Assembly: GCA_049675585.1 (NCBI GenBank) | Contig: JBAUAJ010000102.1 | Coordinates: 109-64,108, forward strand | Length of the DNA stretch: 64,000 nucleotides | From: Thermoplasmata archaeon | GTDB lineage: Archaea; Thermoplasmatota; Thermoplasmata; Lutacidiplasmatales; UBA184 | Direction of reading: 5' to 3' | Shown: one piece after another, positions 1-64,000 of the stretch | Position numbering within the stretch: position 1 is the stretch's first letter | Layout: each line of letters starts with the position of its first letter | Notes under the pieces: model-generated | Seen by the model: the letters and a program-made list of their open reading frames with translations, nothing else | Database searches by the model: none | Told to the model about the DNA's origin: nothing | Made by a program: the position numbers and the translations under genes

Positions 1-250
1 GACATCCCATCAAGCGCTAAGGGGCGGGACCGACGCCACTTCTGACGAGGATTAGTGGCTCCTAGGGACCACTCGGACCCACCCCGTCTTGGACCCGTTC
101 ATTGGCCGCTTTGGGGCGGGGGGGAGTAGCTCGCCGGGGCTACCGGCCCGTCCCCACGCGAGCCCACCCTTCGCGGGCCGCGGGTGTCAACTCCCCCGGT
201 CTCGAGCTAGCGCCGGATTGAAATGGGCCCGCTGCCTAAAGATAAGCAGG

Positions 251-724
251 ATGACGGCAGAGCGCCCCGAGAACGGTCCCCCGTGGGGGTGGATCATCCT
301 TGGCATCGCGGCCGCCGGTGTCGGAGCCGGCCTTGCGGGGTACTTCCTTGGGAAGTCGGGGACGGAGAAGAAGGCGCGTGAAGAGGAGGAAGCAAACCCG
401 GCCGTGGTGCGGGAGGGGGACCTTGACGCATTCCATGGGTCCATTGTCGTCTCCCGCGCTCCCACTGACGAGCTCGGCTTCAGGTACACATGCGGTCCGG
501 AGCAGAGCCCGGGAAAGTGGCAGACCCCCAAACTCTACCCCGACGCTATGTCCGCCCGTCAGGCGCTTGCTCTGCCACGATTGAACTGTGCGGACACTGT
601 CTCGCGGATTCGGACTCCGGCTGGAACCCCCCGCGCGTTTGGCACCGCCGCCCCAGCCTTTGGCCGCGCTGGTGGGGGATGCCAGATACTGGTGCGCCGG
701 ACAGACCTCCTCACTTTCGACTAA
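251..724 (+). CDS. Small membrane-anchored protein with C-terminal TNT-like (NAD+ glycohydrolase toxin-type) domain
   Basis: The start is an internal ATG at 251 of track ORF 89..724, whose upstream part is G/P/R-rich. There is one hydrophobic helix (WGWIILGIAAAGVGAGLAGYFLG). The C-terminus (FRYTCG...ARQALALP...GTAAPAFGRAGGGCQ) matches the remembered TNT/PF14021 hallmark (RYG, LP, APxFGxxGGGxQ). Family call not searched. Confidence 0.45.
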   Translation: MTAERPENGPPWGWIILGIAAAGVGAGLAGYFLGKSGTEKKAREEEEANPAVVREGDLDAFHGSIVVSRAPTDELGFRYTCGPEQSPGKWQTPKLYPDAMSARQALALPRLNCADTVSRIRTPAGTPRAFGTAAPAFGRAGGGCQILVRRTDLLTFD

Positions 725-771
725 ACAGAGCGTCATAAATAATTGCGAGTGTATGGGGACCGTGAGGTCCC

Positions 772-1278
772 ATGCGTCCGCTGACGGTCCCTGACGCCGA
801 GAACGTGATCCTCGCCCTACAGGATGAGATCCGACGGTCCGACGAGTCCCGGTACGACCACCGATTGCACGGCCTCCTTCTCGTGGCGCAGGGGATGACC
901 GCCCCTCGGGTCGGCCGCATGCTCGGGGACTCGACCCGGACCGTCCAGTACTGGGTCCGCCGATTCGACGAGGAGGGGCTCGCGGGTCTCGCCGAAGGAG
1001 ACCGACCCGGCCGCCCCCGCCGGCTGACCGAGGCTCAGATGCGATCGATCGAAGCGGCCCTGCGACGGACTCCCGAGGCCGCGGGGCTCTCAGGCACCCT
1101 CTGGGACGGCAAGACCCTCTCCGCCTACCTCGAGCGCCAGTTCGACGTCGACCTTGGCGTCCGCCAGTGCCAGCGCTTGTTCCGTCAGCTGGGGTTCCGC
1201 CTCCGGAAACCGCGACCGGCGCTCGCCTCGGGCGACCCCCTCGTTCAGGCGGCGCACAAAAAAAACTCCAGGCGTTGA
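772..1278 (+). CDS. IS630 transposase, N-terminal HTH part (orfA)
   Basis: HTH and wHTH-like segments (GMTAPRVGRMLGDSTRTVQYWVRRF; WDGKTLSAYLERQFDVDLGVRQCQRLFRQLGF). The frame ends just after the A8 run at 1258-1265. Confidence 0.8.
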   Translation: MRPLTVPDAENVILALQDEIRRSDESRYDHRLHGLLLVAQGMTAPRVGRMLGDSTRTVQYWVRRFDEEGLAGLAEGDRPGRPRRLTEAQMRSIEAALRRTPEAAGLSGTLWDGKTLSAYLERQFDVDLGVRQCQRLFRQLGFRLRKPRPALASGDPLVQAAHKKNSRR

Positions 1279-1817
1279 GCACGGACCCCTCGGTAGACCT
1301 CTGGGCGATGGACGAGGTCCACTTCCAGCAGCACGGTTCCCGCTGTCGGATGTGGGTCCCTCCCGAGGTCCGCGACCCGGTCCTCCTCCATGCGTACACC
1401 CACGCGTCCGTCGGCTACTGGGGCGCGGTTCGATTGCGCGACGGAAAACTGGTCTATCGGCGCGAGGAAGGAATGTTCAACCGGGTCACCTGCACCGAGT
1501 TCCTCCACCAGTTCTATCGCGACAGCACGCGGGGCCCTCGCCGCGTGGTGGTGATCAGCGACAACGCGCAGTATCACCACGCTCGGCTTCACAAGGCGTG
1601 GCGCGCGGAGGTGGCTCCGAGGTTCGAGCTGTCGTTCCTCCCGGCCGCGAGTCCTCAGCTAAACCCGGTCGAGCGGGTGTGGAAGCTCACCCGTCGTCGC
1701 TGCGTGCACAATCGGTACTTCCCGAAGCTCACGGACATCGTCGAAGCGGTCGAGGGAACCTTCGAGGAGTGGAGACGCGGTAACGAGACCCTTCGGCGCC
1801 TATGCGCAATTACTTAG
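1167..1817 (+). CDS. IS630 transposase, DDE catalytic part (orfB, -1 frame relative to orfA)
   Basis: DDE triad context: WAMDEVHF, VVISDNAQYHH, LNPVERVWK. The frame overlaps orfA across the A8 tract. A fused product of about 349 aa is expected after a -1 slip. Confidence 0.8.
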   Translation: MPALVPSAGVPPPETATGARLGRPPRSGGAQKKLQALSTDPSVDLWAMDEVHFQQHGSRCRMWVPPEVRDPVLLHAYTHASVGYWGAVRLRDGKLVYRREEGMFNRVTCTEFLHQFYRDSTRGPRRVVVISDNAQYHHARLHKAWRAEVAPRFELSFLPAASPQLNPVERVWKLTRRRCVHNRYFPKLTDIVEAVEGTFEEWRRGNETLRRLCAIT

Positions 1818-2031
1818 GACGCTGTGTTTAGATCCCACCGTCGACGCCGGCCGCTTCGTTCACATTCGAGCCCGCAGGGGCTGCTACCAGTCTCGGAGGG
1901 GGGCATTAGGAAACCCTGCTCTCCGCAAAGGGTCCGGCACCGCTCCAGGGTGGGGGAGGGTCTGCAAGGTGCGGATTTCAGGCGTGGGAAGGCATTTGCA
2001 CGACCTTCACCCTGCCTCGTGAGGGGACCGG

Positions 2032-2820
2032 GTGACGACCGATTTCGAGAGCCTCCTCGCGAAGTGGGATTCGATCTTCCTCAATACAGTCGACCCGACC
2101 CGCGAACGGCGGATGGAGGCGATCGTAGGGGTGCTCGGAACCCATTTCCACGGACCCATTCGGGTTCTCGACTTGGGGACAGGCCCCGGACCACTTGCCG
2201 GTCGGATTCTCAAACGCTTCAGGGGAAGTCGGGTCATCGCGGTGGACTCGGACCCCGTACTCCTCCGGGTCGGAGAGCAGGCGCTGAGTCGATACGGAAG
2301 CCGGATCACTTGGGTGTTGGCCGACCTGAGGGAGAAGGATTGGTCCTCCGGGTTCCCCACCGAGAGCTGCGATGCGGCTGTCTCCTCGTTGGCCTTGCAC
2401 TGGCTGGAAGAGCGCGAAATCAGGATTCTCTACCGCAACCTGCGACGGCTACTCCGACCGGAGGGTTTCCTGGTCAACGGCGACTTCCTTCCTTCCCACC
2501 GTGCCAAGAGAGGGATTCGTGGTGAGGGAGCTGAGAGCGACGGGGACCGGCGAGCCGAGAAGGTAGACGCGAGCGTACGAGCCTTCAAGCCGAAGTGGGA
2601 GCGGTGGTGGGGCGCGATAGAGAAGGACCCTTCCATGCGCGCTGCCCTCAGAGAACGCCAGATTCGCATGCCGGGACCCCTACCTCCCAGAAGGAACTCG
2701 GGACCCGAGATCCCGGTGCCCCTCGAGGCTCACGAACGCGGGCTGCGAGACGCGGGCTTCCGTGAGACCGCGGTTATATGGCGGGACCAAGGCTTTCGCG
2801 TGCTGGTTGGAACCAAGTGA
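2032..2820 (+). CDS. Class I SAM-dependent methyltransferase
   Basis: Motif I VLDLGTGPGPLAGRIL, then acidic VIAVDSD, then DAAVSSLALHWL. GTG start. Confidence 0.7.
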   Translation: MTTDFESLLAKWDSIFLNTVDPTRERRMEAIVGVLGTHFHGPIRVLDLGTGPGPLAGRILKRFRGSRVIAVDSDPVLLRVGEQALSRYGSRITWVLADLREKDWSSGFPTESCDAAVSSLALHWLEEREIRILYRNLRRLLRPEGFLVNGDFLPSHRAKRGIRGEGAESDGDRRAEKVDASVRAFKPKWERWWGAIEKDPSMRAALRERQIRMPGPLPPRRNSGPEIPVPLEAHERGLRDAGFRETAVIWRDQGFRVLVGTK

Positions 2821-3052
2821 GTGACCTTGCCGTTGGATACCCACGCTTTGGGAGCAAAGTCCCCCTCCCGGAACCGCCGCGTGGCCGCCGTCACCAACCG
2901 TTAGGGCGTGACCGAAGGGCTGCGTTAGGGGATAGGCTGAACCGGTCGCGCGTTGCCTTCGCGTATTGACGAGACCCCGGCTTCTATTGGAGTCGGTCAG
3001 CAAGCTCCTTGGTACGAGTCGGTTCCGGTGAAGTCTCTTCGGCCCGCGACTT

Positions 3053-3985
3053 CTAAGGAGCAAGGACCCCCTCGAGCACCGGACGCACGTCAACTTCGAG
3101 CGGTGACTCGGAGGTCGGACTGTAGCTGGTCACCGTGGGAGTGATCTGAAGTCCTTCCGTTCGGGACCACTCCGACACCGTGGCGGGTGCACAATTCGTT
3201 TCCGCGACCGCCCGAGCGAGCTCGTCGAGCTCCTTCGCGCGGCGGAGCGGATCGTCCTCGTTGAGAATTCCCCACTGATCCCACACCAACATCTCGGCCT
3301 TGTTCATTGCCGCCAGATCTTGGACCACGTGGTGTCGGAGAGAGAGCCACCCTCGAGTGTACGGGATCTCCAAGTCGGGTGCCACCACGAACCGCTCTGG
3401 GTCGACTTGACCCGACCGGGCCGCAATCCAAGCGCGAGGGCCCGTCACGAACTGGTCGCGCGGAACGTCAAGGGGGTCGAAACCGACTCTAGCGACGATA
3501 GTGTTGGTAATCTCGGGTTCGACAAGTCGCCAGCGCTTCTCTTCGGAGTCCCAGATTTCGGCGATGACGTGGTCGAGGTACCAATCGGGCTTGAAGTAGG
3601 TTGCATACCCGAATCGGACCCTGGCGGGAATGCCCTTGTGGCGCGCCATCGAAACGAACAGTACAGCGTAGTCTCGGCAGCAGCCGGGCAGTCGCTCCTC
3701 GAGAGGTCGATCCCTTGAGAGTTGCGGCGGGCCCATCTCGAGCAGGCGGCCGAACATCGCTTCCGCATACCGCAGGTCGACCTCCTTGAGACGATCTCCG
3801 GTAATGGGGGGTGTGCTCCCATCGCTGTTTCCCATGTAGTGGGCCACCAGCCGCTGGCTGACCTCGCGGAGCGCGCTCAGGCTCGAAGGGAGCTCATCGA
3901 TCGCCGTTACCGACCGGCCGACCCTAGTAACTCGACTCTGCGCTCGCCAAGCACCGGCCTGTTCCTCAAGGTTCACGGACAGCAT
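3053..3985 (-). CDS. Transglutaminase-like cysteine protease-fold protein
   Basis: Cys-His-Asp core context: LPGCCRDYAVLFVSMARHKGIPARVRFGY ... DHVIAEIWD. The start is taken at the internal ATG (CAT at 3983-3985) because the upstream 99 codons of track ORF 3053..4282 are low-complexity. Confidence 0.65.
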   Translation of the reverse strand: MLSVNLEEQAGAWRAQSRVTRVGRSVTAIDELPSSLSALREVSQRLVAHYMGNSDGSTPPITGDRLKEVDLRYAEAMFGRLLEMGPPQLSRDRPLEERLPGCCRDYAVLFVSMARHKGIPARVRFGYATYFKPDWYLDHVIAEIWDSEEKRWRLVEPEITNTIVARVGFDPLDVPRDQFVTGPRAWIAARSGQVDPERFVVAPDLEIPYTRGWLSLRHHVVQDLAAMNKAEMLVWDQWGILNEDDPLRRAKELDELARAVAETNCAPATVSEWSRTEGLQITPTVTSYSPTSESPLEVDVRPVLEGVLAP

Positions 3986-4382
3986 AGAGTCGAGTATCGA
4001 GATTATTTTTTGCCCTAACGGACTGCCCCCGAGTCGGGCCGCGAGAGACGGAGGGGGTGCATAGAGCCAGCGCTTTCTACCCACCTCCAGCGTCAGTTCA
4101 CGGTCAGAGGCCGGACCCTGGGGGTGCGTCGGATGTCCTGCCTTTGGTGCCGGAGACGAAATCCCTGCCCCCACCCTCAACGAGTGGGTTTCCAAACGGG
4201 GTGCGTCGCCCGGTCGATCTCGATCCGGTTCGCGGGCTCCTCGCGACGGCGCTCCGCGACTTCGGCGAAGCCGGGCCCACACCTGTCGAATCCCCTTCTC
4301 GGTGTTGAACGGGACTACGAACTAGAGTCGAATAAAACCGGGGTCATTCTACGCAGGGAGTCCGGAGCTAGGTGGTTCACCT

Positions 4383-5864
4383 ATGATCGATTTCCCTCTG
4401 TGGCTGCGCGTCTCGCACCTGATCAACGCCATCTTGATCATCATGATGATGCGCAGCGGCCTCGAGATCCTCTCCGCGCATCCCAAGCTCTACACCAACG
4501 ACAACGCCCTTGATGGATCGGAATGGATCAAGTTCACGAAGAAGAAGATGCCCAAGGACCGGCTCTGGACATCATCAGACGAGGACGAGGCATTCCCCTC
4601 CTGGCTCGCGCTTCCCGGGAGGAGCAATCTGGGTTTGGGGCGGCACTGGCATTTCTTTTCGCTCCTCTTCTGGGTCGCCAACGGCGTCGTATTCTACGTC
4701 CTTCTCTTCGCGACGGGACTCTGGACCACGCTGATCCCGACGTCCTGGTCGTTCTTTCCCCAAGTCGGGACGGCGATCAGCGCTATTCTCGGAGGTCACC
4801 TTCCCCCCGCAGGACATCCGTTCGATGCCGTTCAGCAGCTCACCTACGCCGGCGTCATCTTCGTCCTGGCCCCACTGATGGTCGTCACCGGACCGGCGCT
4901 CTCGCCGGCGGTGGGGGCGCGTTTTCCGTGGTACCCCAAGCTCTTCGGGGGCCGCCAAGGGGCGCGCACCCTTCACTTCCTCGGGTTGGTAGGGCTGGTC
5001 CTGTTCGTAATCGTTCATCTCACGTTCGTCGTCATCGACGGTTTTCAGCAGAACATCGCGAACATCGTTCTCGGGGGCGGAATGATTTCCCTGACCGTCG
5101 CGGTCGTTCTCTTCCTCCTCTACCTCCTGGTCGTGATCGCGATCAACCTCTGGGAGAGCCACTATTCGCTGGGCTCGCCACGGAAGGTGCAGGTAGGGCT
5201 CGACCGGGTGATCGCCCCGGTCAAGAAGGCGATCTTTGGAAAGGTGGTCTCGCGCCAGAACCGGAAGGAATCCGAGATCAGCCCCTACTTCCGCGTGAAC
5301 GGCCGCCCGCCGGAAACGACCGAGTATCGAGAACTTCTCGAGAACAGCTTCTCCAGCTGGAGACTGCGAGTCTACGGTCTCGTGGACCACGAGCTCTCGC
5401 TCTCGCTCGGCGACCTGCGGGCGATGAGAAAGGAGACCCAGATTACCGAGCACAGCTGCATCCAGGGTTGGACGGCGATCGGCAAGTGGGCCGGAGTCCC
5501 GGTCTCGTTCGTCCTCCGGCTCTGCGGTCCGAAACCGAACGCACGGTATGCGGTCTTCCACTCCATGGGGTTCGGCGAGCGGGACCAATACGGCCACGGC
5601 GAACCCACCAAGGAGTTCTACGAGGTGATCGACCTCGAGCTTGCCGGACATCACCAAACGATTCTCGCGTACGAGATGAACGGGAAAAATCTCCCTATAG
5701 AACACGGCGCCCCGCTCCGGCTTCGGGTCGAGACCCAATTGGGATTCAAGATGGTCAAGTGGCTCCGATCGATCGAGCTCGTCGACGATTACCGCCAGAT
5801 TTTCGGTGGATTGGGAGGTTACCGTGAGGACGTTCAGCATTTCGCAGTTGGCGCGCCAATCTGA
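4383..5864 (+). CDS. Fusion of a b-type cytochrome-like membrane domain and a molybdopterin-binding oxidoreductase domain (MsrQ/MsrP- or sulfite-oxidase-like)
   Basis: The N-terminal multi-TM region has spaced His residues (RVSHLINAILIIMMM, RHWHFFSLLFW, LHFLGLVGLVLFVIVHL). The C-terminal region (HSCIQGWTAIGKWAGVPV ... NGKNLPIEHGAPLRLRVETQLGFKMVKWLRSIELV) is typical of the Oxidored_molyb fold. Confidence 0.75.
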   Translation: MIDFPLWLRVSHLINAILIIMMMRSGLEILSAHPKLYTNDNALDGSEWIKFTKKKMPKDRLWTSSDEDEAFPSWLALPGRSNLGLGRHWHFFSLLFWVANGVVFYVLLFATGLWTTLIPTSWSFFPQVGTAISAILGGHLPPAGHPFDAVQQLTYAGVIFVLAPLMVVTGPALSPAVGARFPWYPKLFGGRQGARTLHFLGLVGLVLFVIVHLTFVVIDGFQQNIANIVLGGGMISLTVAVVLFLLYLLVVIAINLWESHYSLGSPRKVQVGLDRVIAPVKKAIFGKVVSRQNRKESEISPYFRVNGRPPETTEYRELLENSFSSWRLRVYGLVDHELSLSLGDLRAMRKETQITEHSCIQGWTAIGKWAGVPVSFVLRLCGPKPNARYAVFHSMGFGERDQYGHGEPTKEFYEVIDLELAGHHQTILAYEMNGKNLPIEHGAPLRLRVETQLGFKMVKWLRSIELVDDYRQIFGGLGGYREDVQHFAVGAPI

Positions 5865-6618
5865 GACCGTCGCTTATACCCTCCCCGGCGGGAGCAGCGC
5901 GAGATCTTTCCGGATCGGTAAGCCCCTCGCCCTGCAGGGAAGGAAGCTTGGGCGGGTCGGCGTCGCGAAACCTGAGCCTTCGGCTGATGACGCCCTCCCT
6001 GTTGCGCGTCCGGGTCGTGGGGCTCCACGCGACCGGCGGGATGCCAAAGGCCCCACCCCTGCAACTGAGGACATCTCGAGACTCCCCGTCTTCACTGTCG
6101 GGCACTCCACGCGCCTGATCTCCCAGTTCATCGAGTTACTCACTGGATTCGCGATCGAGCGGCTGATCGACGTCCGGACCGTGCGTCGGTCGCGGCACAA
6201 TCCCCAATTCGACCAGGACGTCCTCCGTCTATCGGTCGCGCCCTTCGGCATCGTCTACGAACCCGCTCCGGACCTCGGAGGGCTTCGCAGGTCAAGCAAG
6301 GTCTCGAGGAACCTGGGTTGGCGTAATGCCAGTTTCCGCGGATACGCGGACCACATGGAGACCCCCGAGTTCGAACGAGCGCTGAACGACTTGATTGCCG
6401 GCTCTCGGCTCAGCTCGACGGTTATCATGTGCGCCGAGGCGGTTCCGTGGCGCTGTCATCGGTCGCTGATCTCGGACGCGCTGGTCATTCGGGGAACGGT
6501 CGTGCGTCACCTGATGGGCCCCGGTTCGGTAATCCCCCATCGGCTCACCCCGTTCGCCGTCCCGCGAAACGGTCGCCTAACATATCCCGCAAGCGAGCAA
6601 GGAGCCCCCACCCCTTGA
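5806..6618 (+). CDS. DUF488 family protein
   Basis: VFTVGHSTR ... LIDVRTVRRSRHNPQFD ... FRGYADHM ... VIMCAEAVPWRCHRSLISDAL is the DUF488 pattern. The first ~85 codons are low-complexity and overlap the previous gene, so the true start is uncertain. Confidence 0.7.
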   Translation: MDWEVTVRTFSISQLARQSETVAYTLPGGSSARSFRIGKPLALQGRKLGRVGVAKPEPSADDALPVARPGRGAPRDRRDAKGPTPATEDISRLPVFTVGHSTRLISQFIELLTGFAIERLIDVRTVRRSRHNPQFDQDVLRLSVAPFGIVYEPAPDLGGLRRSSKVSRNLGWRNASFRGYADHMETPEFERALNDLIAGSRLSSTVIMCAEAVPWRCHRSLISDALVIRGTVVRHLMGPGSVIPHRLTPFAVPRNGRLTYPASEQGAPTP

Positions 6619-7107
6619 CGCGGCGAACCCAGCAAGGCAACGTTGTCGCATCCCGGTCGGGTCGAGGGCCGGGAGCACTTCGGCCCCGGGAGCGTCGGGA
6701 CTCTGGCTCTGGAAGATTCGCCGCTCGCAATGGAAGTAGAGGTTGCATAAATCGAGGTGGAATCGCCAACGACTCCGGTGGCCGCCTGGCGGCGCCCGTT
6801 TAGAAGAGAGTGGTGGCTTCCGAGCGTGGTTTGATCCCGGGTGCGATCCCGGCCGCCGGCTTGCCCGAGCGGCCAAAGCCTTCCGCGGGACGCATTCGCG
6901 ATTCCTTCCCACAGGCAACCCGGAGGTAGCCCGACTTTCCGAGGGCAACTTCCTCCCACGACGACGGCATGATCCCGCGCGAGGGCAGCGTTCATGCGGG
7001 CTATGTCGTTCTCGAATCAACCGGCCCTCCACATTCATCCCCGCCCGAGGTCGATCTCCCGGGGGTATCAGAGGTCGGAACATCTCGAGGTTCTGGAGTT
7101 CACTTCG

Positions 7108-8547
7108 CTACAGATGCCAGGTAGGGCCCCCATAACCGTCCGGCAGTCTCGGTGATTTGCCCCGACCGAATGCGTCGGTCCGCGCGGTCAGCGGCCGTCC
7201 GGTTTTCTTCTGGAGGAACGCATCGATCGCGATAGCGGCCGCGGTCCCAGCGGCCATCGCGTAGACCACCGATTTCCCCCCGCAGGCGAACACACCATCG
7301 ATGTCGGTCATCCAACCTTCGCGCTTTCCCTCGGGCCAACCCATTGAGGAGAACTTGAAGTCGAGCGCAGGGGACAGTCGGCTGACGTCCGCCGTTTCGC
7401 CCACCGCAATAATCACCGTGTCGCAGGCGACGGTTTCTTCGGTGCCGGGCACTTTGATCACGGTCGGCCGGCCCTTCGGGTCGAGTGGCCCCGGTTCCGT
7501 ACGTTGGAGCACGATGCCCTCAACGTGGTCGGAGCCGATGATCCTCACCGGCGCGCGCTGAAAGAGGAAGTTGATCCCCTCCTCTTCCCCCCCGGTCTTC
7601 TCCTCTGGCCCGGCCGGCATCTCCTCATTCGTCCGGCGATACACCACGGTGACATCCCCGTTCCGGGATAGTCGAAGACTCGATCGAGCCGCGTCCAACC
7701 CCACGTCTCCCCCACCGATGATGACAATTTTTCGCCCTTTGCGGCCGAAGAGACCGTCCGGGCCCTGATTGACGGCGAGCAGGAACGGGAGCGCGGAGAA
7801 GACCCCCGGAAGCTCCTCCCCGGGAATCTCCAGGGGTCTCGGATCCCACGCCCCGATCGCGACGAAGACGGCCAGGTATCCATCTTTGAGTAGACCTTCG
7901 GGGGTGAAATCGACCCCCACGCGCTTTCCGGGGACGAAGGATATGTCGAGACGTCCGAATCGAGCGAGGTCCGTGGCCAGATCGTTATCGCCTTGGTGGT
8001 ATCTCGGGATGGTCGCGATCTGGCCCCCGAGGAACTTCTCCGCATCGTAGACGGTGACCGAGTAGCCCCTCAGGCAGAGTTCCCAAGCAGCCATCAGACC
8101 GGCCGGCCCAGCTCCGACGATCGCCACGCGTTTGTTTTGAGGGACGCTCGGAACGTACAATTGGTCCGAACGGCCGAATTCGAGCGCGGCCCGCTTCAGA
8201 TGGCGAATGGCGATAGGGACCCCTCGTCCCCCCATGATGCAGTCCTCCTCGCAATAGTGGTAACACGATTTGCAGAGAACGGTGGCGAGCGGGTTGTCCT
8301 GGAGGGTCAACGTCGCCGCGTCGTCAAACCTCCGCTGCGCGATGAGCGCGATGTACCCTCGACAGTCCTGGTCGATCGGACAGGCTTGAACGCAGTATGG
8401 CATCGCGCATTGGATGCAACGCTGGGCCTCGAGGACGGCATCCTCGAGAGAGTACGGCCGGAGGACTTCCTCGAAGGTCGTCCGGCGATCGGCGATCGTC
8501 TCCTCAGCGATGGGGGTCCGTGCATACCTCGAATTCTCATCCGTCAT
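7108..8547 (-). CDS. Glutamate synthase small-subunit-like (GltD/SudA-type) FAD/NAD(P)H oxidoreductase with Fe-S cysteines
   Basis: Cys clusters CIQCAMPYCVQACP and CKSCYHYCEEDC. Two dinucleotide-binding motifs: VAIVGAGPAGLMAAWEL and IVIIGGGDVGLDAARS. Confidence 0.8.
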   Translation of the reverse strand: MTDENSRYARTPIAEETIADRRTTFEEVLRPYSLEDAVLEAQRCIQCAMPYCVQACPIDQDCRGYIALIAQRRFDDAATLTLQDNPLATVLCKSCYHYCEEDCIMGGRGVPIAIRHLKRAALEFGRSDQLYVPSVPQNKRVAIVGAGPAGLMAAWELCLRGYSVTVYDAEKFLGGQIATIPRYHQGDNDLATDLARFGRLDISFVPGKRVGVDFTPEGLLKDGYLAVFVAIGAWDPRPLEIPGEELPGVFSALPFLLAVNQGPDGLFGRKGRKIVIIGGGDVGLDAARSSLRLSRNGDVTVVYRRTNEEMPAGPEEKTGGEEEGINFLFQRAPVRIIGSDHVEGIVLQRTEPGPLDPKGRPTVIKVPGTEETVACDTVIIAVGETADVSRLSPALDFKFSSMGWPEGKREGWMTDIDGVFACGGKSVVYAMAAGTAAAIAIDAFLQKKTGRPLTARTDAFGRGKSPRLPDGYGGPTWHL

Positions 8548-8760
8548 GATGCAAAGTCCCGTAGCGCTAGAGATTCCGTGCCCTTGACTTGGTGGCCCAC
8601 CTGGAACTGTCCGACATGCAGAGGCTTAGCGCGGGAAAAGTGGCGAATTCGGTCACGGTTAAAGCAGTTCTGCCGGCAGGGGCGTCGGCATGAGCTGGAA
8701 TCCGAAATCGATGGGGCGTCCTCGAAGAATCCTCGATCCCACTCAGCGGGGCGGGAGCGG

Positions 8761-9079
8761 GTGCTGGTGGGTTTGCGGTGAACGGCCCTCGGCTCACCGA
8801 CACTTGGAGGTTCTCTGGCGGAGTCTCGCTACTAGCGGCAATCCCTCTCCACGCGATGGCGCCGATCTTGTCCACGATCCACTCGATGGCTACCTCGTGT
8901 TGTTTGGCGGAGAAGGCCCTACTTCACCGCCGAACGACGCCTTGGAAGTCAGCGCGAGCTTGAGCGGTGCCTCGTCCGAACTGTCCGGAACGAACGGGGC
9001 AATAGGGTTTTATTCGAGCGTCGCCGGAGCGGGAGTCGCCGCTGTAGCGGTTCGTGTATTGTTGCTCGTGATGGAGTGA
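8761..9079 (+). pseudogene. Remnant of a Kelch-repeat surface protein gene, split over three frames, with a C-terminal hydrophobic anchor
   Basis: Kelch-like strings lie in different frames: VLVGLR*, NGPRLTDTWRFSGG, and ATSGNPSPRDGADLVHDPLDGYLVLFGGEGPTSPPNDALEV. The end is ...GAGVAAVAVRVLLLVME. Only about 1.5 repeats remain. Confidence 0.3.
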
Positions 9080-9144
9080 ACTCCCCAGGGGCCCTCTGAG
9101 GGACATCCACCGCAATCAACGTTATTCCCGGGAGAGGTCCGTTA

Positions 9145-9152
9145 GGAACTCC
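9145..9152. repeat. Left copy of the 8-bp target-site duplication GGAACTCC of the IS66 element
   Basis: Identical octamer immediately outside both inverted repeats. Confidence 0.85.
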
Positions 9153-10681
9153 GTACGTGTTTAGCGCCCAATCGGGCCCACTAACAGTTTAGGGCGTTGT
9201 AGAGTTTCACCGCGGGATCCTCGCCGCGGGTTCGCCATGTCCCGACGATACTCATCAGGCGGGCGAACACATTCGCCCCTCGCTCGTTCCTCAGGGTTCC
9301 GATGATCTTCCGGACCACCACCGCTTCTCGTAGCGCCCTCTCCCCTCGATTATTCGTCGGCTCGACCCCGGGCCGCCTCAGGAAGGTTAGCCACGACCCC
9401 ATTCCATTCCGAAGATACACCCCCACCTTTCGGAGTGCCTCTGACCCACCCCGTTCGTATTGCCGCTGAAGAGAGTGGAGCTCCCGCTGCCCCAGTCGCT
9501 CCAGTCTCGAACGATTCCTCGCTCCGTCGTCGTCGGCCAACTCTTGGGTGAGGATTCCGTAGAGCGCCTTCAGCTCCTCCGCGAGTATCTTCGCCTCCTC
9601 GTCCTCCTTGCCCGCGGCCTTCGCGATCCTCAGGAGATGCGCCCAACACCGCTGGAGCGAGTATCCCAGGTAGGCGGTCCACCCATCGCAGACCACGGTG
9701 CCCCCGTACTCCTTGCCCAGTATCTCCTCGACCACGGAGGCACCTCGGCTCGGCCGTATCACGAGGAGGACGTCGCCCGCCACCGTGGTGAACCCCCACA
9801 ACCACCACGTCTTCCCGTCCATCAAGAAGCTCGTCTCGTCGGCGTGGACCACCGCCGATCGACGGATCCGCCGGCGGATCGCTCCATACTCCTCCCCGAG
9901 CTGATCGCTCGCGGCCCACACGAGTCCCTGGAGCGTGGCGGTGCTCATCGAAGCGCCCTCCCGCGCGAGCCGTTCCGCCAAACGACGGTAGGGAAGTCGC
10001 TCGAGAATCTTGCCGATCACGACCTCGCCCTGGAGTTGCGGACCGTAGCCGGAGGGAGCCCTGCCGTCGGGCAGGGTGCCTCGAACTTCCTCGCCACAAT
10101 CGAGGCACGCGTAGACGGGGATGGTGAACTCGGTCGCCACTGCCTTCCTCGGCGGAGGGAGCTCCACTTCGGTCTTCGTATCAGTTCCGGTGCGTCGGAG
10201 TCGGTGGCCGTGGCATCGGCCACAGGCAGCGGCGCTCAGGGTCACCCTCCGATCAGGGACGAGCGGCTCGCGGGTCATGCCGGGATGGCCGGATTTGGGT
10301 CCGGGCCTCTTCCGTTCCTCGGGCGGAGTGAGGGGCCGCTCGCGGGAGAACCCGGGAGAATGATGGAGCACGCTGGGAGGGACGTTCGGGTTCTCGTGGA
10401 CCTTCAGACGCCGGCGGAGCTCCGCCGCCTCCTTGCGGAGGCGCTCGATCTCGGCCTCCTGTTCCCGGAGCTTCTTTCGAAGCTCAGCGGCCTCCTCGGG
10501 AGTGAAGATGACCTTGTCACCGTCGGCGGTGGGAGTGAGCCGGAAGTACCAGTCCCGAGCGACCATTTGCCCTCGGGTGAGGGGCTAACGGCTTCCTAGA
10601 TTTACAATTTGGGTACGCGCAGAAGCGACGGGGATCTCCCGTCAACGTGTGACGAATTCCCTGACGGAGCTAAACACGTAC
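9153..10681 (-). mobile_element. IS66-family insertion sequence (single-ORF variant)
   Basis: Perfect 13-bp terminal inverted repeats: GTACGTGTTTAGC at 9153-9165 and GCTAAACACGTAC at 10669-10681. They are flanked by an identical 8-bp direct repeat GGAACTCC (9145-9152 and 10682-10689). An 8-bp duplication is the IS66-family target size. Confidence 0.85.
9181..10566 (-). CDS. IS66-family transposase (TnpC-like)
   Basis: N-terminal coiled coil (EAEIERLRKEAAELRRRLK), a Zn-finger (CGRCHGH ... CLDCGEE), and a DDE region (VHADETSFLMDGKTWWLWGF, VVCDGWTAYLG, RCWAHLLR). Confidence 0.9.
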   Translation of the reverse strand: MVARDWYFRLTPTADGDKVIFTPEEAAELRKKLREQEAEIERLRKEAAELRRRLKVHENPNVPPSVLHHSPGFSRERPLTPPEERKRPGPKSGHPGMTREPLVPDRRVTLSAAACGRCHGHRLRRTGTDTKTEVELPPPRKAVATEFTIPVYACLDCGEEVRGTLPDGRAPSGYGPQLQGEVVIGKILERLPYRRLAERLAREGASMSTATLQGLVWAASDQLGEEYGAIRRRIRRSAVVHADETSFLMDGKTWWLWGFTTVAGDVLLVIRPSRGASVVEEILGKEYGGTVVCDGWTAYLGYSLQRCWAHLLRIAKAAGKEDEEAKILAEELKALYGILTQELADDDGARNRSRLERLGQRELHSLQRQYERGGSEALRKVGVYLRNGMGSWLTFLRRPGVEPTNNRGERALREAVVVRKIIGTLRNERGANVFARLMSIVGTWRTRGEDPAVKLYNALNC

Positions 10682-10689
10682 GGAACTCC
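10682..10689. repeat. Right copy of the 8-bp target-site duplication GGAACTCC of the IS66 element
   Basis: Identical octamer immediately outside both inverted repeats. Confidence 0.85.
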
Positions 10690-10774
10690 GACCGCGCTCC
10701 ATGGCTCCACGACCTTTTCCCTCGGGGGTAAGTGGCCCCTTCGAACCCAGAGGGGGTTTCCCGTGCTGGGAACC

Positions 10775-10904
10775 CACGATGCCTCGGCGTTAAGCCAATG
10801 GTCGAGCCCCGTCCCTCGGGTCGGGCTTCGTGCTCCCACAAGTCGTAGGCCATCCCCCGGATCTCCTCGTCGCGTGTCAATGCCCGCTCCCCCGGATCCC
10901 TCAA
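10775..10904 (-). pseudogene. DUF2934-like small gene split by a 1-nt frame change
   Basis: One frame gives MRDPGERALTRDEEIRGMAYDLWEHEARPEGRG. The next frame continues with GLDHWLNAEASW. Together they reproduce the DUF2934 pattern EEIRxxAYxLWExxGRPxGRxxxxWLxAE. The break lies in a G-run. Confidence 0.3.
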
Positions 10905-11111
10905 TCTCGCGTCGACTAAGCTTGGAAGTGAAGACCTTACTTACGGGTTCTGAGGGGCGAAGCGAGGGGACAGTCGCACGCAGTACCACCGCGGGCCTGA
11001 TACGGGGACCGCGAGAGCGATCGCGGACCGCGATCAGCGAGCGGAAATGTCAAGGCCGAGACGCCAAGCGGGCATCGCGGAAAATATAGGTCCCTCACCC
11101 CTCGCCACGAT

Positions 11112-12380
11112 GTGCCCTTCTCCGCCGCCTCCCGTCAGTTTCTCACCGCGGCGTTGGTCCACCTCGCGGCGGCAGGCGCCGTGTTGCTGCTGGGCTCGGG
11201 CGTGGGGGCACTCACCATACGCTGGGACTTCCTCGTCTGGCTACTTCTCATCGGCTTTGCCGGGTTCACCACCGCCGGGTTCGCCCTCCACCTCTTTCCA
11301 ACTATCTCCCGGCGCCACCAACCACCCTCCAGGGTCGGGCAGGCAGCGTTCCTCCTCGCCGAGGGTGGCCTCGTCCTCGGAGCGGCCGGCCTCTCAGAAG
11401 CGACCTCGCCTGCCCTCCCTAGGTGGGTCTTCTCACTAGGGGCGCTACTCTTCCTGTGTGGCGAAGGAGCCATTGTAGGTCTCTTCGCTCGCGAGCTCGT
11501 CCAACCCCGGTTGAATGCCCCCGGGCCCGAGACCCGACCCGGCGATGCCGTGACGGTCCCCCTCTTTCTCATGTCGTGGATCTCGGCAGTGGGCTCGGGC
11601 GGGCTGTTCTTCCTCTCCGGCCTCGCCGAGGGGCCCGGGTTCGGTTGGTGGATCGCGGCGGTGCACCTGTTCGTTCTCGGGCACGCCATCCTCCTCATCA
11701 CGGCGGTCAGCCTCCGCCTCATCCCCCGTTCGCTCGACGCCAACGTTTCGCGCCCGGTAGTCTACCTTGTCGCCGGCCTCGCTATCGCCGGCGCGTTCCT
11801 CGTACCGGTCGGGATGCTAACGCTTCCGCTGCGTTCCGCCCCCGACCTCGCCTTCTTCGCGGCACCCGAGGCGGCGTTCGCGGTCCTGTTCGTTTCTGTG
11901 CTGATAGTCCTCGTGAGCCGGGCCCGGACTCCCCGCGCCGAAGCTGGCCTTCACCTGACGAGCCTCTCGTTGTTCCTGATCGGTGGAGCGATCGGACTCT
12001 GGATGGTCTCCGAATCGGACTACACCCTGGTCGTTACTCACGCGCTCGTCAACGTCCTCGGGTTTGTGGGCCTCACGATCCTGTTCATGTGGTTCGGAAT
12101 GATAGCCCCATTCCAGAGGATCTCCCATGCCTGGACGCGACGCATGCTCTGGGTTCTGTCTGCAATCTGGGTTGTTGGGGTGGTCACAGCCGCAACGGAG
12201 GGCGCCGGCGGGTGGTCCGGCACCGGTTGGTTATCGTCGTTCTCGGGGGCCCTCCTTCTCGGAGTGGCCATCACATGGGGGGCTGGTACGGTACCGGTCC
12301 TTTATCCGGGACTCAATCCATTGCCGGGACTGACCAGCGGTGAGATCCGGGTCATTCGAGATCGATGGAAAAACCGGTGA
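11112..12380 (+). CDS. Polytopic membrane protein with conserved intramembrane His residues (tentatively NnrS-like)
   Basis: About 12 hydrophobic segments. His in helices: GFALHLFP, AVHLFVLGHAILLI, VVTHALVNVLGF. GTG start. The 3' end overlaps the hemerythrin gene by 16 nt. Confidence 0.6.
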   Translation: MPFSAASRQFLTAALVHLAAAGAVLLLGSGVGALTIRWDFLVWLLLIGFAGFTTAGFALHLFPTISRRHQPPSRVGQAAFLLAEGGLVLGAAGLSEATSPALPRWVFSLGALLFLCGEGAIVGLFARELVQPRLNAPGPETRPGDAVTVPLFLMSWISAVGSGGLFFLSGLAEGPGFGWWIAAVHLFVLGHAILLITAVSLRLIPRSLDANVSRPVVYLVAGLAIAGAFLVPVGMLTLPLRSAPDLAFFAAPEAAFAVLFVSVLIVLVSRARTPRAEAGLHLTSLSLFLIGGAIGLWMVSESDYTLVVTHALVNVLGFVGLTILFMWFGMIAPFQRISHAWTRRMLWVLSAIWVVGVVTAATEGAGGWSGTGWLSSFSGALLLGVAITWGAGTVPVLYPGLNPLPGLTSGEIRVIRDRWKNR

Positions 12381-12841
12381 ACGACTCGGTGGAACCGCCG
12401 TCCCAGATGCTGTCGGGTGACCACCGAGAGCTCGACCAGAAGTTCGAGGAGTTCAAGGCGACTCCCGTGTCCGAGATGGCCCAACGTCGCGAACGGTTCG
12501 ACCGATTCGCGACCGACCTGCGTCGCCACATCGAGGTCGAAGAGCGTCTCCTCTTCCCCGTCTTCGGGGAAGGGAATTCCTCCCGCCGCCTGCTGGTCGA
12601 CCTGATGCTCGACGAGCACCGACGGATCGAGGAGGTGCTGCAAAGGATTCACCTCCGGCTGGACGCCGGCCCTGAGTCGACCGAGGGCCTCGAATTTGAG
12701 CTCCTCAACGTCCTCTGGGCCCACGACGCTCGCGAGGAAGAGTCGGTTTACCCTTGGTTTGATTCGCATCTCCCGTCGGATCTGACGAGGACGGTAAACC
12801 GCGAGCTCCGGGAGTCCGCGCCCCCTTCGGGCAATCCGTAG
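12365..12841 (+). CDS. Hemerythrin-like (HHE cation-binding) domain protein
   Basis: Repeated H/E ligand motifs: RRHIEVEERLLFP, LDEHRRIEEVL, WAHDAREEESVYP. Confidence 0.7.
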   Translation: MEKPVNDSVEPPSQMLSGDHRELDQKFEEFKATPVSEMAQRRERFDRFATDLRRHIEVEERLLFPVFGEGNSSRRLLVDLMLDEHRRIEEVLQRIHLRLDAGPESTEGLEFELLNVLWAHDAREEESVYPWFDSHLPSDLTRTVNRELRESAPPSGNP

Positions 12842-13180
12842 CCAGTTCCTCCGCGGAAGCCCCACCCTCCTCGTCGGCCGGTTCTCATGTATCCTACTCG
12901 GCGGCGGCCCAGTCGCTCGCCAGGGTTGGACACGAACTGAAACCGTCGATCCATTGCCGTGTTCGGTAGATTCAGCGACCTACCGTCACTCGCGAGGAAC
13001 GTCGTTCTTACAGGGCGGGACCCACCCCCCAGAACCGGGCGTAGGGAAGCTCGACCATTTGGTTGGTCGAATGGATTCGGCCCACCGATAGCGGCGCATT
13101 GCAGAAGATCGCCTATCGGAGCTCGAGGTGACGACGGGGCAACCAGTCCTCCGAGGGGCGATTCGATCCACGCCTATGAC

Positions 13181-14779
13181 TCAGAACGGATTCTCGCTGT
13201 AGTCGATCGGCACGTCCACCACGGAGGGAGTCTTCGAGTTGATCGCCTCTCGCAGGACTCCGGCAAACTCACGGGGATTGGACGCCCGGAATCCTCGGGC
13301 GCCGAACGACTCGGCGAGCCGGACCAGATCCGGATTCCCGAACTCCGTGCCGAAGGTTCGGCCGGCCTTCGCGAATTGCTTGATGCGGATGCTTCCCAAG
13401 CCATCATCACGGAACACGATATTCGTCGTGGCGCAGCCTTCACGGCGAGCCGTTTCGAGCTCTTGGACATTCATCAGGAAGCCTCCGTCGCCACTGACGG
13501 TCACGACGTGGCGGTCGGGGTACAGGATCGCGGCCGCGAGGCCCCCCGGCAACGCGATTCCCATCGAGGCGAGCCCGTTGGAGATGATCACGGTGTTTGG
13601 TCGGTTCGCGGGGAAGAAACGGCCGACCCAGAGCTTGTGCGCCCCCACGTCGCTGATGACGATGTCTTCCGGAGCGAGCGCCGCCCTTAATTCGTGCAAG
13701 ATACGGCGTGGATCCGATCGTCCGTCGGGAAGGTCGCGACCTCCTTCGAGCCCCCGGAGGATCGGTTGGCGGAGGGTCGAGACCCGGCGGTCGTCCTTGG
13801 GCGTCGGGATCCGTTCCCGGAGCAGCTGCAGCGACTCGCGGATATCGGCGACGATCTCGACCGAAGGAACGTAGTGTGACGAGACCTCGGCGGGAGTGAA
13901 GTCGACGTGAACGATCCGTTGTTGGGCTCGAGGATTCCAGTGCTTGGGGTCGTACTCGACCAGGTCGTAGCCGACACAGATCACGAGGTCCGCCTGGTCG
14001 AAGCCGAGGGTTCGGTAGTCGGACCCCTGACGCGCGAGAACGAAGAGATTCATCGGGGAATCCCACGGGAGGCATCCCTTGCACATCAGCGTGTGCGCTA
14101 CGGGGATCCGGAGTTCCTCAGCAAACCTGGTCAGCTCCCCGGGGGCATCGCCGCGGATCACTCCGTTCCCGGCGAGAATCATCGGTGCCCTGGATTGACG
14201 AATGAGCTCGGCGGCTCGGTCAAGACTGGGTCGGTCCGGCGACGGACGCCGAGCCCGTTCCCACGGGATCGGACGGTCCGTGATTTCCGCTTCCGCGACG
14301 TCGGCGGGGAGCTCGAGATGGGTCGGTCCGGGTTTCTCTGTTTGCGCGACCTTGAACGCTTTCCGGACCGCCTCTGCGGTCACCCGCGGATTCCCGATCC
14401 GAGCGTGCCACTTGGTGATAGGCTCGAACAGCTTGAGCACATCGATGTATTGGTGGGATTCCCTGTGGATGAGGGAGAGGTCTTCTTGAGCGGTGATCGC
14501 GACCAGCGGTGCCCGGTCGAGATAAGCGTCTGCCACACCGGTGACAAGGTTGGTGGCGCCCGGCCCCAGCGTAGCGACGCAAACGCCGGCCCGCGTCGCC
14601 AGCCGGCCGTAGAGGTCCGCCATGAACGCTGCCCCCTGTTCGTGCCGGGTGAGGACGAACCGGATTGAACTCGAGCCGAGCGCCTCCATCAGCTCGATGT
14701 TCTCCTCTCCTGGGATCCCGAACACCGTCGTCACGCGCTCGTTCTCGAGGGCCTTAACGACGAGCTCCGCGACGTTCAT
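13181..14779 (-). CDS. Thiamine-diphosphate enzyme, acetolactate synthase large-subunit-like
   Basis: N-terminus MNVAELVVKALENERVTTVFGIPGEENIELMEAL. TPP-binding GDGGFLMNVQELETA. Confidence 0.85.
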   Translation of the reverse strand: MNVAELVVKALENERVTTVFGIPGEENIELMEALGSSSIRFVLTRHEQGAAFMADLYGRLATRAGVCVATLGPGATNLVTGVADAYLDRAPLVAITAQEDLSLIHRESHQYIDVLKLFEPITKWHARIGNPRVTAEAVRKAFKVAQTEKPGPTHLELPADVAEAEITDRPIPWERARRPSPDRPSLDRAAELIRQSRAPMILAGNGVIRGDAPGELTRFAEELRIPVAHTLMCKGCLPWDSPMNLFVLARQGSDYRTLGFDQADLVICVGYDLVEYDPKHWNPRAQQRIVHVDFTPAEVSSHYVPSVEIVADIRESLQLLRERIPTPKDDRRVSTLRQPILRGLEGGRDLPDGRSDPRRILHELRAALAPEDIVISDVGAHKLWVGRFFPANRPNTVIISNGLASMGIALPGGLAAAILYPDRHVVTVSGDGGFLMNVQELETARREGCATTNIVFRDDGLGSIRIKQFAKAGRTFGTEFGNPDLVRLAESFGARGFRASNPREFAGVLREAINSKTPSVVDVPIDYSENPF

Positions 14780-15301
14780 TGGACTTCGGTCATCTCCTGT
14801 TCAGAACCCGGATGATTTCATGTTGACCACTCGAATTGCGGCCGCCACATTAGCAAATCGGGCGTGGGGGTTCGGGGAATAGAACCTGGGGTTTCTGACA
14901 GTGTTGGAGGGGCGGGCGGATTCGGTTCATCGCACCGAGCGGTAGGAGAATCGGTTTGCCATGAATGAAGGATGTGGTTTGTCAACCCACAGGTTGAAAG
15001 CAGCGACGAAGTGAGCGTTGCCAGGGCCAAGACGGGACTTCCGACGCAGATCTCCGGTTCACTCTCGGACGGTAGGCGGACCCTGGGGCCGCGTCGTAAG
15101 TGCTGAATCAATGCTCAGGGGTCACTGGATTCGCTTGCCGTTGGGATTCGGAGCCCTCTTGCTCTCCCCTCGAACGCGGTGCCTCGCTCCGGTAGTCGGA
15201 ATCATTCGGAGTCGGGTCGCGACCTCTGCTATGAGCCCCGTTCGGAGCAACGGCAAGACCTTTAGGGGGGGTAGCTTAGCCCCCCTCCCTCACCCACAAC
15301 C

Positions 15302-15982
15302 GTGGAGCTCTTCAACAGGAACGTTACTCTTCTGAGGTTCCCTGGCGGGGGGGCCTTTTCGAAGAAGATTCTCGCGACCCGGGCCGCCTCGGCTGAGAGC
15401 GAGCCCCGAGTTTCCCGGATCTCGCCGCCCTCGACGTTTCCCGTGAAGAGACGGGGGGTCGTGATCACTGTTCAGGTGCCAACCCGAGTAGGGGGCCTTG
15501 AGCTCGTCTCCGACGAAATCCGCTACGCCCCTCAACACTTTGTCGTTCCGAGCTTGGTGTACGTCCTCGACGGTCCGGACGCGTCGACCGAGATTCTTGG
15601 CTATCGAAGGGGTGCGATTCGCGCCCTGCTCAGTTCCACGTTTTCCGGTCAGGACGCCGGTCCCCCGGAACCTCAGGCGCTGCGGCCGATCTCCCGGATA
15701 TTCCGGAAGGGTGATGTCTTGCTCAGGGCCCGCTACGTCCTCAAAGGCGGGCGCGCTGATGAACCGATTATCCGGACGGATACCGGGCGGAACCTGCCAT
15801 TCGAAGATCTCGTGAAGGTTGCGGACCCGGTCGAATCCATCACGATTCAAGCTCCCACGAATCGAGGGAGCCTCACGTTCAGAGTAGATTACGGTACGAG
15901 TAGCGTGAGTTTCTATAATTCTAGCCGCGTGCCTCTATCGTGGGATGACGTCTTCCAGACTGTCGATAAGCGCCTGTTCTGA
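15302..15982 (+). CDS. Hypothetical protein, first gene of the low-GC island
   Basis: Third-position G/C bias favours the + frame over the antisense ORF 15290..15850. The stop lies 11 nt before the next gene. No recognisable domain. Confidence 0.45.
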   Translation: MELFNRNVTLLRFPGGGAFSKKILATRAASAESEPRVSRISPPSTFPVKRRGVVITVQVPTRVGGLELVSDEIRYAPQHFVVPSLVYVLDGPDASTEILGYRRGAIRALLSSTFSGQDAGPPEPQALRPISRIFRKGDVLLRARYVLKGGRADEPIIRTDTGRNLPFEDLVKVADPVESITIQAPTNRGSLTFRVDYGTSSVSFYNSSRVPLSWDDVFQTVDKRLF

Positions 15983-15993
15983 GTCCGGGGTGG

Positions 15994-16461
15994 GTGGCGA
16001 TGTCGAATCTTGATGAATTTGGGAAGGGCGCGCTCGAGAAGAAGGCGAACACGGTCCACTCTTCCCCCCTTCATACCCTGACTCTGCTCTTTATCGGGAA
16101 ACAGGGAGTTGCGACGTGGCCTCAATTGGAGTCCTCTCTGGCCATGATCGGATGTGATGATGCCGTCGCGGCCACCCTCGTTGGTCAACTCGAAAAGTTG
16201 GGACTTCTGATCGACCATTCGAGCTCCGCCGTGAGTCACCTATCGATACTAAAGCTAACAGACGAGGGTCGGGAGGTTGTCAATCTCATCGGGCCCTTGG
16301 AAAGAACCCAAGGATACCCGGTAACGCACCTGTTTGTAACTCTCGCGGTTGGGAGGAGGATAGTGGCGCGAAACCCGAAGTACGTGAACTCGAACCTTCT
16401 TCCAGCAGTCTCTTCTCTCGTCGACGACCTAATGGATAAGGTGGTTGCGCCCCAGGCCTAA
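15994..16461 (+). CDS. Winged-helix (MarR/PadR-like) DNA-binding protein
   Basis: LTLLFIGKQGVATWPQLESSL ... LVGQLEKLGLLIDHS ... LKLTDEGREV is a wHTH pattern. The ATG at 16000, preceded by GGTGG, is an alternative start. The stop overlaps the next start (TAATG at 16459-16463). Confidence 0.55.
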   Translation: MAMSNLDEFGKGALEKKANTVHSSPLHTLTLLFIGKQGVATWPQLESSLAMIGCDDAVAATLVGQLEKLGLLIDHSSSAVSHLSILKLTDEGREVVNLIGPLERTQGYPVTHLFVTLAVGRRIVARNPKYVNSNLLPAVSSLVDDLMDKVVAPQA

Positions 16462-18653
16462 TGTCGACCGCACTGCCCCCGTGGGTAGTAGATGCGGTCC
16501 GTTCAGGGAAACTCGCCCTCTTTCTTGGCGCGGGATTTGGGAGCTTGGCGCGTTTGCCGAGCAGCCCAGAAATCGCCAACCTCCTGGCTAGAGACCTCAG
16601 AGAGAGTGGTGTCGAGGAAACTCGGGTCGCCGAGGCGCTCGGCCGAGGACTGCAAGCCGTGGCCGGGCTCCACGAGATGGAGATTGGCGCCACGCGCTGT
16701 CAGCACCGCGTCGCCGAGATCATCACCGAGGCCGAGAAAGGCGCGGACGAGTCCCTCCCGAAGCTAGTTCACAAACTTGGAACTGTACCGGTTATCACGA
16801 CGAATTACGACTCCTTGTTGATGCGCACCGCGACCTCGCAAAAGAAGTTCAGGGCGATTTGGAAGGGCGCTCAACTCGAGTCCACCTGCGTCGGCATCAA
16901 TTGCTATTACGCCCACGGACTGGCGACGGACCCGGCCTCGATAATTATCACCGACAAACAGTACAACCAGCCACATGATGATCCCTTGGACGAGATGCTT
17001 AGGACCATCCTTCGGACGCACAAGGTCGTATGCTTGGGCTTCTCCGGCCGGGACGAGGATTTCCGGAAGCTCCTATCCCGCCTTTCAGTCGAAGCGAGTG
17101 GTCCCCAGCACCATAGGGGTCTTCTCGTCGTCGGGGCAGGACACGCCACGCAGAAGCAGCCTTACGAGGCGGAGCTCGAAGACTACGGATACGAAATGTG
17201 CCCTCAGGACGCCGGAGACGTTCTCAGGAGTCTCGTCAAACTAACGGAAGAATGGCTTAGGGAATCTCGCCGTGAGGTTGATGAGGAGGTAGTTCGCGAT
17301 CCTCTGCTAAGGAAGCTGAAGGAGGACCCTGCCTCGTTCGAGGACCTCTCGTCGCTGGTCGACCTATCTAGTCCGTTTGGCGCGACAGCCTCCGGCTCGG
17401 ACCCCGTCGCGGAGGTGGTGAGGACTCTCCGTTCCGGCTCCTTTGGTAGTCAGTCCTCAGCCGAAGTGGCAGCCCAGGACTTGATCACGCTTTCCATCGC
17501 TCACGTAAGCCGTGAATCCGGAGCACGGGGCCAGCCACGTCGGTTCGCCTCAACATTGAAACTCCACAAGATCTGCTATTTTGCACGCGAGTACCTTCTG
17601 TCAGTGCCCCTCCAGTTCGAGTTCCAGCGTTACCCGTACGGTGTTTGGTCCCCGGCGCTGGAGAAGTCTATCGACGCGATGGTTGAGGGGGGTCTCATTG
17701 CCCGATTCACGGGTCGTGCGAGTGAGGGAGAGCCCCATCACGAACGCCCGGGTGAGTTCGAGCTTACAAGGGCGGGTGAAGAAGAGTATTCGAAAGCCGA
17801 GAGGCGGCTGCAAGAGGGCCCAGGCGGCCTCGGGCCAGAGAGGGTCACTCAACTCAAAGATTTTGTCTGGTTCCTCTACGGGCAGAAGACCGTGGTACTG
17901 GGACTCGCTTCGAAACGCGACTTCATCGACCGGTCTTGGGGCAAGGAACTCCGAGCAGCGGTGATGACGCGGATTGACTCGGCTCTCAGAGACTTGGCGG
18001 TCAAGGATCCGGAAAAGGAGAAAATCAAGCAGCGCATCGCGGCGGCGCTTTCCCCCACCACCCACGCTGGCGCAGCCATCGCTTGGGGTGATCTAGGTCC
18101 GGACGGAGTCGTACGCGAACTTGCGCGGCGTTCGCCCCGAACCGTGTTCGATCCGAGACGCATCGCTTGGTCCGAGCAGAATGGAGTCCCGACCAATTAC
18201 TACGTGCCATTGGGAGCATATCGCGAGGACAGCTCTGTTGTGCGTTGGGTGACCTCCCGGGTCAAGGAGCTACTTCCGAAAGACTGTGCAGCTATCGTCG
18301 TTCTCGCCGATGGGATCGCTTTTGACGCCGCCAAAAGCGTCGCTGTCGAGAGACACAATGTGCGAGTAATCGGTCCCGTAGGGGGTGAATCCGTCCTGTC
18401 CGAGCACCCCGAGTTGGGGGCTCTCAGGGGTGTTCGGGTTGCAGTCATGACCAACGCCACGCAGACTGGCAGAAGCGCCGGGTCGGTGGTTCAACGTCTA
18501 AAAGAAGTGGGATTGAACGTGGGCCCGGTCATCGCGATCGCCGACCGCGGCGTGGGGGCTTCGGAGCATCTAGCAGCGCAGGGCGTTCGACTCGAGGCCC
18601 TATTGCGGAAGAGCGACCTAATCGACATCGTGAGAGTCGCATATGTTGCTTGA
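16461..18653 (+). CDS. Three-part fusion: SIR2-like NADase domain, Panacea/DUF4065-like domain, degenerate orotate-PRTase-like domain
   Basis: SIR2_2 motifs: LALFLGAGFGS (aa 18-28), VITTNYDSLL (N115), YYAHG (H152), VVCLGFSGRDEDF. Middle region aa ~340-415: TLKLHKICYFAREYLL...FEFQRYPYGVWSPAL. The C-terminus aa ~590-730 is collinear with the OPRT fold (VRVAVMTNATQTGRS ... IAIADRGVGASEHLAAQGVRLEALL), but the acidic PRPP-loop pair is replaced by TN. Confidence 0.8.
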   Translation: MSTALPPWVVDAVRSGKLALFLGAGFGSLARLPSSPEIANLLARDLRESGVEETRVAEALGRGLQAVAGLHEMEIGATRCQHRVAEIITEAEKGADESLPKLVHKLGTVPVITTNYDSLLMRTATSQKKFRAIWKGAQLESTCVGINCYYAHGLATDPASIIITDKQYNQPHDDPLDEMLRTILRTHKVVCLGFSGRDEDFRKLLSRLSVEASGPQHHRGLLVVGAGHATQKQPYEAELEDYGYEMCPQDAGDVLRSLVKLTEEWLRESRREVDEEVVRDPLLRKLKEDPASFEDLSSLVDLSSPFGATASGSDPVAEVVRTLRSGSFGSQSSAEVAAQDLITLSIAHVSRESGARGQPRRFASTLKLHKICYFAREYLLSVPLQFEFQRYPYGVWSPALEKSIDAMVEGGLIARFTGRASEGEPHHERPGEFELTRAGEEEYSKAERRLQEGPGGLGPERVTQLKDFVWFLYGQKTVVLGLASKRDFIDRSWGKELRAAVMTRIDSALRDLAVKDPEKEKIKQRIAAALSPTTHAGAAIAWGDLGPDGVVRELARRSPRTVFDPRRIAWSEQNGVPTNYYVPLGAYREDSSVVRWVTSRVKELLPKDCAAIVVLADGIAFDAAKSVAVERHNVRVIGPVGGESVLSEHPELGALRGVRVAVMTNATQTGRSAGSVVQRLKEVGLNVGPVIAIADRGVGASEHLAAQGVRLEALLRKSDLIDIVRVAYVA

Positions 18654-19335
18654 GCTCCACGACCAGCCGCTCGCCGGCAGGATCAAGGTGGGAGGCCTGC
18701 TCTACGGCGATTTCTTGACGACCCAGTATGAACCGACGCACTACTTCGTTACATTGAACGAGCTCGTAATTCAGGATGAGTTCGCGAGCGCGGTCGTATC
18801 CGCTACCCATGACCCTCGCGTATCTGAGCATTCTGTGGGTTTTAGTGGAATGAAGGGCGTTGGCCCGCTGGAAGCATGCGACGTCGTGCTGGGCTTGGCT
18901 TGGGCCCCCGAGACGATTCTACTCGGCAACAAACTCGCAACGTCTCTCGGCAAGAAGTTCGGTTTTGTTGAGTATGCTCGCCCCCGGTACGCCGCGGCAA
19001 GGTTTCGAGCAGATGACGTCCGCTGTTGCCGCCTGAAAGCCGACGAGAGGGTTGTTGTCATTGACGACGTCTGTGTCACCGGGGACGGACTCGCTCAAGC
19101 TTGCGGAGTAGTTCGGGACTACGGGGCGACTCCCTATGGGTTGGTTGTCGTGGCTCGTGGATCGGCAGAAACAATTCAGGGTCCGATGGCGGGAAACGAC
19201 GTCCTCGTCCTCGTAAGCCCTGAAGATATCGGGACCCCCACCGGACCGACCTACGTACCGCTCGACATCGCGAAGATCGAGGCGCAGCGGGGAGGCCCGA
19301 GAGCCCCAGCTGCACGTCAGCCTCCAAGCAGCTAG
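18643..19335 (+). CDS. Orotate-phosphoribosyltransferase-like type I PRTase
   Basis: N-terminal GGLLYGDFLTTQYEPTHYFVTLNEL (compare the OPRT pattern FGEFxLxSGxxSPxYxD). Intact PRPP loop ERVVVIDDVCVTGDG (D141-D142, nt 19063-19068). The ATG overlaps the upstream stop by 11 nt. Confidence 0.75.
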   Translation: MLLELHDQPLAGRIKVGGLLYGDFLTTQYEPTHYFVTLNELVIQDEFASAVVSATHDPRVSEHSVGFSGMKGVGPLEACDVVLGLAWAPETILLGNKLATSLGKKFGFVEYARPRYAAARFRADDVRCCRLKADERVVVIDDVCVTGDGLAQACGVVRDYGATPYGLVVVARGSAETIQGPMAGNDVLVLVSPEDIGTPTGPTYVPLDIAKIEAQRGGPRAPAARQPPSS

Positions 19336-19370
19336 CGACTGTCGACCCGGTTGTCTGAGGGTGTGAAAGA

Positions 19371-20378
19371 GTGCCGGAGAATCTCCCGAGGTTCGCATTC
19401 TACTACCCGGGCCCAATTTGGGCGGATGCGGGCTGGATCAAGAATCTCATTCTCTACTTCGATGGAGTGGCCCTGCTCGTTCCCAGCTACTTGCGGACCA
19501 AGCCGTTCGATGTTGGTGGGACCACCGCGGCTGAGCTGCAGCAGGCTGGTTTGCTCAAAATACTCGAACCTGAGTCGTTCATCGACAAGAAATCCGTAAA
19601 GGAGCTCAGTCAGTCCCTATCGGCGATCCTCGAATCCGGTAAGCTCGATAAGCTGTCTACGGAGCATACGGTATTCGCTGAGCTATCATATTCACGTCTG
19701 GGCAGTGCCGCCGACGAGCGGCTCGCCGAGGAAGTCTATCGCGAGCTATCGAAGCGGGGGCTTGCAAAGGAAAGCGAGGACGGCGTGTCGATCCCAATGC
19801 ACCCATCGGTTAGGGCACTTATTCTCGTTCTTTGGTCACAAATCCTTCGACCGATCGGAAGGAAGCACGGCCTGGACCTGCAACCCGCGACTGACAGACC
19901 ACAAATGAACCAGGCCCTGGAGGAACTCCTTGGCCTCCGAGCCGTCCCTTCGCCCAGTGACGTAATCTCCTGCGATACCATTTCGGCCGGCGTCGACTTG
20001 GCTAACGCCCCCATTTCCAAGGTCCTAGCGTTTCGCGAGAAACATCACGAAGAATTCGGGGAGTACGCGCGGGACCTACATCGGTTCGTCCACGACATGA
20101 GCTGCCTCGCGACCGAACCGCGAGCTGAGGCATTTGCTGACAGACAGGAAGAGATCAAGGAGGCAGCGGGAAAACTCAGATCGATGTCTCGACGAGCGTG
20201 GGCAGGACGCGCTGCGTTCGGTCTGGGGATTCTTGGGGCAGCATGGAACATCAAACGAGGGGATGTCATTGGCGGCGCTCTCTCGGCCGGTGCGGGCCTC
20301 ACGGGCGCGGCGGCAACGAGACCGTCCGAAGCCTCCGCGTACTCCTACCTTTTCAGAGCTTCGAAAAGCCTCAACTGA
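19371..20378 (+). CDS. Hypothetical protein with a C-terminal glycine-zipper-like hydrophobic segment
   Basis: GTG start with GAGGGTG upstream. The C-terminus reads AAFGLGILGAAWNIKRGDVIGGALSAGAGLTGAAA. A T5 tract at 20506-20510 follows and may be a terminator. Confidence 0.6.
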   Translation: MPENLPRFAFYYPGPIWADAGWIKNLILYFDGVALLVPSYLRTKPFDVGGTTAAELQQAGLLKILEPESFIDKKSVKELSQSLSAILESGKLDKLSTEHTVFAELSYSRLGSAADERLAEEVYRELSKRGLAKESEDGVSIPMHPSVRALILVLWSQILRPIGRKHGLDLQPATDRPQMNQALEELLGLRAVPSPSDVISCDTISAGVDLANAPISKVLAFREKHHEEFGEYARDLHRFVHDMSCLATEPRAEAFADRQEEIKEAAGKLRSMSRRAWAGRAAFGLGILGAAWNIKRGDVIGGALSAGAGLTGAAATRPSEASAYSYLFRASKSLN

Positions 20379-20537
20379 CCTGCCAATCTCGAGCGCGGTG
20401 GCCGGTAGTGGTTCGAAGGACGTCCCCTGACGCAGGGTGTCGTTCCAGCGGGGAGGGTCGTTAGGCATCGGGAGGCCGACTCTCGCAGCGAACCCCCGGC
20501 GCTCCTTTTTGAATCGCGCGACCCTCCGGCGCCATGT

Positions 20538-21968
20538 ATGAATACCGGCGAGACGTTTGACCAATTCCGATCCGCCATCGAACGGTGTCGAGGGCTTTGG
20601 AGGTCCATCGAGGTCAGCTCCCTCGCCGCCAAGAGGGGGGGGACGCTCTACAACTCGATCACGGCCGTGCGACTTCGCCCCGAGCTCCCCGAGGAAATCC
20701 CGAAGCTCCAATCCATCGAGGTGGAGCGGCTCCTCGCCGGCCGGGTAATCTACCCCATCGCCAAGCTGGAGGAAACCCTGAGGTCAATCCAGTCGGACCA
20801 AATCCCGTTCGGCACGGTGACGCTTTCCCTGGAGAATCCACCCGACCCACCCGCTAACCAGGAATCGTTCCCCACGGGCATGTACAACTGGTACTTTCGG
20901 GACCTAGATGCTCCCCAAGGTAACTGCTGGCGAGCCACCAGCCCGCCGTCGCGCAGCTTCGAGCTCCACGGCAATAGTCAGTCCCCCATGCGCAGGTTTT
21001 GGTCCAACTCGGAATGGAAGTTCCTCGAGGACAGTCTCGCCTTCAACGACCCTCCCGCCGCGGACCTGGCGGACCTGGCCCAGCACGTCGTGCGTTGGGA
21101 CTGCGGGTTCGACAACTGGAACACCCAGCCGAACGTCGCGATCATCGCCCCGCTCTACTCGGCATTCGGTCCCGAAGTGATAGCATCCAAGACGAGCGTG
21201 ACGGTCCGGGCATCCGGTCCGAGCAGCGCGTCCATCGACGACTTCTCCATCGCTTCGGTTGTCCGGGGCCAGGAATCAATCGAGCGGACCCTTCACCGAT
21301 CGGGCAATCTCCAAGTCTCCACCTCAACACCGAGGCTGGAGTTCGGCGTCGAGATTCCCGCCGCCGACGGCCTGTGGCTCGATGCGAGCCTCCTTTTCCG
21401 AGGATTGAAGGCCGGTAGGATCACTATCCCGATCTCGTCGGAGAACCCTCGGATCCTTGCTCACGCTCACTTCGACCACGAGTGGGGCCTGATCAACGAC
21501 GCACTCGGACAAGGACAGAAGCAGCCGGATGCCCGAAAATTCGAGGTCGGGGTCGGTTGGCTCTTCCACCTCCTTGGGTTCCAGGTCGCCAACTACGGAT
21601 TGAAAGAGCTCAAACCCGACGAAGAGGTGGACATCCTTGCGTCCGTTCCATTCAGGCCCAAGGTCCTGGCCTTGGAGGTTACCACCCGGAGCCCGATGAA
21701 CCGGGACAAACTAGTCAAACTCCGGAAGCGCGTCGACGACCTGGCCCCGGTTCTCCAAGGGGTCGAGGTGCTTGGGGCCTTCGTGTCGGCCCACCCCTCT
21801 CCGTTCGATATCGAGGTGACCGATGCTCATTCCCTCGGATTGGGAGCCATATACGGGCAGGACCTCGACCGGCTCCTAGGAGATGCCATCGCTAACCGGA
21901 CTGCGGAGGAGTTCTTCGAGCAGTTGAAGCGCAAGCTTCAGGATCCTAACTCCCAGGGCGTGGGCTGA
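20538..21968 (+). CDS. Hypothetical protein with a C-terminal PD-(D/E)xK (Mrr-like) nuclease-fold region
   Basis: aa ~335-383: FEVGVGWLFHLLGFQVANYGLKELKPDEEVDILASVPFRPKVLALEVTT follows the Mrr-type E...D...ExK layout, but Thr sits at the canonical Lys position. Confidence 0.6.
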   Translation: MNTGETFDQFRSAIERCRGLWRSIEVSSLAAKRGGTLYNSITAVRLRPELPEEIPKLQSIEVERLLAGRVIYPIAKLEETLRSIQSDQIPFGTVTLSLENPPDPPANQESFPTGMYNWYFRDLDAPQGNCWRATSPPSRSFELHGNSQSPMRRFWSNSEWKFLEDSLAFNDPPAADLADLAQHVVRWDCGFDNWNTQPNVAIIAPLYSAFGPEVIASKTSVTVRASGPSSASIDDFSIASVVRGQESIERTLHRSGNLQVSTSTPRLEFGVEIPAADGLWLDASLLFRGLKAGRITIPISSENPRILAHAHFDHEWGLINDALGQGQKQPDARKFEVGVGWLFHLLGFQVANYGLKELKPDEEVDILASVPFRPKVLALEVTTRSPMNRDKLVKLRKRVDDLAPVLQGVEVLGAFVSAHPSPFDIEVTDAHSLGLGAIYGQDLDRLLGDAIANRTAEEFFEQLKRKLQDPNSQGVG

Positions 21969-22310
21969 TCGGGAAAGCTAGCAGGGATCGCCACGTTGTC
22001 ATCAAGTCTGGATCGAACGCAGCGATCAGAGAAACCGCCCGAACAGGGCAGGTCCGCCTCCGCGAAGGCGAATCACCCCCGAAGAAGGGGAACAGGGCCG
22101 GGACGCATGCCAGCCCTTGCGACGCGGACTGAGGGTTTCTCCCGATAGTGTGGGTTGGGAAACCGGGGGTGGAGTTCAATCACGGCGACTTTGGGTCAGG
22201 CGGGAGAGTTGCGGGATCCCCGGCTCTTCCTGGACCCCAGAGCACCGTCCTCTCCCCGGACCACCGCCCAACCGAAGGCTTGAACTGCCCGACGAGTGTG
22301 ACGCGTTCGG

Positions 22311-22739
22311 ATGGAACGGAAGGGCCGGCTGATGCTCCTTGCGCTGGTCGTCTGCGTCGTGGCAGCGACGGCCATCGTGATGGCGGTACTGTTCACGGTT
22401 CCTCTGGGATCAAAGTCGTTCTCGGGCCAGGTTTCGTCGGCAGGCCCAGCGTCGTCTGGGGCTTGCGGGTCTTCTTGCTACTTCGGGTATGTGACGGAGA
22501 ACCTTCCCAGCGGGGTGACCGTTTCCGTCTCCTGGCAGGACACCAGCGGTACGTTCGTTTACTTCGATGTCTTCTCAGAGTCCAATCCGACCGGTGCTGG
22601 GTGCGTTCAATCCGGGACGTCTGGCTCGTGCTCGTTCGCCTCCAATGGAGGCACCTACACCTTCGCACTGAGCGACGAGGCATCTTCGGGAACTACTATC
22701 GTCACGTTCTCCGTGTCGTACCCCGTACCGTACCTTTAG
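22311..22739 (+). CDS. Small secreted or membrane-anchored Ser/Gly/Thr-rich protein
   Basis: N-terminal signal anchor LMLLALVVCVVAATAIVMAVLF, followed by a beta-rich S/T/G sequence with four Cys. Confidence 0.5.
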   Translation: MERKGRLMLLALVVCVVAATAIVMAVLFTVPLGSKSFSGQVSSAGPASSGACGSSCYFGYVTENLPSGVTVSVSWQDTSGTFVYFDVFSESNPTGAGCVQSGTSGSCSFASNGGTYTFALSDEASSGTTIVTFSVSYPVPYL

Positions 22740-22893
22740 TGATTTGCGGGTGCAGCCCGTCGCCCGCGCGCCCCCGTCTCGGTGAGCGGGGTTGCCCAAT
22801 AGGGCGATCGGATGGGGCTCGGTTTTACTCACATACGCATCGCAGCCGCCGAAGGTTCGAATGTGACCGGACGTTTTCACGTCGCTCGCGAGA

Positions 22894-23514
22894 TCATCCG
22901 GGAGCTGGCAGAGCTCTGACGGACCTCGTTGGTGGTTCCCGCCTGAGAACGGAGCGAACACCCCCGAGCTTGATGTTCATGCGCTGTGAGATCATCCGTA
23001 GGCTCTCGCCCTGGGCCTTCCGCTCCCGCACCTCACTCGCCACCGACTCGGAGATCCTCCTCGGGGCGCCGAACTTCTTGCCCAGCGCACGTGCCCGGGC
23101 GATGCCCGCCTGGGTCCGCTCCAGGATGAGCTCCCGTTCGAACTCTGCGAGAGCGGCCAGCATATTGCGTTGGAGTCGACCCGTCGGCGTTGACGTGTCG
23201 ATCCCCTGATCGATGACGATCACGCGGGCTCCCGCCGCGTCGGCGTCGTCCCAAAACCTGAGAATCATCCCGAGAGACCTGCCGAGTCGGTCCATCTTCG
23301 AAACGACCACCGCATGGAACTCGCCGGCCATCATCCGCTGCCGGAGTTGATCAAGCTCGGGCCGGTTGTCTCGTACCCCGGAGATCCCGTCATCCCTGAA
23401 GATTGCGACATCGGTCCATCCTCGAGCTTGGCAGTACGCCGTCAACTGGGCGACCTGGGCCTCGGTCGATTGCTCCTTGGTCGAGACCCGGGCGTAGATT
23501 GCCACCCGGGTCAT
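22894..23514 (-). CDS. Small serine recombinase (resolvase/invertase type)
   Basis: MTRVAIYARVSTKEQ catalytic-Ser motif, VVVSKMDRLGRS, and a C-terminal HTH. The ATG overlaps the methyltransferase stop (ATGA at 23511-23514). Confidence 0.9.
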   Translation of the reverse strand: MTRVAIYARVSTKEQSTEAQVAQLTAYCQARGWTDVAIFRDDGISGVRDNRPELDQLRQRMMAGEFHAVVVSKMDRLGRSLGMILRFWDDADAAGARVIVIDQGIDTSTPTGRLQRNMLAALAEFERELILERTQAGIARARALGKKFGAPRRISESVASEVRERKAQGESLRMISQRMNIKLGGVRSVLRREPPTRSVRALPAPG

Positions 23515-24920
23515 GCGGAAGCCTCTCCTGCCCTCGCGACTCTCGCGGTGGCCGCATCAGCCCGCTCTCGGGCCAGCACTGCGTACTCGGGGTTGAGATC
23601 GACGCCAATCGAGCGTCGGCCCAGCCGACGCGCCACGGCCAGCACCGTCCCGCTGCCCACGAACGGGTCGAGGACGAGGCAGGGGGCAGTTTCCCGGGTC
23701 GCGCATGCGCAGGCTCTCCGGAAGCCGAGGTCGACCCTACGGTAGGTCCCGTCGTGGATGCCACGGACCGCGATCCCCTGACCACGACCGACAGCGAGCG
23801 ACTTATCCGGGAACCAATCGTGGCCAATCCCTCCGCCCCGCGCGACGACCTTGTGGAACCAGGGAGTTCCGCACGTCGCGCACGCGCCACGCTCCGAGGT
23901 CCCGGCCCGAATGCAGACCTCCGCGAGCGCCTCCGGGAACGTCGCGAAGTGGGCACCCGGGTAGGGCTGCGTGGCGATCTGCCAGACTGACCGAAGGTTA
24001 CGCCCCTTCGGGTCGGTATTCGTCAGCATCGGAAACCGACGAAAGTCGCCCGTCTGGTGCTTGGACGTATAGCGGGGGTTGTCCCGCGGGTTCGGGACGT
24101 GGTGACGGAGCCGGCGCAGCGAACTCTCGTGCAGCGGCTCGCGCACCGCCTGGGCGTCGTAGAAGTACCGTCTCGATTTCGTCAGCTGGAAGACGTATTC
24201 GTGCGACCGGGTCGGCCGGTCGCGCACCGGCTCCGGCATCGGGTTCCGCTTCGCCCAGACGATGTCGGAGCGGAGGTACCAGCCGCGGCGCTGGAGCTCG
24301 AAGGCGACCTTCCACGGGATTCCGACCAGGTCCTTCTCCTTCAGCCCGGGCGACCGCTTGTCGATTGAGCCGGCTTGCTCGGCCCCGGTGTGGTCCCGGA
24401 TCCTGAGCCGGGAGCACTTCCAGCGTCTTGGCCCCGTCAGTCCTGCCGGGTGAGTGCAGTACGTGTCCCCCAGGTTCAACCAGAGGGAACCATCGGCGCG
24501 GAGGACCCGCCAGACCTCGTCGAGGACGTCCGCGAGGTGGTCGACGTAGAGATCGGGTGTGGGCTCGAGACCAAGCTCACCTCGCCAGGCACCGCAGTCC
24601 GTGCAGGACTCCGAGAGGCGAGGCGAGCGTGTGGCCGAGGCCCGGTTCAGTGTCTCGGCGACCATCGGGTGGGTGGTCTGGCCGTTTCCCGAGGGGACGA
24701 GGACGGTCGACCACCGATGGAGGCACTCAACGCTGCCACCCCAGACCTGAGGCTCGGTTCCGTAGGTTCGAAGCCCCCAGTAGGGTGGTGACGTGACGAC
24801 GCAGTGGACCGACTCGGCGAGCAGGGTGCGGAGGACGTCGATGACGTGCCCCTGTCGAATGGTGGGCCGGAGACTCTTCAGGACCGCGGTCAGGGTACCG
24901 CCCCCTGCCAGCGCTGCCAT
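23511..24920 (-). CDS. Beta-class DNA methyltransferase (N4-cytosine or N6-adenine, SPPY type)
   Basis: Motif IV VVTSPPYWG precedes motif I VLDPFVGSGTVLAVARRLGRRSIGVDLNPEY. No restriction endonuclease is recognisable nearby. Confidence 0.85.
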   Translation of the reverse strand: MAALAGGGTLTAVLKSLRPTIRQGHVIDVLRTLLAESVHCVVTSPPYWGLRTYGTEPQVWGGSVECLHRWSTVLVPSGNGQTTHPMVAETLNRASATRSPRLSESCTDCGAWRGELGLEPTPDLYVDHLADVLDEVWRVLRADGSLWLNLGDTYCTHPAGLTGPRRWKCSRLRIRDHTGAEQAGSIDKRSPGLKEKDLVGIPWKVAFELQRRGWYLRSDIVWAKRNPMPEPVRDRPTRSHEYVFQLTKSRRYFYDAQAVREPLHESSLRRLRHHVPNPRDNPRYTSKHQTGDFRRFPMLTNTDPKGRNLRSVWQIATQPYPGAHFATFPEALAEVCIRAGTSERGACATCGTPWFHKVVARGGGIGHDWFPDKSLAVGRGQGIAVRGIHDGTYRRVDLGFRRACACATRETAPCLVLDPFVGSGTVLAVARRLGRRSIGVDLNPEYAVLARERADAATARVARAGEASA

Positions 24921-25168
24921 CGGGCCGCGTTGACCTCGCCCCGAGTGCGTGCCTGACGCCCTTCGACCGATCGGACGAGGGCGAGGGTAAGCGTCCGGCG
25001 CGCCGCTGTCTCCACCGCGATTTGTTCAACCTCGCGGCGGACCTTCCACCCCGGTTCCGCATGGGTCCGGACCACCTGAAGGGTTCGGAGGTAGGCGCTG
25101 TGAACAGTGAGCAGGAGGTTCTCCAGCTCGCGACGGGAGAGGTCGGAGAGGTTCAGGTAAGTGGGCAT
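24890..25168 (-). CDS. Hypothetical small protein in the recombinase/methyltransferase operon
   Basis: It lies between the RHH gene and the methyltransferase on the same strand, with shared boundary nucleotides. No domain recognised. Confidence 0.4.
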   Translation of the reverse strand: MPTYLNLSDLSRRELENLLLTVHSAYLRTLQVVRTHAEPGWKVRREVEQIAVETAARRTLTLALVRSVEGRQARTRGEVNAARWQRWQGAVP

Positions 25169-25722
25169 CAGGCCGTTCCCTCTTCGGTCCTGTAGTCCCC
25201 GCGGAGGGCAAGGATCAAGCCGAGTACATCTTCGGGACTGGAACCCCGGAGCGGCGGGGCGCCCGCGATCCGCGCCTTCAACCAGTTCAGGTTGTGACCC
25301 TTCCCGAACTGCTCCGGGCCGTCCCTCCCGTTGGCGTAGAACGCGTCTGCGACGGCCCTCAGCGCGTTGAGCCGGGCCTGCTCGGTCGCCCGGGCCGCCT
25401 CCTCGAGGCGTTGGGTCTCGAGCAGATGGTCTCTCGCCGCCTCCAGGATACGGACGTGTTCTTGGTGCGACCGCAGTTCGGCTTCGATCTTGGTGAGGTC
25501 AGAACCACCGCGGAGTCGGTCGAGGGCCTCTCGCAGGACCCGACTGAGGACCACGTCGGTCTCGCGCGCCCAACGCAGGAGAGTTACTGGAATGGTAACG
25601 GAGACGACAACGGTCTCCCCAACCTTCTCCCAGCGGCGCTCCGGCCCGTGGGCGACTGTCGCAGAAAGGGTCCTGGGAGACCCGGGGTCAACCCGGGTTG
25701 GAAGGGTCGAACTGATTGCCAT
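25168..25722 (-). CDS. Ribbon-helix-helix (CopG-like) domain protein with a coiled-coil tail
   Basis: VVVSVTIPVTLLRWARETDVVLSRVLREALDRL is an RHH pattern. The start is uncertain because the first codons overlap palindrome copy 1. Confidence 0.55.
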   Translation of the reverse strand: MAISSTLPTRVDPGSPRTLSATVAHGPERRWEKVGETVVVSVTIPVTLLRWARETDVVLSRVLREALDRLRGGSDLTKIEAELRSHQEHVRILEAARDHLLETQRLEEAARATEQARLNALRAVADAFYANGRDGPEQFGKGHNLNWLKARIAGAPPLRGSSPEDVLGLILALRGDYRTEEGTA

Positions 25723-25790
25723 TCAGACCCCTCTCTCGGCGTGAACCCGGGTTGGAACCCGGGTTCGGGGACACAGAATCAACCCGGGTT
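25690..25790. repeat. Four copies of the 10-bp palindrome AACCCGGGTT (putative operator or recombination site cluster)
   Basis: Exact copies at 25690-25699, 25744-25753, 25756-25765 and 25781-25790, mostly in the context CAACCCGGGTTGG, at the 5' end of the RHH gene. Confidence 0.9.
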
Positions 25791-26382
25791 GGGGACGGTT
25801 GCCAGCGCCACTCTGACGGAGCGGAGGCTTCACGACCGGGGCGGACGGGGCGGGGATAGGCGGACGGGAGGGGCGTACGACCGGGCCGGACCCGGGACGG
25901 GACGGAACGGGTCGGAGTGCGGGAGCGGTACGGCGTGGGACGGAGAACGGATGCACGTGGCAGAGTGGAGGCGAACGGTACCCGGGACGGAGCTCGATGA
26001 TCCCCTGGGTGAGTCCGCAGACCTCGCAGAACGAGATCCGGAGGGTCGGGTTCCTTCGGATCGGGCTGCGGCACCGGGCGCAGATGAACCGCGGCTCGCA
26101 CCCGGCTTCTGGCTTGGGGGTGACGGTCGGGTTAGCGGACCCGGCCACTCCCCCTGAACAACCAGATGTCCGCCTCCGAGCCGGCCTCGTGGGTGGCGAG
26201 GAGCGGAAAAAGAGGGTGGAATGGGTTGGTCTGGGGCGTTCAGCTACTTGTTCGGAGGTGGGGAGAGGTTGCCGAACGAGTTGCAGAGCGTAGAGCCCGT
26301 TGAGCCGGTCCAGGTCCCTGTGGTCGCCCAAACACGCCGCCGGGGCGATGAGATGGCCAAAACGGGCAGAATCCCTGTCGGA

Positions 26383-26455
26383 TGGGCTCGGCCGGATTTG
26401 AACCGGCGATCTTCGCTGTGTGAGAGCGACGTCGTAACCGCTGGACCACGAGCCC
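26383..26455 (-). tRNA. tRNA-Val (anticodon CAC)
   Basis: Manual fold: acceptor GGGCUCG/CGAGCCC, anticodon stem UCGCU/AGCGA, loop CUCACAC, T arm GCCGG-UUCAAAU-CCGGC, discriminator A. No encoded CCA. Confidence 0.9.
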
Positions 26456-26490
26456 GACGGAAGGGGCGAACGGCCCACGCGCATAAGGGT

Positions 26491-27354
26491 TCACAGCGCC
26501 AGGACCAGGGGGAGCAACAGACTCGCTCCGACCGTAAGTACAAGCCCGCTGGCGAGCGCAAGACTCCCCGCCTGGGAATCTCCGTAACGGGTCACAAAGT
26601 AGAGTGTCGTGTCCATCGACGTGGCGCCCCCCAGAGCGGTGAGGCCCTCGCCGCGCAGGCGCCGGCCGAGCAGGGGCGCGGTGAGCATGGTAAGGTCCTC
26701 CCGCAGAAAATTCGTCAAGAACGCGAGCAGGCCAAGCGCCGGGCCCGCCCGTTCCGCCACCAGGGGGCCCGCCAGAGTGTACCAGCCGAAGGCCAGCGAG
26801 GTCGCAAGCGATGCCGGGAGTGCTGTCCCAACGACCGCAGAAAAGAGGAGAGCCGCCGAAACCGCCCCGGCGACCGCCGCCAGGATCGGGATCCAGGCCC
26901 GGCGTACGCTTTCCCAACTCAACTGGAGACCGAAGGCGACCAGAGCGAGCAGAGCGTAGAGCGCCCAAGGGATCCCCGCGGCGAACGGTACCTCCAGCAG
27001 CCGGCCGATCGCGTACCCCAGGAGCAGGGCGGCGAGAAGGGCGATGGAGATCGGAACGCGGGGGGTGGAGCCGCTCGGGGGCCCGGCCCCGGGCGTGGCC
27101 ATCCGGGCTCGCGAGATCAGAAGGTACGCTCCGGCCGTCAGCCCCAGGATCAAGGCGGCGAACACTGCGGCGAGGGGGAGGGTTCGGGCGAGCTCAAGGA
27201 CGGGAACGCTCGCCAGGGACGCCCCGAGGAGCCCGACCAGCACGAGGATCGTTGCGAACGTGGCTCGCCCGACCCAGGGTCCGGGGACGCGAACGAACCG
27301 GCCGACGATAAAGCCGGCCCCGAACGCCACGTAGAGAAACGGGTCGAACGCCAC
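26491..27354 (-). CDS. Polytopic membrane protein (tentatively DUF340/LysO-like)
   Basis: Eight or so hydrophobic segments in a two-half arrangement. The family call is tentative. Confidence 0.5.
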   Translation of the reverse strand: MAFDPFLYVAFGAGFIVGRFVRVPGPWVGRATFATILVLVGLLGASLASVPVLELARTLPLAAVFAALILGLTAGAYLLISRARMATPGAGPPSGSTPRVPISIALLAALLLGYAIGRLLEVPFAAGIPWALYALLALVAFGLQLSWESVRRAWIPILAAVAGAVSAALLFSAVVGTALPASLATSLAFGWYTLAGPLVAERAGPALGLLAFLTNFLREDLTMLTAPLLGRRLRGEGLTALGGATSMDTTLYFVTRYGDSQAGSLALASGLVLTVGASLLLPLVLAL

Positions 27355-27360
27355 GGGCGG

Positions 27361-28701
27361 TTAGCCCGGCCACGCGGAGAGGCCGCCGCGAGAACCGAGA
27401 TTCAAACCGGGGTCGAGCCGGACGGTGTCCTCCCGCCGGGCGCCGTACCCGACGAACCCCACGGGAACCTCGATCTCGGCCGATATGTGCCCGAGGTATT
27501 CGCGCAGCGTGCTCGGCAGGGCCGAGGCTCCTTCGCGCCGCAGGCGCTCCTTCTGGCGTTCGTGGATCTCGGGCCAGCCGGGGAGGCGTTCGTAGACCGG
27601 TATCGCGCGGGCGAGATCGTCCGCGTTGGTGGGAAGTATGTTCCGCACGGTCGATCCGTCCGGCATGACATACTGCGAGCAGACCGAGACCTCCTCCAGC
27701 CCCCCGAGGACGTCGACCTTGGTGACCGCGAGCGACGTGAAACCGTTGAGACGCGCCGCGTAGCGCAACAGGACGAGGTCGAGCCAGCCGCAGCGTCGGG
27801 CGCGACCGGTGGTTGCTCCACGCTCCCCTCCGACCCGGCGGAGGAACTCCCCGACCTCTCCGGAATCCTCGGTGGGGAACGGCCCGGCGCCGACCCGAGT
27901 CGTGTACGCCTTCGTCACGCCGATCACGGAGTCGACCTCGGTCGGCGCGATCCCGCTCCCGACCAGCGCGCCCGCGCTGGTCGGATGGGAGCTGGTCACG
28001 AACGGGTAAGTCCCGAAGTCGATGTCGAGCAGGGCGCTTTGCGCGCCTTCGAGGATCACCCGTTCGCCGCGAGCCAGCGCATCCCAGAGGAGCGGCTCGG
28101 TCGAGCGGACGTGCGGGGCGAGCCGGCCGCCGACCTCCGCGAGGCGAGCCGTCAGCTCGTCGACGGGCGGCAGATTCGACAGGTGCGATTTCGTCGCGTA
28201 CAGGAGATCGAGCTGGTCCCGCAGCGTCGCCGGACGCAGAAGGTCCGCGATGCGTAGCCCCGTCCGGGCGGCACGGTCCGCGTACGCCGGGCCGATCCCC
28301 CGCCGGGTGGTGCCCAGCGCAACGGCCCCCTTCTGCCGGGAACGGAGATCGTCCTCCCAGGCATCTTCGATCTCATGGATGGGCAGGATCGCGTGCGCGC
28401 GGTCGGAGATGACGACCTCGCCCCGGAGCAAGCCCCGACGCTCCAGGTCGAGGATCTCCTCCTCCAACGAGATCGGGTTGATCACCATCCCCGGCCCGCT
28501 GACCCCGGTGACCCCGTGTCGGAGGACCCCGCACGCGAGCTGGTGGAGCACGACGACGCCTTCGGGAAGATGGATCGAGTGGCCGGCGTTCGGTCCGCCC
28601 CCGGTGCGGACGACATAGCGGGCGTCGGCCGCCAGGTAGTCGGTGATCTTCCCCTTCGCTTCGTCCCCGAACTGCGCCCCGACGACCACGCAGACGGTCA
28701 A
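27361..28701 (-). CDS. purA: Adenylosuccinate synthetase
   Basis: VVVGAQFGDEAKGKITDYL P-loop, GGPNAGHS, TTRRGIGPAY, TKVDVL. The start is probably TTG at 28701 or GTG at 28689. The longer track ORF (to 28803) adds a non-homologous leader. Confidence 0.9.
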   Translation of the reverse strand: MTVCVVVGAQFGDEAKGKITDYLAADARYVVRTGGGPNAGHSIHLPEGVVVLHQLACGVLRHGVTGVSGPGMVINPISLEEEILDLERRGLLRGEVVISDRAHAILPIHEIEDAWEDDLRSRQKGAVALGTTRRGIGPAYADRAARTGLRIADLLRPATLRDQLDLLYATKSHLSNLPPVDELTARLAEVGGRLAPHVRSTEPLLWDALARGERVILEGAQSALLDIDFGTYPFVTSSHPTSAGALVGSGIAPTEVDSVIGVTKAYTTRVGAGPFPTEDSGEVGEFLRRVGGERGATTGRARRCGWLDLVLLRYAARLNGFTSLAVTKVDVLGGLEEVSVCSQYVMPDGSTVRNILPTNADDLARAIPVYERLPGWPEIHERQKERLRREGASALPSTLREYLGHISAEIEVPVGFVGYGARREDTVRLDPGLNLGSRGGLSAWPG

Positions 28702-28835
28702 GCTTCGAAACCTCCCCAATCGCCGGGTCGAACGGGGATAAAAGGGTCCCCACCGTGCGACGAGTTCGCAGTCGTTCGAGCCGCATTCCGGCGAGCGCCA
28801 CAACCATCAAGAAGGGACCCGTGGTCGTCGCCTGA

Positions 28836-29975
28836 ATGGTCGCCGAGCGCACGCGAGAGGTCGAGATCTCGGGCATCCGCAAGATGTTCGAGGCCGCGCC
28901 TCCGAATTCGATCAACCTCGGGCTCGGTGAGCCGGATTTCAATCCGCCGGCGGCGGTCGTCGAGGCGCTCTGCCGCGCCGTGCGCGGGGGGATGAACCAT
29001 TACGGCCCGTCCGCGGGGATCCCGGCCCTGCGGGAGAAGGTCTCGGAGCGCTACCGCGACCGGGACCCCGCGACCTCCCGGGAGAATGTGATCATCACCG
29101 GGAGCGGCACCGAGGGGCTGATGGCGACGGCGCTGGCGCTCTACGACCCCGGCGATGAGATCCTCGTGCCGAACCCCGGGTTCGTGCTGTATGGTCCCCA
29201 CGCCCGATTGGTCGGCGCCGTGCCGGTGCCGTACTCGCTGCCCGAGGAGGACGGCTTCCTGCCCGATCCGGACGAGCTCGAGAACCTCGTCACCTCTCGG
29301 ACGCGGGCGATCGTCGTCAACAGTCCCTCGAATCCCACCGGGGCCGTCTTCCCGAAGGCGATGGTCGATCGGATCGTCGCGTTCGCCGACCGGCACGACC
29401 TCACGATCGTCTCCGACGAGGTCTACGAGGAGATCACCTACGACCGCCCGGCCACCTCGTTCTGGGGCCGGTGCGACCGGGTCGTGATCGTGAACTCGTT
29501 CTCGAAGACCCTCGCGATGACCGGCTGGAGGATCGGTTTCCTGGTCGCCCCGCGACCGCTCGCGGTGGAGCTGAACAAGATGCACTACCATCTGATGGCG
29601 TGCCCGCCGACGCCCGCCCAGCTCGCCGTGCTCGTGGGCCTCGAGTCGAATGGCGCAACCCGGAAGATGGTCGCGGAGTTCCGGGCGCGGCGCGAGATCG
29701 TAGTCCGTCTCCTCTCCAAGATCCCGGGGCTCTCGGTCGTTCCGCCGTCGGGCGCGTTCTATGCGTTCCCCCGATTCGATTGGCGCTCCTCGGCCACCGA
29801 CGTCGCCTCGGCGCTGCTTCAGCGCGGTGTGATCACCACACCGGGAGACGCGTTTGGGTCCCGCGGAACCTCCCACCTGCGCCTATCGTTCGCGGCGTCG
29901 CGATCCGACCTGAGGAAGGGGATCGCGGCGCTCGATCGCCTGGGCCGGTCGCTTTCCGGAACGTCCCCGTCCTGA
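28836..29975 (+). CDS. Class I/II pyridoxal-phosphate aminotransferase (aspartate aminotransferase-like)
   Basis: INLGLGEPDF, VNSPSNPTG, NSFSKTLAMTGWRIGF (PLP lysine context). Confidence 0.85.
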   Translation: MVAERTREVEISGIRKMFEAAPPNSINLGLGEPDFNPPAAVVEALCRAVRGGMNHYGPSAGIPALREKVSERYRDRDPATSRENVIITGSGTEGLMATALALYDPGDEILVPNPGFVLYGPHARLVGAVPVPYSLPEEDGFLPDPDELENLVTSRTRAIVVNSPSNPTGAVFPKAMVDRIVAFADRHDLTIVSDEVYEEITYDRPATSFWGRCDRVVIVNSFSKTLAMTGWRIGFLVAPRPLAVELNKMHYHLMACPPTPAQLAVLVGLESNGATRKMVAEFRARREIVVRLLSKIPGLSVVPPSGAFYAFPRFDWRSSATDVASALLQRGVITTPGDAFGSRGTSHLRLSFAASRSDLRKGIAALDRLGRSLSGTSPS

Positions 29976-30003
29976 GCGCGTCCCGCCCCCGCTTCCGTGG
30001 GGT

Positions 30004-31164
30004 TCAACCCCCGAGGAGCTCCCGGTAGAGATCCCGGTGGCGACGGACCGCTTCCGTCCATGAGAACGCCGCGGCTCGTTCACGGCCGCGGGCGGTGAGC
30101 CGGTGCGTGGTCTCGGGATCTCCGAGCACCGCCCGCAGAGCCTCGGCGAGGCGATCCGGGATACCGTACGGAACGAGACGGCCCGATCGTCCGCCTTCCA
30201 AGACCTCCGGCATTCCGCCGATCTCGGTAGCGATCACCGGGGTCCCGGCCGCCATCGCCTCGAGGAGGACGATGCCGAACGCTTCCCACTCGGACGGCAG
30301 GACCACGGCGGTCGCGCGCCGAACCGCGAAGCGCCACTCCGGACGATCGGGTCCGGGTACCAGCCACCGGATCTCCCCGGCGAGCCCCAGTCGGCGAGCC
30401 TGCTCCTCGAGGGCCCCCCGTTCGCCCCACTCGGGCCCCATCAGGACGAGCGGGAGTCGCTCTCCGGCGGGGACTCGGGCGAGCGCATCCAGCAGGAACG
30501 GGAGCCCCTTGTTCGATGCGATCCGCCCAGTGAAGAGGAAGTATTGCTCCGGCAGCGGCACCGGGGGAGCCCGGTCGCCCGCCGGGTCGGCCCACTCGGC
30601 GAGGTCGATCCCAGGCGGGATCACCCGGATCCGGTCGGGCGGGGCGAACTCCCGGACGAGCCGGGCCTCGAGCTCGGTCTCGACGATGAGCGCGGCGGCG
30701 TGTCGGTAGGCGGTCATACCGAACACGGCGTCTTCGACTCGAAGGAGTCCCCGCTTGAGCGGTGGCTCTCGCCGGTCGGCCGGATGGTAGTGGGTCGAGA
30801 CCACGAGCGGGATCGATCGACGACGAGCGACGGCCGCCGCCTGCAGCACATGCCCGTACCGGTGGGAGTGCGCATGGATGACGTCCGCCCGACTGTCGGC
30901 GAGCGCGTCCACCAGACCGACCATCATCGGAAGGGAAAGCCGCGGCATCACCGAGCGACGGATCGCCCGGAACCGATGCACGGGGATCCCGTCGACCGAC
31001 GGACGAAAGGCGTCGCCCCGACGCCAGGCCGGTTCGTCGACCAGGTCGCTCGCGTAGACGTGGGCATCGTCCCCCGCGGCGCGCAGCCCCCGGGAGATCT
31101 CGCGGACGGTCGTCTCGACCCCGCCCGGCGAATCAAATCGAAGCGAAACCTGGGCTACCCTCAC
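30004..31164 (-). CDS. GT4-family glycosyltransferase (paralogue 3)
   Basis: VRVAQVSLRFDSPGGVETTV ... ADVIHAHSHRYGHVLQAAAV ... PSEWEAFGIVLLEAMAAGTPVIAT. GTG at 31164 is chosen by analogy with the paralogues. Confidence 0.8.
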   Translation of the reverse strand: MRVAQVSLRFDSPGGVETTVREISRGLRAAGDDAHVYASDLVDEPAWRRGDAFRPSVDGIPVHRFRAIRRSVMPRLSLPMMVGLVDALADSRADVIHAHSHRYGHVLQAAAVARRRSIPLVVSTHYHPADRREPPLKRGLLRVEDAVFGMTAYRHAAALIVETELEARLVREFAPPDRIRVIPPGIDLAEWADPAGDRAPPVPLPEQYFLFTGRIASNKGLPFLLDALARVPAGERLPLVLMGPEWGERGALEEQARRLGLAGEIRWLVPGPDRPEWRFAVRRATAVVLPSEWEAFGIVLLEAMAAGTPVIATEIGGMPEVLEGGRSGRLVPYGIPDRLAEALRAVLGDPETTHRLTARGRERAAAFSWTEAVRRHRDLYRELLGG

Positions 31165-31474
31165 GTTGCTCCGTCGTACGCTGCCGCGGATCGTCGCGGT
31201 CCGTTCGGGGGCGCGTTGGGCCGGTACGCCGGCCGATCGCGCCGCCCCCACTGCGGCGCCGCCGATACCCGGCAGGCCGGGTCATGAAGGCGGAGCTAAT
31301 GAGATGTACATGGGGGCCATCGGTCCCGGTGCCACGGGGAGGGGACGACGATCGAATGCTGCTCGGAGTGCTGGGCCGCGTGATGTGCGCCCTGGGCCGA
31401 CTCCGCGCCGGCGAGGAAGGTCGGGACCTCTTTCACGTGGGCGAGGAGCTGATCCGACTCGATCGCTCTCCGCC

Positions 31475-32632
31475 TCACCCGCGGACGACCTCTCGATAAA
31501 GGGCGCGGAACCGCTCCGCGGAGACGGACCAGTCCAGCTGTTGAACGTGGTGCCAGCCCGCCTCCGCGCGAGCGAGGGCCCCCGAAGGATCGTCGAGGAT
31601 CGAACGGATCGCGGCGCGCATCGCGCCCGCGTCGCCGTACGGCACGAGGAGGCCGCGCTCCCCCTGGCCGAGCACCTCCGGGACGGCGCCGATCGCCGTG
31701 GCGACGATCGGGGTCCGTGCCGCCATCGCTTCGAGCAGCACGAATCCGTACGCCTCCCATTCGGACGGCAGGACGAACCCGAGCGCGCCCCGGAACACCG
31801 CGCGGTAGGCGCCCCGATCGGGCACGTGGCCGAGCCACCGCACGCGATCGGAGATCCCCCGGTCGGCGGCGAGCCGTTCGAGCGAAGCGCGCTCCCCCCA
31901 ATCCGCGCCCATCAGGACAAGGGGCAGCGGAGGTGTCGCCGGTAAACCCGCCCATGCCTCGAGGAGGTTCGCCAGCCCCTTGTTGGAGGCGATGCGCCCG
32001 GCGTAGAGGAAGTATTTTTCGGGGAGAGCGAGCCCATCGGCCCGGTCCTGCGCGGGGTGGTTCCACTCGTCTAGGTCGACACCCGGCGGGACGATCCGCA
32101 CTCGGTCCGCCGGGGCGAACTCGCCGAGCAGGCGGGCCTCGAGCTCCGACTGGACCACGATCGCCCGCGCCGTTCGATAGGCCGTCGCTCCGAAGGCGAA
32201 GTCGTCGAGGCGCAGGATCTGTCGGTTGCGCCAGGACTCCCGTCGGTCCGCCGGATGGTACGACGTCGAGACGACGAGCGGTATCCCGCGCCGCGCCGAC
32301 ACCGCCGCCGCTTGCAGGACGTGGCCGTAGCGGTGGGAGTGGGCGTGGATGACGTCCGCCCCGCTGTCGGCGAGCGCATCGATCAGGCCGACCATGAGCG
32401 GGAGGGTGAGGTGCGGCACCAGTCGCTTGCGTACGGCGAATCGTCGCACGGGGACCCCATCGACCTCCGGCCGGTAGTTGTTGCGCCGGTCCCACCCCGC
32501 CTCGTCGTAGAGGTCGCTCGCGAACACTTCGACCTCCTCCCCCGCGGCTTTCAGTCGCCGCGAGAGCTCGCGCACGTTCGTTTCGACGCCGCCGGGCGCG
32601 TCGAAGCGCAGGGTCACGTGAACGATCTTCAC
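31475..32632 (-). CDS. GT4-family glycosyltransferase (paralogue 2)
   Basis: VKIVHVTLRFDAPGGVETNV ... ADVIHAHSHRYGHVLQAAAV ... PSEWEAYGFVLLEAMAARTPIVAT. The GTG start overlaps the upstream stop (GTGA at 32629-32632). The rest of track ORF 31475..33670 is an out-of-frame artefact. Confidence 0.8.
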   Translation of the reverse strand: MKIVHVTLRFDAPGGVETNVRELSRRLKAAGEEVEVFASDLYDEAGWDRRNNYRPEVDGVPVRRFAVRKRLVPHLTLPLMVGLIDALADSGADVIHAHSHRYGHVLQAAAVSARRGIPLVVSTSYHPADRRESWRNRQILRLDDFAFGATAYRTARAIVVQSELEARLLGEFAPADRVRIVPPGVDLDEWNHPAQDRADGLALPEKYFLYAGRIASNKGLANLLEAWAGLPATPPLPLVLMGADWGERASLERLAADRGISDRVRWLGHVPDRGAYRAVFRGALGFVLPSEWEAYGFVLLEAMAARTPIVATAIGAVPEVLGQGERGLLVPYGDAGAMRAAIRSILDDPSGALARAEAGWHHVQQLDWSVSAERFRALYREVVRG

Positions 32633-33810
32633 CGGGTGAGGACCTCCGCGTAGAGCGCATCGATCCGGCCCGCGATCTCGTCCCAGGCGAACCGAGGCAC
32701 GACCTCCCGACGGCCGCATTCGCCGAGCTGTCGTGCGAGCGCCCCATCGGACCAGAGTCGCTCGATCGCGCCGGCCAGGGCCGACCGGTCCCCCGGCGGC
32801 ACGAGCAGGCCGGACCTCCCGTCCTCCACGAACTCGGGGATCCCACCGACCCGCGACGCGATCACCGGAGTTCCCTGGGACATCGACTCGAGGAGCACGA
32901 GGCCGAACGCCTCGTACTCGCTCGGCAGCACCGTCGCGCGCGCCTCGCGATACAACGCGGCGAGGTCGGCATCGCTTTCCACGTACCCGACGCGGTGGAC
33001 CTGGGGCGCGATCCCGAGCGAGCCGACCCGCGCGTCCCACCGCGCTGCCATGCCCCCGTCGGCCCCGACGAGGAGGAGATGCGCCGACCGATCGCGACGT
33101 GCGAGGGGTGCGAAGGCGTCGGCGAGTTCTAGCAGACCCTTGTTGGAGGCGAGCCGGCCGACGAACAGAAGGAACGGCCCCTCGATCCCCCAGCGGTCCC
33201 GGGCGACCGTCGATCCGACCGACGCCGGGGGCAGGGGCGTGTACCCGGGCGGAATGATCGCGAGCGGGGGAAGTGGTAGGCGGAGCGACCGGAGCAACCG
33301 CTCCTCCTCGTGCGTCTGCACGATGATCCGAGCGGCGCTCTCTACGACCGGCCCTGCGAGCCGGCGATCGTAGAACCCGCGTATCCGATGGCGAAGCCAG
33401 CCCCCCTCGATCGACCAGATCGGGTGGAAGTGGGCGGTCAGCACGAACGGCGTGCCGGTCCGCCGGGTGTGACGGCGCGCGACCGCGACCTGGTTCGTGC
33501 CGTACGTGTGGGCGTGGACGATCTCGGGGCGGCTCTTCGCCAGGGCCCCGTCCAGGCCGCGAAAGAACGTGTAGTGCAGCTCGCCCGGCAGGGACCAGAC
33601 CGGCAGTCGGTGGATCGAGCCGAACGGCGGAGACTCCTCGCGGGGCACCTCGGGTCCGAGCCGTTGCCACGGGAACTCGCGGTAGAGGTCGCTCGTGAAG
33701 ATGTCGAGCGTGTGGCCCCGGGCGGCGAGCCGGGGGACGAGCTCGCCCACGTGCCGTTCGACGCCCCCGGGGGCGGGCGGATACCGCGTCGTGAGCTGGG
33801 CGACCCGCAC
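32629..33810 (-). CDS. GT4-family glycosyltransferase (paralogue 1)
   Basis: MRVAQLTTRYPPAPGGVERHV ... PSEYEAFGLVLLESMSQGTPVIAS. Confidence 0.8.
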   Translation of the reverse strand: MRVAQLTTRYPPAPGGVERHVGELVPRLAARGHTLDIFTSDLYREFPWQRLGPEVPREESPPFGSIHRLPVWSLPGELHYTFFRGLDGALAKSRPEIVHAHTYGTNQVAVARRHTRRTGTPFVLTAHFHPIWSIEGGWLRHRIRGFYDRRLAGPVVESAARIIVQTHEEERLLRSLRLPLPPLAIIPPGYTPLPPASVGSTVARDRWGIEGPFLLFVGRLASNKGLLELADAFAPLARRDRSAHLLLVGADGGMAARWDARVGSLGIAPQVHRVGYVESDADLAALYREARATVLPSEYEAFGLVLLESMSQGTPVIASRVGGIPEFVEDGRSGLLVPPGDRSALAGAIERLWSDGALARQLGECGRREVVPRFAWDEIAGRIDALYAEVLTR

Positions 33811-33865
33811 ACCGGGCGGCTACCCGCCGGGTTACTTGATGGCGCGGGAGGACGGCTCGGGCCGA

Positions 33866-34945
33866 CTAGGAGGAGGCGCGCGCGCTCGCGAGGCGCTGGG
33901 CGTACTTCTTGTACACCTCGGTCGCCCGCGCGACCGCCTCGGTCTTCACGTACTCGTTCGCCTGGTGCGAGAGCTCCTCCTCGCCGGCGCCGAAGATGAC
34001 GACCCGTGGGTTCACCTGAGAGTAGTGGACCGCTTCCGAGGCATGGACGAGCACCGTCGGCTCGGCCTGCGCGACCTCCCGCAGCAGGCGGACGTGCTCC
34101 GAGTTCGGGTCGATCTGGACGGCGGGCATCGTCAGGATGCGCCGCAGCGTGAACGGCGTCTTGATCCGGCGCAGGTGCTCTTCGATCTCGTGGTAGAGCT
34201 GGTCGGGGGTGTACGGCGGAGGGAACCGGATGTCGACCTCGCTCGTGCACTTGTTCGGCACGACGTTGAGCCGGCTGCCGCCGCTGAACGTCCCGATGTT
34301 GAGCGTCACCGAGCCGAGTTCGGGGTGGGCGATCCGCCCCTTGAACGACTCGAGGCCCCGGAGGATCCGCATCATCTTCGAGATCGCGTTCTCGCCCAAG
34401 TGCGGCATCGCGCCGTGCGCCGCCTTCCCGCGGGTCTCGATGGCGAGGTCGAGCACGCCTTTCTCCGCGTAGGCGACCCGGAGGCCGGTCGGCTCGCCGA
34501 CGACGACCGCCTTGGCGCGGCGCAGAGGCAGCGTCTTCGCGAGCGCCGTGGCGCCCTGCATCGATGTCTCTTCGTCGGTCGTCAGGGCGAGGACGACGGG
34601 GATCTTCCGGGCGACCAGGTCCTGGGCGGCCTCGAGCATGGCGACGACCGTCCCTTTCATGTCCGCGGCGCCGCGGCCGTACATCCGGCCCGAGGCGAGC
34701 TGGCTCTGCGAGAAGCTCCAATAATCCCCGATCGGCGGCGTGTCGAGGTGCCCGGAGAGGACGACCCCGCCCTGGCCGAACTCCGCGAGCAGCGCCGGGG
34801 CGTGCGGATCGCCGAACAGCGTGTTGCGCATCCGGATCTGGTCCGTGAACGACTGGACGTAGTCGAGCACCTCCTGCTTGTCGGCGAACGGATCGCTGGG
34901 GATCTTGATCAGCTCGGCGAGCATCTCCACCATCTGGCGTTTCAT
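33866..34945 (-). CDS. M20-family metallopeptidase (ArgE/DapE-like deacylase)
   Basis: LSGHLDTPP, GRGAADMKG, TTDEETS, GEPTG, AHGAMPHLGENAI. The start is the internal ATG (CAT at 34943-34945). Confidence 0.85.
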   Translation of the reverse strand: MKRQMVEMLAELIKIPSDPFADKQEVLDYVQSFTDQIRMRNTLFGDPHAPALLAEFGQGGVVLSGHLDTPPIGDYWSFSQSQLASGRMYGRGAADMKGTVVAMLEAAQDLVARKIPVVLALTTDEETSMQGATALAKTLPLRRAKAVVVGEPTGLRVAYAEKGVLDLAIETRGKAAHGAMPHLGENAISKMMRILRGLESFKGRIAHPELGSVTLNIGTFSGGSRLNVVPNKCTSEVDIRFPPPYTPDQLYHEIEEHLRRIKTPFTLRRILTMPAVQIDPNSEHVRLLREVAQAEPTVLVHASEAVHYSQVNPRVVIFGAGEEELSHQANEYVKTEAVARATEVYKKYAQRLASARASS

Positions 34946-35140
34946 ACGACTAGTATCCTCGTTCCGTTCGGTGGAAAATCCCGCGAACGAACGCTTCCAG
35001 CCGATAGCCCGGAAGTGACTTAATCGTTCGCCCGGCCCCGGCGGACCGCCGGAGAACTCCGCCGGAGCGCTCCCGGACGACTCCGCATCGAACCGAACTC
35101 GCTTAAGCCCCCCCGGACTCCGACCCGCGGAGGAGGGACG

Positions 35141-35923
35141 ATGGCGGAGAGCCCGACGGTGCGGATCGTCGACACTCGCGAGGAGTCGCTGCGCGGCGCC
35201 ATGGTCGTGGTCGGCTTCCCGACGCACGGGCTCGTCGGCTCCGTCGCGGCGAGCTACCTCGTGCATTCGCTCGACATGTCGCTGGTCGCCTACATGATCT
35301 CGGAAGAGTTCCCGCCGACCGTCATCATGGAGGAGGGGGTCGTGAGCGCCCCCGTCCGGCTCTACGCGAGCAAGCTCGTCTGCGGCGTCGACCGATCGTG
35401 CGACCAGCTCGTCGTCGTGATCGCCGACATCCAGCCCCCCGTATCGATGCTCAACCAGCTCGGCCGCGTACTTCTCGACTGGGCCGAGGCGAAGGGGGTC
35501 CAGCTGATCGTGGCGATCGAGGGCCAGCCGATCGAGAAGGAGTCCGCCCGGGGGGACGCCCGCGTGGTCGCGATGGCGAACCGTGCGGCGGCCCCGCTCC
35601 TCGAGAAGTATCGGTTCCAGGCGGCGAACGGGGTCGTGACGGGGCTCGCGGGCGGCCTGCTCCTCGGCGCGATCGGCCGCACCACGCCCGTGCTCTGCTT
35701 GGTAGCCCAGGCGCACAAGGATTACCCGGACGCCCGGGCGGCCGCCAAGGTGATCGAGACGGTGAACCCGCTCGTTCCGCTCCTCGTCCTCGACACGAAG
35801 CCGTTGCGCGAGAAGGCGCGTCAGATCGAGTCGGAGGTCCGCAAGACCCTCCAAGAGACCCGAGAGTCGATGTCCCGTATGCGGGCGGCGGAGCCCGAAG
35901 GGGCGGGTGAGATGTATCGCTGA
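35141..35923 (+). CDS. PAC2-family proteasome assembly chaperone-like protein
   Basis: GAMVVVGFPTHGLVGSVAASYLV ... FPPTVIMEEGV is the PAC2 pattern. Confidence 0.7.
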   Translation: MAESPTVRIVDTREESLRGAMVVVGFPTHGLVGSVAASYLVHSLDMSLVAYMISEEFPPTVIMEEGVVSAPVRLYASKLVCGVDRSCDQLVVVIADIQPPVSMLNQLGRVLLDWAEAKGVQLIVAIEGQPIEKESARGDARVVAMANRAAAPLLEKYRFQAANGVVTGLAGGLLLGAIGRTTPVLCLVAQAHKDYPDARAAAKVIETVNPLVPLLVLDTKPLREKARQIESEVRKTLQETRESMSRMRAAEPEGAGEMYR

Positions 35924-36410
35924 CACGGCGCCGAGCCGCTCCGAGGCTCCCGTACCGTCGGACCGTCCGCCCGTGACGCTGCGGGGATTCCTCTCCCTGG
36001 ACGTGCCGTTCATCGCGTCGATCGTCGAAGAGGCGCTGCACGAGCGCTACGACCCGTCGTTGTACGCCTCGCTCGGCATGGACTGGCCGGACGGGTTCCT
36101 GATCGCCGCCGACCCGGTCGGGGTCCCGGTGGGGTTCCTGCTCGGGGTCAGCCAGGTGCCGGGCGAGGCCCGCGTCTTGATGTTCGCGGTCGCGCGCGGA
36201 CACCGGGCGCAAGGCATCGGGGCGCGGCTGATGGACGCCTTCCTCGAACGGTGCCGCGGGCGCGGCTTCCGGCGCGTCACGCTCGAGGTGCGGGTGTCGA
36301 ACGCCACGGCGATCCGGTTCTACGCCCGCTACCAGTATTCTGTCACCGATCTCCTGCGCGCGTACTATTCCGACGGCGAGAATGGCTACCAGATGGCCCG
36401 CCCGGTGTGA
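35907..36410 (+). CDS. GNAT N-acetyltransferase (RimI/Ard1-like)
   Basis: MFAVARGHRAQGIGARLMDAFLERCRGRGFRRVTLEVRVSNATAIRFYARYQY contains the acetyl-CoA motif Q/RxxGxG/A. Confidence 0.7.
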   Translation: MRCIADTAPSRSEAPVPSDRPPVTLRGFLSLDVPFIASIVEEALHERYDPSLYASLGMDWPDGFLIAADPVGVPVGFLLGVSQVPGEARVLMFAVARGHRAQGIGARLMDAFLERCRGRGFRRVTLEVRVSNATAIRFYARYQYSVTDLLRAYYSDGENGYQMARPV

Positions 36411-36458
36411 GCCGCGCCCCCCGTAGGCGCTAAGACCTCCGGCTCGGGTGGCGACGCA

Positions 36459-37709
36459 ATGCCCGCTGCATGGCCGACCGCGGCCGATCTCATGTCGAAG
36501 CGCCCGGCGACCCTGCCGCACGATGCCCCCGTCTCCCGCGCCCTCGGGCTGATGCGCACCCACGGCTACCACGAGGTCCCGGTCCTCCGGCGCTCCCATC
36601 TGATCGGGATGATCACGGTCGAGTCGATCGCCCGCCGGGTCCGCCGCGCGCTGATGACGAAGGTCGAGCACCTCTTGATCGTTCCCCCGCTCATCACCCC
36701 CTCGAGCACCTATCCGGAGATCGCCGAGACCCTGCTGGCGGCCGGGCTCCGGGCCGCGCCCGTCGTGGGCCGACGGGGCGAGTTGCTCGGGATCGTGAGC
36801 CGCAGCGACCTCGTACGCGAGCTCGGTCACGTACCCCTGTTCTCCCGCGGTCCGCTCCCGACGGTGGAGGAGGTCTCCCGGCCTCCGTCCATGACGGTCC
36901 GCGAAAACGACCTCTGCCGGAACCTGGTCGATCAGATCCGCCTCCTCGAGGAACATCCGTTCCCGGTCGTCGACCGGAAGGGCCGGCTCGTCGGGGCGGT
37001 CGGCGTGAAGGATCTCACCGAGGTCCTGTGGCGCCCCACGGCCGGAGGCAAGCGCGACGCGCGGGACGTCAGCACGGCGCTGAACGTCGAGGTCGGCTCG
37101 ATCATGCACCGCCCGGCGGTCACGGTCCCGAGCGGCACGGACGTGGTGGCCGCGGCCCGGCGAATGACCGAGGAGGCCGTCTCGAGCGTCTTCGTTGTCG
37201 AGGACAGCCGTCCCACCCGCGTCCTCTCCGAGTCCGACCTCCTCGGGTTGATCGTCGCACGCAGCCGACCGGCTCAGGGGAAACCCCGGGTCGAGGACGT
37301 CTACGTGGAGATCACCGGCCTGCGCGGTGCGGGCGACCCCGGCCTGATCGCAGAGATCGACGCGCTCGTGGCCCGCGGATTGGGCCGGATCACCCGGTAC
37401 TCCCAACCGAGCCTGCTCTCGCTCCACTTCGCTCCCCACGCGACCCACCGCACGAACGACCTCACGGTGGAAGCGCGGCTCCACACCAATGCGGGGATCT
37501 TCTACGCATCCCACACCGGCTGGAATCTGATGGCCGGCGTCTCCGGTCTCCTCGAAGATTTGACGGCCCAGGTCCACCGGGTCCACGAGGCGGCCCGTCA
37601 ACGGGGACGCCAGCGCGGTCGCTTGACGCCCGAGGAGGAGACCCCGGCGGACGACCCGGACCTCGAGCTAAAGATCCGCGCGGCGACCGGCGACGACGAC
37701 GGGGCGTAG
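36459..37709 (+). CDS. CBS-domain protein (four CBS repeats plus a C-terminal domain)
   Basis: Repeated CBS signatures: VSRALGLMRTHGYHEVPVL, ELLGIVSRSDLV, RLVGAVGVKDL, RVLSESDLL. Confidence 0.75.
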   Translation: MPAAWPTAADLMSKRPATLPHDAPVSRALGLMRTHGYHEVPVLRRSHLIGMITVESIARRVRRALMTKVEHLLIVPPLITPSSTYPEIAETLLAAGLRAAPVVGRRGELLGIVSRSDLVRELGHVPLFSRGPLPTVEEVSRPPSMTVRENDLCRNLVDQIRLLEEHPFPVVDRKGRLVGAVGVKDLTEVLWRPTAGGKRDARDVSTALNVEVGSIMHRPAVTVPSGTDVVAAARRMTEEAVSSVFVVEDSRPTRVLSESDLLGLIVARSRPAQGKPRVEDVYVEITGLRGAGDPGLIAEIDALVARGLGRITRYSQPSLLSLHFAPHATHRTNDLTVEARLHTNAGIFYASHTGWNLMAGVSGLLEDLTAQVHRVHEAARQRGRQRGRLTPEEETPADDPDLELKIRAATGDDDGA

Positions 37710-37721
37710 GAGGCGACCGGT

Positions 37722-38126
37722 ATGCTTCCGGGCGGCGGACGCAACCCGCGCCAGGTCGAGATGATGATGCGCCGCATGGGCATGACCACCGAGCCGGTCC
37801 CCGGCGTCGAGGAGGTCATCGTCCGCACGGCGACGAAGGAGCACGTCTTCCGGGCGCCCGAGGTCACGATCCTCAACGTGCAGGGGGTCCGAACCTACCA
37901 GGTCGTCGGCCAGCCCGAGATCCGGGCGAGGAGCGCGACCTCCGTGCTCGGCGGCGGCGCCGCCGCCGCCTCCCCCGCGGCCCCGTCCGGACCGCCGGAG
38001 GACGACATCCGCCTCGTCATGGAGCAGGCGAACGTCTCCCGCGAGGAAGCGATCGAAGCGCTCCTCGGAACGAACGGCGCCCCGGCGGAAGCGATCCTTC
38101 GGATCCTCACCCGGGGCGGTCGGTGA
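37722..38126 (+). CDS. nac: Nascent polypeptide-associated complex protein (archaeal NAC alpha)
   Basis: GGRNPRQVEMMMRRMGM ... VTILNVQGVRTYQVVG (NAC domain) and a C-terminal UBA-like EDDIRLVMEQANVSREEAIEALLGTNG. Confidence 0.85.
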   Translation: MLPGGGRNPRQVEMMMRRMGMTTEPVPGVEEVIVRTATKEHVFRAPEVTILNVQGVRTYQVVGQPEIRARSATSVLGGGAAAASPAAPSGPPEDDIRLVMEQANVSREEAIEALLGTNGAPAEAILRILTRGGR

Positions 38127-38593
38127 ACGGGCCGCTCGGGCCGGTCGTCCGCGAGTGCGTCGAAGGGTACCTCTACGCCACCCCGCCCCTCGAGATACTT
38201 CTCTTTCGACGGCCCCCGACCCGGGGCCGGATTTGGGTGCCGGTGAGCGGCAAGGTCGACCCCGAAGACGCGAACCTCGAGGCGGCCCTCGCCCGGGAGC
38301 TCACGGAGGAGACCGGGCTCACCTCGGCGCTCGCGCTCGAGCCGCTCGACTGGCACGTACCGTTCCGCGCCGACAACGGCGAGACGTGGAGGTTGCACGC
38401 GTACGCGGTGCGCATCCCCCGGGGGTTTCTCCCGGAGCTGAGCCCCGAGCACGAATCGTTCGAGTGGACGGCGCCGGGGGAGGCGATCCGACGTCTCCAC
38501 TTCGAGGACAACAAAGAGGCCGTGCGTCGGTTGGCGGCACGGATCGCGCAGAACTCCCCGGGAGATGCTCCGGGGTCCCCCGCACCCGAGTAG
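38123..38593 (+). CDS. Nudix hydrolase
   Basis: Nudix box GKVDPEDANLEAALARELTEETGL. The GTG start overlaps the nac stop (GTGA at 38123-38126). It is the C-terminal part of the artefactual track ORF 36470..38593. Confidence 0.7.
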   Translation: MNGPLGPVVRECVEGYLYATPPLEILLFRRPPTRGRIWVPVSGKVDPEDANLEAALARELTEETGLTSALALEPLDWHVPFRADNGETWRLHAYAVRIPRGFLPELSPEHESFEWTAPGEAIRRLHFEDNKEAVRRLAARIAQNSPGDAPGSPAPE

Positions 38594-38652
38594 AGCCTTC
38601 GGCCGGTCCGATTCCCCAAACCTTTAGCACCTCGCTCCGTCGGGGCCGGCCC

Positions 38653-39690
38653 ATGTCCGCCCCGCCGGTCACCGACTCAACGCCCCGGCCGGCGCCCCGG
38701 GTATTCTCCGTCGTCGGTCCCGATCTGATCGCGGCCGCGCGGGAGGTCGCCCCGCGACGCATCATCCTCCAGGTGCCCGCCGGCCTCGTCCGAGACGCCC
38801 ACGAGCTCGCGGCACGGCTCCGCGAGGAGGTCGGGGCGCCGGTCGACGTGGCCGCCCGCGCGTGCTTCGGGGCGTGCGACCCGCCCTCCCGAGATGAGGC
38901 CCCGCGGGCCGATCTCGCGATCGTCCTCGGCCACGCCCCGATCCCGAACGCACTGCCCGAACGGCGGACGTTCTTCGTCGAGATGCGCTCTGCGGCGGGC
39001 GACCCGGCCGCCCTCGCCGAGACCATCCGCGCAGGGGGAGTGCCGAAGCGACTCGGACTCGTCGCGTCGGTGCAGCACCTCGACCTGGTCGGTCCGCTCA
39101 CCGAGGCGTTGCACGCGCACGGGTACGACGTGCGGATCGGATCGGGGGATCATCGACTCGCGTACGCGGCCCAGGCGCTCGGGTGCAACTACACAGGCGC
39201 CGAATCGACCCTCGCGGAGGTCGACGCGTTCCTGTTCCTCGGTTCCGGCCGATTCCATCCGATCGGTCTTGCGCTCGCCGTCGACCGGCCCGTCTGGTCG
39301 GTCGACCCGTTCCGCGGGGAACTCGAGGAGCCGATCGACCGGGGCGCTCTCGTGCGCGGACGCCAGCTCCTCGTCGCCTCGGTTCGCGACGCGCGGAAGT
39401 GGGGCGTGATCGTCTCTACGTTCGTCGGCCAGATGCGCATGCCGACGGCGCTGGCCCTTCAAGAGCGAGCCCGCGGCCGGGGCCTCGAAGCCGAGATCCT
39501 GCTCGCCGACCGGGTGGACCCCCGGGACCTCGAAGGGCGCTCGTTCGACGCGTACGTGAGCACGGCGTGCCCTCGCATCGCGATCGACGACGGCCGGAAC
39601 TACCCGAAGCCCGTGCTCACTCCGCCGGAGTTCCTGATGGCGATCGGAGAGCTGCCGCTCGAGCCGTACCGATTCGATACGTACCACTGA
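38653..39690 (+). CDS. dph2: Diphthamide biosynthesis enzyme Dph2 (2-(3-amino-3-carboxypropyl)histidine synthase)
   Basis: ILQVPAGL ... ACFGACD ... LGHAPIP ... GCNYTGA ... FLFLGSGRFHP ... STACPRIAIDD. Start at the internal ATG 38653. Confidence 0.8.
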   Translation: MSAPPVTDSTPRPAPRVFSVVGPDLIAAAREVAPRRIILQVPAGLVRDAHELAARLREEVGAPVDVAARACFGACDPPSRDEAPRADLAIVLGHAPIPNALPERRTFFVEMRSAAGDPAALAETIRAGGVPKRLGLVASVQHLDLVGPLTEALHAHGYDVRIGSGDHRLAYAAQALGCNYTGAESTLAEVDAFLFLGSGRFHPIGLALAVDRPVWSVDPFRGELEEPIDRGALVRGRQLLVASVRDARKWGVIVSTFVGQMRMPTALALQERARGRGLEAEILLADRVDPRDLEGRSFDAYVSTACPRIAIDDGRNYPKPVLTPPEFLMAIGELPLEPYRFDTYH

Positions 39691-39707
39691 GGATCGCGAG
39701 CGGCCGA

Positions 39708-40301
39708 TCAGCGGGAGACCGATACCTCGGCGAGGAATTTTCGGTGCACCCGGAGGTCGCTAGAGAGCTCCGGATGGAACGTGAGCCCCCAGACCCGTCC
39801 CCCCCTGACGCCGACGACCTCGGCCCCCCGCCACGCGATCGGAAACGCGTCCGGGCCGACCTCGAGTATGCGCGGGGCCCGGATGAAGACCCCTGGGAAC
39901 GGCTCGGCCCCGAGCCCTTCGACCCGGATGCCCTCCTCGAACGACTCTCCCTGCGACCCGTAGTCGTTCCGACGCACCGTCACATCCAGGACGCCCAGGG
40001 TGGGCGGGTCGCGTCCCGCGGCGCTCGGTTCGAGGCGGCGGGCGAGGAGGATCAACCCCGCGCAGGTGGCGAGGACGGGGAGGCCGTCGCGCAGGCGCGC
40101 GCGGAGCGGCTCCCACAACCCGGTTCCCTGGAGCAGGCGGGCGATCGTGGTCGACTCGCCGCCGGGGAGGAACAACGCGTCCACCTCGGCGAGATCGGCG
40201 GGCGTGCGGACCGCACGAACCGCTTGGCCTTCGGCCCCGCGCTCGAGGGCCCGCAAGTGCTCCGGGACGTCGCCCTGGAGCGCGAGGACGCCGACGTTCA
40301 T
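39708..40301 (-). CDS. pdxT: Pyridoxal 5'-phosphate synthase glutaminase subunit
   Basis: MNVGVLALQGD, LPGGESTT, ATCAGLILLA, TFHPE. The ATG overlaps the hmgA stop (ATGA at 40298-40301). The rest of track ORF 39708..41813 is an artefact. Confidence 0.85.
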   Translation of the reverse strand: MNVGVLALQGDVPEHLRALERGAEGQAVRAVRTPADLAEVDALFLPGGESTTIARLLQGTGLWEPLRARLRDGLPVLATCAGLILLARRLEPSAAGRDPPTLGVLDVTVRRNDYGSQGESFEEGIRVEGLGAEPFPGVFIRAPRILEVGPDAFPIAWRGAEVVGVRGGRVWGLTFHPELSSDLRVHRKFLAEVSVSR

Positions 40302-41602
40302 CCGGAGCCGCGCCGCAGCTCGTCGACGATCTCTTTGGCACGGTCGAATCGGATCTTGTGCTCGGCGATCAGCCGCTCCACGACCCGGTCGACCTCGTCC
40401 GGACGTGCCCCCGCGTTCGCGGCGAGGTTGCGGGCGGCGAGCTCCATGTGGCCGCGCTGGATCCCCTCGGTGGCGAGGGCGCGCAGCGCGGCGAAGTTCT
40501 GCGCCAGTCCCACCGCAGCGAGCACCTCCCCCAGCTCCCGGGCGCTCTTCACCCCGAGCAGGCGGACGTTCGCTTTGGCGGTCGGATGCACGGCGGTCGC
40601 CCCGCCGATGAGACCGACCGGCACGGGGAGCTCGATCGACCCGACCAGGTTGCCGTCCCGGTCCTTCTCGTAGGTTGTCAAGGGCCGCACGACCGCCCCC
40701 TCCCCCGAGGCGAGCCACGCGGCGTACGTGTGCGCGCCGCTCTCGATCGCCCGGAAGTCGTTGCCCGTCGCCAGCACCACGCTCGAGATCCCGTTCATGA
40801 TCCCCTTGTTGTGGGTCGCGCAGCGGAACGGGTCGGCGGCGGCGAAGGCGAATGCGTCGAGGATCCCTTCGACCGTCGCGGGTCCGGTCGAGTGGTCGGT
40901 CTGGAGCAGGTCGGCGCGGAAGGTGGCGTGCGCCCGCGCGAGGCGGTGGACGGCGAGGTTTGAGATGATGCGGAGCACCGCGCGCCCCCCGGCCAACCGC
41001 GCGACCTCGGGGGCGAGTGCTTCGCACATCGTGTTGACGGCGTTCATTCCGCCGGCGTCGCGCGCGTCCACGAGCAGATGCACGATGAGCATCGTGCCGC
41101 GGCTCGACGGCAAGATCCGCACTTCGATCTGCTTCGCGCCGCCGCCGAACTTGACCAGGACCGGATCCTTGGCGTTCGCTGCCTCGAGAAGCGCGTCCGT
41201 CCGGTCGAGGATACGATGCCGCGCCGCGGCCGGATCGACGACATCCATGATCTGGATCTGGCCGATCATCACCGGGGGCGTCGACTGGGCCCGGAAGCCG
41301 CCGGACGCCCGGGCGACCTTGGCGGCGTTCGACGCCGCGGCGACGACACTCGGTTCCTCGATCGCCATCGGCACGAGGTAGTCCCGGTCGTTGATCCGGA
41401 AGTTCGTGGCCACTCCGAGGGGGAGCGGCATGACGCCGATCACGTTCTCGATCATCCGGTCGATCGTCCCGGCGTCGATCCCCGGAGGGAACTCGTACGC
41501 GGCCGCCTCCTGTTCCGTGAGACCGGCCCACTCGCGCACGAACGCCCGGCGCTCGGCGACCGACCGCTTGTAAAAGCCGGGGACTTCGGAAGAACCGGTC
41601 AC
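40298..41602 (-). CDS. hmgA: HMG-CoA reductase (class II-like)
   Basis: ENVIGVMPLPLGVATNFRINDRDYLVPMAIEEPSVVAAASNAAK, DAGGMNAVNTM, GATAVHP. The GTG start overlaps the grpE stop. Confidence 0.9.
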   Translation of the reverse strand: MTGSSEVPGFYKRSVAERRAFVREWAGLTEQEAAAYEFPPGIDAGTIDRMIENVIGVMPLPLGVATNFRINDRDYLVPMAIEEPSVVAAASNAAKVARASGGFRAQSTPPVMIGQIQIMDVVDPAAARHRILDRTDALLEAANAKDPVLVKFGGGAKQIEVRILPSSRGTMLIVHLLVDARDAGGMNAVNTMCEALAPEVARLAGGRAVLRIISNLAVHRLARAHATFRADLLQTDHSTGPATVEGILDAFAFAAADPFRCATHNKGIMNGISSVVLATGNDFRAIESGAHTYAAWLASGEGAVVRPLTTYEKDRDGNLVGSIELPVPVGLIGGATAVHPTAKANVRLLGVKSARELGEVLAAVGLAQNFAALRALATEGIQRGHMELAARNLAANAGARPDEVDRVVERLIAEHKIRFDRAKEIVDELRRGSG

Positions 41603-42159
41603 GGCTTTTCCTCGGACGTCGCGGCGGCGGCCGACTCGCTCGGCCGATCGGCGCCGACCGCCGGCCGAGCGACGATGACCTTGGCGGTGCGCAGCAGTCC
41701 GCCGAAGAACCGGTACCCTTGCTGAACCACCTCCGCGATCGACCCGTCAGGGGCATCGGGGCGCGTCGGCGCTTCCCCGACCGCTTCGGCCTCCTCGGCG
41801 CGGAACGGTTCACCCACGCGCGCGACCGGCTCTACGCCCTCGTGCTTGAGGAACGTCATCCACTCTCGGTCGAGCAGGTCGAATCCGCGGTGCAACGGGT
41901 CCGACGCGGGCAGCCGGTCGATCGCCTGCCGGGCCGCCCGGAACGCCTCCAAGATCGGAAGCAGCTCGCGGAGCATCGCCCCGCGGCTTTGGCGAGTGAT
42001 CGACTCCCGGTCCCGTTCCGACCGTCGTCGGTAGTTCTCGAAGTCCGCCAGGAGGTACTTGTACCGCGTTCCCCAATCCTCCGTCGGCTCGGCCGGTACC
42101 GTCTCCTCGGACGAGGGCGCTCCGGCCGTAGGAGGAGTCTCGGGCCGGTCGTCGGGCAT
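41599..42159 (-). CDS. grpE: Nucleotide exchange factor GrpE
   Basis: RYKYLLADFENYRRRSERD ... LLPILEAFRAA ... GEPFRAEEAEAV ... VVQQGYRF. Confidence 0.85.
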   Translation of the reverse strand: MPDDRPETPPTAGAPSSEETVPAEPTEDWGTRYKYLLADFENYRRRSERDRESITRQSRGAMLRELLPILEAFRAARQAIDRLPASDPLHRGFDLLDREWMTFLKHEGVEPVARVGEPFRAEEAEAVGEAPTRPDAPDGSIAEVVQQGYRFFGGLLRTAKVIVARPAVGADRPSESAAAATSEEKP

Positions 42160-42345
42160 GAGCGTCGATCGGTCGGAGGTCGGGCCTTCATATTAGCCCT
42201 ATCGCCGGGCGATTTGGGGAGGGTGCGGACGGCCCCTTTGCGGGTCGCAAAGTGCACCCTGCGAGCCAGTCCGAATCGTGTCCGAATGGTGCCGGATATC
42301 GGCTTCGTCATATGTCGTCTTTCTTCCCGAGCCCAAGCGTTATAA

Positions 42346-44310
<1,965 letters not shown>

Positions 44311-44380
44311 CCCGCCCTCCTTCGGTCGGGGTCCCCGGCGCGGCCGAACGAGTTATCGCTTCGGCTCGATAGCGAGCGAC

Positions 44381-45703
44381 GTGCCGACGTCCACGACCAC
44401 CGTCGCCCCCCTCGTGGTCCGTGACGCGCTCCTGGTCACGCAGGATCCGAAGCGCCGCATCGTGCGCGGGGACCTCCGCATCGACGGGGGGCGATTCTCC
44501 CACGTCGGGCCCGGCGCACCGCGCGACGGAGCCGAGGAGATCGACGGGCGCGCCTTCGCCGCGATCCCCGGGTTCGTCAACGCGCACACGCACGTCGCGA
44601 TGAGCGTGCTGCGCGGGATCGCGGACGACCGGGAGCTGGGAGGATTCCTCGAGACGTTGTTCCGTGTCGACGCCCGCCGCACGGAGGCAGACGTCGAGGT
44701 GGCCGCCCGGGCCGGGATCGCCGAGATGCTGCTCGGTGGCACGACATCGTTCCTCGACCTGTACTATTTCGAGGACGGCGTCGCCCGAGCCGCGGAATCG
44801 CTCGGGATCCGCGCGTTCCTCGGGTGGGCGGTGCTGGATGCGGACAAGACGACCCAGGCCGGTCGTCCGCTCGACAACGCACGCTCCTTCATCGGCCGGT
44901 GGAAGGAGCGGGGTGTGATCACGCCGCTCGTGGCGCCGCAGGGGGTCTACGTCTGCGACCGGGAGACTTGGCTGGGCGCCCGGGAGCTCGCCGAACAGAC
45001 CACCGGGATCTGTCACTTCCATCTCTCGGAGACGCGGCGGGAGGTCCACGAGCACGAGGCGAAGACCGGCCGCCGACCGGTCGACTGGCTCGAGGAGATC
45101 GGCTTCTTCGGGCCCGGAATGGTCGCGGCGCACACCGTCTGGATCACCGGCCGGGAGATCGAGACCCTCGCCCGGCGGCGGGTGGGGATCGCGCACTGTC
45201 CCAGCTCGAACCTGAAGCTCGCCTCGGGGGGCGTCGCCCCGGTCGTCGAGCTCCGCGCGGCGGGTGCGGTGGTGGGCCTCGGGACCGATTCGGTCGCGAG
45301 CAACAACTCGCTCTCGATGCTTCGGGAGATGCACGTCGCGGGGCTCGTCCAGAAGAACCAGCGGTGGGACGCCTCGGTCCTCTCTTCCCAGGAACTTCTC
45401 GACTTCGCCACGATCGGCGGGGCCCAGATCCTCGGCCGGGGCGAGCTGCTCGGATCGCTCGAGGTCGGCAAGCAGGCGGACTTCTCGCTCGTGCGACTCG
45501 ACCATCCGTCGCTCCTCCCGGCCCGTCCCGAGGCGATCGTCTCGCACCTCGCGTACTCGGCCGAGGCCGATGCGATCGATTCGGTGTTCGTCGCCGGTCG
45601 GCCGGTGGTGCGCGGGCGCACCCTCGTGCACGGCCGCTGGGACGAGATCCGCACGGCCGCGGAGCTCGCCGCGGACCGTCTCTGGGCCGACCGACCGGCG
45701 TAG
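44381..45703 (+). CDS. mtaD: Amidohydrolase, 5'-methylthioadenosine/S-adenosylhomocysteine (or 5'-deoxyadenosine) deaminase-like
   Basis: IPGFVNAHTHVAMS, HLSET, AHTVW, IAHCPSSNLKLASG, LGTDSVASNN. Confidence 0.8.
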   Translation: MPTSTTTVAPLVVRDALLVTQDPKRRIVRGDLRIDGGRFSHVGPGAPRDGAEEIDGRAFAAIPGFVNAHTHVAMSVLRGIADDRELGGFLETLFRVDARRTEADVEVAARAGIAEMLLGGTTSFLDLYYFEDGVARAAESLGIRAFLGWAVLDADKTTQAGRPLDNARSFIGRWKERGVITPLVAPQGVYVCDRETWLGARELAEQTTGICHFHLSETRREVHEHEAKTGRRPVDWLEEIGFFGPGMVAAHTVWITGREIETLARRRVGIAHCPSSNLKLASGGVAPVVELRAAGAVVGLGTDSVASNNSLSMLREMHVAGLVQKNQRWDASVLSSQELLDFATIGGAQILGRGELLGSLEVGKQADFSLVRLDHPSLLPARPEAIVSHLAYSAEADAIDSVFVAGRPVVRGRTLVHGRWDEIRTAAELAADRLWADRPA

Positions 45704-45711
45704 CCCGCGAC

Positions 45712-46401
45712 CTAGGTTTCGGTCAGGTCTTCCTCTAGCGCCTTCGAGAGGCCGTCCGCCAGCGAGTTCCCCGAGGCCTGAATTCCAAGCTCCCGGAGGC
45801 CGCCCAGCCGCGCGCTGGGACTGGGAGCGACGAATCCGAACAATCGGTCGATCGCCGTTCGATCGACGGTCACCGAGATGGTTCCGTGGTGCAACAGGGC
45901 GGACCGGATGAGGTGCTGCGCGGCGCCCCCCAGGATCCGATCGCCCGCCCCCAACACCCACCCGCGTTCGCTGAGCATGCAGTAGTCGTGGGACGTCCCG
46001 GGAGCCGGGGTCCATGCACATTCCACACCTAGGGCGCCCAGCCACCGGACCACACCCCGGCCGAGACGGGCGTAGGCGCGGGCAAAATCCCGGCCGACCC
46101 TCGGATCGTCGCGGGGAAGCACGACCGTCCACGCGAGGTCGCCGACTTCGTGCAGCAGTCCCGTGCCACCGGACCGCCGCGCCACGATCGGGATCCCTTC
46201 CGCTTCGGCCCGGCGGAGGTACGGTCCGCGGGCTCCGACCCCGTAGGAAAGACACCGCGTCTCGAGGAGCGCGACGCGCACCGCGCGGGCCCCGCGAGCC
46301 AACAGCGCTTCGTCGCCGTGAGCGTACTCCGCTGCGCCGACACGGCGGTCGACGATCCGCGGGATCGAGGATGCGTCGGCGACGGTTCGGTCGGTCGGCA
46401 C
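45712..46401 (-). CDS. Biotin/lipoate A/B protein ligase family protein (LplA-like)
   Basis: ARRSGGTGLLHEVGDLAWTVVL and RILGGAAQH resemble LplA motifs. The usual catalytic Lys position appears to be Ile. Confidence 0.55.
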   Translation of the reverse strand: MPTDRTVADASSIPRIVDRRVGAAEYAHGDEALLARGARAVRVALLETRCLSYGVGARGPYLRRAEAEGIPIVARRSGGTGLLHEVGDLAWTVVLPRDDPRVGRDFARAYARLGRGVVRWLGALGVECAWTPAPGTSHDYCMLSERGWVLGAGDRILGGAAQHLIRSALLHHGTISVTVDRTAIDRLFGFVAPSPSARLGGLRELGIQASGNSLADGLSKALEEDLTET

Positions 46402-46475
46402 GCCGTGCTCCGAGGGGCGACTCGCCGACCGGTGGCCGGTCGAAAGGATAAGAGGACGACCCCGCTCGCACTCGC

Positions 46476-47027
46476 ATGGCCGAGCTGAGCACGTACCAGC
46501 TGCACCCGGGCGACGCCGCCCCCGACTTCGCCCTACCGGGGACCGATGGGGCGACGCATCGGCTCTCTGAGTTCTCCGGCCAACCGCTCCTGCTCGTCGC
46601 CTTCTGGTGCAATCACTGCCCGTACGTCCAGGCGTGGGAGCCGCGGATGGTCGAGATCGGCCGGAAGTACGGTCCCCGCGGGGTCGCGGTGGTGCTGATC
46701 AACTCGAACGACGCCGCAGCGTACCCGGACGACGGGGCGGAGTCGATGGCGGTCCGTGCCCGCGAGAAGGGGTACCCGTTCCCGTACCTGAGGGACGAGA
46801 GCCAGGAGGTGGCGCACGCCTACGGAGCGCTCGTCACTCCGCATCCGATGCTCTTCGGAAAGGACCGGCGGCTCCTCTTCCAAGGGCGGATCGACGACGA
46901 CCATCAGCACCCCGAACGGGTGAAGCACAAGTATCTCGAGTCCGCGATCGAGCAGGCCCTCGCCGGAAAACCCGTGACGCCGGCCGAGCTACCGGTCGCC
47001 GGTTGCACGGTCAAGTGGCGGCCCTGA
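46476..47027 (+). CDS. Thioredoxin-fold thiol-disulfide oxidoreductase (redoxin/AhpC-TSA family)
   Basis: LLLVAFWCNHCPYV CxxC motif in a redoxin-like context. Confidence 0.75.
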   Translation: MAELSTYQLHPGDAAPDFALPGTDGATHRLSEFSGQPLLLVAFWCNHCPYVQAWEPRMVEIGRKYGPRGVAVVLINSNDAAAYPDDGAESMAVRAREKGYPFPYLRDESQEVAHAYGALVTPHPMLFGKDRRLLFQGRIDDDHQHPERVKHKYLESAIEQALAGKPVTPAELPVAGCTVKWRP

Positions 47028-48023
47028 ACCGCCTCGGCTTCGGCGTCGACCGGATCCGCGCCGGGCCCGGAGGTCCGACTCTCGCCGCTCGAACGACGCT
47101 TTGAGCTCGGGTGCGAGCGGCGAGCCCGCCTGGTCCTTCCGCGCGGCGATCGCCACCTTTCCGGCGAGGGCGCGGGCCAGTTTCCCCCGATCGCTCCGGG
47201 GGGCCGATTGGATCTGGGGGTGCATGAACAGGAGTCCGTGGCGCGGCGGAGGGGCGCGCCCGCGAAGATGCTCGAAGAACGCGCGTTCTGCCCCCAGCAC
47301 CTGGACGGTGCTCGCCGGCAGGCGGGCGAGCCGGGCGAGGCCGCCCGCCTGAGCGAGCATCAATCCGGCGAGCTCCGGGCCGAGCAGCGCGTGCAGATTC
47401 GGCGTACGCACCGGCACGGACACCGCGACGGCCGCTTCGAGCGCTTCCCGGGCGCTCCCGATGGCGAGGAACAGTTCCGCGAGACGCCGCCGAGCGTCGG
47501 TCAGGGCCGGGTCGTCCGGGCCGAGGGAGGTCACCGACGTACCCGAGATCGCGGCCCGGGCCGCCTTCGCCGGGTCCCCCGCCTCTACGTCCGGAGTATC
47601 GCGTCCGACCCAGCTCGCCAGGCGCTCGCCGACCAGATTCGCCGCCCGGTCGAGGTCGCGCACTGCGCGGACCGCCTCTTCGACATGGATCGAGGGGTCC
47701 CAGGACGCCTCGAGGGCCTCCTCCGCGGCGCGAAGGATGTACTCCCGTTGGAGCGGCGCCTCTCCATCGAACGGTACCGACGGCGGCGCCTCCCGTCCAT
47801 ACGTGATCCCCGGACCGACAAGGCGACGATCCCGACTGACCCACGCCTCCGAGCCCCGCTGGGCGAGTGTCGCCTCTTCCTCCGGTGTCAGCCCGCCGGT
47901 GGCGCGCAGGCGCGCGCGGGCGCAGAGCGCTTCCGGGTCGAGTGGGGCCGGGGCCCGGCGAAGCACCGCGGTACCATCGACGATGTACGTCCCGTGCCAG
48001 ACCGATACGATCGCGCGGGCCAT
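46989..48023 (-). CDS. nop5: Nop5 (Nop56/58) C/D box sRNP protein
   Basis: NOP domain string: PNLHALLGPELAGLMLAQAGGLARLARLPASTVQVLGAERAFFEHLRGRAPPPRHGLLFMHPQIQSAPRSDRGKLARALAGKVAIAARKD. Basic C-terminal tail. Confidence 0.75.
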   Translation of the reverse strand: MARAIVSVWHGTYIVDGTAVLRRAPAPLDPEALCARARLRATGGLTPEEEATLAQRGSEAWVSRDRRLVGPGITYGREAPPSVPFDGEAPLQREYILRAAEEALEASWDPSIHVEEAVRAVRDLDRAANLVGERLASWVGRDTPDVEAGDPAKAARAAISGTSVTSLGPDDPALTDARRRLAELFLAIGSAREALEAAVAVSVPVRTPNLHALLGPELAGLMLAQAGGLARLARLPASTVQVLGAERAFFEHLRGRAPPPRHGLLFMHPQIQSAPRSDRGKLARALAGKVAIAARKDQAGSPLAPELKASFERRESDLRARRGSGRRRSRGGSGPPLDRATGDR

Positions 48024-48035
48024 CGTCGTACTCCG

Positions 48036-48764
48036 TTACTCCATCCGAAGTCCGCCGTTGACATGGAGGGTCGTCCCCGTCAGGTAGCTCGCTCGGCCGG
48101 AGACCAGGTACGCGACCGCTTCCGCGACCTCGGCCGGTCGACCGATCCGGGCGAGCGGGATCCGGGCGGCCCTCTCGGTACGTTGAGGGGCGGTGTCGCC
48201 GGAGAGGATCGCTGTGTCGATCGCGCCCGGTGCGACCACGTTCACCCGGATGTGGGGGGCGAGCTCGCGGGCGAGGGAACGCGCGAGCCCGAGCCCGGCG
48301 GCCTTCGCGGCCGCATAGTGAGCGCCGTGCCGCGATCCTTCGTAGGCGAGCACGCTGGAAACAAATACTACCGACCCGGCCGGGGCCGCTTCGAGCAGTG
48401 GGAGGAGCTGGCGCACGAGCTCGGCCGGACCGAACACGTGCACCCGGAAACATGCCTCAAACTCCTCGGGCCCGAGGTCGCGGAATGGGAGACGGGGGTA
48501 CGAGCCCGCGTTCAGCACGAGCGCGTCGAGGGCCTTCCCGCGCGTCCGAACCGCGCGCGCGAGACGGAGCACGCCGTCGCGACTCGAGAGATCGGCCCCG
48601 AGCGCGACCGCAGATCCTCCGGCGGCTCGAATCCCGTCGACGAGTTGCTCGGCCTCCTCGTCGTGGGTGTGATAATGGGCCAGAACCTCGAACCCATCCC
48701 GTGCGAGTTGGATCGCCGTCGCCCGACCGATTCCACGGGAGGCACCCGTCACGAGGGCCCGCAT
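48036..48764 (-). CDS. Short-chain dehydrogenase/reductase (FabG-like)
   Basis: MRALVTGASRGIGRA, NAG, YAAAKAA (YxxxK), PGAIDT. Start at the internal ATG (CAT at 48762-48764). Confidence 0.85.
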   Translation of the reverse strand: MRALVTGASRGIGRATAIQLARDGFEVLAHYHTHDEEAEQLVDGIRAAGGSAVALGADLSSRDGVLRLARAVRTRGKALDALVLNAGSYPRLPFRDLGPEEFEACFRVHVFGPAELVRQLLPLLEAAPAGSVVFVSSVLAYEGSRHGAHYAAAKAAGLGLARSLARELAPHIRVNVVAPGAIDTAILSGDTAPQRTERAARIPLARIGRPAEVAEAVAYLVSGRASYLTGTTLHVNGGLRME

Positions 48765-48815
48765 CGGCGGCCGAGATTGCGGGACATTAATACTGCGCCC
48801 CGTTCGCCTCGGCGA

Positions 48816-49697
48816 ATGGCCGATATCGGGGCGCCCGAGTGGGTCCGCCGCGAGAACCGCGGAGGAACGGTCGTCCTCACGCTGGACCACCCGCCCGTGA
48901 ACGTCCTCTCGCGAGCGGTGCTCGACCGGCTCCTCGAGCGGATCGAGGAGCTGACGAACGATCCACAGGCCCGCGTCGTGATCCTCGCGAGCGCGGCCGA
49001 GAAGGCGTTCGCCGCCGGGGCGGATATTCGCGAGATGGCGCCGATGGGACCGGCCGAGGCTCAGGTTCACGGCGCGCGCGGACAGTCGGTGACGCGCGCG
49101 ATCGAGCGACTCCCGTTACCGGTCATCGCCGCGGTCCACGGCGTCTGCCTGGGCGGCGGGTGCGAGATCGCGCTCGCCTGCGATTTCATCCTGGCGAGCG
49201 AGGACGCCCGGTTCGGACAACCCGAGATCAACCTGGGAGTCATGCCGGGGTGGGGGGGTACTCGACGACTTCCCCGCCGTGTCGGAGCGGCCGCCGCGCG
49301 CCGTTGGATCCTGACGGGCGAGGCGGTCCCGGCATCGAGAGCCCTTGCGGAGGGTCTGGTCGACCGGGTCGTCCCGCGAACGGATCTGATGCGGGCTGCG
49401 CTCACGCTGGCGGACGAGCTCGCTGCGAAGCCACCGGTCGCCCTCGCCGCGGCGAAGTACGCACTCGCGCGCGCGATCGACCCGAGTATCGATGACGGTC
49501 TCGCCTACGAGCTCGACCTGTGGGCCCGGCTGTTCGGAACCGAGGGCCAGAAGGAGGGGATGCGGGCCTTCCTCGCGAAGCAGCCGCTCCTCCCCACGGA
49601 CCGGGCCGACTGGGCCGCGCAGTCGGTCGGGTTTCCCTGGGCCGACGCCGCGGGCGGGGGAAAGCGGGATAAGCGTCCGCAGCCGAAGCGCGACTGA
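48816..49697 (+). CDS. Enoyl-CoA hydratase/isomerase (crotonase) family protein
   Basis: FAAGADIREM, AAVHGVCLGGGCEIALACD, GQPEINLGVMPGWGGTRRL. Start at the internal ATG 48816 of track ORF 47208..49697. Confidence 0.85.
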   Translation: MADIGAPEWVRRENRGGTVVLTLDHPPVNVLSRAVLDRLLERIEELTNDPQARVVILASAAEKAFAAGADIREMAPMGPAEAQVHGARGQSVTRAIERLPLPVIAAVHGVCLGGGCEIALACDFILASEDARFGQPEINLGVMPGWGGTRRLPRRVGAAAARRWILTGEAVPASRALAEGLVDRVVPRTDLMRAALTLADELAAKPPVALAAAKYALARAIDPSIDDGLAYELDLWARLFGTEGQKEGMRAFLAKQPLLPTDRADWAAQSVGFPWADAAGGGKRDKRPQPKRD

Positions 49698-49698
49698 C

Positions 49699-49771
49699 GC
49701 CGCGGTGGCTCAGCTGGCAGAGCGGCTCCTTGGTAAGGAGCAGGCCGAGGGTTCAAATCCCTCCCGCGGCT
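49699..49771 (+). tRNA. tRNA-Thr (anticodon GGT)
   Basis: Manual fold: acceptor GCCGCGG/CCGCGGC, D stem GCUC/GAGC, anticodon stem GCUCC/GGAGC, loop UUGGUAA, T arm GAGGG-UUCAAAU-CCCUC. Confidence 0.92.
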
Positions 49772-49987
49772 GATTCCCTTCGATCTCGCCGATCGGCGGT
49801 GTCGCTCGGGCGGCACCCCCTGTGGGGGACGTCCTCCAATCTGTACTCGAGAGATCGGATAGAGTTCGATGAGCTCTCGACGCACAAAGACCGCTCGGCG
49901 AACGACGCGGCTGCTTCCCCGTCAAACCGGCTCGACCGCCGACCTAAAGCGTCCGGCCCGTTCGAAGGTGCCGCGGGGAGGTAGCGG

Positions 49988-50971
49988 TTGGCGGAGAGCG
50001 CGATCGTAGCCCACGGGCTCACGAAGAGATACGGTGAGCTCACCGCGGTCGACCACGTCGATATGGACGTCGCCCGCGGAAGCGTGTTCGGTCTCCTCGG
50101 GCCGAACGGCGCCGGAAAAACAACGATCATCAAGCTCCTCACCGGCCTCAGCGACCCGACCGCCGGCGAAGCGATCGTGGCGGGGTTTGACATACGTCGC
50201 CAGCCGATGCACGTCAAACAGAACATCGGGTGGGTAGCGGCCGAGGTGATCCTGGACGACGACCTGAGCGGTTGGGAGAACCTCTGGCTCCAGGCGAAGC
50301 TCCAGCGCCTCTCCGACTGGAAGGAGCGAGCGGAGCAGCTGCTCGCCTACTTCGAGCTGACCGACCGCCGCGACGACCGCGTCGGCACCTACTCGACCGG
50401 CATGCGCAAGAAGATGGAGATCGCCCTGGCGCTCCTGCACCAGCCGCAGGTGGTGTTCATGGACGAACCGACGATCGGCCTCGACGTGAACGTGCGCCGG
50501 ATGCTGTGGAAGCTGATCACCGGCGTCAACCGCGAGTTTGGCGTGACGGTGCTGCTGACGTCTCACTACATCGAGGAGGCGGACGCGCTCTGCGACCACG
50601 TCGCGATCATCGACCGGGGAAAGTTCGTCGCGTCGGGGACCCCGTCCGAGCTCAAGAGCCGGATCAAGCACGACTTCCTCGACATCGAGACATCCGCGCC
50701 GGTCACGGAGGCCCAGCTGCGGTCCCTTCCGGGGGTCGTCGAGGCGCATGCGCAAGGGAAAGGGTGGATCCTGAAGGTCGGATCCGCGGAGGAGACGCTG
50801 CCCCACCTGTTCGCGTCGCTCCCCGAGAATTCGGTCCAGCGGGTGAACATCGAGAAGCCGAGCCTCGAGAGCGTCTTCATCGACATCACCGGAAAACGGA
50901 TCGACCAGGCCGGCGCGGACGTTCAGGATTTCCGCAAATTCTACATGAACATCCGGAGGGCGCGGCAGTGA
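49988..50971 (+). CDS. ABC transporter ATP-binding protein (ABC-2 type)
   Basis: Walker A GPNGAGKTT, signature YSTGMRKKM, Walker B VVFMDEPT. Confidence 0.9.
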   Translation: MAESAIVAHGLTKRYGELTAVDHVDMDVARGSVFGLLGPNGAGKTTIIKLLTGLSDPTAGEAIVAGFDIRRQPMHVKQNIGWVAAEVILDDDLSGWENLWLQAKLQRLSDWKERAEQLLAYFELTDRRDDRVGTYSTGMRKKMEIALALLHQPQVVFMDEPTIGLDVNVRRMLWKLITGVNREFGVTVLLTSHYIEEADALCDHVAIIDRGKFVASGTPSELKSRIKHDFLDIETSAPVTEAQLRSLPGVVEAHAQGKGWILKVGSAEETLPHLFASLPENSVQRVNIEKPSLESVFIDITGKRIDQAGADVQDFRKFYMNIRRARQ

Positions 50972-51813
50972 GCGCCGAGCATCGGTTCGCGCTGTGGCCT
51001 CGTCCTCAGAAAGCCGCCGCCAGCGACTACATCGGGCAGGGGAGCCAGTTCTACGGCCTGTATGCGCGCGAGCTGATCAAGACGTTCCGCAACCCGCTCG
51101 TCCTCATCATCACCCTCGTCCAACCGTTCATGTGGCTCGCGTTCTTCGGCAGCAGCTTCGCCTCCGTGCCGCTCTCCTCCCTCGATGCGCTGCTGCACGC
51201 CCCGCCGGGAACCGGCTACCTTCAGTTCCTCCTCCCCGGGGTGCTGTCCACCTCCATGCTGTCGATCGGGATGTTCGGGTCGATGAGCACGATCCAGGAC
51301 AAGCGGTTCGGTTTCATGAAGCGCGTGCTGTTGACGCCGACCGGGCGCAGCACCGTCTACCTCTCGAAGGCGCTCGGCTCCGCGACCCGCGGGATGGTGC
51401 AGATCCCGGTCATGATCGCCGCGGCGCTCGTCTTCGGGGTCCGTTTCCAGGGGGACCCGCTGATGTGGGCCGGCTGGCTCCTGGGCCTCGTCCTCCTCGG
51501 ATTCGGCTTCTCCGCGTTCTTCCTCGCGGTGACGGCGTCCAGTACCGACTGGCAGACGCCGGGCGTCATCTCGAACTTCATCACCATGCCGCTCATGTTC
51601 GCAAGCGGGGCGCTGTTCCCGTCGCAGAACTATCCCTCGTGGATGCAGGCGATCGCCCACGTCAACCCCGTCGGCTTCTCGGCGCTCCTGGGACGCGGGG
51701 TCATCGTGAACGGTACCGCGAACTGGCTCTATCTCGGCTATCTCGGGATATTCGCGGCGCTGATGGTGGGCGTCGGGACTCTGGTCGCGTCCAAATACCT
51801 CAAGGTCGAGTAG
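50968..51813 (+). CDS. ABC-2 type transporter permease
   Basis: The GTG start overlaps the ATPase stop (GTGA at 50968-50971). Six hydrophobic segments. It is the C-terminal part of track ORF 50230..51813. Confidence 0.75.
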   Translation: MSAEHRFALWPRPQKAAASDYIGQGSQFYGLYARELIKTFRNPLVLIITLVQPFMWLAFFGSSFASVPLSSLDALLHAPPGTGYLQFLLPGVLSTSMLSIGMFGSMSTIQDKRFGFMKRVLLTPTGRSTVYLSKALGSATRGMVQIPVMIAAALVFGVRFQGDPLMWAGWLLGLVLLGFGFSAFFLAVTASSTDWQTPGVISNFITMPLMFASGALFPSQNYPSWMQAIAHVNPVGFSALLGRGVIVNGTANWLYLGYLGIFAALMVGVGTLVASKYLKVE

Positions 51814-51840
51814 GCCGCCGCGGCGCCGGACCGGCAGGGG

Positions 51841-52650
51841 CTAGCCGGGCGCCTTTCGAGCCATCGTCGCGAGGTCGGCTGGTACCGCGATCCCCTCCCG
51901 GAGCGCGAGCGCCACGATATGCTTGCACGGAAGTCGGGCCGCGCGCCGACCTGCGATCGGAACCCGGGCCCAGCGGGCCGTCCACGCCGGGCACTCGCAG
52001 CGCATCGGGTCGAGCTCGACATGGTACCGGTCGTTCGCGACCCACCGTCCCTCTCGCTCCGCGAGATGGACCTCCCGCGCCCGTTCGACGATCCGCTCCA
52101 TGATGTGGACCCGGTGCTGCTCGACCTCCGCCACTCGGTGGAGGCCTACGTCCAGGGCCTCGCCGACGGCGTGGGTCAGCTCCGAGTCGGCCGGGGCGGG
52201 CGGATCGAACCGGACCGCCTCAAACCGGGCGAGCAGCGGGCGCATCGCCGCGGCGGTGGCCGCCGCCCGTCGGTACCGTTCCGGAGGATTCGCTGCGAAG
52301 AGGGCGGCGATCAATGGGCTCGGCGACCGGACGCGGATCCGGAGGCCGCCTCCTTCGCTCGCCTCCGTAAGGCCGCCCCGGAGGGCGGCCAGCTCCGAGA
52401 AGACAAGGGTGCGGCCGTACCGGCGCGCAGCGGAGCGGACCGGGCGCGGCCCGTCGGACGACGTCAACCTCCAGCCGATGCCCGAGACGTGGGTCGTCCC
52501 CTCGAGGACCGCGGAGATCTCGAGGAGCCAGTCGCCCTCTCTCAGCGGGGTCGATCGGCGTTCGTCAAGAGCCAGTTGAATCGACATCCGAGCTCCCTCC
52601 GCCCTCCGTTCCGGGGCTGAGCCATCCGAACCGGTCGAGCAGCTCCCCAA
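51841..52650 (-). CDS. SWIM zinc-finger protein with an N-terminal RNase-H-like-looking region
   Basis: CxCx(n)CxH: MRCECPAWTARWARVPIAGRRAARLPCKH. The N-terminal FSELAALRGGL...LRIRVRSPSPLI resembles the RVT_3/RNase H layout but lacks the expected Asp residues. The start may be ATG 52587. Confidence 0.5.
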   Translation of the reverse strand: MGSCSTGSDGSAPERRAEGARMSIQLALDERRSTPLREGDWLLEISAVLEGTTHVSGIGWRLTSSDGPRPVRSAARRYGRTLVFSELAALRGGLTEASEGGGLRIRVRSPSPLIAALFAANPPERYRRAAATAAAMRPLLARFEAVRFDPPAPADSELTHAVGEALDVGLHRVAEVEQHRVHIMERIVERAREVHLAEREGRWVANDRYHVELDPMRCECPAWTARWARVPIAGRRAARLPCKHIVALALREGIAVPADLATMARKAPG

Positions 52651-52671
52651 CGAGGCGGTCGGACGAACGGT

Positions 52672-53226
52672 TCAGATGTCCGAGAACGGCGGTTCCTGGT
52701 TCGGGTGCTCGCCGGCAGAGAACGAGGCCATCGCGTCCTTCTGCTTCGCGGCCTTCTCGGCCCGGCTCATCTTCACCCGCATCGAGAGCGACCAGTGGTG
52801 GCCGAACGGGTCGAGCAGGTGCCCGTACCGCTCGCCCCAGAACTGGTTCTCGAGCGGCATTGTCACCTTCGCGCCGGCGGCCACGGCGCGGTCCCAGAGC
52901 GCGTCGACGTTCTTCGAATAGAGGTGCAGGGTAACGGTCGTCGTTCCGACCGCCGCGGGGGAGGCGACACCCGCGCCGGGGAACACGTCCGACATCATCA
53001 CGATCGAATCACCGATGCGAAGCCGCCCGTGGACCAGCTTCCCGTCGGGCGTCACCTGACGAGCGAGCTCCTTCGCCCCGAACGCCTTCTTGTAGAAGTC
53101 GAGCGCCGCCGTACCGCCCGCGACGGCAAGGTACGGGATGATGGTCGGATACCCCGGGGGGATGGGGCTGATGCCTCCGGCCGGGCGGGCCGACCGGGAT
53201 CGGGATTTGCGCCGTGCGGGCGTCAT
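52672..53226 (-). CDS. VOC/glyoxalase-family protein (PhnB-like)
   Basis: IPYLAVAGGTAALDFYKKAFGA ... GRLRIGDSIVMMSD ... FWGERYGHLLDPFGHHWSL. Start at the internal ATG (CAT at 53224-53226). Confidence 0.75.
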   Translation of the reverse strand: MTPARRKSRSRSARPAGGISPIPPGYPTIIPYLAVAGGTAALDFYKKAFGAKELARQVTPDGKLVHGRLRIGDSIVMMSDVFPGAGVASPAAVGTTTVTLHLYSKNVDALWDRAVAAGAKVTMPLENQFWGERYGHLLDPFGHHWSLSMRVKMSRAEKAAKQKDAMASFSAGEHPNQEPPFSDI

Positions 53227-53333
53227 GAGAACACCGCTCCAGAATGCCGGGTCGCCTACATAATGGCGAACCCGCCCCCCGGTCGGCGGAAAACAGCGCG
53301 GAGAGAAGTTCGCACAGTTCGTACGCAAGGGGG

Positions 53334-54065
53334 ATGTTCCTCGAGCCTTCGAATGGGGGCGGCGGGGGAGTGGACGGAACGGGGGTCGAGTCGGCAGGAA
53401 TTGCGATCTCCCTCGCCCTGCTCTCGTTGATCCTCGGCTACCTGTCGATCCGCGGCATGTACCGTGCGTTTGGAGAACGGTCGCGCCACCAGCTCTGGTT
53501 CGGGTTGGGGCTCTCGTGCGGTACCGCGGCGCTCCTCGTGGAACTCCTCGCCTACGTTGGGATCGTCAACTCGGGCCTGCTCCAAGCCTACGTCTTCCTG
53601 TCCGCGGCGATCGTCGGCGTCCTCTCGCTCGGCTCGGCGAAGAGCTTCCGACCGGGTCGGTTCGAGGTGGCGTACACGTCGTACATGGCCGTGGCGATCG
53701 GGACCGTCGCCTGGTTCAGCGCGTCGACCCCCATGCCGATCTCGATGGTCCGGGCCGGCATCGTCGCCGGTAACCCGCCGTTGCTTCTCCTCATCCTCTC
53801 GTCGTTCGTCACGATCCCCGCGACGGTCGTCCTCCTGACCGCTGCCGTCGTGCACCTGCGCCGCACGTTCCGGCCGAAGGGCCTCCTCATGATCACGGGC
53901 GCGTGTGTCCTCGGGGCCGGCGGCGCCTTCTACATCGCCTCGTTCCCCGTGGTCCTGTACTACGCCGAGTTCGTGGGGATCGTGATGCTGTTCCTCGGAC
54001 TCACGGACCTCTCCCGACTCTCGCTCGCGAAACCGGCCACGGCGCCCGAGCGCGCCTCGCTCTAA
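53334..54065 (+). CDS. Polytopic membrane protein, unknown function
   Basis: Seven or so hydrophobic segments after the internal ATG 53334. Confidence 0.5.
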   Translation: MFLEPSNGGGGGVDGTGVESAGIAISLALLSLILGYLSIRGMYRAFGERSRHQLWFGLGLSCGTAALLVELLAYVGIVNSGLLQAYVFLSAAIVGVLSLGSAKSFRPGRFEVAYTSYMAVAIGTVAWFSASTPMPISMVRAGIVAGNPPLLLLILSSFVTIPATVVLLTAAVVHLRRTFRPKGLLMITGACVLGAGGAFYIASFPVVLYYAEFVGIVMLFLGLTDLSRLSLAKPATAPERASL

Positions 54066-54124
54066 CGGTCCGGTCGCGAATTCGAATCAATGCTCATATA
54101 CGGCGGCCTCCATGGCCGCCGCGC

Positions 54125-54228
54125 AGCGGGGTAGGGTAGTCAGGAAAGCGGCCGGCGTTGTCCGACCGTCCTGAAATCCCGACGGGCTCATAACCCGTAG
54201 ATCCATGGTTCAAATCCATGCCCCGCTA
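54125..54228 (+). tRNA. Initiator-type tRNA-Met (CAT) with a ~29-nt insertion (intron) in the D loop
   Basis: Acceptor AGCGGGG/CCCCGCU (A1:U72). Anticodon stem ACGGG/CCCGU has three G:C pairs; the loop is CUCAUAA. T arm CAUGG-UUCAAAU-CCAUG. The gene is 104 nt instead of about 75. The extra segment folds as TCAGGA-AAG-CGGCCGG-CGTTGT-CCGACCG-TCCTGA. Confidence 0.7.
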
Positions 54229-54261
54229 CTCTCGCTATGTTCTTATCTCTGCCTGTCCTCA

Positions 54262-55560
54262 ATGAACCCAATGCCGCCCACTCCACCCCGGCCTCCGATT
54301 GGAGCTCACGAAGCGGCGGTCAACGTCTACATCGAGAACCGCCTTGCCTCGATCCGAGGAGATGGGCCGATCGGAAACGGTAAGGACCCAGCCAACCCGT
54401 CCCGAGACGCCCGGGATGCAATCATTTCGTTCCTCAACGCTAAACGGGGAGAGATTGGAATTCTTCACTTCCGGAACTATGTTGCCTGGCTCCCTGTTGC
54501 TGCGAGTAGACTCGGTGTCTCATTCCTCGAGCCCGCCGCCGGCATTCAGGCGAAGTTCAATGAGTCGTTCCCCTCCAAGTCGTCGTCGTCGGATGGATAC
54601 TCGTTCTTTTCCCGACAGACCGTCGGAAACATGCTCATGGGCTTTTGGAGGTCCCGTCTCGCCGAGTTGGGTAAGCCGTTTCCCGAGGCCCTCCACCTCA
54701 AATTCGGCAAATGGAAGTCGCCGTTCAACGCGTCGGACATGCTCACCAGGGATGACGTCGCGAAGCTAGCCGAGTCGGTCGACAACTTACGGGACAAAGC
54801 CTGGATCTGGACCGCCTACGCGAGCGGCTGTCGACCTGGCGAGATTTTCAACTGCCGAGTCGGGGACGTCATTCCCAAGGAGGGCTACGTTGAACTTCGC
54901 GTCCGGCGGGAAAAGGATTCCGAGAACGCGCCGGCGTTCCTCTACGAGGATGCCGTTCCGGCCATCTTAGCGTGGCTCCGTGCGCACCCGTCCCGGGACA
55001 ATCCAAAGGCCCCACTGTGGGTTTCCCTTCGATCGGGAGAGCGAGGCCACGCAGCGGGGTACCGAGCCCTCGCCAAGGTCGTTGAAGTCGCGGCGAAGAG
55101 GGCGAATCTCGGCAAGCCGGCGACTCTCTACCACATGCGCCGAAGTCGGCTGACAGCTTTGGCCCGCGATCCCGCGATTTCGCAGAGCATCCTCGAGAAG
55201 GTCGCCGGATGGACGACAGGATCCCGGGTCGCCAAGCACTACGTGCACGTATCGTCCGAGGACGTTCGCGCGAGCTTGAACCGGCGCTACAATGTTTCCG
55301 ACGCGAAGTCGGTCGAGGAAATGATACCGGCTCGAACTGTCCGGAAGTGCGTTCGGTGCGAGACGACGAACGCCCCCGAAGCGCACTTCTGTTCGACGTG
55401 CGGGGGCCCGTTGAACATCGCCGCCATCGAGGAGATCAAACTTGTTGAGGCCGACCAACGACAGCTCGCGAAGCTCCTAACGCGTCCTGTGGTTCGTCGG
55501 CTGCTGATCCAGCAGCTCCGCGAGATGAATTCGGAGGTCGCAGCCGAGGCAGAAAGATGA
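54262..55560 (+). CDS. Tyrosine recombinase/integrase with a C-terminal zinc ribbon
   Basis: RPGEIFNCRVGDV (Arg I), LYHMRRSRLTALA (HxxR), VAGWTTGS...AKHYVHV (Tyr). CVRCETTNAPEAHFCSTCG. ATG 54262 lies 34 nt after the tRNA; the longer track ORF overlaps the tRNA. Confidence 0.85.
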   Translation: MNPMPPTPPRPPIGAHEAAVNVYIENRLASIRGDGPIGNGKDPANPSRDARDAIISFLNAKRGEIGILHFRNYVAWLPVAASRLGVSFLEPAAGIQAKFNESFPSKSSSSDGYSFFSRQTVGNMLMGFWRSRLAELGKPFPEALHLKFGKWKSPFNASDMLTRDDVAKLAESVDNLRDKAWIWTAYASGCRPGEIFNCRVGDVIPKEGYVELRVRREKDSENAPAFLYEDAVPAILAWLRAHPSRDNPKAPLWVSLRSGERGHAAGYRALAKVVEVAAKRANLGKPATLYHMRRSRLTALARDPAISQSILEKVAGWTTGSRVAKHYVHVSSEDVRASLNRRYNVSDAKSVEEMIPARTVRKCVRCETTNAPEAHFCSTCGGPLNIAAIEEIKLVEADQRQLAKLLTRPVVRRLLIQQLREMNSEVAAEAER

Positions 55561-56624
55561 AAGGGAGTTTCTCCTGGGTCGGTCTGGCTTCTCTGACGCG
55601 GGCCGCCTCCGAGCCGTCGGCGGAAACTGCCGAGGAGAGAGAAACTCGTCTTAGGGCACTTAACCCCAAATGGTTAGCGGACTATGCGGCGTTCGACGAA
55701 TCTCTTCGAAGAAGGGACGGGCGATTCGACATTCGAAAGGCGCATGCCCTCTTCGTCGACCTGGCGGGAGAACTATTGTCCCAGCGTCGGTTCTGGCCCC
55801 TGCTCGTCGACGAGAAGTTCGGGCCCCCCATTGATTGGTGTCAGATCCTCTTCCCGTTCGAGCTGCCCGGGCGCGGCGGCAAGGCGGACGGGGAGGCACT
55901 AAAAATCGCGCTGCGGCTATGGCAAACGGTGAACCTTAGGTGGCAACTAGCCTACCCAAACACGTACTGGGACTATGTCTCTGAAGTGCTCGGCGAACAG
56001 TTGATTTGGCTGGATAGCGTGGAACGGGTGATCCGTCGATACTGGGAGATCCCGAGGGACGGCAGGCTTGACTGGAGTCCTGAGGAAAGGGTGGCCAGAC
56101 GCCGGCTTCGGCCTCTCATTCCGAGGGAGAAGCGGATAGACCTGGAAGCGATAATGAAGGAGTCACAACAGGAACTTCAGCTCGAGAAGCTGAGCAATGC
56201 GCGTTCCCCGGAAGAGGCGTTCCAGCCAATCGAGCAGAGAGAACTTACTCAGCGGTTCTCGGAAAAGATTGTAAGACTCGAGGGAGACCTCATCGAGAAG
56301 CATTCGACCCCGGAGTTGCAGGCAGAGTGGGAGAAGATCCTCGAAAGGATTGGACCTCCGAAGCCGAGGACTCAGAGGTATTGGGGCGGCAAGGGCGGAC
56401 GTGGTCACGTGGGACCCGGGAAGGCTCCGAAGTATCACGTCTATGATGCGGCTCTCCGCTGGTCTTGGACCAACGAGTCATGGCTCTGGCGGCGACACTC
56501 GAACGAGATGGACATCCAAAAGATCATAGTCAGAGTGAGAGCCGCGTTCAACTTGAAGGTCGGGGAGAAAGCAGTGTATGCCTTCGCACGACGCCAAGAT
56601 CGCGCGGCGATGTCGGGCCAGTAG
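55557..56624 (+). CDS. Hypothetical protein of the integrated element
   Basis: The ATG overlaps the integrase stop (ATGA at 55557-55560). Lower GC, no recognised domain. Confidence 0.55.
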   Translation: MKGSFSWVGLASLTRAASEPSAETAEERETRLRALNPKWLADYAAFDESLRRRDGRFDIRKAHALFVDLAGELLSQRRFWPLLVDEKFGPPIDWCQILFPFELPGRGGKADGEALKIALRLWQTVNLRWQLAYPNTYWDYVSEVLGEQLIWLDSVERVIRRYWEIPRDGRLDWSPEERVARRRLRPLIPREKRIDLEAIMKESQQELQLEKLSNARSPEEAFQPIEQRELTQRFSEKIVRLEGDLIEKHSTPELQAEWEKILERIGPPKPRTQRYWGGKGGRGHVGPGKAPKYHVYDAALRWSWTNESWLWRRHSNEMDIQKIIVRVRAAFNLKVGEKAVYAFARRQDRAAMSGQ

Positions 56625-57138
56625 CCCGGTTGGTTTTCTGTGGGGGGCACCACGCCCTCGCTCTCGTCAGGGATTTTTTCGACCAATCGGTCGCAACGGG
56701 GTGTTTTTAGGGAACCTCTAAAGGCACCCGGGTCGGCCCGGTTTAAAGAGTGAATTTAGACATTGACCGACCGTGGCGAAGCGGGACGGCACTACGCCCC
56801 GCGACGAGTCAACGGGGGGGCGAACGGTACGTGCAGATTTCACTTGGCAATCCAGCGGCCTCGCCGCTGCCTTCGCCGCGATCCAGTCCGAAGCCTGCGC
56901 CGTGCAAGTTCCAGTCACCGCTCCCGCGAAGCGCCAAAAATTCCATGCGCGGTCCCCGTAACTTCGCAAGCGGCGGCGGCCCCACAGTCGGGCTCATTCT
57001 ACACGTCCACTCGTTAGTGGACGCGGAAGAACTGAACGCGGCGGTCCACCGGCGAGCGCCGTCGGTAACGCTAATCTATCAAAAATTCGCGATCGGTCGA
57101 CTCCTCGTCGTACCCGCACCTGCCGAGGAGGCTCCGCC

Positions 57139-57378
57139 GTGAACGACGAGACACTAGAGGAACGCCCCATTCGGCTCGAAGCAGAAGTAATCGAGCGTCG
57201 CGAGCTGGCTAAAGCCTCGGCGGTGAAGGTCGGGGTAGCTCTTGCCGATCATGAGGACCGCCTTCGGGTACTTGAGGTGGACCTCTGCCCCCGAAAAGTC
57301 GACTATGCGCGAGCCACCCGGGAAATCAGAGGGGACCAACTCAATGCCGAACACCGTGAGAAACGAGCGCGTCCATGA
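57139..57378 (+). CDS. Hypothetical small coiled-coil protein
   Basis: Member of a chain of overlapping + strand ORFs (GTGA at 57139-57142, ATGA at 57375-57378). Confidence 0.4.
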   Translation: MNDETLEERPIRLEAEVIERRELAKASAVKVGVALADHEDRLRVLEVDLCPRKVDYARATREIRGDQLNAEHREKRARP

Positions 57379-57623
57379 TCGGGACGCCTCGCTCGACATC
57401 CGATTGCCTCGAGGAACTCGTCTGTACCGGTAATCTGATCGCGATCCGAGCAGCGAACGAATCGGTCCACAGTATAGTCGATGCGGATCTGCTCTCCGAC
57501 AGGGACGAGCGGCTGTGGCGTGGGCCGCTCGAGCATGTCGAATCTCCGGGAAAGTCGCAGCTCCACTCATTTGAGACTTGGGTCCGTCGATGGTTTCGTG
57601 ATAACGGGGAGCGCCGAACGTGA
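57375..57623 (+). CDS. Hypothetical small protein
   Basis: Start and stop are both coupled to neighbours (ATGA at 57375-57378; GTGA at 57620-57623). Confidence 0.4.
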   Translation: MIGTPRSTSDCLEELVCTGNLIAIRAANESVHSIVDADLLSDRDERLWRGPLEHVESPGKSQLHSFETWVRRWFRDNGERRT

Positions 57624-59557
57624 CTATTCTTTTCGGCGACGATAATCCGCTCCGCCCCTTCATCTCCGATCTGATTGGGAAAGCAAAACTTGAGCATCCC
57701 GAGATAGACGGTAAGTCCATCGAGAGGGAGGTTCGGGCGCAACTAGGCACGCTCGGTCACGCCCCGACATTCAACGAGGGAGAGGAGGTTGTCCAGGCCG
57801 TAGTAGGGCGGACGGTGCCCATTACGAACGTCGTTCCGCCGGTGGACTGGATTATCGATCCACCGATTGCCGAGGGCGTCGAAGGAGGACTTTTCGAAGT
57901 AAATGCGAAGGGTGAACCGAAGCACCCGGACCTCGGCGCCTTCGTAGAAACGATCCAAGGTTGCGGGTCGTTCGTCAGCGTCCTCGAGACCGACAGGCTC
58001 CTCGTGTACCGCAACGGCGTGTATGTTCCCGACGCAGAAACTCGCGTGGCCGCATGGGTAGAGCACCGATTCCGTGCAGTCGGAATGACTGCCGGCCGCT
58101 CCGTACAGGTGGTGATCGAGGGGGTCCGGAACAGGAGCGGGCCTCGGAGCCGGGCACTGTTCAACCCCGACGGCTACGTCTGCGTCGCGAACGGCGTGAT
58201 CGACCTCGCGAGCGTCATAGTCGAGCAGGTCGGCGATGGCTTCACCGAGCTAGACCTCTCGAAAGTCAAGTTACTCCCACACACCCCGGAGAAAGTGTTC
58301 ACTTGGAAGATCCCGGTTGTGTTCGACCCGTTCGCGACGGCCGAGCGGTTCTCGACGGTCTTCATTAAGATACTCCCCGAGGAGCGGGAACGTCGGCACA
58401 TCCTCGAGGCCTTCGGGTACTCGTTCTTTCGGAATCGACCGTACAAGCAATCTGAGATTTTCTGCGGCCCGGGGGACACAGGAAAGAGCGTCCTACTGAA
58501 TCTGCTCCGATTGATTCTCGGCAGCGAGAATGTCTCGACGGTGCCTCTCCAGATGCTAGAGTCGACCCGCAACCGGTTCGCTTCAGCCCAGCTCGTAGAC
58601 AAGATCGCGAACATCGCCACCGACCTCGGGGAGGAGGCCCACGCCCGAACGGGGAACTTCAAGACGCGGACGGGCGACGCCCTCGGGTTCGTCGAGGAGA
58701 AGGGCAAGGACGGCCGTACCGAACACCTAACCGCCAAGGAGTACTATTCTTGTAACACGCTCCCGGAACCGGCGACCGCCGATGACGCGTACTTCAATCG
58801 ATGGAACCCAACCGAATTCACCGTCGTCATCCCCCGAGGGGAGCAGATAGAGAACCTTGAGACGGTACTCTTCAACGCTGAGGCGAAAGGGATCCTCAAC
58901 CTGCTCCTGGAAGGGTACGCCCGCCTCAAGGCGAGAGGTCGCTTCGACCGCCAGGCGACCGAGAACGTCCGTATTTTCTGGATGAGCCGGGTCAACCCGC
59001 TCGCGGTCTTCATCGAGCAGGAGTGCGAGCGGGGACCCGGGAAGGAGGTCGAGGTCGGGGGGTTCATCGACGCGTGCGTCGAGTACGCTCTCGACAGAGG
59101 GCGCTCCCTCTCCCCCGAAGCCGTGGGAAGGAGGCTGGGGCCGATGGGGATCGGCCGACGGAAGACGAGCGAGAGAGTGCACGGGACGGCGAAGACGAGG
59201 AACATCTACTACTACACCGGTATCTCCTTGAAGGTGTCTGAGACTGCGAGTGACCTCGCCGCGGATGGCCCGCAAGAGCGTCTACGACGTGAGCCAGAGG
59301 ATGCTTCGGCGGTCTGGGGTAAGAGAGAGGTTGTAGGGCAGGTAGGGCAGGTTTTTGAGGGGTCCAACGCGGAGGCGGGCGCGCGCGCGCGCCCCCGCAC
59401 GGACTCCGAAAGTCAAACCCTACCTACCCTATTGGGCGTACCCGAACAATATTCAGATGGTGTCGACGAGAGTCCGTTCGATCCCGGGGACATTATCGGG
59501 GGGCCTACCCGGGCGGACCGTGAGCGATCGAGAATCGGTGGAAGTGGACTGCTATGA
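57620..59557 (+). CDS. D5/P4-family primase-helicase (phage/plasmid primase C-terminal NTPase)
   Basis: VCVANGVIDLAS ... LEAFGYSFFRN ... FCGPGDTGKSVLLNLLRLILG (Walker A) ... IANIATDLGEE (Walker B-like) ... YSCNTLPE, collinear with the P4-type primase NTPase region. Confidence 0.8.
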   Translation: MTILFGDDNPLRPFISDLIGKAKLEHPEIDGKSIEREVRAQLGTLGHAPTFNEGEEVVQAVVGRTVPITNVVPPVDWIIDPPIAEGVEGGLFEVNAKGEPKHPDLGAFVETIQGCGSFVSVLETDRLLVYRNGVYVPDAETRVAAWVEHRFRAVGMTAGRSVQVVIEGVRNRSGPRSRALFNPDGYVCVANGVIDLASVIVEQVGDGFTELDLSKVKLLPHTPEKVFTWKIPVVFDPFATAERFSTVFIKILPEERERRHILEAFGYSFFRNRPYKQSEIFCGPGDTGKSVLLNLLRLILGSENVSTVPLQMLESTRNRFASAQLVDKIANIATDLGEEAHARTGNFKTRTGDALGFVEEKGKDGRTEHLTAKEYYSCNTLPEPATADDAYFNRWNPTEFTVVIPRGEQIENLETVLFNAEAKGILNLLLEGYARLKARGRFDRQATENVRIFWMSRVNPLAVFIEQECERGPGKEVEVGGFIDACVEYALDRGRSLSPEAVGRRLGPMGIGRRKTSERVHGTAKTRNIYYYTGISLKVSETASDLAADGPQERLRREPEDASAVWGKREVVGQVGQVFEGSNAEAGARARPRTDSESQTLPTLLGVPEQYSDGVDESPFDPGDIIGGPTRADRERSRIGGSGLL

Positions 59558-60057
59558 CGCCTTCAGCAGGCCCTCTGCGCCACCCGACGGGTGGTCGGCC
59601 CCCCCTGTGGCCGTCCGAGCTGCTCGATCGCGCCCAGGAACTCCGGTATGGCGCGGAGCCACTCTCCTGGCCCGACATCGCTATCTCCTTCGGGTTCGAG
59701 AAGCGGACCGCAGACGCGCTCCGGCGAGCGATCGGCCGTAGGGGGACCGGCGATACTCTCTGGCGGCGCGGCGAAACCCCATTGAAGGACCTTCAGTCGC
59801 TAGCCAAGGAGTCGGACGCACTCCCTCCGGGGGTTCTTCTGGAGCCCCCGGGCGAAGCCTGTGATGAGCTGGCTATCGTCCTCCGTGACCTGGTCGAGCG
59901 CCTGCCTCGCGTGGAGGCGGAGCTTGAGCGACTCCGTGCGGAGCGAGATCTTGAGCGGGAACTCGCTGCGTTCCCCGACGACTTCTTCGCAGGGTTCCCT
60001 GGGCAGCCCGAGGCTGATCTTCCGTATGACTCCGAGACGCGGAAGCCCGATGTTTGA
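59554..60057 (+). CDS. Hypothetical protein, possible HTH
   Basis: The ATG overlaps the primase stop. LSWPDIAISFGFEKRTADALRRAI is HTH-like. Confidence 0.45.
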   Translation: MTPSAGPLRHPTGGRPPLWPSELLDRAQELRYGAEPLSWPDIAISFGFEKRTADALRRAIGRRGTGDTLWRRGETPLKDLQSLAKESDALPPGVLLEPPGEACDELAIVLRDLVERLPRVEAELERLRAERDLERELAAFPDDFFAGFPGQPEADLPYDSETRKPDV

Positions 60058-60147
60058 ATGGCGTCCTCCTCAACCCAATCTGCGGCCTCATTCTCTCGCT
60101 CCGTAGGGATACTGCAGGCGGAATCGTAAGGCGGGGGCGAGCTGGTC

Positions 60148-60525
60148 GTGAAGCCGACTGCGTGGAGGCGAGGTCGAGTCTATTACGTCCCGAAAGCCGT
60201 CCTCTCAGAAGGAGACCTTCTCGCGCTTGCGGCGAGCGAACCAGTCCGACTCCTCGCATTCCGTCGCACGTCGACTTCCGTTCCCCGCCTCGCTGTGATG
60301 AAGGAGCCACCATCCCAAGCCACTCGTCGCCAACTCCACAGGTGGAGTGAGGCCGGTAAGTCAGTCGTCTCGCCGGCCGAGTTTGTGGAGCTTCTTCGCG
60401 TGCTCAACCTTCAGGTGATCGAGGACACCAAGGGGTTCTACCGAGTGACCCGAACGGCCCAGTGGCATGCCTACGCTCGAGGTCTCCGGATGCCGGAGAT
60501 TCGCCGTCGGTCTACTCGGAAGTGA
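60148..60525 (+). CDS. Hypothetical protein
   Basis: ORF only. The internal ATG (MKEPPSQ...) is an alternative start. Confidence 0.3.
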   Translation: MKPTAWRRGRVYYVPKAVLSEGDLLALAASEPVRLLAFRRTSTSVPRLAVMKEPPSQATRRQLHRWSEAGKSVVSPAEFVELLRVLNLQVIEDTKGFYRVTRTAQWHAYARGLRMPEIRRRSTRK

Positions 60526-61069
60526 GTACCAACCCTGCGGCATAATACGTATGACGGTACTTTTAGATACCAAATTTTTTTCGGGAGCGGGTTTCCTTGA
60601 GCAAAGGTGTCGCGTATAACATGGATTATACGCGGAGCCAGGCGTTCGCAGAGCCCGTTGGACTTGCGCGTGGCCGAGGATCGGCGTATCGGGCCATCTC
60701 AGCCCCATTAGGCGCCTCCGTTCATTTGGACTGGACAGGTTCGAATCCGACCAAGTCTAGCATACGGTACATCCTCTTTCCAATCTGGATTGGTCGCATT
60801 CAACGACCGCCCCACTCCCGCCTATTCACCGGGTCGGGAGGTGGCTGCGGCGCGGAAGGGGGTAGTGGCTCGGCAACTGGAAACGCAAGTCAGAATTCCT
60901 GAGAATGTCCCCCCCCTCCGAACCAGAGGAAAGGCGACCTTCATGGCCCCGAGTGGAGTCCGAGGTTAGAAAATCGGGGCCATATCCCCGGGCGGAGTTC
61001 GTTCGGTGCGAGGACTGCCGGAAGGCCGAACGGCTCTGGTGACATCCGCCAGTCGGCCCCCGAGGCGAG

Positions 61070-61591
61070 CTATCCCCGTTCCGCGATCACACCGTGGGAG
61101 ATTCGACGGTAGGTATCGCCCGAGTTGCACAGAGCGATCCACCGCTTCATCGCAGATGCGTAGACCCTCAAGCTCCTTGATTCGAGGGGAATCGGGTCGA
61201 CCTCGCACGTGACCGTACCCGCGGCGAGATCGACGACCAAGAGGCCGAAGCCGCTCGCACGACATCGATCGGGTATCGTCCGTGCCTCGGGGACCCGTGC
61301 AACGGTTTCGGGAATCGCGAGGAACCGTTGGTGGCCCTCGTACTTCCGAAGCTGTTGTACTCCGTTGCGTCGCTCGTGAATGGCGGCATGGGACGAGCGT
61401 TCGATCTCGACCGGGATGAGAAGGACTTGGTCGACGGAGTAGCCCTGATCGGACTCGACAACTAACAAAATATCCGGCCTGCGTCTCCCTCTCGCTTGCG
61501 GTTCTTCGTGGAACAGAAGTCTCCGATCCCTGCCGTAGCTGGCTCTGAACCAACTCGCGAGCGGGTCGAGCAGGAGGGCTTCACGGGGCAT
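61070..61591 (-). CDS. Hypothetical protein, possible PD-(D/E)xK fold
   Basis: RPDILLVVESD ... LLIPVEIERS ... QLRKY is suggestive of a D...ExK-type core. Weak. Confidence 0.4.
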   Translation of the reverse strand: MPREALLLDPLASWFRASYGRDRRLLFHEEPQARGRRRPDILLVVESDQGYSVDQVLLIPVEIERSSHAAIHERRNGVQQLRKYEGHQRFLAIPETVARVPEARTIPDRCRASGFGLLVVDLAAGTVTCEVDPIPLESRSLRVYASAMKRWIALCNSGDTYRRISHGVIAERG

Positions 61592-61725
61592 ATGTATTCA
61601 ACAGTACGCGCAGGCCTTTCAGACAATCGATTGACCTCCGACGAGTAGCCCAGACGACTCGTACGGAATCGTAACTGATATCAAACCTCGTGATACCCTA
61701 CGTCGGCCGCAGGGGGTAGTGGCTA

Positions 61726-62610
61726 TTGGGATTCACTATTGATCCGTATACGGCGGCGCTGGTCGCACTGACAGTACCCTTGCTGGTCTTCACTATCTTT
61801 CCTGTCGTCAGCACTTGGTCGTTCAACTCTACGGCGCGAGATCGATGGTTCTCATACCTGGCGAACCGGATTCCGCGATTCAAGGATTTTCGGGACGTAA
61901 TCGCGGAGGGGGAGCTTCGCGGGAAGAAATCCAAGGGACGGGGCTGGAACGCGGTGTCGATTCCCTTCTTCATCTCTACCCTCTCTCCGGTGGTCTTCTT
62001 TGTTGGGATTCCCCATTCGAGTGAGGCCGTCGCAGCGGCCTACTTTACGAGTTTCGCAGTCGCACTCCTGGTGATCACAATGATTGTTCGACAGTGGTTG
62101 CGACGGGCCGCGATGAACAATCTGAATCTCGCATCCCTAGCCGGTTTCGATTTCGTGTCGAAGACCCCGAAGCCAGCATTGCGCGCGATGGATGCGTTTG
62201 AGTCGATGGAAGGTCAGCGGGCCATGTCCCCGGTCTGCATCGGGGAGCCCTTCGCATTCGCAATTTTCTTCTACACAACCATCGTCGGTTGGCCGTGGAA
62301 TCTGATCGTCGCGATTTCTCTACTCGCCGTTGGAATCTCCATTGCGGCGTATGGTTACAGTTACTATCTTGATACTCGATACGAGGCGGAGAACGCGCTT
62401 TTCGTAGCGCTGAGACATAACTTGCCGAGATTTGAAGTCCGAGCGGACGTGCTTCTCTCCAGCGGCGGCCTCTTCGCCAACGAGGTGATAGTGGCGGTCG
62501 GTCAGAAGCTCAGAATTCGAAATGACGCCGGGCGCGAGATGGACCTTCCGTGGAAGCGGATCGAAGGGCTCGGAGTCAAACCACAATGGTCTGACTCCGA
62601 TGGTAGGTAG
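61726..62610 (+). CDS. Membrane protein with several TM helices and a C-terminal soluble domain
   Basis: Hydrophobic segments: ALVALTVPLLVFTIFPVV, VVFFVGIP, FAVALLVITMIV, FAIFFYTTIVGWPWNLIVAISLLAVGISIAAYG. The stop lies 10 nt before the ATPase start. Confidence 0.55.
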   Translation: MGFTIDPYTAALVALTVPLLVFTIFPVVSTWSFNSTARDRWFSYLANRIPRFKDFRDVIAEGELRGKKSKGRGWNAVSIPFFISTLSPVVFFVGIPHSSEAVAAAYFTSFAVALLVITMIVRQWLRRAAMNNLNLASLAGFDFVSKTPKPALRAMDAFESMEGQRAMSPVCIGEPFAFAIFFYTTIVGWPWNLIVAISLLAVGISIAAYGYSYYLDTRYEAENALFVALRHNLPRFEVRADVLLSSGGLFANEVIVAVGQKLRIRNDAGREMDLPWKRIEGLGVKPQWSDSDGR

Positions 62611-62620
62611 GCGGTAGCTG

Positions 62621-64000
62621 GTGAAGATCACCCGGATAGAAGCCCAAAACTTCCTTTCCATTGGCGTCCCGGGCCTCTTGCTCCCGGATCTGGAAGATTA
62701 CACGATAATTGTAGGTCCAAACGCGAGCGGCAAGACCACGCTTTTCCGAGCGCTGGAGTTCGTTGGAGGGGTGTTCACTCGAACCGTCCTCACCCCCGAA
62801 CCGTTCAGGCATAACTTCGATCCAGCCGCCGAGCCGATTCTGAAAATCGGAGTCAAGTTCTCCGAGGAGGAAAGGGTGCTGCTTGCCGACCTAGCGGTGG
62901 CCGCCGCAAAGACTGAAGCCAGATTCGCCTCGAAGCCCGATATTGATAACAATGTAGCTCGGGAGATTGCAGGCGAACTTCTCCACTACCTCCGCGGTCC
63001 ATTCGCGGAATTGTTCTCGGAGAAGACGTACTTCCACGTCCGGGGTCAGGACAAACGCATGAATCCCCTGAACTATTTCATCGAATTTGTCACGACGGAC
63101 GGATCAATCTTTCTGACCCACAACGGGCTAACCCGGTCCAATCTACTCGTCACTGGGTGGCAGCAGATCAACCTCGGAGAAGCCCTCGTGAAAGAGCTTG
63201 AGGCGATCTATCCCGGCATCCTCGGGATTGGTGCCGCAAAAAAACCGCTGACAGTCGCTCAGATGAGCGATTTCGGTGAGAAGGTAGGAATTGGGTGGCT
63301 ACTCGCACGTTTCCATTCAAACGACCCTTACCCGGCGATCATGAGCTCGCTCGGTGTGAATTTCAACCAATACGATGGACAACCTGGGACAGCTGGCTCC
63401 GATATCGCCAAGATCCGAACATATCTCGAACGCCGTTCCTACGCCTTGGGCGGCATCGATTTGATAAACTTGGCCGCTCAAATTTTCCAGTACTCACTGG
63501 CCCGTCTGTCTGATGCTCGGTCAGCCCCCACGTCGAATCCGCTCCCACCCATCAGCAAGATCGATCCTGAGACCAGTTTGGTGGACGGTAGTTCTGTCGC
63601 GGATTCGCTTTTCCGACTGAAGAACTCACCTCTCCCGGCGGAAAGGGGACGATTCCGAATACTCGCGGAGGCCTTCCGAGAGTTCTTCAATTTCGACGTT
63701 GATGTTGTTGTAGAGACTCACTCGGTCCAGCCCGGTGCGATCACGTCGAGTAGCGGGGCGCTCCCTCTGGCGTGGGTAGATGGCAAGGTAGCTGTTCAGC
63801 CAGAGCCGAAGCCAGTTGACGTCAACGTCGCGTCATTACGATGGAGCGATGAAAAGACCGAGTTCCCATTGGGCGTCGCTGCCGCCGGGCTCTATGAGGC
63901 CCTTCTTGTCTTGTTCACGGCAATCTGCCGGGAGAATTCGATCGTCCTTCTTGACGAGCCGGCGCTCAATTTGCATCCCACAAAGCAGCGTGCCCTCGTC
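62621..64000 (+). CDS. SMC/OLD-type (AAA_15/AAA_21-like) ABC ATPase, 3'-truncated by the window end
   Basis: Hand translation from GTG 62621 (in-frame TAG at 62615-62617 upstream) stays open to nt 64000. VKITRIEAQNFLSIG...IIVGPNASGKTTLFRALEF (Walker A) ... AAAGLYEALLVLF ... SIVLLDEPALNLHP (Walker B). Absent from the ORF track because no stop lies in the window. Confidence 0.8.
   Translation, partial: MKITRIEAQNFLSIGVPGLLLPDLEDYTIIVGPNASGKTTLFRALEFVGGVFTRTVLTPEPFRHNFDPAAEPILKIGVKFSEEERVLLADLAVAAAKTEARFASKPDIDNNVAREIAGELLHYLRGPFAELFSEKTYFHVRGQDKRMNPLNYFIEFVTTDGSIFLTHNGLTRSNLLVTGWQQINLGEALVKELEAIYPGILGIGAAKKPLTVAQMSDFGEKVGIGWLLARFHSNDPYPAIMSSLGVNFNQYDGQPGTAGSDIAKIRTYLERRSYALGGIDLINLAAQIFQYSLARLSDARSAPTSNPLPPISKIDPETSLVDGSSVADSLFRLKNSPLPAERGRFRILAEAFREFFNFDVDVVVETHSVQPGAITSSSGALPLAWVDGKVAVQPEPKPVDVNVASLRWSDEKTEFPLGVAAAGLYEALLVLFTAICRENSIVLLDEPALNLHPTKQRALV

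Follow-up and report, generated by a model that had tools for sequence, protein, structure and literature searches.

A conserved gene cassette with two OPRT-like domains and interchangeable toxic domains, a candidate defence system in a Thermoplasmata archaeon

The window, a stretch of 64,000 nucleotides from a Thermoplasmata archaeon, possesses a four-gene cassette which, judging from its sequence, is on balance probably a horizontally acquired abortive-infection or antiviral defence system. It shares with its relatives an invariant core: gene 2 and, from gene 3, the DarG C-terminal domain (CTD)/Panacea-like and orotate PRTase (OPRT)-like domains, to which gene 4 adds its paralogous OPRT-like domain. 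Outside this core, gene 1 occurs in most loci. The toxic domains are interchangeable on the core and SIR2 is not a defining part of it. The pattern is that of a defence system because a conserved core is joined to different toxic enzymes from locus to locus.

All four genes are on the + strand, and the operon begins at 15302 with gene 1 (15302..15982), which encodes a basic protein (pI 10) of 226 aa. Gene 2 (15994..16461) encodes a winged-helix-like protein of 155 aa; the ATG at 16000 (153 aa) is an equally possible start. Gene 3 (16461..18653) encodes a 730-aa fusion composed of a SIR2 domain, a linker, the DarG-CTD/Panacea-like domain, a helical region and an OPRT-like domain. Gene 4 (18643..19335) encodes a stand-alone OPRT-like protein of 230 aa. 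Genes 2 and 3 meet in a TAATG junction at 16459-16463, as checked in the sequence, while the ATG of gene 4 at 18643 precedes the end of the gene 3 TGA (18651-18653) with an overlap of 11 nt. The open reading frames and both junctions given in the earlier note were real when their coordinates were rechecked. The note had described an operon of three coupled genes; the coupling stood and the extent did not, as gene 1 also belongs to it.

The GC content of the cassette is 0.595, compared with 0.655 for the whole window and 0.70 for the 27-53 kb region, and its GC3 is 0.64-0.70, compared with 0.78-0.86 in the ALS-like, MTase and PurA genes, which bears out the lower GC noticed earlier. The adjacent ALS-like gene is the only part that related MAGs have in common with the window, and the cassette is absent beside it in them. 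A resolvase, an N4/N6 methyltransferase and IS66 are found in the surroundings. The Rfam scan of the window revealed tRNAs only, and the window ORFs that were scanned included no gene of the pyrimidine pathway, as the earlier note had remarked for the vicinity.

Relatives of the cassette were found at about ten independent metagenomic loci with a GC content of 28-62%, two of which are archaeal MAGs. Homology across loci was verified pairwise and with leave-one-out profiles. The window shares its gene order with L002, L003, L004, L005, L006-8, L009, L010, L016 and L017, and partly with L015; the linkage among homologues, which the earlier note had proposed to check, is hence conserved in about ten loci. 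SIR2 is fused to gene 3 in only 2 of about 11 loci, the window and L003. The C-terminus of gene 4 carries PF24390 PRTase-CE (the PRTase_III-A of PADLOC) in L005 and L009 (E=4e-42), a DRT-type nitrilase in L002 (5.4e-9) and a cytidine deaminase with EAD7 in L006-8, while in L017 a NucC-like PD-DExK nuclease (2.2e-21) is encoded by the gene after gene 4. The genomic context of the relatives was the other check proposed. In several of the about ten loci, many of them on short contigs, the informative neighbours are defence or recombinase genes and not genes of nucleotide metabolism: a TIR protein, an MmeI-like restriction-modification enzyme and MazE in L002, BglII and a resolvase in L006, a methyltransferase in L009, and HEPN_AbiV and the Schlafen-like SLFN_AlbA_2 in L010.

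The cassette is extremely rare. Among 1.84 billion representatives only one full-length homologue of gene 3, P0002, was found (35% identity over aa 4-728), along with about ten proteins of 416-513 aa which match only aa ~316-727. The N-terminus (aa 1-250; 16461..17210, + strand) is assigned as a SIR2_2 domain with the catalytic Asn and His present, and is a predicted NADase effector. It matches Pfam SIR2_2 (PF13289) at aa 111-245 with E=1.7e-17 and a score of 64.3 bits, above the gathering cut-off of 24.5, which places it in that family. It is also collinear with PADLOC ThsA1 over aa 10-216 (2.8e-11), the other PADLOC matches being PDC-S25, LmuA and Dsr1. The motifs GAGF (aa 23-26), TTNYD with N115 and HG with H152 align with those of the solved SIR2 structure 9v0g (E=1.7e-6), and all three are kept in P0002. 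The SIR2_2-type domain with GAG, TTNYD and AHG described in the earlier note is thus solid.

The central domain of gene 3 (aa ~338-452; 17472..17816, + strand) possesses a winged-helix-like hairpin with the motifs KLHKICYF and YPYGVWS, and AlphaFold modelled it with pLDDT of ~80-95. It matched PADLOC DarG with 8.6e-5 and NCBIfam antitoxin_DarG with 0.006, and what was matched of the DarG profile was its C-terminal half alone (positions ~177-235 of 329). PADLOC DarG was matched by 7/7 family proteins tested (E 1.7e-7 to 1.5e-3), and the sole PDB match of the mid-domain profile was 7yk3_B, the DarG CTD (E=0.0012). The Pfam SocA_Panacea model (PF13274) gave no match to the window protein and matched one of 13 family members at E=0.21. 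The Panacea signature claimed earlier is therefore upheld only indirectly, through the DarG CTD, and stays below significance with the Pfam Panacea model. DUF4065/Panacea has been equated with the DarG CTD in one paper (PMC13621843), and with this paper and the DarG matches (E 1e-3 to 1e-7) the relatedness of the domain to Panacea is indirectly supported. The DarG CTD acts by binding its toxin, which it inhibits (PMC8832971, PMC13621843).

This domain also invites another reading, in which the cassette is a toxin-antitoxin or addiction module stabilising its mobile island, with the effector as toxin, the Panacea/DarG-CTD-like domain as cis or trans antitoxin and the wHTH protein as autoregulator. 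The relationship with DarG-CTD/DUF4065 fits such a module, and the swapping of effectors resembles the behaviour of Panacea antitoxins, which partner many unrelated toxins (PMC8832971). The resolvase, methyltransferase and IS66 near the window cassette, as well as the resolvase in L006, also point that way. But the known PanAT or DarTG pairs are much simpler than a conserved four-gene core that includes two PRT-like domains, and the retron III-A PRTase-like, DRT nitrilase, NucC-like nuclease and EAD7 effectors are typical of immune systems; we consider an addiction module rather unlikely. Addiction and defence roles are compatible with each other.

Both PRT domains are assigned to the type I fold and are OPRT-like, by profile and in the case of gene 3 also by fold. 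The domain of gene 3 (aa ~562-730; 18144..18653, + strand) matched OPRT with E ~1e-4 from the single sequence and PDB OPRTs with E=4.5e-10 as a family profile, and its AlphaFold model (pLDDT 77.7) was similar to OPRT/APRT in Foldseek (E ~1e-6, TM up to 0.72). Its PRPP loop, VAVMTNATQTGRS, is non-canonical and reads TN. The OPRT-collinear C-terminus and the loop were therefore as first described. The PTNY and ADRG motifs are conserved; in the family alignment, numbered from aa 301, N279 and R396 are invariant and T278, Y280, D395, G399 and G370 nearly so. The T-G-x-(S/T) phosphate-binding loop is retained in most members. The gene 4 family profile matched OPRT 2yzk over its full length (E=2.2e-13), with PyrR among the weaker PDB matches, and gene 4 itself showed 44% identity (E=3e-28) with the corresponding neighbour in L003. 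Leave-one-out profiles of gene 4 gave matches in 8/8 loci. It carries the VVVIDDVCVTGDG loop with the canonical DD pair, so the OPRT-like protein with an intact loop was also read correctly. The two PRT domains are homologous to each other (hhalign 97.7%, E=1.6e-12). Across the family both PRPP loops are non-canonical, as the gene 4 loop is DD only in the window and L016 (2/8 loci) and reads TP, FH, SD, GD, TD or VD in the other six. The pairing of an active with a degenerate PRT, suggested earlier, is accordingly a feature of the window copy and not a family rule; the pocket of the gene 3 domain is more conserved than that of gene 4. In the 2yzk alignment ARPRYAAARF of gene 4 stands opposite PERKGHG of the enzyme, and the RKGHG flexible-loop motif has no counterpart. 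With the TIGR00336 OPRT equivalog, genes 3 and 4 scored 17.2 and 21.2 bits against a cut-off of 106.8. PyrE was rejected as the likely identity of either domain on the basis of these scores, the TN loop of gene 3 and the missing RKGHG of gene 4. The PADLOC models PRTase_III-A, ShosT and PsyrTA matched neither domain.

It is conceivable, at a lower probability than the addiction module, that the PRT pair is catalytic and makes from PRPP a nucleotide-like signal which activates the effector, or itself depletes PRPP in the manner of ShosT or the PRTases of type III retrons, SIR2 then being a parallel effector. The canonical DD loop of gene 4 in the window and L016 and the conserved phosphate loop TG.(S/T) and DRG motif of the gene 3 PRT would suit an enzyme. 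NucC proteins are switched on by a nucleotide signal, and the effector of L017 is separate and NucC-like. The toxicity of ShosT requires PRPP binding. The TD-type loop of the Retron-Eco11 effector is catalytically active and depletes PRPP (PMC12746101), therefore the PRT domains here could be enzymes. Against this, the gene 4 loop is non-DD in most loci, its RKGHG counterpart is missing, and the three PADLOC models named above are unmatched. Moreover, the covalent fusion of most effectors with the core speaks for control by direct means and not through a diffusible signal. A housekeeping nucleotide-metabolism or regulatory operon (OPRT/PyrR-like) with an incidental sirtuin deacylase would agree with the OPRT-like folds and the weaker PyrR match of gene 4, but it is highly improbable given that no pyr genes were seen nearby in the ORFs scanned, the scores are far under the OPRT equivalog cut-offs, the cassette is extremely rare, with one full-length homologue in 1.84 billion representatives, it is missing beside the ALS-like gene in related MAGs, the codon composition is foreign and the partners elsewhere are toxic effectors.

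Gene 1, also called as a gene in Logan contig L001, showed 27% identity (E=2e-19) with the gene in the same position of L003 and was recovered in 8/10 loci by leave-one-out profiles, with which no homologue was detectable in L010 or L017. It had no match in Pfam, PADLOC, PHROG or PDB and no hydrophobic segment suggestive of a membrane span. Gene 2 showed 28% identity (E=5e-15) with its L003 neighbour, and leave-one-out profiles matched in 10/10 loci, two of them weakly. The wHTH nature proposed for it was recovered in PadR and MukF wHTH matches of the family profile, which are weak (E 1e-3 to 1e-2); it also matched NCBIfam BilQ with E=0.009.

No described equivalent was found in PADLOC v2, in plasmid and phage collections or in the literature searched. 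None of the PADLOC v2 systems was complete; genes 1, 2 and 4 had no match and gene 3 had domain-level SIR2 and DarG matches only, in line with the earlier statement that the combination is undescribed. The cassette resembles Thoeris ThsA, DSR1/DSR2, SIR2-HerA and the SPARSA-type pAgo in its SIR2_2 domain with GAG, TTNYD and HG, and by this analogy the expected output of SIR2 is NAD+ depletion. However, SLOG/STALD, TIR, HerA and pAgo are all absent from it, as is a long sensor region of the DSR type; its regulatory part is the DarG-CTD-like domain with the PRT pair, and its SIR2 is replaceable. ThsA was rejected as, of the 478 positions in the ThsA1 profile, only 14-216 were matched, the SIR2 part, while the remainder of gene 3 is DarG-CTD-like and PRT-like, and ThsB as no TIR was found by Pfam and PADLOC in the eight ORFs of 15-26 kb. 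DSR1/DSR2 proteins are of ~1000 aa or more, and were rejected for the 730-aa gene 3, whose Dsr1 match covers the first ~200 residues; SIR2-HerA was rejected as Pfam and PADLOC found no helicase among the neighbours.

The cassette resembles DarTG in its central domain, whose sole match is the DarG CTD (7YK3), and the Panacea antitoxins in being associated, as a family, with many unrelated toxic domains, but here the domain belongs to a system of four genes and not to a two-gene TA pair. DarTG was rejected as macrodomain and DarT were not matched, and PanAT as PF13274 was not significant. Type III retrons such as Retron-Eco11 share PRTase-like proteins, a winged-helix protein and the TD-type loop, and gene 4 of L005 and L009 bears their III-A effector family, PF24390; the core PRT domains of the cassette are instead OPRT-like and unmatched by retron PRTase models. 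A type III retron was rejected as no RT domain was found in the ORFs scanned, no ncRNA by Rfam and no PRTase_III-A match in the window proteins. ShosT (ShosTA), PsyrTA and OpnC of Ophion also employ PRT-fold proteins in prokaryotic immunity, but the cassette has no DprA-like, RecQ-like, rSAM or PHP partner, and a pair of paralogous OPRT-like domains whose PRPP loops vary points to a regulatory function more than to a toxin.

For the favoured defence reading a mechanism can be proposed. OPRTs are obligate dimers, and for this reason we infer that the coupled PRT-like domains of genes 3 and 4 form a heterodimer, which would tether both products in one complex. Most likely the PRT pair would serve in regulation or ligand binding, with a phosphoribosyl compound (PRPP or a nucleotide) as the ligand, and not in biosynthesis. 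The DarG-CTD/Panacea-like domain may silence the effector by binding to it directly, in the way that DarG silences DarT and PanA its toxins, while genes 1 and 2 may sense infection or regulate the operon. Once triggered, SIR2 would hydrolyse NAD+ and the infected cell would be arrested. A PRTase acting on NAD-derived products, as considered in the earlier note, is disfavoured because the same pair serves chemically different effectors (nuclease, deaminase, nitrilase and PRTase-like). Tentatively, the cassette may represent an earlier unrecognised immune class of archaea and probably bacteria, in which a catalytically remodelled OPRT-like heterodimer and a DarG-CTD/Panacea-like clamp gate plug-in effectors. 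With equal reserve, the heterodimer might sense or produce a phosphoribosyl metabolite, with SIR2, retron-type PRTase, nitrilase, deaminase and NucC-like nuclease as effectors.

Few defence systems of archaea have been studied experimentally, and the cassette, if confirmed, would add a new multi-gene immune architecture. It joins three modules hitherto studied apart, namely SIR2 NADases, DarG/Panacea antitoxin domains and retron-type PRTase effectors. If the proposal is true, the PRT fold would act in immunity as a scaffold for regulation or sensing, beyond its use as toxin in ShosT and type III retrons. The natural effector swaps on one core offer a direct test of how a single sensor can govern effectors of unrelated chemistry, and the orphan gene 1 family gains a testable context. 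The mid-domain of gene 3 was also found in a WD40/HEAT protein of 2016 aa, at the N-terminus, where effector or adaptor modules usually sit.

Four genes on the + strand make up the cassette, and on their sequence features they would be classed as an effector-swapping abortive-infection or defence cassette with known folds and an undescribed core. Gene 2 (15994-16461, 155 aa), gene 3 (16461-18653, 730 aa) and gene 4 (18643-19335, 230 aa) are situated exactly where the earlier note had placed its three-gene unit. Genes 2 and 3 share a TAATG junction at 16459-16463, and genes 3 and 4 overlap by 11 nt, the ATG at 18643 preceding the TGA at 18651-18653. The extent of the unit had to be enlarged, since the same gene order was found on all encoding contigs and places the upstream ORF of 226 aa (gene 1, 15302-15982) in it. 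Gene 1 is homologous to its counterpart in locus L003 (27% identity, E=2e-19), and the other two neighbours of gene 3 showed 28% (5e-15) and 44% (3e-28) identity between these two loci. The low GC noticed earlier is also present, the cassette having a GC of 0.595 compared to 0.655 in the whole window and 0.70 in the 27-53 kb block. At the third codon position, GC is 0.64-0.70 in the cassette and 0.78-0.86 in the neighbouring genes for the ALS-like protein, the methyltransferase and PurA. This composition points to a foreign origin of the cassette. The host is a Thermoplasmata archaeon; in the 90%-identity cluster of the TPP enzyme adjoining the cassette, every named member is 'MAG: ... [Thermoplasmata archaeon]'. 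A sigma-70 scan found no promoters, and the sigma-70 consensus is not meaningful for an archaeal host. A hairpin-capable G7-N8-C6 element lies at 15265-15285, about 15 nt 5' of the gene-1 start codon. Positioned between the ALS-like gene and the cassette, it could have a regulatory or terminator-like role.

Relatives of gene 3 were collected by an exhaustive HMMER search over 1.84 billion representatives, which gave a single full-length homologue, P0002, with 35% identity. A further set of about ten proteins (416-513 aa) matched aa ~316-727 only, representing the DarG-CTD-like and PRT module without SIR2, while the remaining matches covered the SIR2 domain only. Word-indexed homologue searches returned the query alone, protein P0010 alone, or nothing. 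The locus sample comprised about ten loci, many of them on short contigs, with GC ranging from 0.28 to 0.62, and included a Methanotrichaceae archaeon MAG (L004). One locus came from the genome collection; pattern scans of metagenome and viral contig collections gave no further loci, and tblastn of plasmid and phage collections matched nothing. On the encoding contigs the order is constant: a gene of ~226-263 aa, a gene of ~135-190 aa, the module gene and the PRT gene, the last usually overlapping the stop of the module gene. Of the 10 loci searched with leave-one-out profiles, all had gene 2 and eight had gene 1; gene 4 was recovered in 8 of 8. Gene 2, proposed in the earlier note as a wHTH protein, showed weak PadR and MukF winged-helix matches and nothing stronger.

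The effector varies among the loci. In the window and L003 it is a SIR2 domain at the N-terminus of gene 3. Elsewhere the C-terminus of gene 4 carries PF24390 'PRTase-CE', equivalent to PADLOC PRTase_III-A, the family of type III-A retron effectors (L005 and L009, E=2.8e-42 and 4e-42), a nitrilase-like domain matching the DRT 'RTasNitrilase' model (L002, 5.4e-9), or a cytidine deaminase with EAD7 (L006-8). In L017, a DUF6602 / NucC-like PD-DExK nuclease (2.2e-21) is encoded by a separate gene after a stand-alone gene 4, and in L016 an overlapping gene after gene 4 encodes an uncharacterised 393-aa protein. The neighbours include a TIR protein, an MmeI-like restriction-modification enzyme and MazE in L002, BglII and a resolvase in L006, a methyltransferase in L009, HEPN_AbiV and SLFN_AlbA_2 in L010, and a resolvase, an N4/N6 methyltransferase and IS66 in the window. 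A conserved core that lies in variable regions and carries plug-in toxic domains is the usual signature of defence systems in comparative genomics, and by this analogy we infer that the cassette family is probably a defence system. In L004 (11150-11475), the beginning of gene 4 can be recognised (…IIYGDLIT…), followed by a stop codon and continuation in another frame (…AGLSWISSSMLLAKFL…) soon before the contig ends; either gene 4 is a frameshifted pseudogene in this locus or the assembly is in error.

The SIR2_2-type domain with intact motifs described in the earlier note was recovered in gene 3. Residues 111-245 match Pfam SIR2_2 (E=1.7e-17), and aa 10-216 are collinear with PADLOC ThsA1 (2.8e-11); the PADLOC matches to Dsr1, LmuA and PDC-S25 are weaker than that to ThsA1. 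The GAGF, TTNYD and HG motifs align with the same motifs in the solved SIR2 9v0g (E=1.7e-6). In the following linker, an EAD8-like (Effector-associated domain 8) match at aa 254-336 (17220-17468) is very weak (E=0.24) and was taken as noise. Gene 4 of the L006 relative has a clear EAD7.

The middle of gene 3 had been assigned to Panacea, a label which is reasonable at superfamily level, through the C-terminal domain of DarG, but not as Pfam-level membership. Pfam Panacea gave no match to the window protein and a non-significant E=0.21 in one of 13 relatives. The mid-domain matches the C-terminal half of DarG (PADLOC 8.6e-5, NCBIfam 0.006), all seven family proteins tested have DarG matches (1.7e-7 to 1.5e-3), and the sole PDB match of the mid-domain profile is the DarG C-terminal domain 7yk3_B (E=0.0012). 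According to a 2026 paper (PMC13621843), DUF4065 proteins share homology with the DarT-inhibiting helical domain of DarG. The HMMER search also found P0025 (2016 aa), in which an N-terminal stretch of ~200 residues, homologous to aa 313-495 of gene 3, precedes WD40 propellers and HEAT repeats; this suggests that the mid-domain may be a portable adaptor or effector-control module. Such a WD40-propeller and HEAT-repeat architecture is typical of large NTPase-type conflict proteins.

For structural comparison, aa 301-730 of gene 3 were modelled with AlphaFold using 11 homologues in the alignment (mean pLDDT 77.7); the single-sequence model of the whole 730-aa protein had a pLDDT of 38, so the usable model is that of aa 301-730 only. 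In Foldseek its matches to OPRT and APRT structures reached a target-normalised TM of 0.72, and PRT matches dominate to the extent that the fold of the mid-domain is not separable. The viral matches include viral PRTases. The model also weakly resembles small uncharacterised Sulfolobus virus proteins (SSV4, SEV1, SPV2; target TM 0.56-0.59) and a phage PadR regulator, and these weak matches are probably due to the winged-helix portion of the modelled mid-domain.

Consistent with the fold, the C-terminal ~170 residues of gene 3 match OPRTs, at about 1e-4 when the single sequence is searched and at 4.5e-10 with the family profile. For gene 4, the family profile gave a full-length match to OPRT 2yzk (E=2.2e-13), so that both OPRT-like assignments of the earlier note stand. 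The two PRT domains are paralogues (hhalign 97.7%, E=1.6e-12). The NCBIfam OPRT equivalog scored 17-21 bits against a cut-off of 106.8. In gene 4, ARPRYAAARF is aligned opposite PERKGHG of 2yzk, at the position of the catalytic flexible loop of OPRTs. The proposed contrast between an active and a degenerate PRT holds for the window copy but not for the family. The PRPP loop of gene 4 has DD in the window and L016 only, and TP, FH, SD, GD, TD or VD in other loci; that of gene 3 varies in the family between TN, VN, AN, TD, LN and FD. Conservation within the whole module is highest at PTNY, TG, ADRG and G, all in the gene-3 PRT domain, which argues for a constrained pocket there.

A working model can be proposed from these parts. 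Genes 3 and 4 would heterodimerise via their OPRT-like domains, and the PRT pair may bind a phosphoribosyl ligand and work as a regulator. The DarG-CTD/Panacea-like domain would hold the effector back by direct binding, and gene 1, a basic protein, and gene 2 (wHTH) would sense or regulate. Release of the effector is predicted to cause NAD+ hydrolysis and growth arrest. Alternatively, the cassette could be a TA-like addiction module. The PRT pair could also be catalytic, acting as signal maker or PRPP depleter. The Retron-Eco11 effector is reported to have a TD loop (VVILTDTIGSGNQ), and its activation lowers PRPP (PMC12746101), so a non-DD loop is no proof of a dead enzyme. A PRTase processing or recycling NAD-derived products, also put forward earlier, is unlikely, given that this PRT pair also occurs with effectors that have no relation to NAD. 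A metabolic role is opposed by the rarity of the cassette, its foreign composition and the nature of its partners. With regard to the defence reading, PADLOC v2 gave no whole-system match to the cassette, and no paper describing the combination was found in the literature searched. Type III retrons, ShosTA, PsyrTA and Ophion are PRTase-based defences, but their partners differ from those of the cassette and models of their PRTases do not match its core PRT domains.

Related Thermoplasmata MAGs share only the ALS-like gene in synteny, which does not delimit the island. A tRNA-Val(CAC) at 26383-26455 coincides with a GC step near 26.4 kb, where values of about 0.62-0.68 give way to about 0.70, and the entire left 26 kb may be accessory DNA; a search for att-like direct repeats that would link this tRNA to the left edge of the island gave only chance-level repeats. 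An IS66-family transposase (461 aa) at 9140-10694, between 29-nt inverted repeats (9140-9168 / 10666-10694, 83% complementary), has the appearance of an intact insertion sequence and is located 4.6 kb upstream of the cassette. Two + strand genes at 19371-21968 start 35 nt after the cassette, are beside it in no other locus, and could be a separate system in the same island. The first (335 aa) has a sub-threshold DUF6236 match (E=5.6e-5) and the second (476 aa) matched nothing in any library. The - strand region 22894-24920 encodes a 206-aa serine resolvase (E=3.5e-44) and an N4/N6 DNA methyltransferase (469 aa), with the resolvase gene overlapping the end of the methyltransferase gene. Relatives of the methyltransferase at 90% identity occur in other Thermoplasmata MAGs, and no endonuclease cognate to it was recognised. 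The low-GC stretch at 54151-64000 (0.56-0.61) probably derives from the integration of a virus or plasmid-like element. Directly after a weak tRNA-like match (30.9 bits in Rfam, no call by ARAGORN) comes a tyrosine integrase gene (54205-55560), and a DUF5906 / D5-type primase (PHROG DNA primase 2.4e-41) is encoded at 57620-59557. A 21-nt unit with the palindrome CAACCCGGGTTGG is present at 25683-25794 in three direct copies, which are spaced by 54 and 37 nt and may form a regulator binding array. The copies are situated just beyond the 5' end of a 184-aa minus-strand ORF (25168-25722), the start of which is overlapped by the first copy.

What the first reader, a model, noticed from the sequence alone, without database searches (positions are those of the whole stretch)
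18228..18653. Degenerate PRPP loop in the fused PRT-like domain next to an intact paralogous PRTase
The fused domain keeps OPRT-like secondary-structure landmarks (AIVVLADGIAF, VRVAVMT-N-ATQTGRS, IAIADRGVGASEHL). It replaces the two acidic residues that coordinate PRPP/Mg in type I PRTases with Thr-Asn (aa 664-665, within nt 18432-18476). The downstream gene keeps Asp-Asp (nt 19063-19068). An inactive sensor or regulatory copy paired with an active copy is a recurrent design in signalling and toxin-antitoxin modules. It would suggest heterodimerisation, since type I PRTases are usually dimers.
Basis: partly seen in the sequence, partly recalled or inferred. Interest (0 to 1): 0.7.

Follow-up and report, generated by a model that had tools for sequence, protein, structure and literature searches.

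The report
Inactive enzyme-like pair in defence operon
The flagged stretch is a real orotate-phosphoribosyltransferase-shaped domain that has lost its catalytic acids, and with a second such domain in the next gene it forms the conserved core of a rare, apparently undescribed four-gene anti-phage-type system, here armed with a SIR2 NAD-destroying enzyme.

Summary
Residues 546-730 of the 730-aa ORF (16461-18653) form an OPRT-like type I PRT fold (AF2 pLDDT 86; Foldseek top 30 hits all OPRTs). Thr664-Asn665 (nt 18450-18455) sit where OPRTs have DD/ED. The next gene (18643-19335) has Asp141-Asp142.

In 12 homologues the first acidic position is never acidic, and the second is N (7) or D (5). The OPRT catalytic Lys loop is also absent. 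So this is a family trait, not local decay.

The downstream "intact PRTase" is also a diverged OPRT-like domain. It lacks the catalytic loop, scores below Pfam threshold, and keeps DD in only 2 of 8 orthologues.

Both domains belong to a conserved operon, seen in 10 independent loci (GC 0.28-0.66, including a Methanotrichaceae MAG):
- A: unknown function.
- B: winged helix.
- C: DarG-C-terminal-like domain plus pseudo-OPRT.
- D: OPRT-like domain with or without an effector.

Effectors are swapped between loci: SIR2 fused to C (this window and one other locus), retron-type PRTase, deaminase-EAD7, DRT-type nitrilase, NucC-like nuclease.

Best reading: an undescribed defence-type system in which two OPRT-derived, probably non-catalytic domains pair as a regulatory or sensor core. 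Pairing and ligand binding are inferred, not shown.

The parts
15302..15982 (+). Gene A, 226 aa, no known domain. First gene of the conserved A-B-C-D operon.
   Evidence: Homologues lie in the same position in L001-L005, L008, L009, L011 and L012 (BLASTP 9e-18 to L003_A, 6e-7 to L002_A; alignment A6). No hit in Pfam, PADLOC, PHROGs or PDB.
15994..16461 (+). Gene B, 155 aa, winged-helix (MarR/PadR/MukF-like) protein with a conserved 'GYP' motif. Its stop codon overlaps the ATG of C by 1 nt (TAATG).
   Evidence: Conserved in all loci. Profile A7 hits MukF, PadR and MarR winged helices in PDB at E 2e-3 to 1e-2. The junction sequence was read.
16461..18653 (+). Gene C, 730 aa: a fusion of SIR2, a helical linker, a DarG-C-terminal-like domain and an OPRT-like pseudo-PRTase.
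   Evidence: The only full-length homologue among 1.84 billion representatives is P0003 (749 aa, 35% identity).
16461..17255 (+). SIR2_2 NADase-type domain (aa ~1-265). GAGF is at aa 23-26, catalytic Asn115 (TTNYD) at nt 16803-16805, catalytic His152 (AHG) at nt 16914-16916.
   Evidence: Pfam SIR2_2 scores 64.3 bits against a gathering score of 24.5. PADLOC hits ThsA, PDC-S25, LmuA and Dsr1. In the PDB alignment, 9v0g and its N->A/H->A mutant 9v12 mark these two residues. Coordinates.
17496..18095 (+). Middle domain (aa ~346-545), winged-helix-like and similar to the DarT-binding C-terminal half of antitoxin DarG (KLHKICYF...YPYGVWS).
   Evidence: PADLOC DarG E 8.6e-5. NCBIfam antitoxin_DarG E 6e-3 at model positions 183-238. 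Family profile A4 against PDB 7yk3_B E 2e-3. L004 C against DarG E 7e-6. All hits are weak. Pfam Panacea/DUF4065 does not hit.
18096..18650 (+). OPRT-like type I PRT-fold domain (aa 546-730), predicted non-catalytic. This is the flagged feature.
   Evidence: Conserved hood motif PTNYY (Asn579, nt 18195-18197), 5'-phosphate loop TQTGRS (aa 667-672) and ADRG (Arg696, nt 18546-18548). No acidic pair and no catalytic Lys loop.
18450..18455 (+). Thr664-Asn665, at the position of the two PRPP-loop acidic residues of type I PRTases.
   Evidence: Aligned onto DD/ED of OPRTs. The family pattern is [T/A/V/L/F][N/D] in 12/12 homologues.
18643..19335 (+). Gene D, 230 aa, a second diverged OPRT-like domain. 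It overlaps the end of C by 11 nt.
   Evidence: Profile A5 against PDB OPRT 2yzk E 4.8e-15 over nearly the full length. Orthologues lie in every locus at this position. Pfam PF00156 scores 18.5 bits, below the gathering score of 26.3.
19063..19068 (+). Asp141-Asp142 of D, in the PRPP loop.
   Evidence: The pair is not conserved among D orthologues.
19371..20378 (+). Gene E, 335 aa, 35 nt after D. A possible accessory or effector gene; its membership of the system is uncertain.
   Evidence: Weak DUF6236 hit, 22.9 bits against a gathering score of 26.2. No relative in the other loci. Other loci with a short D also carry an extra downstream gene (L001 E; L012 NucC-like).
22894..24920 (-). Context: a serine recombinase (22894-23514) and an N6/N4 DNA methylase (23511-24920) flank the operon. 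The region has lower GC than the rest of the window.
   Evidence: Pfam Resolvase E 3.5e-44 and N6_N4_Mtase E 4e-40. GC profile.

Best explanation
The flagged stretch is the C-terminal OPRT-fold domain of protein C. Protein C is the scaffold protein of a conserved four-gene (A-B-C-D) defence-type system.

Shown:
- The domain has the OPRT fold.
- It lacks both PRPP-loop carboxylates (T664, N665) and the OPRT catalytic Lys loop.
- It keeps the 5'-phosphate loop (T-x-T-G-x-S), the hood motif (PTNY, Asn invariant) and the OPRT base-site Asp-Arg (ADRG, Arg invariant).
- Gene D always begins with a second OPRT-like domain.
- The catalytic modules attached to this pair vary from locus to locus and are drawn from the known pool of defence effectors.
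- In the window the effector is a SIR2 domain fused to the N-terminus of C, with its catalytic Asn and His intact.

Inferred:
- The C and D OPRT-like domains associate in the way the two subunits of an OPRT homodimer do.
- This forms a non-catalytic regulatory core that tethers and restrains the effector. The DarG-C-terminal-like domain may help, as DarG's C-terminal half binds its toxin.
- The conserved pocket residues suggest the core still binds a phosphoribosyl-type ligand, such as a nucleotide monophosphate, PRPP, an ADP-ribose-like molecule or an alarmone. It may therefore act as a sensor.
- On infection the restraint is lifted and SIR2 depletes NAD+, giving abortive infection.
- A (unknown) and B (winged helix) are conserved co-factors, possibly trigger recognition and/or transcriptional control.
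For: Fold and loop:
- establish the OPRT fold and place TN on DD/ED.
- One search shows the first acid absent in 12/12 homologues; the second is N in 7 and D in 5.
- One search shows the Lys-rich catalytic loop of true OPRTs (P0150, P0152) is absent from all C and D domains.
- The near-invariant family columns are T34/N35/Y36, G74, G126 and A150/D151/R152/G155 of A3. By alignment to OPRTs they fall in the hood, the PPi-loop region, the 5'-phosphate loop and the DR motif.

Pairing:
- The D N-terminal domain is OPRT-like (2yzk E 4.8e-15).
- It is related to the C domain (hhalign 97.5%).
- It is present in every locus.
- C and D overlap by 11 nt.

Non-catalytic core:
- In L004 neither domain has a carboxylate (AN and FH).

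Defence character:
- Effectors are swapped between loci. These are PRTase_III-A/PF24390 (E 4e-42 and 1.6e-28), deaminase + EAD7, RT-nitrilase (5e-9) and a NucC-like nuclease (2e-21), plus SIR2.
- Neighbouring genes include BglII, a resolvase, N6_N4 and MmeI-type methylases, TIR, HEPN_AbiV and SLFN_AlbA_2.
- The window operon sits in a low-GC stretch beside a recombinase and a methylase.
- SIR2 has its catalytic Asn115 and His152.
Against: - No direct evidence for C-D heterodimerisation. No multimer model could be run.
- No evidence for ligand binding, and the model coordinates could not be inspected.
- Only about 12 family representatives and 10 loci exist, mostly short metagenomic contigs. 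Co-occurrence statistics are thin, and no member has been tested against phage.
- A 'TD' PRPP loop is functional in the Retron-Eco11 PRTase effector (PMC12746101). Members with TD/FD might therefore be enzymes, and the window's D (DD) may be catalytic.
- The DarG-like assignment rests on E-values of 1e-5 to 6e-3.
- The roles of A and B are guesses.
Confidence: 0.5

Rival explanations
1. D is an active PRTase, either a toxin/effector that consumes PRPP or makes an aberrant nucleotide (as ShosT or retron PRTases do) or a metabolic enzyme. The fused TN domain is its inactive paralogue, which heterodimerises with D to inhibit or sense it. C would then be an antitoxin-like partner.
For: - D keeps DD and the TG loop, aligned on the OPRT PRPP loop.
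- The L001 orthologue also has DD.
- DD occurs only in 'short' D proteins that carry no fused effector.
- C contains a DarG-C-terminal-like, toxin-binding type domain.
- PRTase toxins are known in defence (PMC11961720, PMC12746101).
Against: - DD is present in only 2 of 8 D orthologues. Short D proteins in L009 (TD) and L012 (VD) lack it.
- D lacks the OPRT catalytic Lys loop.
- D is below the Pfam and NCBIfam cut-offs and has no PADLOC PRTase hit.
- The window already has a SIR2 effector with an intact active site.
Confidence: 0.2
2. The OPRT-like pair is a signal generator rather than a sensor. On infection it uses PRPP to make an unusual phosphoribosylated small molecule, which then activates the effectors (SIR2, NucC-like nuclease). 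This would be analogous to Thoeris or CBASS signalling.
For: - One locus has a separate NucC-like nuclease (L012). NucC family members are second-messenger-activated.
- SIR2 effectors in Thoeris are messenger-activated.
- D retains an Asp at the second loop position in 6/8 orthologues.
- A 'TD' loop can be catalytic.
Against: - L004 has no carboxylate in either domain.
- Both domains lack the catalytic loop.
- In most loci the effectors are covalently fused to C or D, so a diffusible signal is unnecessary.
- The SIR2 here has no separate messenger-binding domain other than the PRT-like one.
Confidence: 0.1
3. The fused C-terminal domain is itself a non-canonical catalytic effector, for example a PRPP-consuming enzyme of the defence-PRTase kind. 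On this reading Asn665 and the Thr residues suffice, and the domain is not a pseudoenzyme.
For: - The family motif [T]-[D/N]-T-x-x-[T/S]-G resembles the Retron-Eco11 motif TDTIGSG. That motif is required for defence and is linked to PRPP depletion.
- Pocket residues are strongly conserved.
Against: - 7 of 12 members, including the window, have Asn and so no carboxylate at all.
- The domain is OPRT-like, not retron-PRTase-like. It has no PADLOC PRTase_III-A or PF24390 hit, and loci L004 and L008 carry a genuine PRTase-CE in addition.
- The catalytic loop is absent.
Confidence: 0.1
4. An ordinary pyrimidine or nucleotide-metabolism regulatory operon, with PyrE/PyrR/PurR-like proteins and no role in conflict.
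For: - Both PRT-like domains are closest to OPRT.
- PRT-fold regulators such as PurR and PyrR exist (established knowledge; weak PurR/PyrR hits).
Against: - There are no pyr or pur genes in the operon.
- NCBIfam pyrE scores 17-21 bits against a cut-off of 106.8.
- The proteins are fused or linked to SIR2, deaminase, nitrilase, retron-type PRTase and a NucC-like nuclease, and they sit in defence islands.
- The distribution is patchy and rare across archaea and bacteria.
Confidence: 0.03

Closest known systems
Orotate phosphoribosyltransferase (PyrE; short archaeal/actinobacterial type, e.g. PDB 2yzk, 5hkf, 2wns)
   Same: - Same fold (TM 0.6-0.74).
- Same hood, 5'-phosphate loop and DR motif.
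- Closest sequence and structure relatives of both the C domain and D.
- OPRTs are obligate dimers whose catalytic loop acts across the interface (established knowledge). This makes a C:D heterodimer plausible.
   Different: - The C domain has no acidic pair, and most D orthologues lack it.
- Neither has the Lys-rich catalytic loop.
- Scores are far below the PyrE equivalog cut-offs.
- The domains are fused to or flanked by defence effectors, not pyr genes.
Thoeris ThsA (SIR2 fused to a SLOG/STALD ligand-sensor domain)
   Same: - A SIR2_2-type NADase fused in one chain to a nucleotide-binding-fold domain.
- The best PADLOC hits of the SIR2 part are ThsA models.
- The proposed logic is the same: a sensor domain gates the NADase.
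   Different: - The candidate sensor is an OPRT-fold domain plus a DarG-like domain, not SLOG.
- There is no TIR (ThsB) gene.
- The operon has four conserved genes.
- In most relatives SIR2 is replaced by other effectors.
DarTG (the C-terminal, DarT-binding half of antitoxin DarG)
   Same: - The middle domain of C weakly matches the non-macro, toxin-binding half of DarG.
- DarG both reverses the modification and binds DarT directly (PMC8832971).
   Different: - No macrodomain and no DarT.
- The similarity is marginal (E 1e-5 to 6e-3).
Defence-associated PRTases: retron type III-A effectors (PF24390 PRTase-CE; Retron-Eco11), ShosT/PsyrT, Ophion OpnC
   Same: - PRT-fold proteins used in anti-phage systems.
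- Relatives of this operon (L004, L008) carry a bona fide PRTase_III-A domain fused to D.
- The PRPP loop of Eco11 is 'TD', like 5 of 12 C-domain homologues.
   Different: - The window's two PRT-like domains are OPRT-like and match none of these models.
- There is no reverse transcriptase or ncRNA, no DprA-like ShosA and no radical-SAM or PHP partner.
Non-catalytic PRT-fold regulators and partners: PurR and PyrR, and the PRPP-synthetase-associated proteins (inactive paralogues in complex with PRPP synthetase)
   Same: - A PRT fold re-used to bind PRPP or nucleotides, or to partner an active paralogue, rather than to catalyse (established knowledge; not tested here).
   Different: - These are housekeeping regulators.
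- None is coupled to SIR2 or other suicide effectors, and none occurs in this four-gene arrangement.

Membership tests
Type I phosphoribosyltransferase (PRT fold, Pfam PF00156) | Five-stranded PRT core fold with hood | tested here: met
   AF2 pLDDT 85.8. Foldseek top hits are all OPRT/APRT, probability 1.00, TM up to 0.74.
Type I phosphoribosyltransferase (PRT fold, Pfam PF00156) | Two adjacent acidic residues in the PRPP loop | tested here: not met
   The fused domain has T664-N665, and the family has [T/A/V/L/F][N/D] in 12/12. The feature is met in window D (D141-D142) but in only 2 of 8 D orthologues.
Type I phosphoribosyltransferase (PRT fold, Pfam PF00156) | 5'-phosphate-binding loop T/S-G-x-T/S after the acidic pair | tested here: met
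   TQTGRS in C, with G at least 90% conserved. VTGDG in D.
Type I phosphoribosyltransferase (PRT fold, Pfam PF00156) | Score at or above the Pfam gathering threshold | tested here: not met
   The C domain gives no hit even at E<=10. D scores 18.5 bits against 26.3.
Orotate phosphoribosyltransferase (PyrE, TIGR00336) | Flexible catalytic loop with conserved Lys (R-K-x-x-K-x-H/Y-G) | tested here: not met
   Present in true OPRTs P0150 and P0152. Absent from all 12 C domains and 6 D domains in the joint alignment.
Orotate phosphoribosyltransferase (PyrE, TIGR00336) | Equivalog score cut-off | tested here: not met
   C scores 17.2 bits and D 21.2 bits, against a cut-off of 106.8.
Orotate phosphoribosyltransferase (PyrE, TIGR00336) | PRPP-dependent OMP synthesis | not testable with these tools
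   Needs an enzyme assay.
SIR2_2 defence-type NADase | Pfam SIR2_2 above threshold, with catalytic Asn and His | tested here: met
   64.3 bits against 24.5. N115 in TTNYD and H152 in AHG align with the residues mutated in PDB 9v12 relative to 9v0g.
Thoeris (ThsA + ThsB) | SLOG/STALD sensor domain in ThsA and an adjacent TIR ThsB gene | tested here: not met
   PADLOC ThsA hits cover only the SIR2 part (model positions 14-216 of 478). No TIR or SLOG hit in any operon protein.
DarTG toxin-antitoxin | DarG macrodomain and a DarT ADP-ribosyltransferase gene | tested here: not met
   Only the C-terminal half of the DarG models is matched, and weakly. No macrodomain or DarT hit.
Panacea (DUF4065, PF13274) antitoxins | Pfam PF13274 match | tested here: not met
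   No hit at E<=0.1 in the window protein or in any of 12 homologues.
Retron type III-A / PRTase-CE (PF24390) systems | PRTase-CE effector with a reverse transcriptase and ncRNA | tested here: not met
   No PF24390 or PRTase_III-A hit in window proteins. No reverse transcriptase, and no Rfam hit. PRTase-CE is present only in relatives L004 and L008, fused to D.
A-B-C-D system defined in this report | Co-linear genes: A (~230-260 aa), B (wHTH, ~135-190 aa), C (DarG-CTD-like + OPRT-like), D (N-terminal OPRT-like) | tested here: met
   The window and L001-L005, L008, L009, L011 and L012 show the full order, and L010 is partial.
A-B-C-D system defined in this report | Physical C:D heterodimer, and protection against phage | not testable with these tools
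   Structure jobs were exhausted, and no multimer tool or experiment is available.

The most novel reading that the evidence does not exclude
A previously undescribed prokaryotic immune system, present in bacteria and archaea. Its invariant core would be a heterodimer of two OPRT-derived pseudoenzymes acting as a phosphoribosyl/nucleotide-sensing switch, assisted by a DarG-like domain, a winged-helix protein and an unknown protein. Interchangeable suicide effectors plug into this core: SIR2, retron-type PRTase, deaminase, nitrilase or a NucC-like nuclease. If so, it would be a first case of a nucleotide-biosynthesis enzyme dimer turned into an immune sensor.
Probability: 0.3. Interest if true: 0.8.

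Novelty: new variant of a known kind. Interest (0 to 1): 0.62.

Why it matters
If the reading holds, it has three consequences:
- It adds a new core architecture to the catalogue of modular anti-phage systems. No model in PADLOC v2, Pfam, NCBIfam or PHROGs recognises genes A, B or D or the C module, and no paper in the searchable library describes the system.
- It gives a clean natural example of pseudoenzyme evolution. An OPRT dimer would have been duplicated into two non-equivalent, apparently non-catalytic halves that organise effectors.
- It offers a testable hypothesis about sensing of the nucleotide/PRPP pool during infection, a theme shared with ShosTA, retron III-A and Thoeris.

For this window alone, it re-annotates a 730-aa 'SIR2 protein' and four hypothetical genes as one candidate defence operon.

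Tried and rejected
- **Word-index homologue searches.** Searches with the fusion, with D and with the family profile returned essentially only the query. The exhaustive representative search was needed.
- **Single-sequence AF2.** The model of the whole 730-aa protein was useless (pLDDT 38).
- **Pfam on sub-regions.** No hit for the middle or C-terminal domains.
- **Panacea/DUF4065.** I recalled it from the KLHKxxYF motif, but no Pfam hit supports it. I downgraded the call to 'DarG-C-terminal-like'.
- **Collection scans.** The search for related loci on genome contigs gave one locus (L002). Metagenome scans (two) and a viral scan gave none. tblastn against plasmids and phages gave none.
- **'Close paralogues' idea.** Rejected at the pairwise level (BLASTP E 0.3). 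The relation is visible only profile-to-profile.
- **Nitrilase assignment for the L011 D C-terminus.** Pfam gave nothing. PADLOC RT-nitrilase gave 5e-9, so the assignment is kept as tentative.
- **Membrane anchor in window E.** Rejected; the maximum Kyte-Doolittle 19-mer average is 1.3.
- **Genes E and F.** No relatives in PDB, Pfam, PADLOC or PHROGs.
- **RNA and signals.** No Rfam family, retron-like ncRNA or notable promoter/terminator signal around the operon.
- **Literature.** Searches for PRTase-CE, for EAD7 with PRTase, and for OPRTase with conflict systems found no description of this system.
Full report
**1.

ORF 16461..18653(+) encodes 730 aa. The next ORF (18643..19335, 230 aa) has Asp141-Asp142 at nt 19063-19068. 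It overlaps the end of the fusion by 11 nt.

Pfam does not see a PRT domain in the fusion at any threshold. Other evidence does:
- phmmer against PDB hits OPRTs (2yzk 1.5e-5, 5hkf 1.9e-5). The alignment reads RVAVMTNATQTGRS on RVVVVDDVATTGTS / RVLVVEDTSTTGNS.
- A profile of 12 family members raises this to 6.5e-11 against human OPRT 2wns.
- An AF2 model built with that alignment is confident (pLDDT 85.8, pTM 0.85).
- Foldseek against PDB returns only OPRTs in the top 30 (E to 4e-9, TM 0.6-0.74). BFVD gives the same picture.

**2. The rest of the fusion**

- Residues ~1-265 are a SIR2_2 domain (64.3 bits against a gathering score of 24.5). The best PADLOC matches are ThsA, PDC-S25, LmuA and Dsr1.
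- The Gly-rich GAGF motif, catalytic Asn115 (TTNYD) and His152 (AHG) are all present. The PDB pair 9v0g and 9v12 differs at exactly these two residues.
- Residues ~346-545 (KLHKICYF...YPYGVWS) weakly match the non-macro, DarT-binding half of antitoxin DarG. The hits are PADLOC 8.6e-5, NCBIfam 6e-3, family profile against PDB 7yk3_B 2e-3, and L004 homologue 7e-6.
- Pfam's Panacea model does not hit, so I call this domain only 'DarG-C-terminal-like'.

**3. The TN loop is a family trait, not decay of this copy**

The exhaustive search of 1.84 billion representatives found only one full-length homologue (P0003, 749 aa, 35% identity). It found about ten proteins of 416-513 aa that match residues ~316-730 without SIR2.

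In the alignment:
- The first acidic position is T, A, V, L or F in 12/12.
- The second position is N in 7 (window TN, VN, AN x4, LN) and D in 5 (TD x4, FD).
- The 5'-phosphate loop (T/S-G-x-S), a hood motif PTNYF (Asn invariant) and ADRG (Arg invariant) are conserved.
- The Lys-rich flexible loop of real OPRTs (P0150, P0152) is absent from every member.

From established knowledge of OPRT, the hood, the 5'-phosphate loop and the Asp-Arg motif line the orotate/OMP site. The catalytic loop Lys and the acidic pair are needed for chemistry. The pattern 'pocket kept, chemistry lost' points to a ligand-binding or structural pseudoenzyme.

Caveat: the Retron-Eco11 PRTase effector has the loop VVILTDTIGSGNQ ('TD') and needs it for defence and PRPP depletion (PMC12746101). 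A missing first acid alone is therefore not proof of inactivity. The window's TN has no carboxylate at all.

**4. The 'intact paralogue' is not what it seemed**

- D matches OPRT weakly on its own (2yzk 3.5e-3). Pfam gives 18.5 bits against 26.3, and NCBIfam pyrE gives 21 bits against 106.8.
- It is not detectably similar to the fused domain pairwise.
- Orthologues of D exist in every related locus. Their profile hits OPRT 2yzk at 4.8e-15 over almost the full length, and it matches the C-domain profile at 97.5% probability. Both are therefore OPRT derivatives.
- The acid pair in D orthologues is DD (window), DD (L001), FH (L004), SD (L005), GD (L008), TD (L009), TP (L011) and VD (L012).
- All of them lack the catalytic loop.
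- In L004 neither C (AN) nor D (FH) has a carboxylate. Catalysis by this pair therefore cannot be the conserved function.

**5. The conserved operon**

Contigs encoding the homologues all show the same order:
- A: 226-263 aa, no known domain, with a C-terminal SFYN...W..F motif.
- B: 136-190 aa, a winged helix of MarR/PadR/MukF type with a GYP motif.
- C: the module described above.
- D: beginning with the OPRT-like domain.

Pairwise BLAST confirms homology of A, B and D across loci (alignments).

The loci span GC 0.28-0.66 and include a Methanotrichaceae archaeon MAG (L002).

The variable part is the effector:

| Locus | Effector | Evidence |
|---|---|---|
| Window, L003 | SIR2 fused to the N-terminus of C | |
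| L004, L008 | Retron type III-A PRTase (PF24390) fused to the C-terminus of D | E 2.8e-42 / 7.6e-33 Pfam; 4e-42 / 1.6e-28 PADLOC |
| L005-7 | Cytidine deaminase + EAD7 fused to the C-terminus of D | |
| L011 | DRT-type nitrilase fused to the C-terminus of D | PADLOC 5e-9 |
| L012 | Separate NucC-like PD-DExK gene after a short D | PADLOC 2e-21 |

Neighbouring genes include a BglII endonuclease, resolvases, N6/N4 and MmeI-type methylases, a TIR protein, HEPN_AbiV and SLFN_AlbA_2.

In the window the operon lies in a stretch of GC 0.59-0.62, against ~0.70 further downstream. It sits beside a serine recombinase and a DNA methylase.

A conserved core with interchangeable suicide effectors inside defence or mobile islands is the signature of an immune or conflict system.

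**6. Mechanism (inferred)**

- OPRTs are dimers whose catalytic loop works across the interface (established knowledge).
- Two co-inherited, translationally coupled OPRT-like domains, each carrying or neighbouring the effector, are most simply explained as a C:D heterodimer. It would tether and restrain the effector.
- The DarG-like domain may add toxin-binding-type inhibition.
- The conserved pocket may allow a phosphoribosyl ligand to switch the complex.
- In the window the output would be NAD+ depletion by SIR2.
- The roles of A and B are unknown. They may act in trigger recognition or regulation.

I give this composite model about 0.5. Its shown parts (fold, loop state, operon, effector swapping, intact SIR2 site) are solid. 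Heterodimerisation, ligand sensing and the defence phenotype are not demonstrated.

The rival explanations are:
- D as an active PRTase toxin with C as its decoy/antitoxin (0.2).
- The pair as a signal generator (0.1).
- The C domain as a non-canonical enzyme (0.1).
- Housekeeping pyrimidine regulation (0.03).

**7. Comparison with known systems**

- The system works like ThsA in fusing SIR2 to a nucleotide-fold domain. It fails Thoeris membership because it has no SLOG and no TIR.
- It resembles DarG only in one weakly matched domain.
- It shares the use of PRT folds with retron III-A, ShosTA, PsyrTA and Ophion (PMC12746101, PMC11961720, 10.1101/2025.09.30.679545). However, the window's PRT-like domains match none of those models.
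- It has no reverse transcriptase or ncRNA and no DprA.
- PADLOC v2, Pfam, NCBIfam and PHROGs have no model for A, B, D or the C module.
- Literature searches found no description.
- The family is rare. There are about 12 representative clusters in 1.84 billion, nothing in plasmid, phage or viral collections, and one hit in 185,579 species genomes.

**8. Verdict**

The pair is real and conserved, but 'inactive sensor + active enzyme' is not the conserved logic.
- The finding leads to a candidate new defence-type system whose core is a pair of OPRT-derived domains.
- Novelty: a new variant of a known kind (a modular defence system with a SIR2 effector). A more novel reading, an OPRT-dimer-derived immune sensor, is not excluded.

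Noticed in passing
P0026 (2016-aa protein from the representative search; not in the window): Two tandem copies of the N-terminal half of the C module (the DarG-like part) are fused to WD40 propellers and HEAT repeats. The copies are very close to P0006 of the Methanotrichaceae MAG. The module therefore also serves as an N-terminal adaptor of a giant conflict-type protein.
   Followed up: partly
L004:2893-4494, L008:5069-6682, L005:9924-11318, L011:10638-12200, L012:9960-10652: The effector at or after gene D differs between loci. It is a retron type III-A PRTase (PF24390), a cytidine deaminase + EAD7, a DRT-type nitrilase or a NucC-like PD-DExK nuclease (DUF6602).
   Followed up: yes
L004 (C = P0005, D = L004:2893-4494): In this locus neither OPRT-like domain has any carboxylate in its PRPP loop (AN in C, FH in D). 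A third, canonical 'VDD' PRTase-CE domain sits at the C-terminus of D.
   Followed up: partly
window 22894-24920 (-) and GC profile 14-24 kb: A serine recombinase (206 aa) and an N6/N4 DNA methylase (469 aa) lie immediately downstream of the operon. GC is 0.59-0.62 over 16-22 kb, against ~0.70 from 26 kb on. This suggests a mobile or defence island; no flanking repeats were found.
   Followed up: partly
window 25676-25794: Three copies of a ~21-nt direct repeat with the palindromic core ACCCGGGT, spaced 54 and 37 nt apart, lie inside the 25294-26157 ORF region near tRNA-Val (26383-26455). Their function is unknown.
   Followed up: no
window 19371-20378 (+) and 20538-21968 (+): Two further same-strand ORFs follow D. 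E (335 aa) has a sub-threshold DUF6236 hit, and F (476 aa) has no hit. Neither has a relative in the other loci or in Pfam, PADLOC, PHROGs or PDB. They could be extra effectors or an unrelated cassette.
   Followed up: partly
L002:9198-9475 (Methanotrichaceae MAG CAWDLW010000019.1): The start of gene D (…IIYGDLITR…) is present after C. It is interrupted by a stop or frameshift within ~100 nt, and the contig ends soon after. This is either an assembly error or gene decay.
   Followed up: no
L014 (Logan SRR28061163 contig, 12,189 bp): The window's A-B-C-D-E genes occur with an identical C protein on a second public assembly contig. The fusion is therefore not an artefact of one assembly.
   Followed up: no
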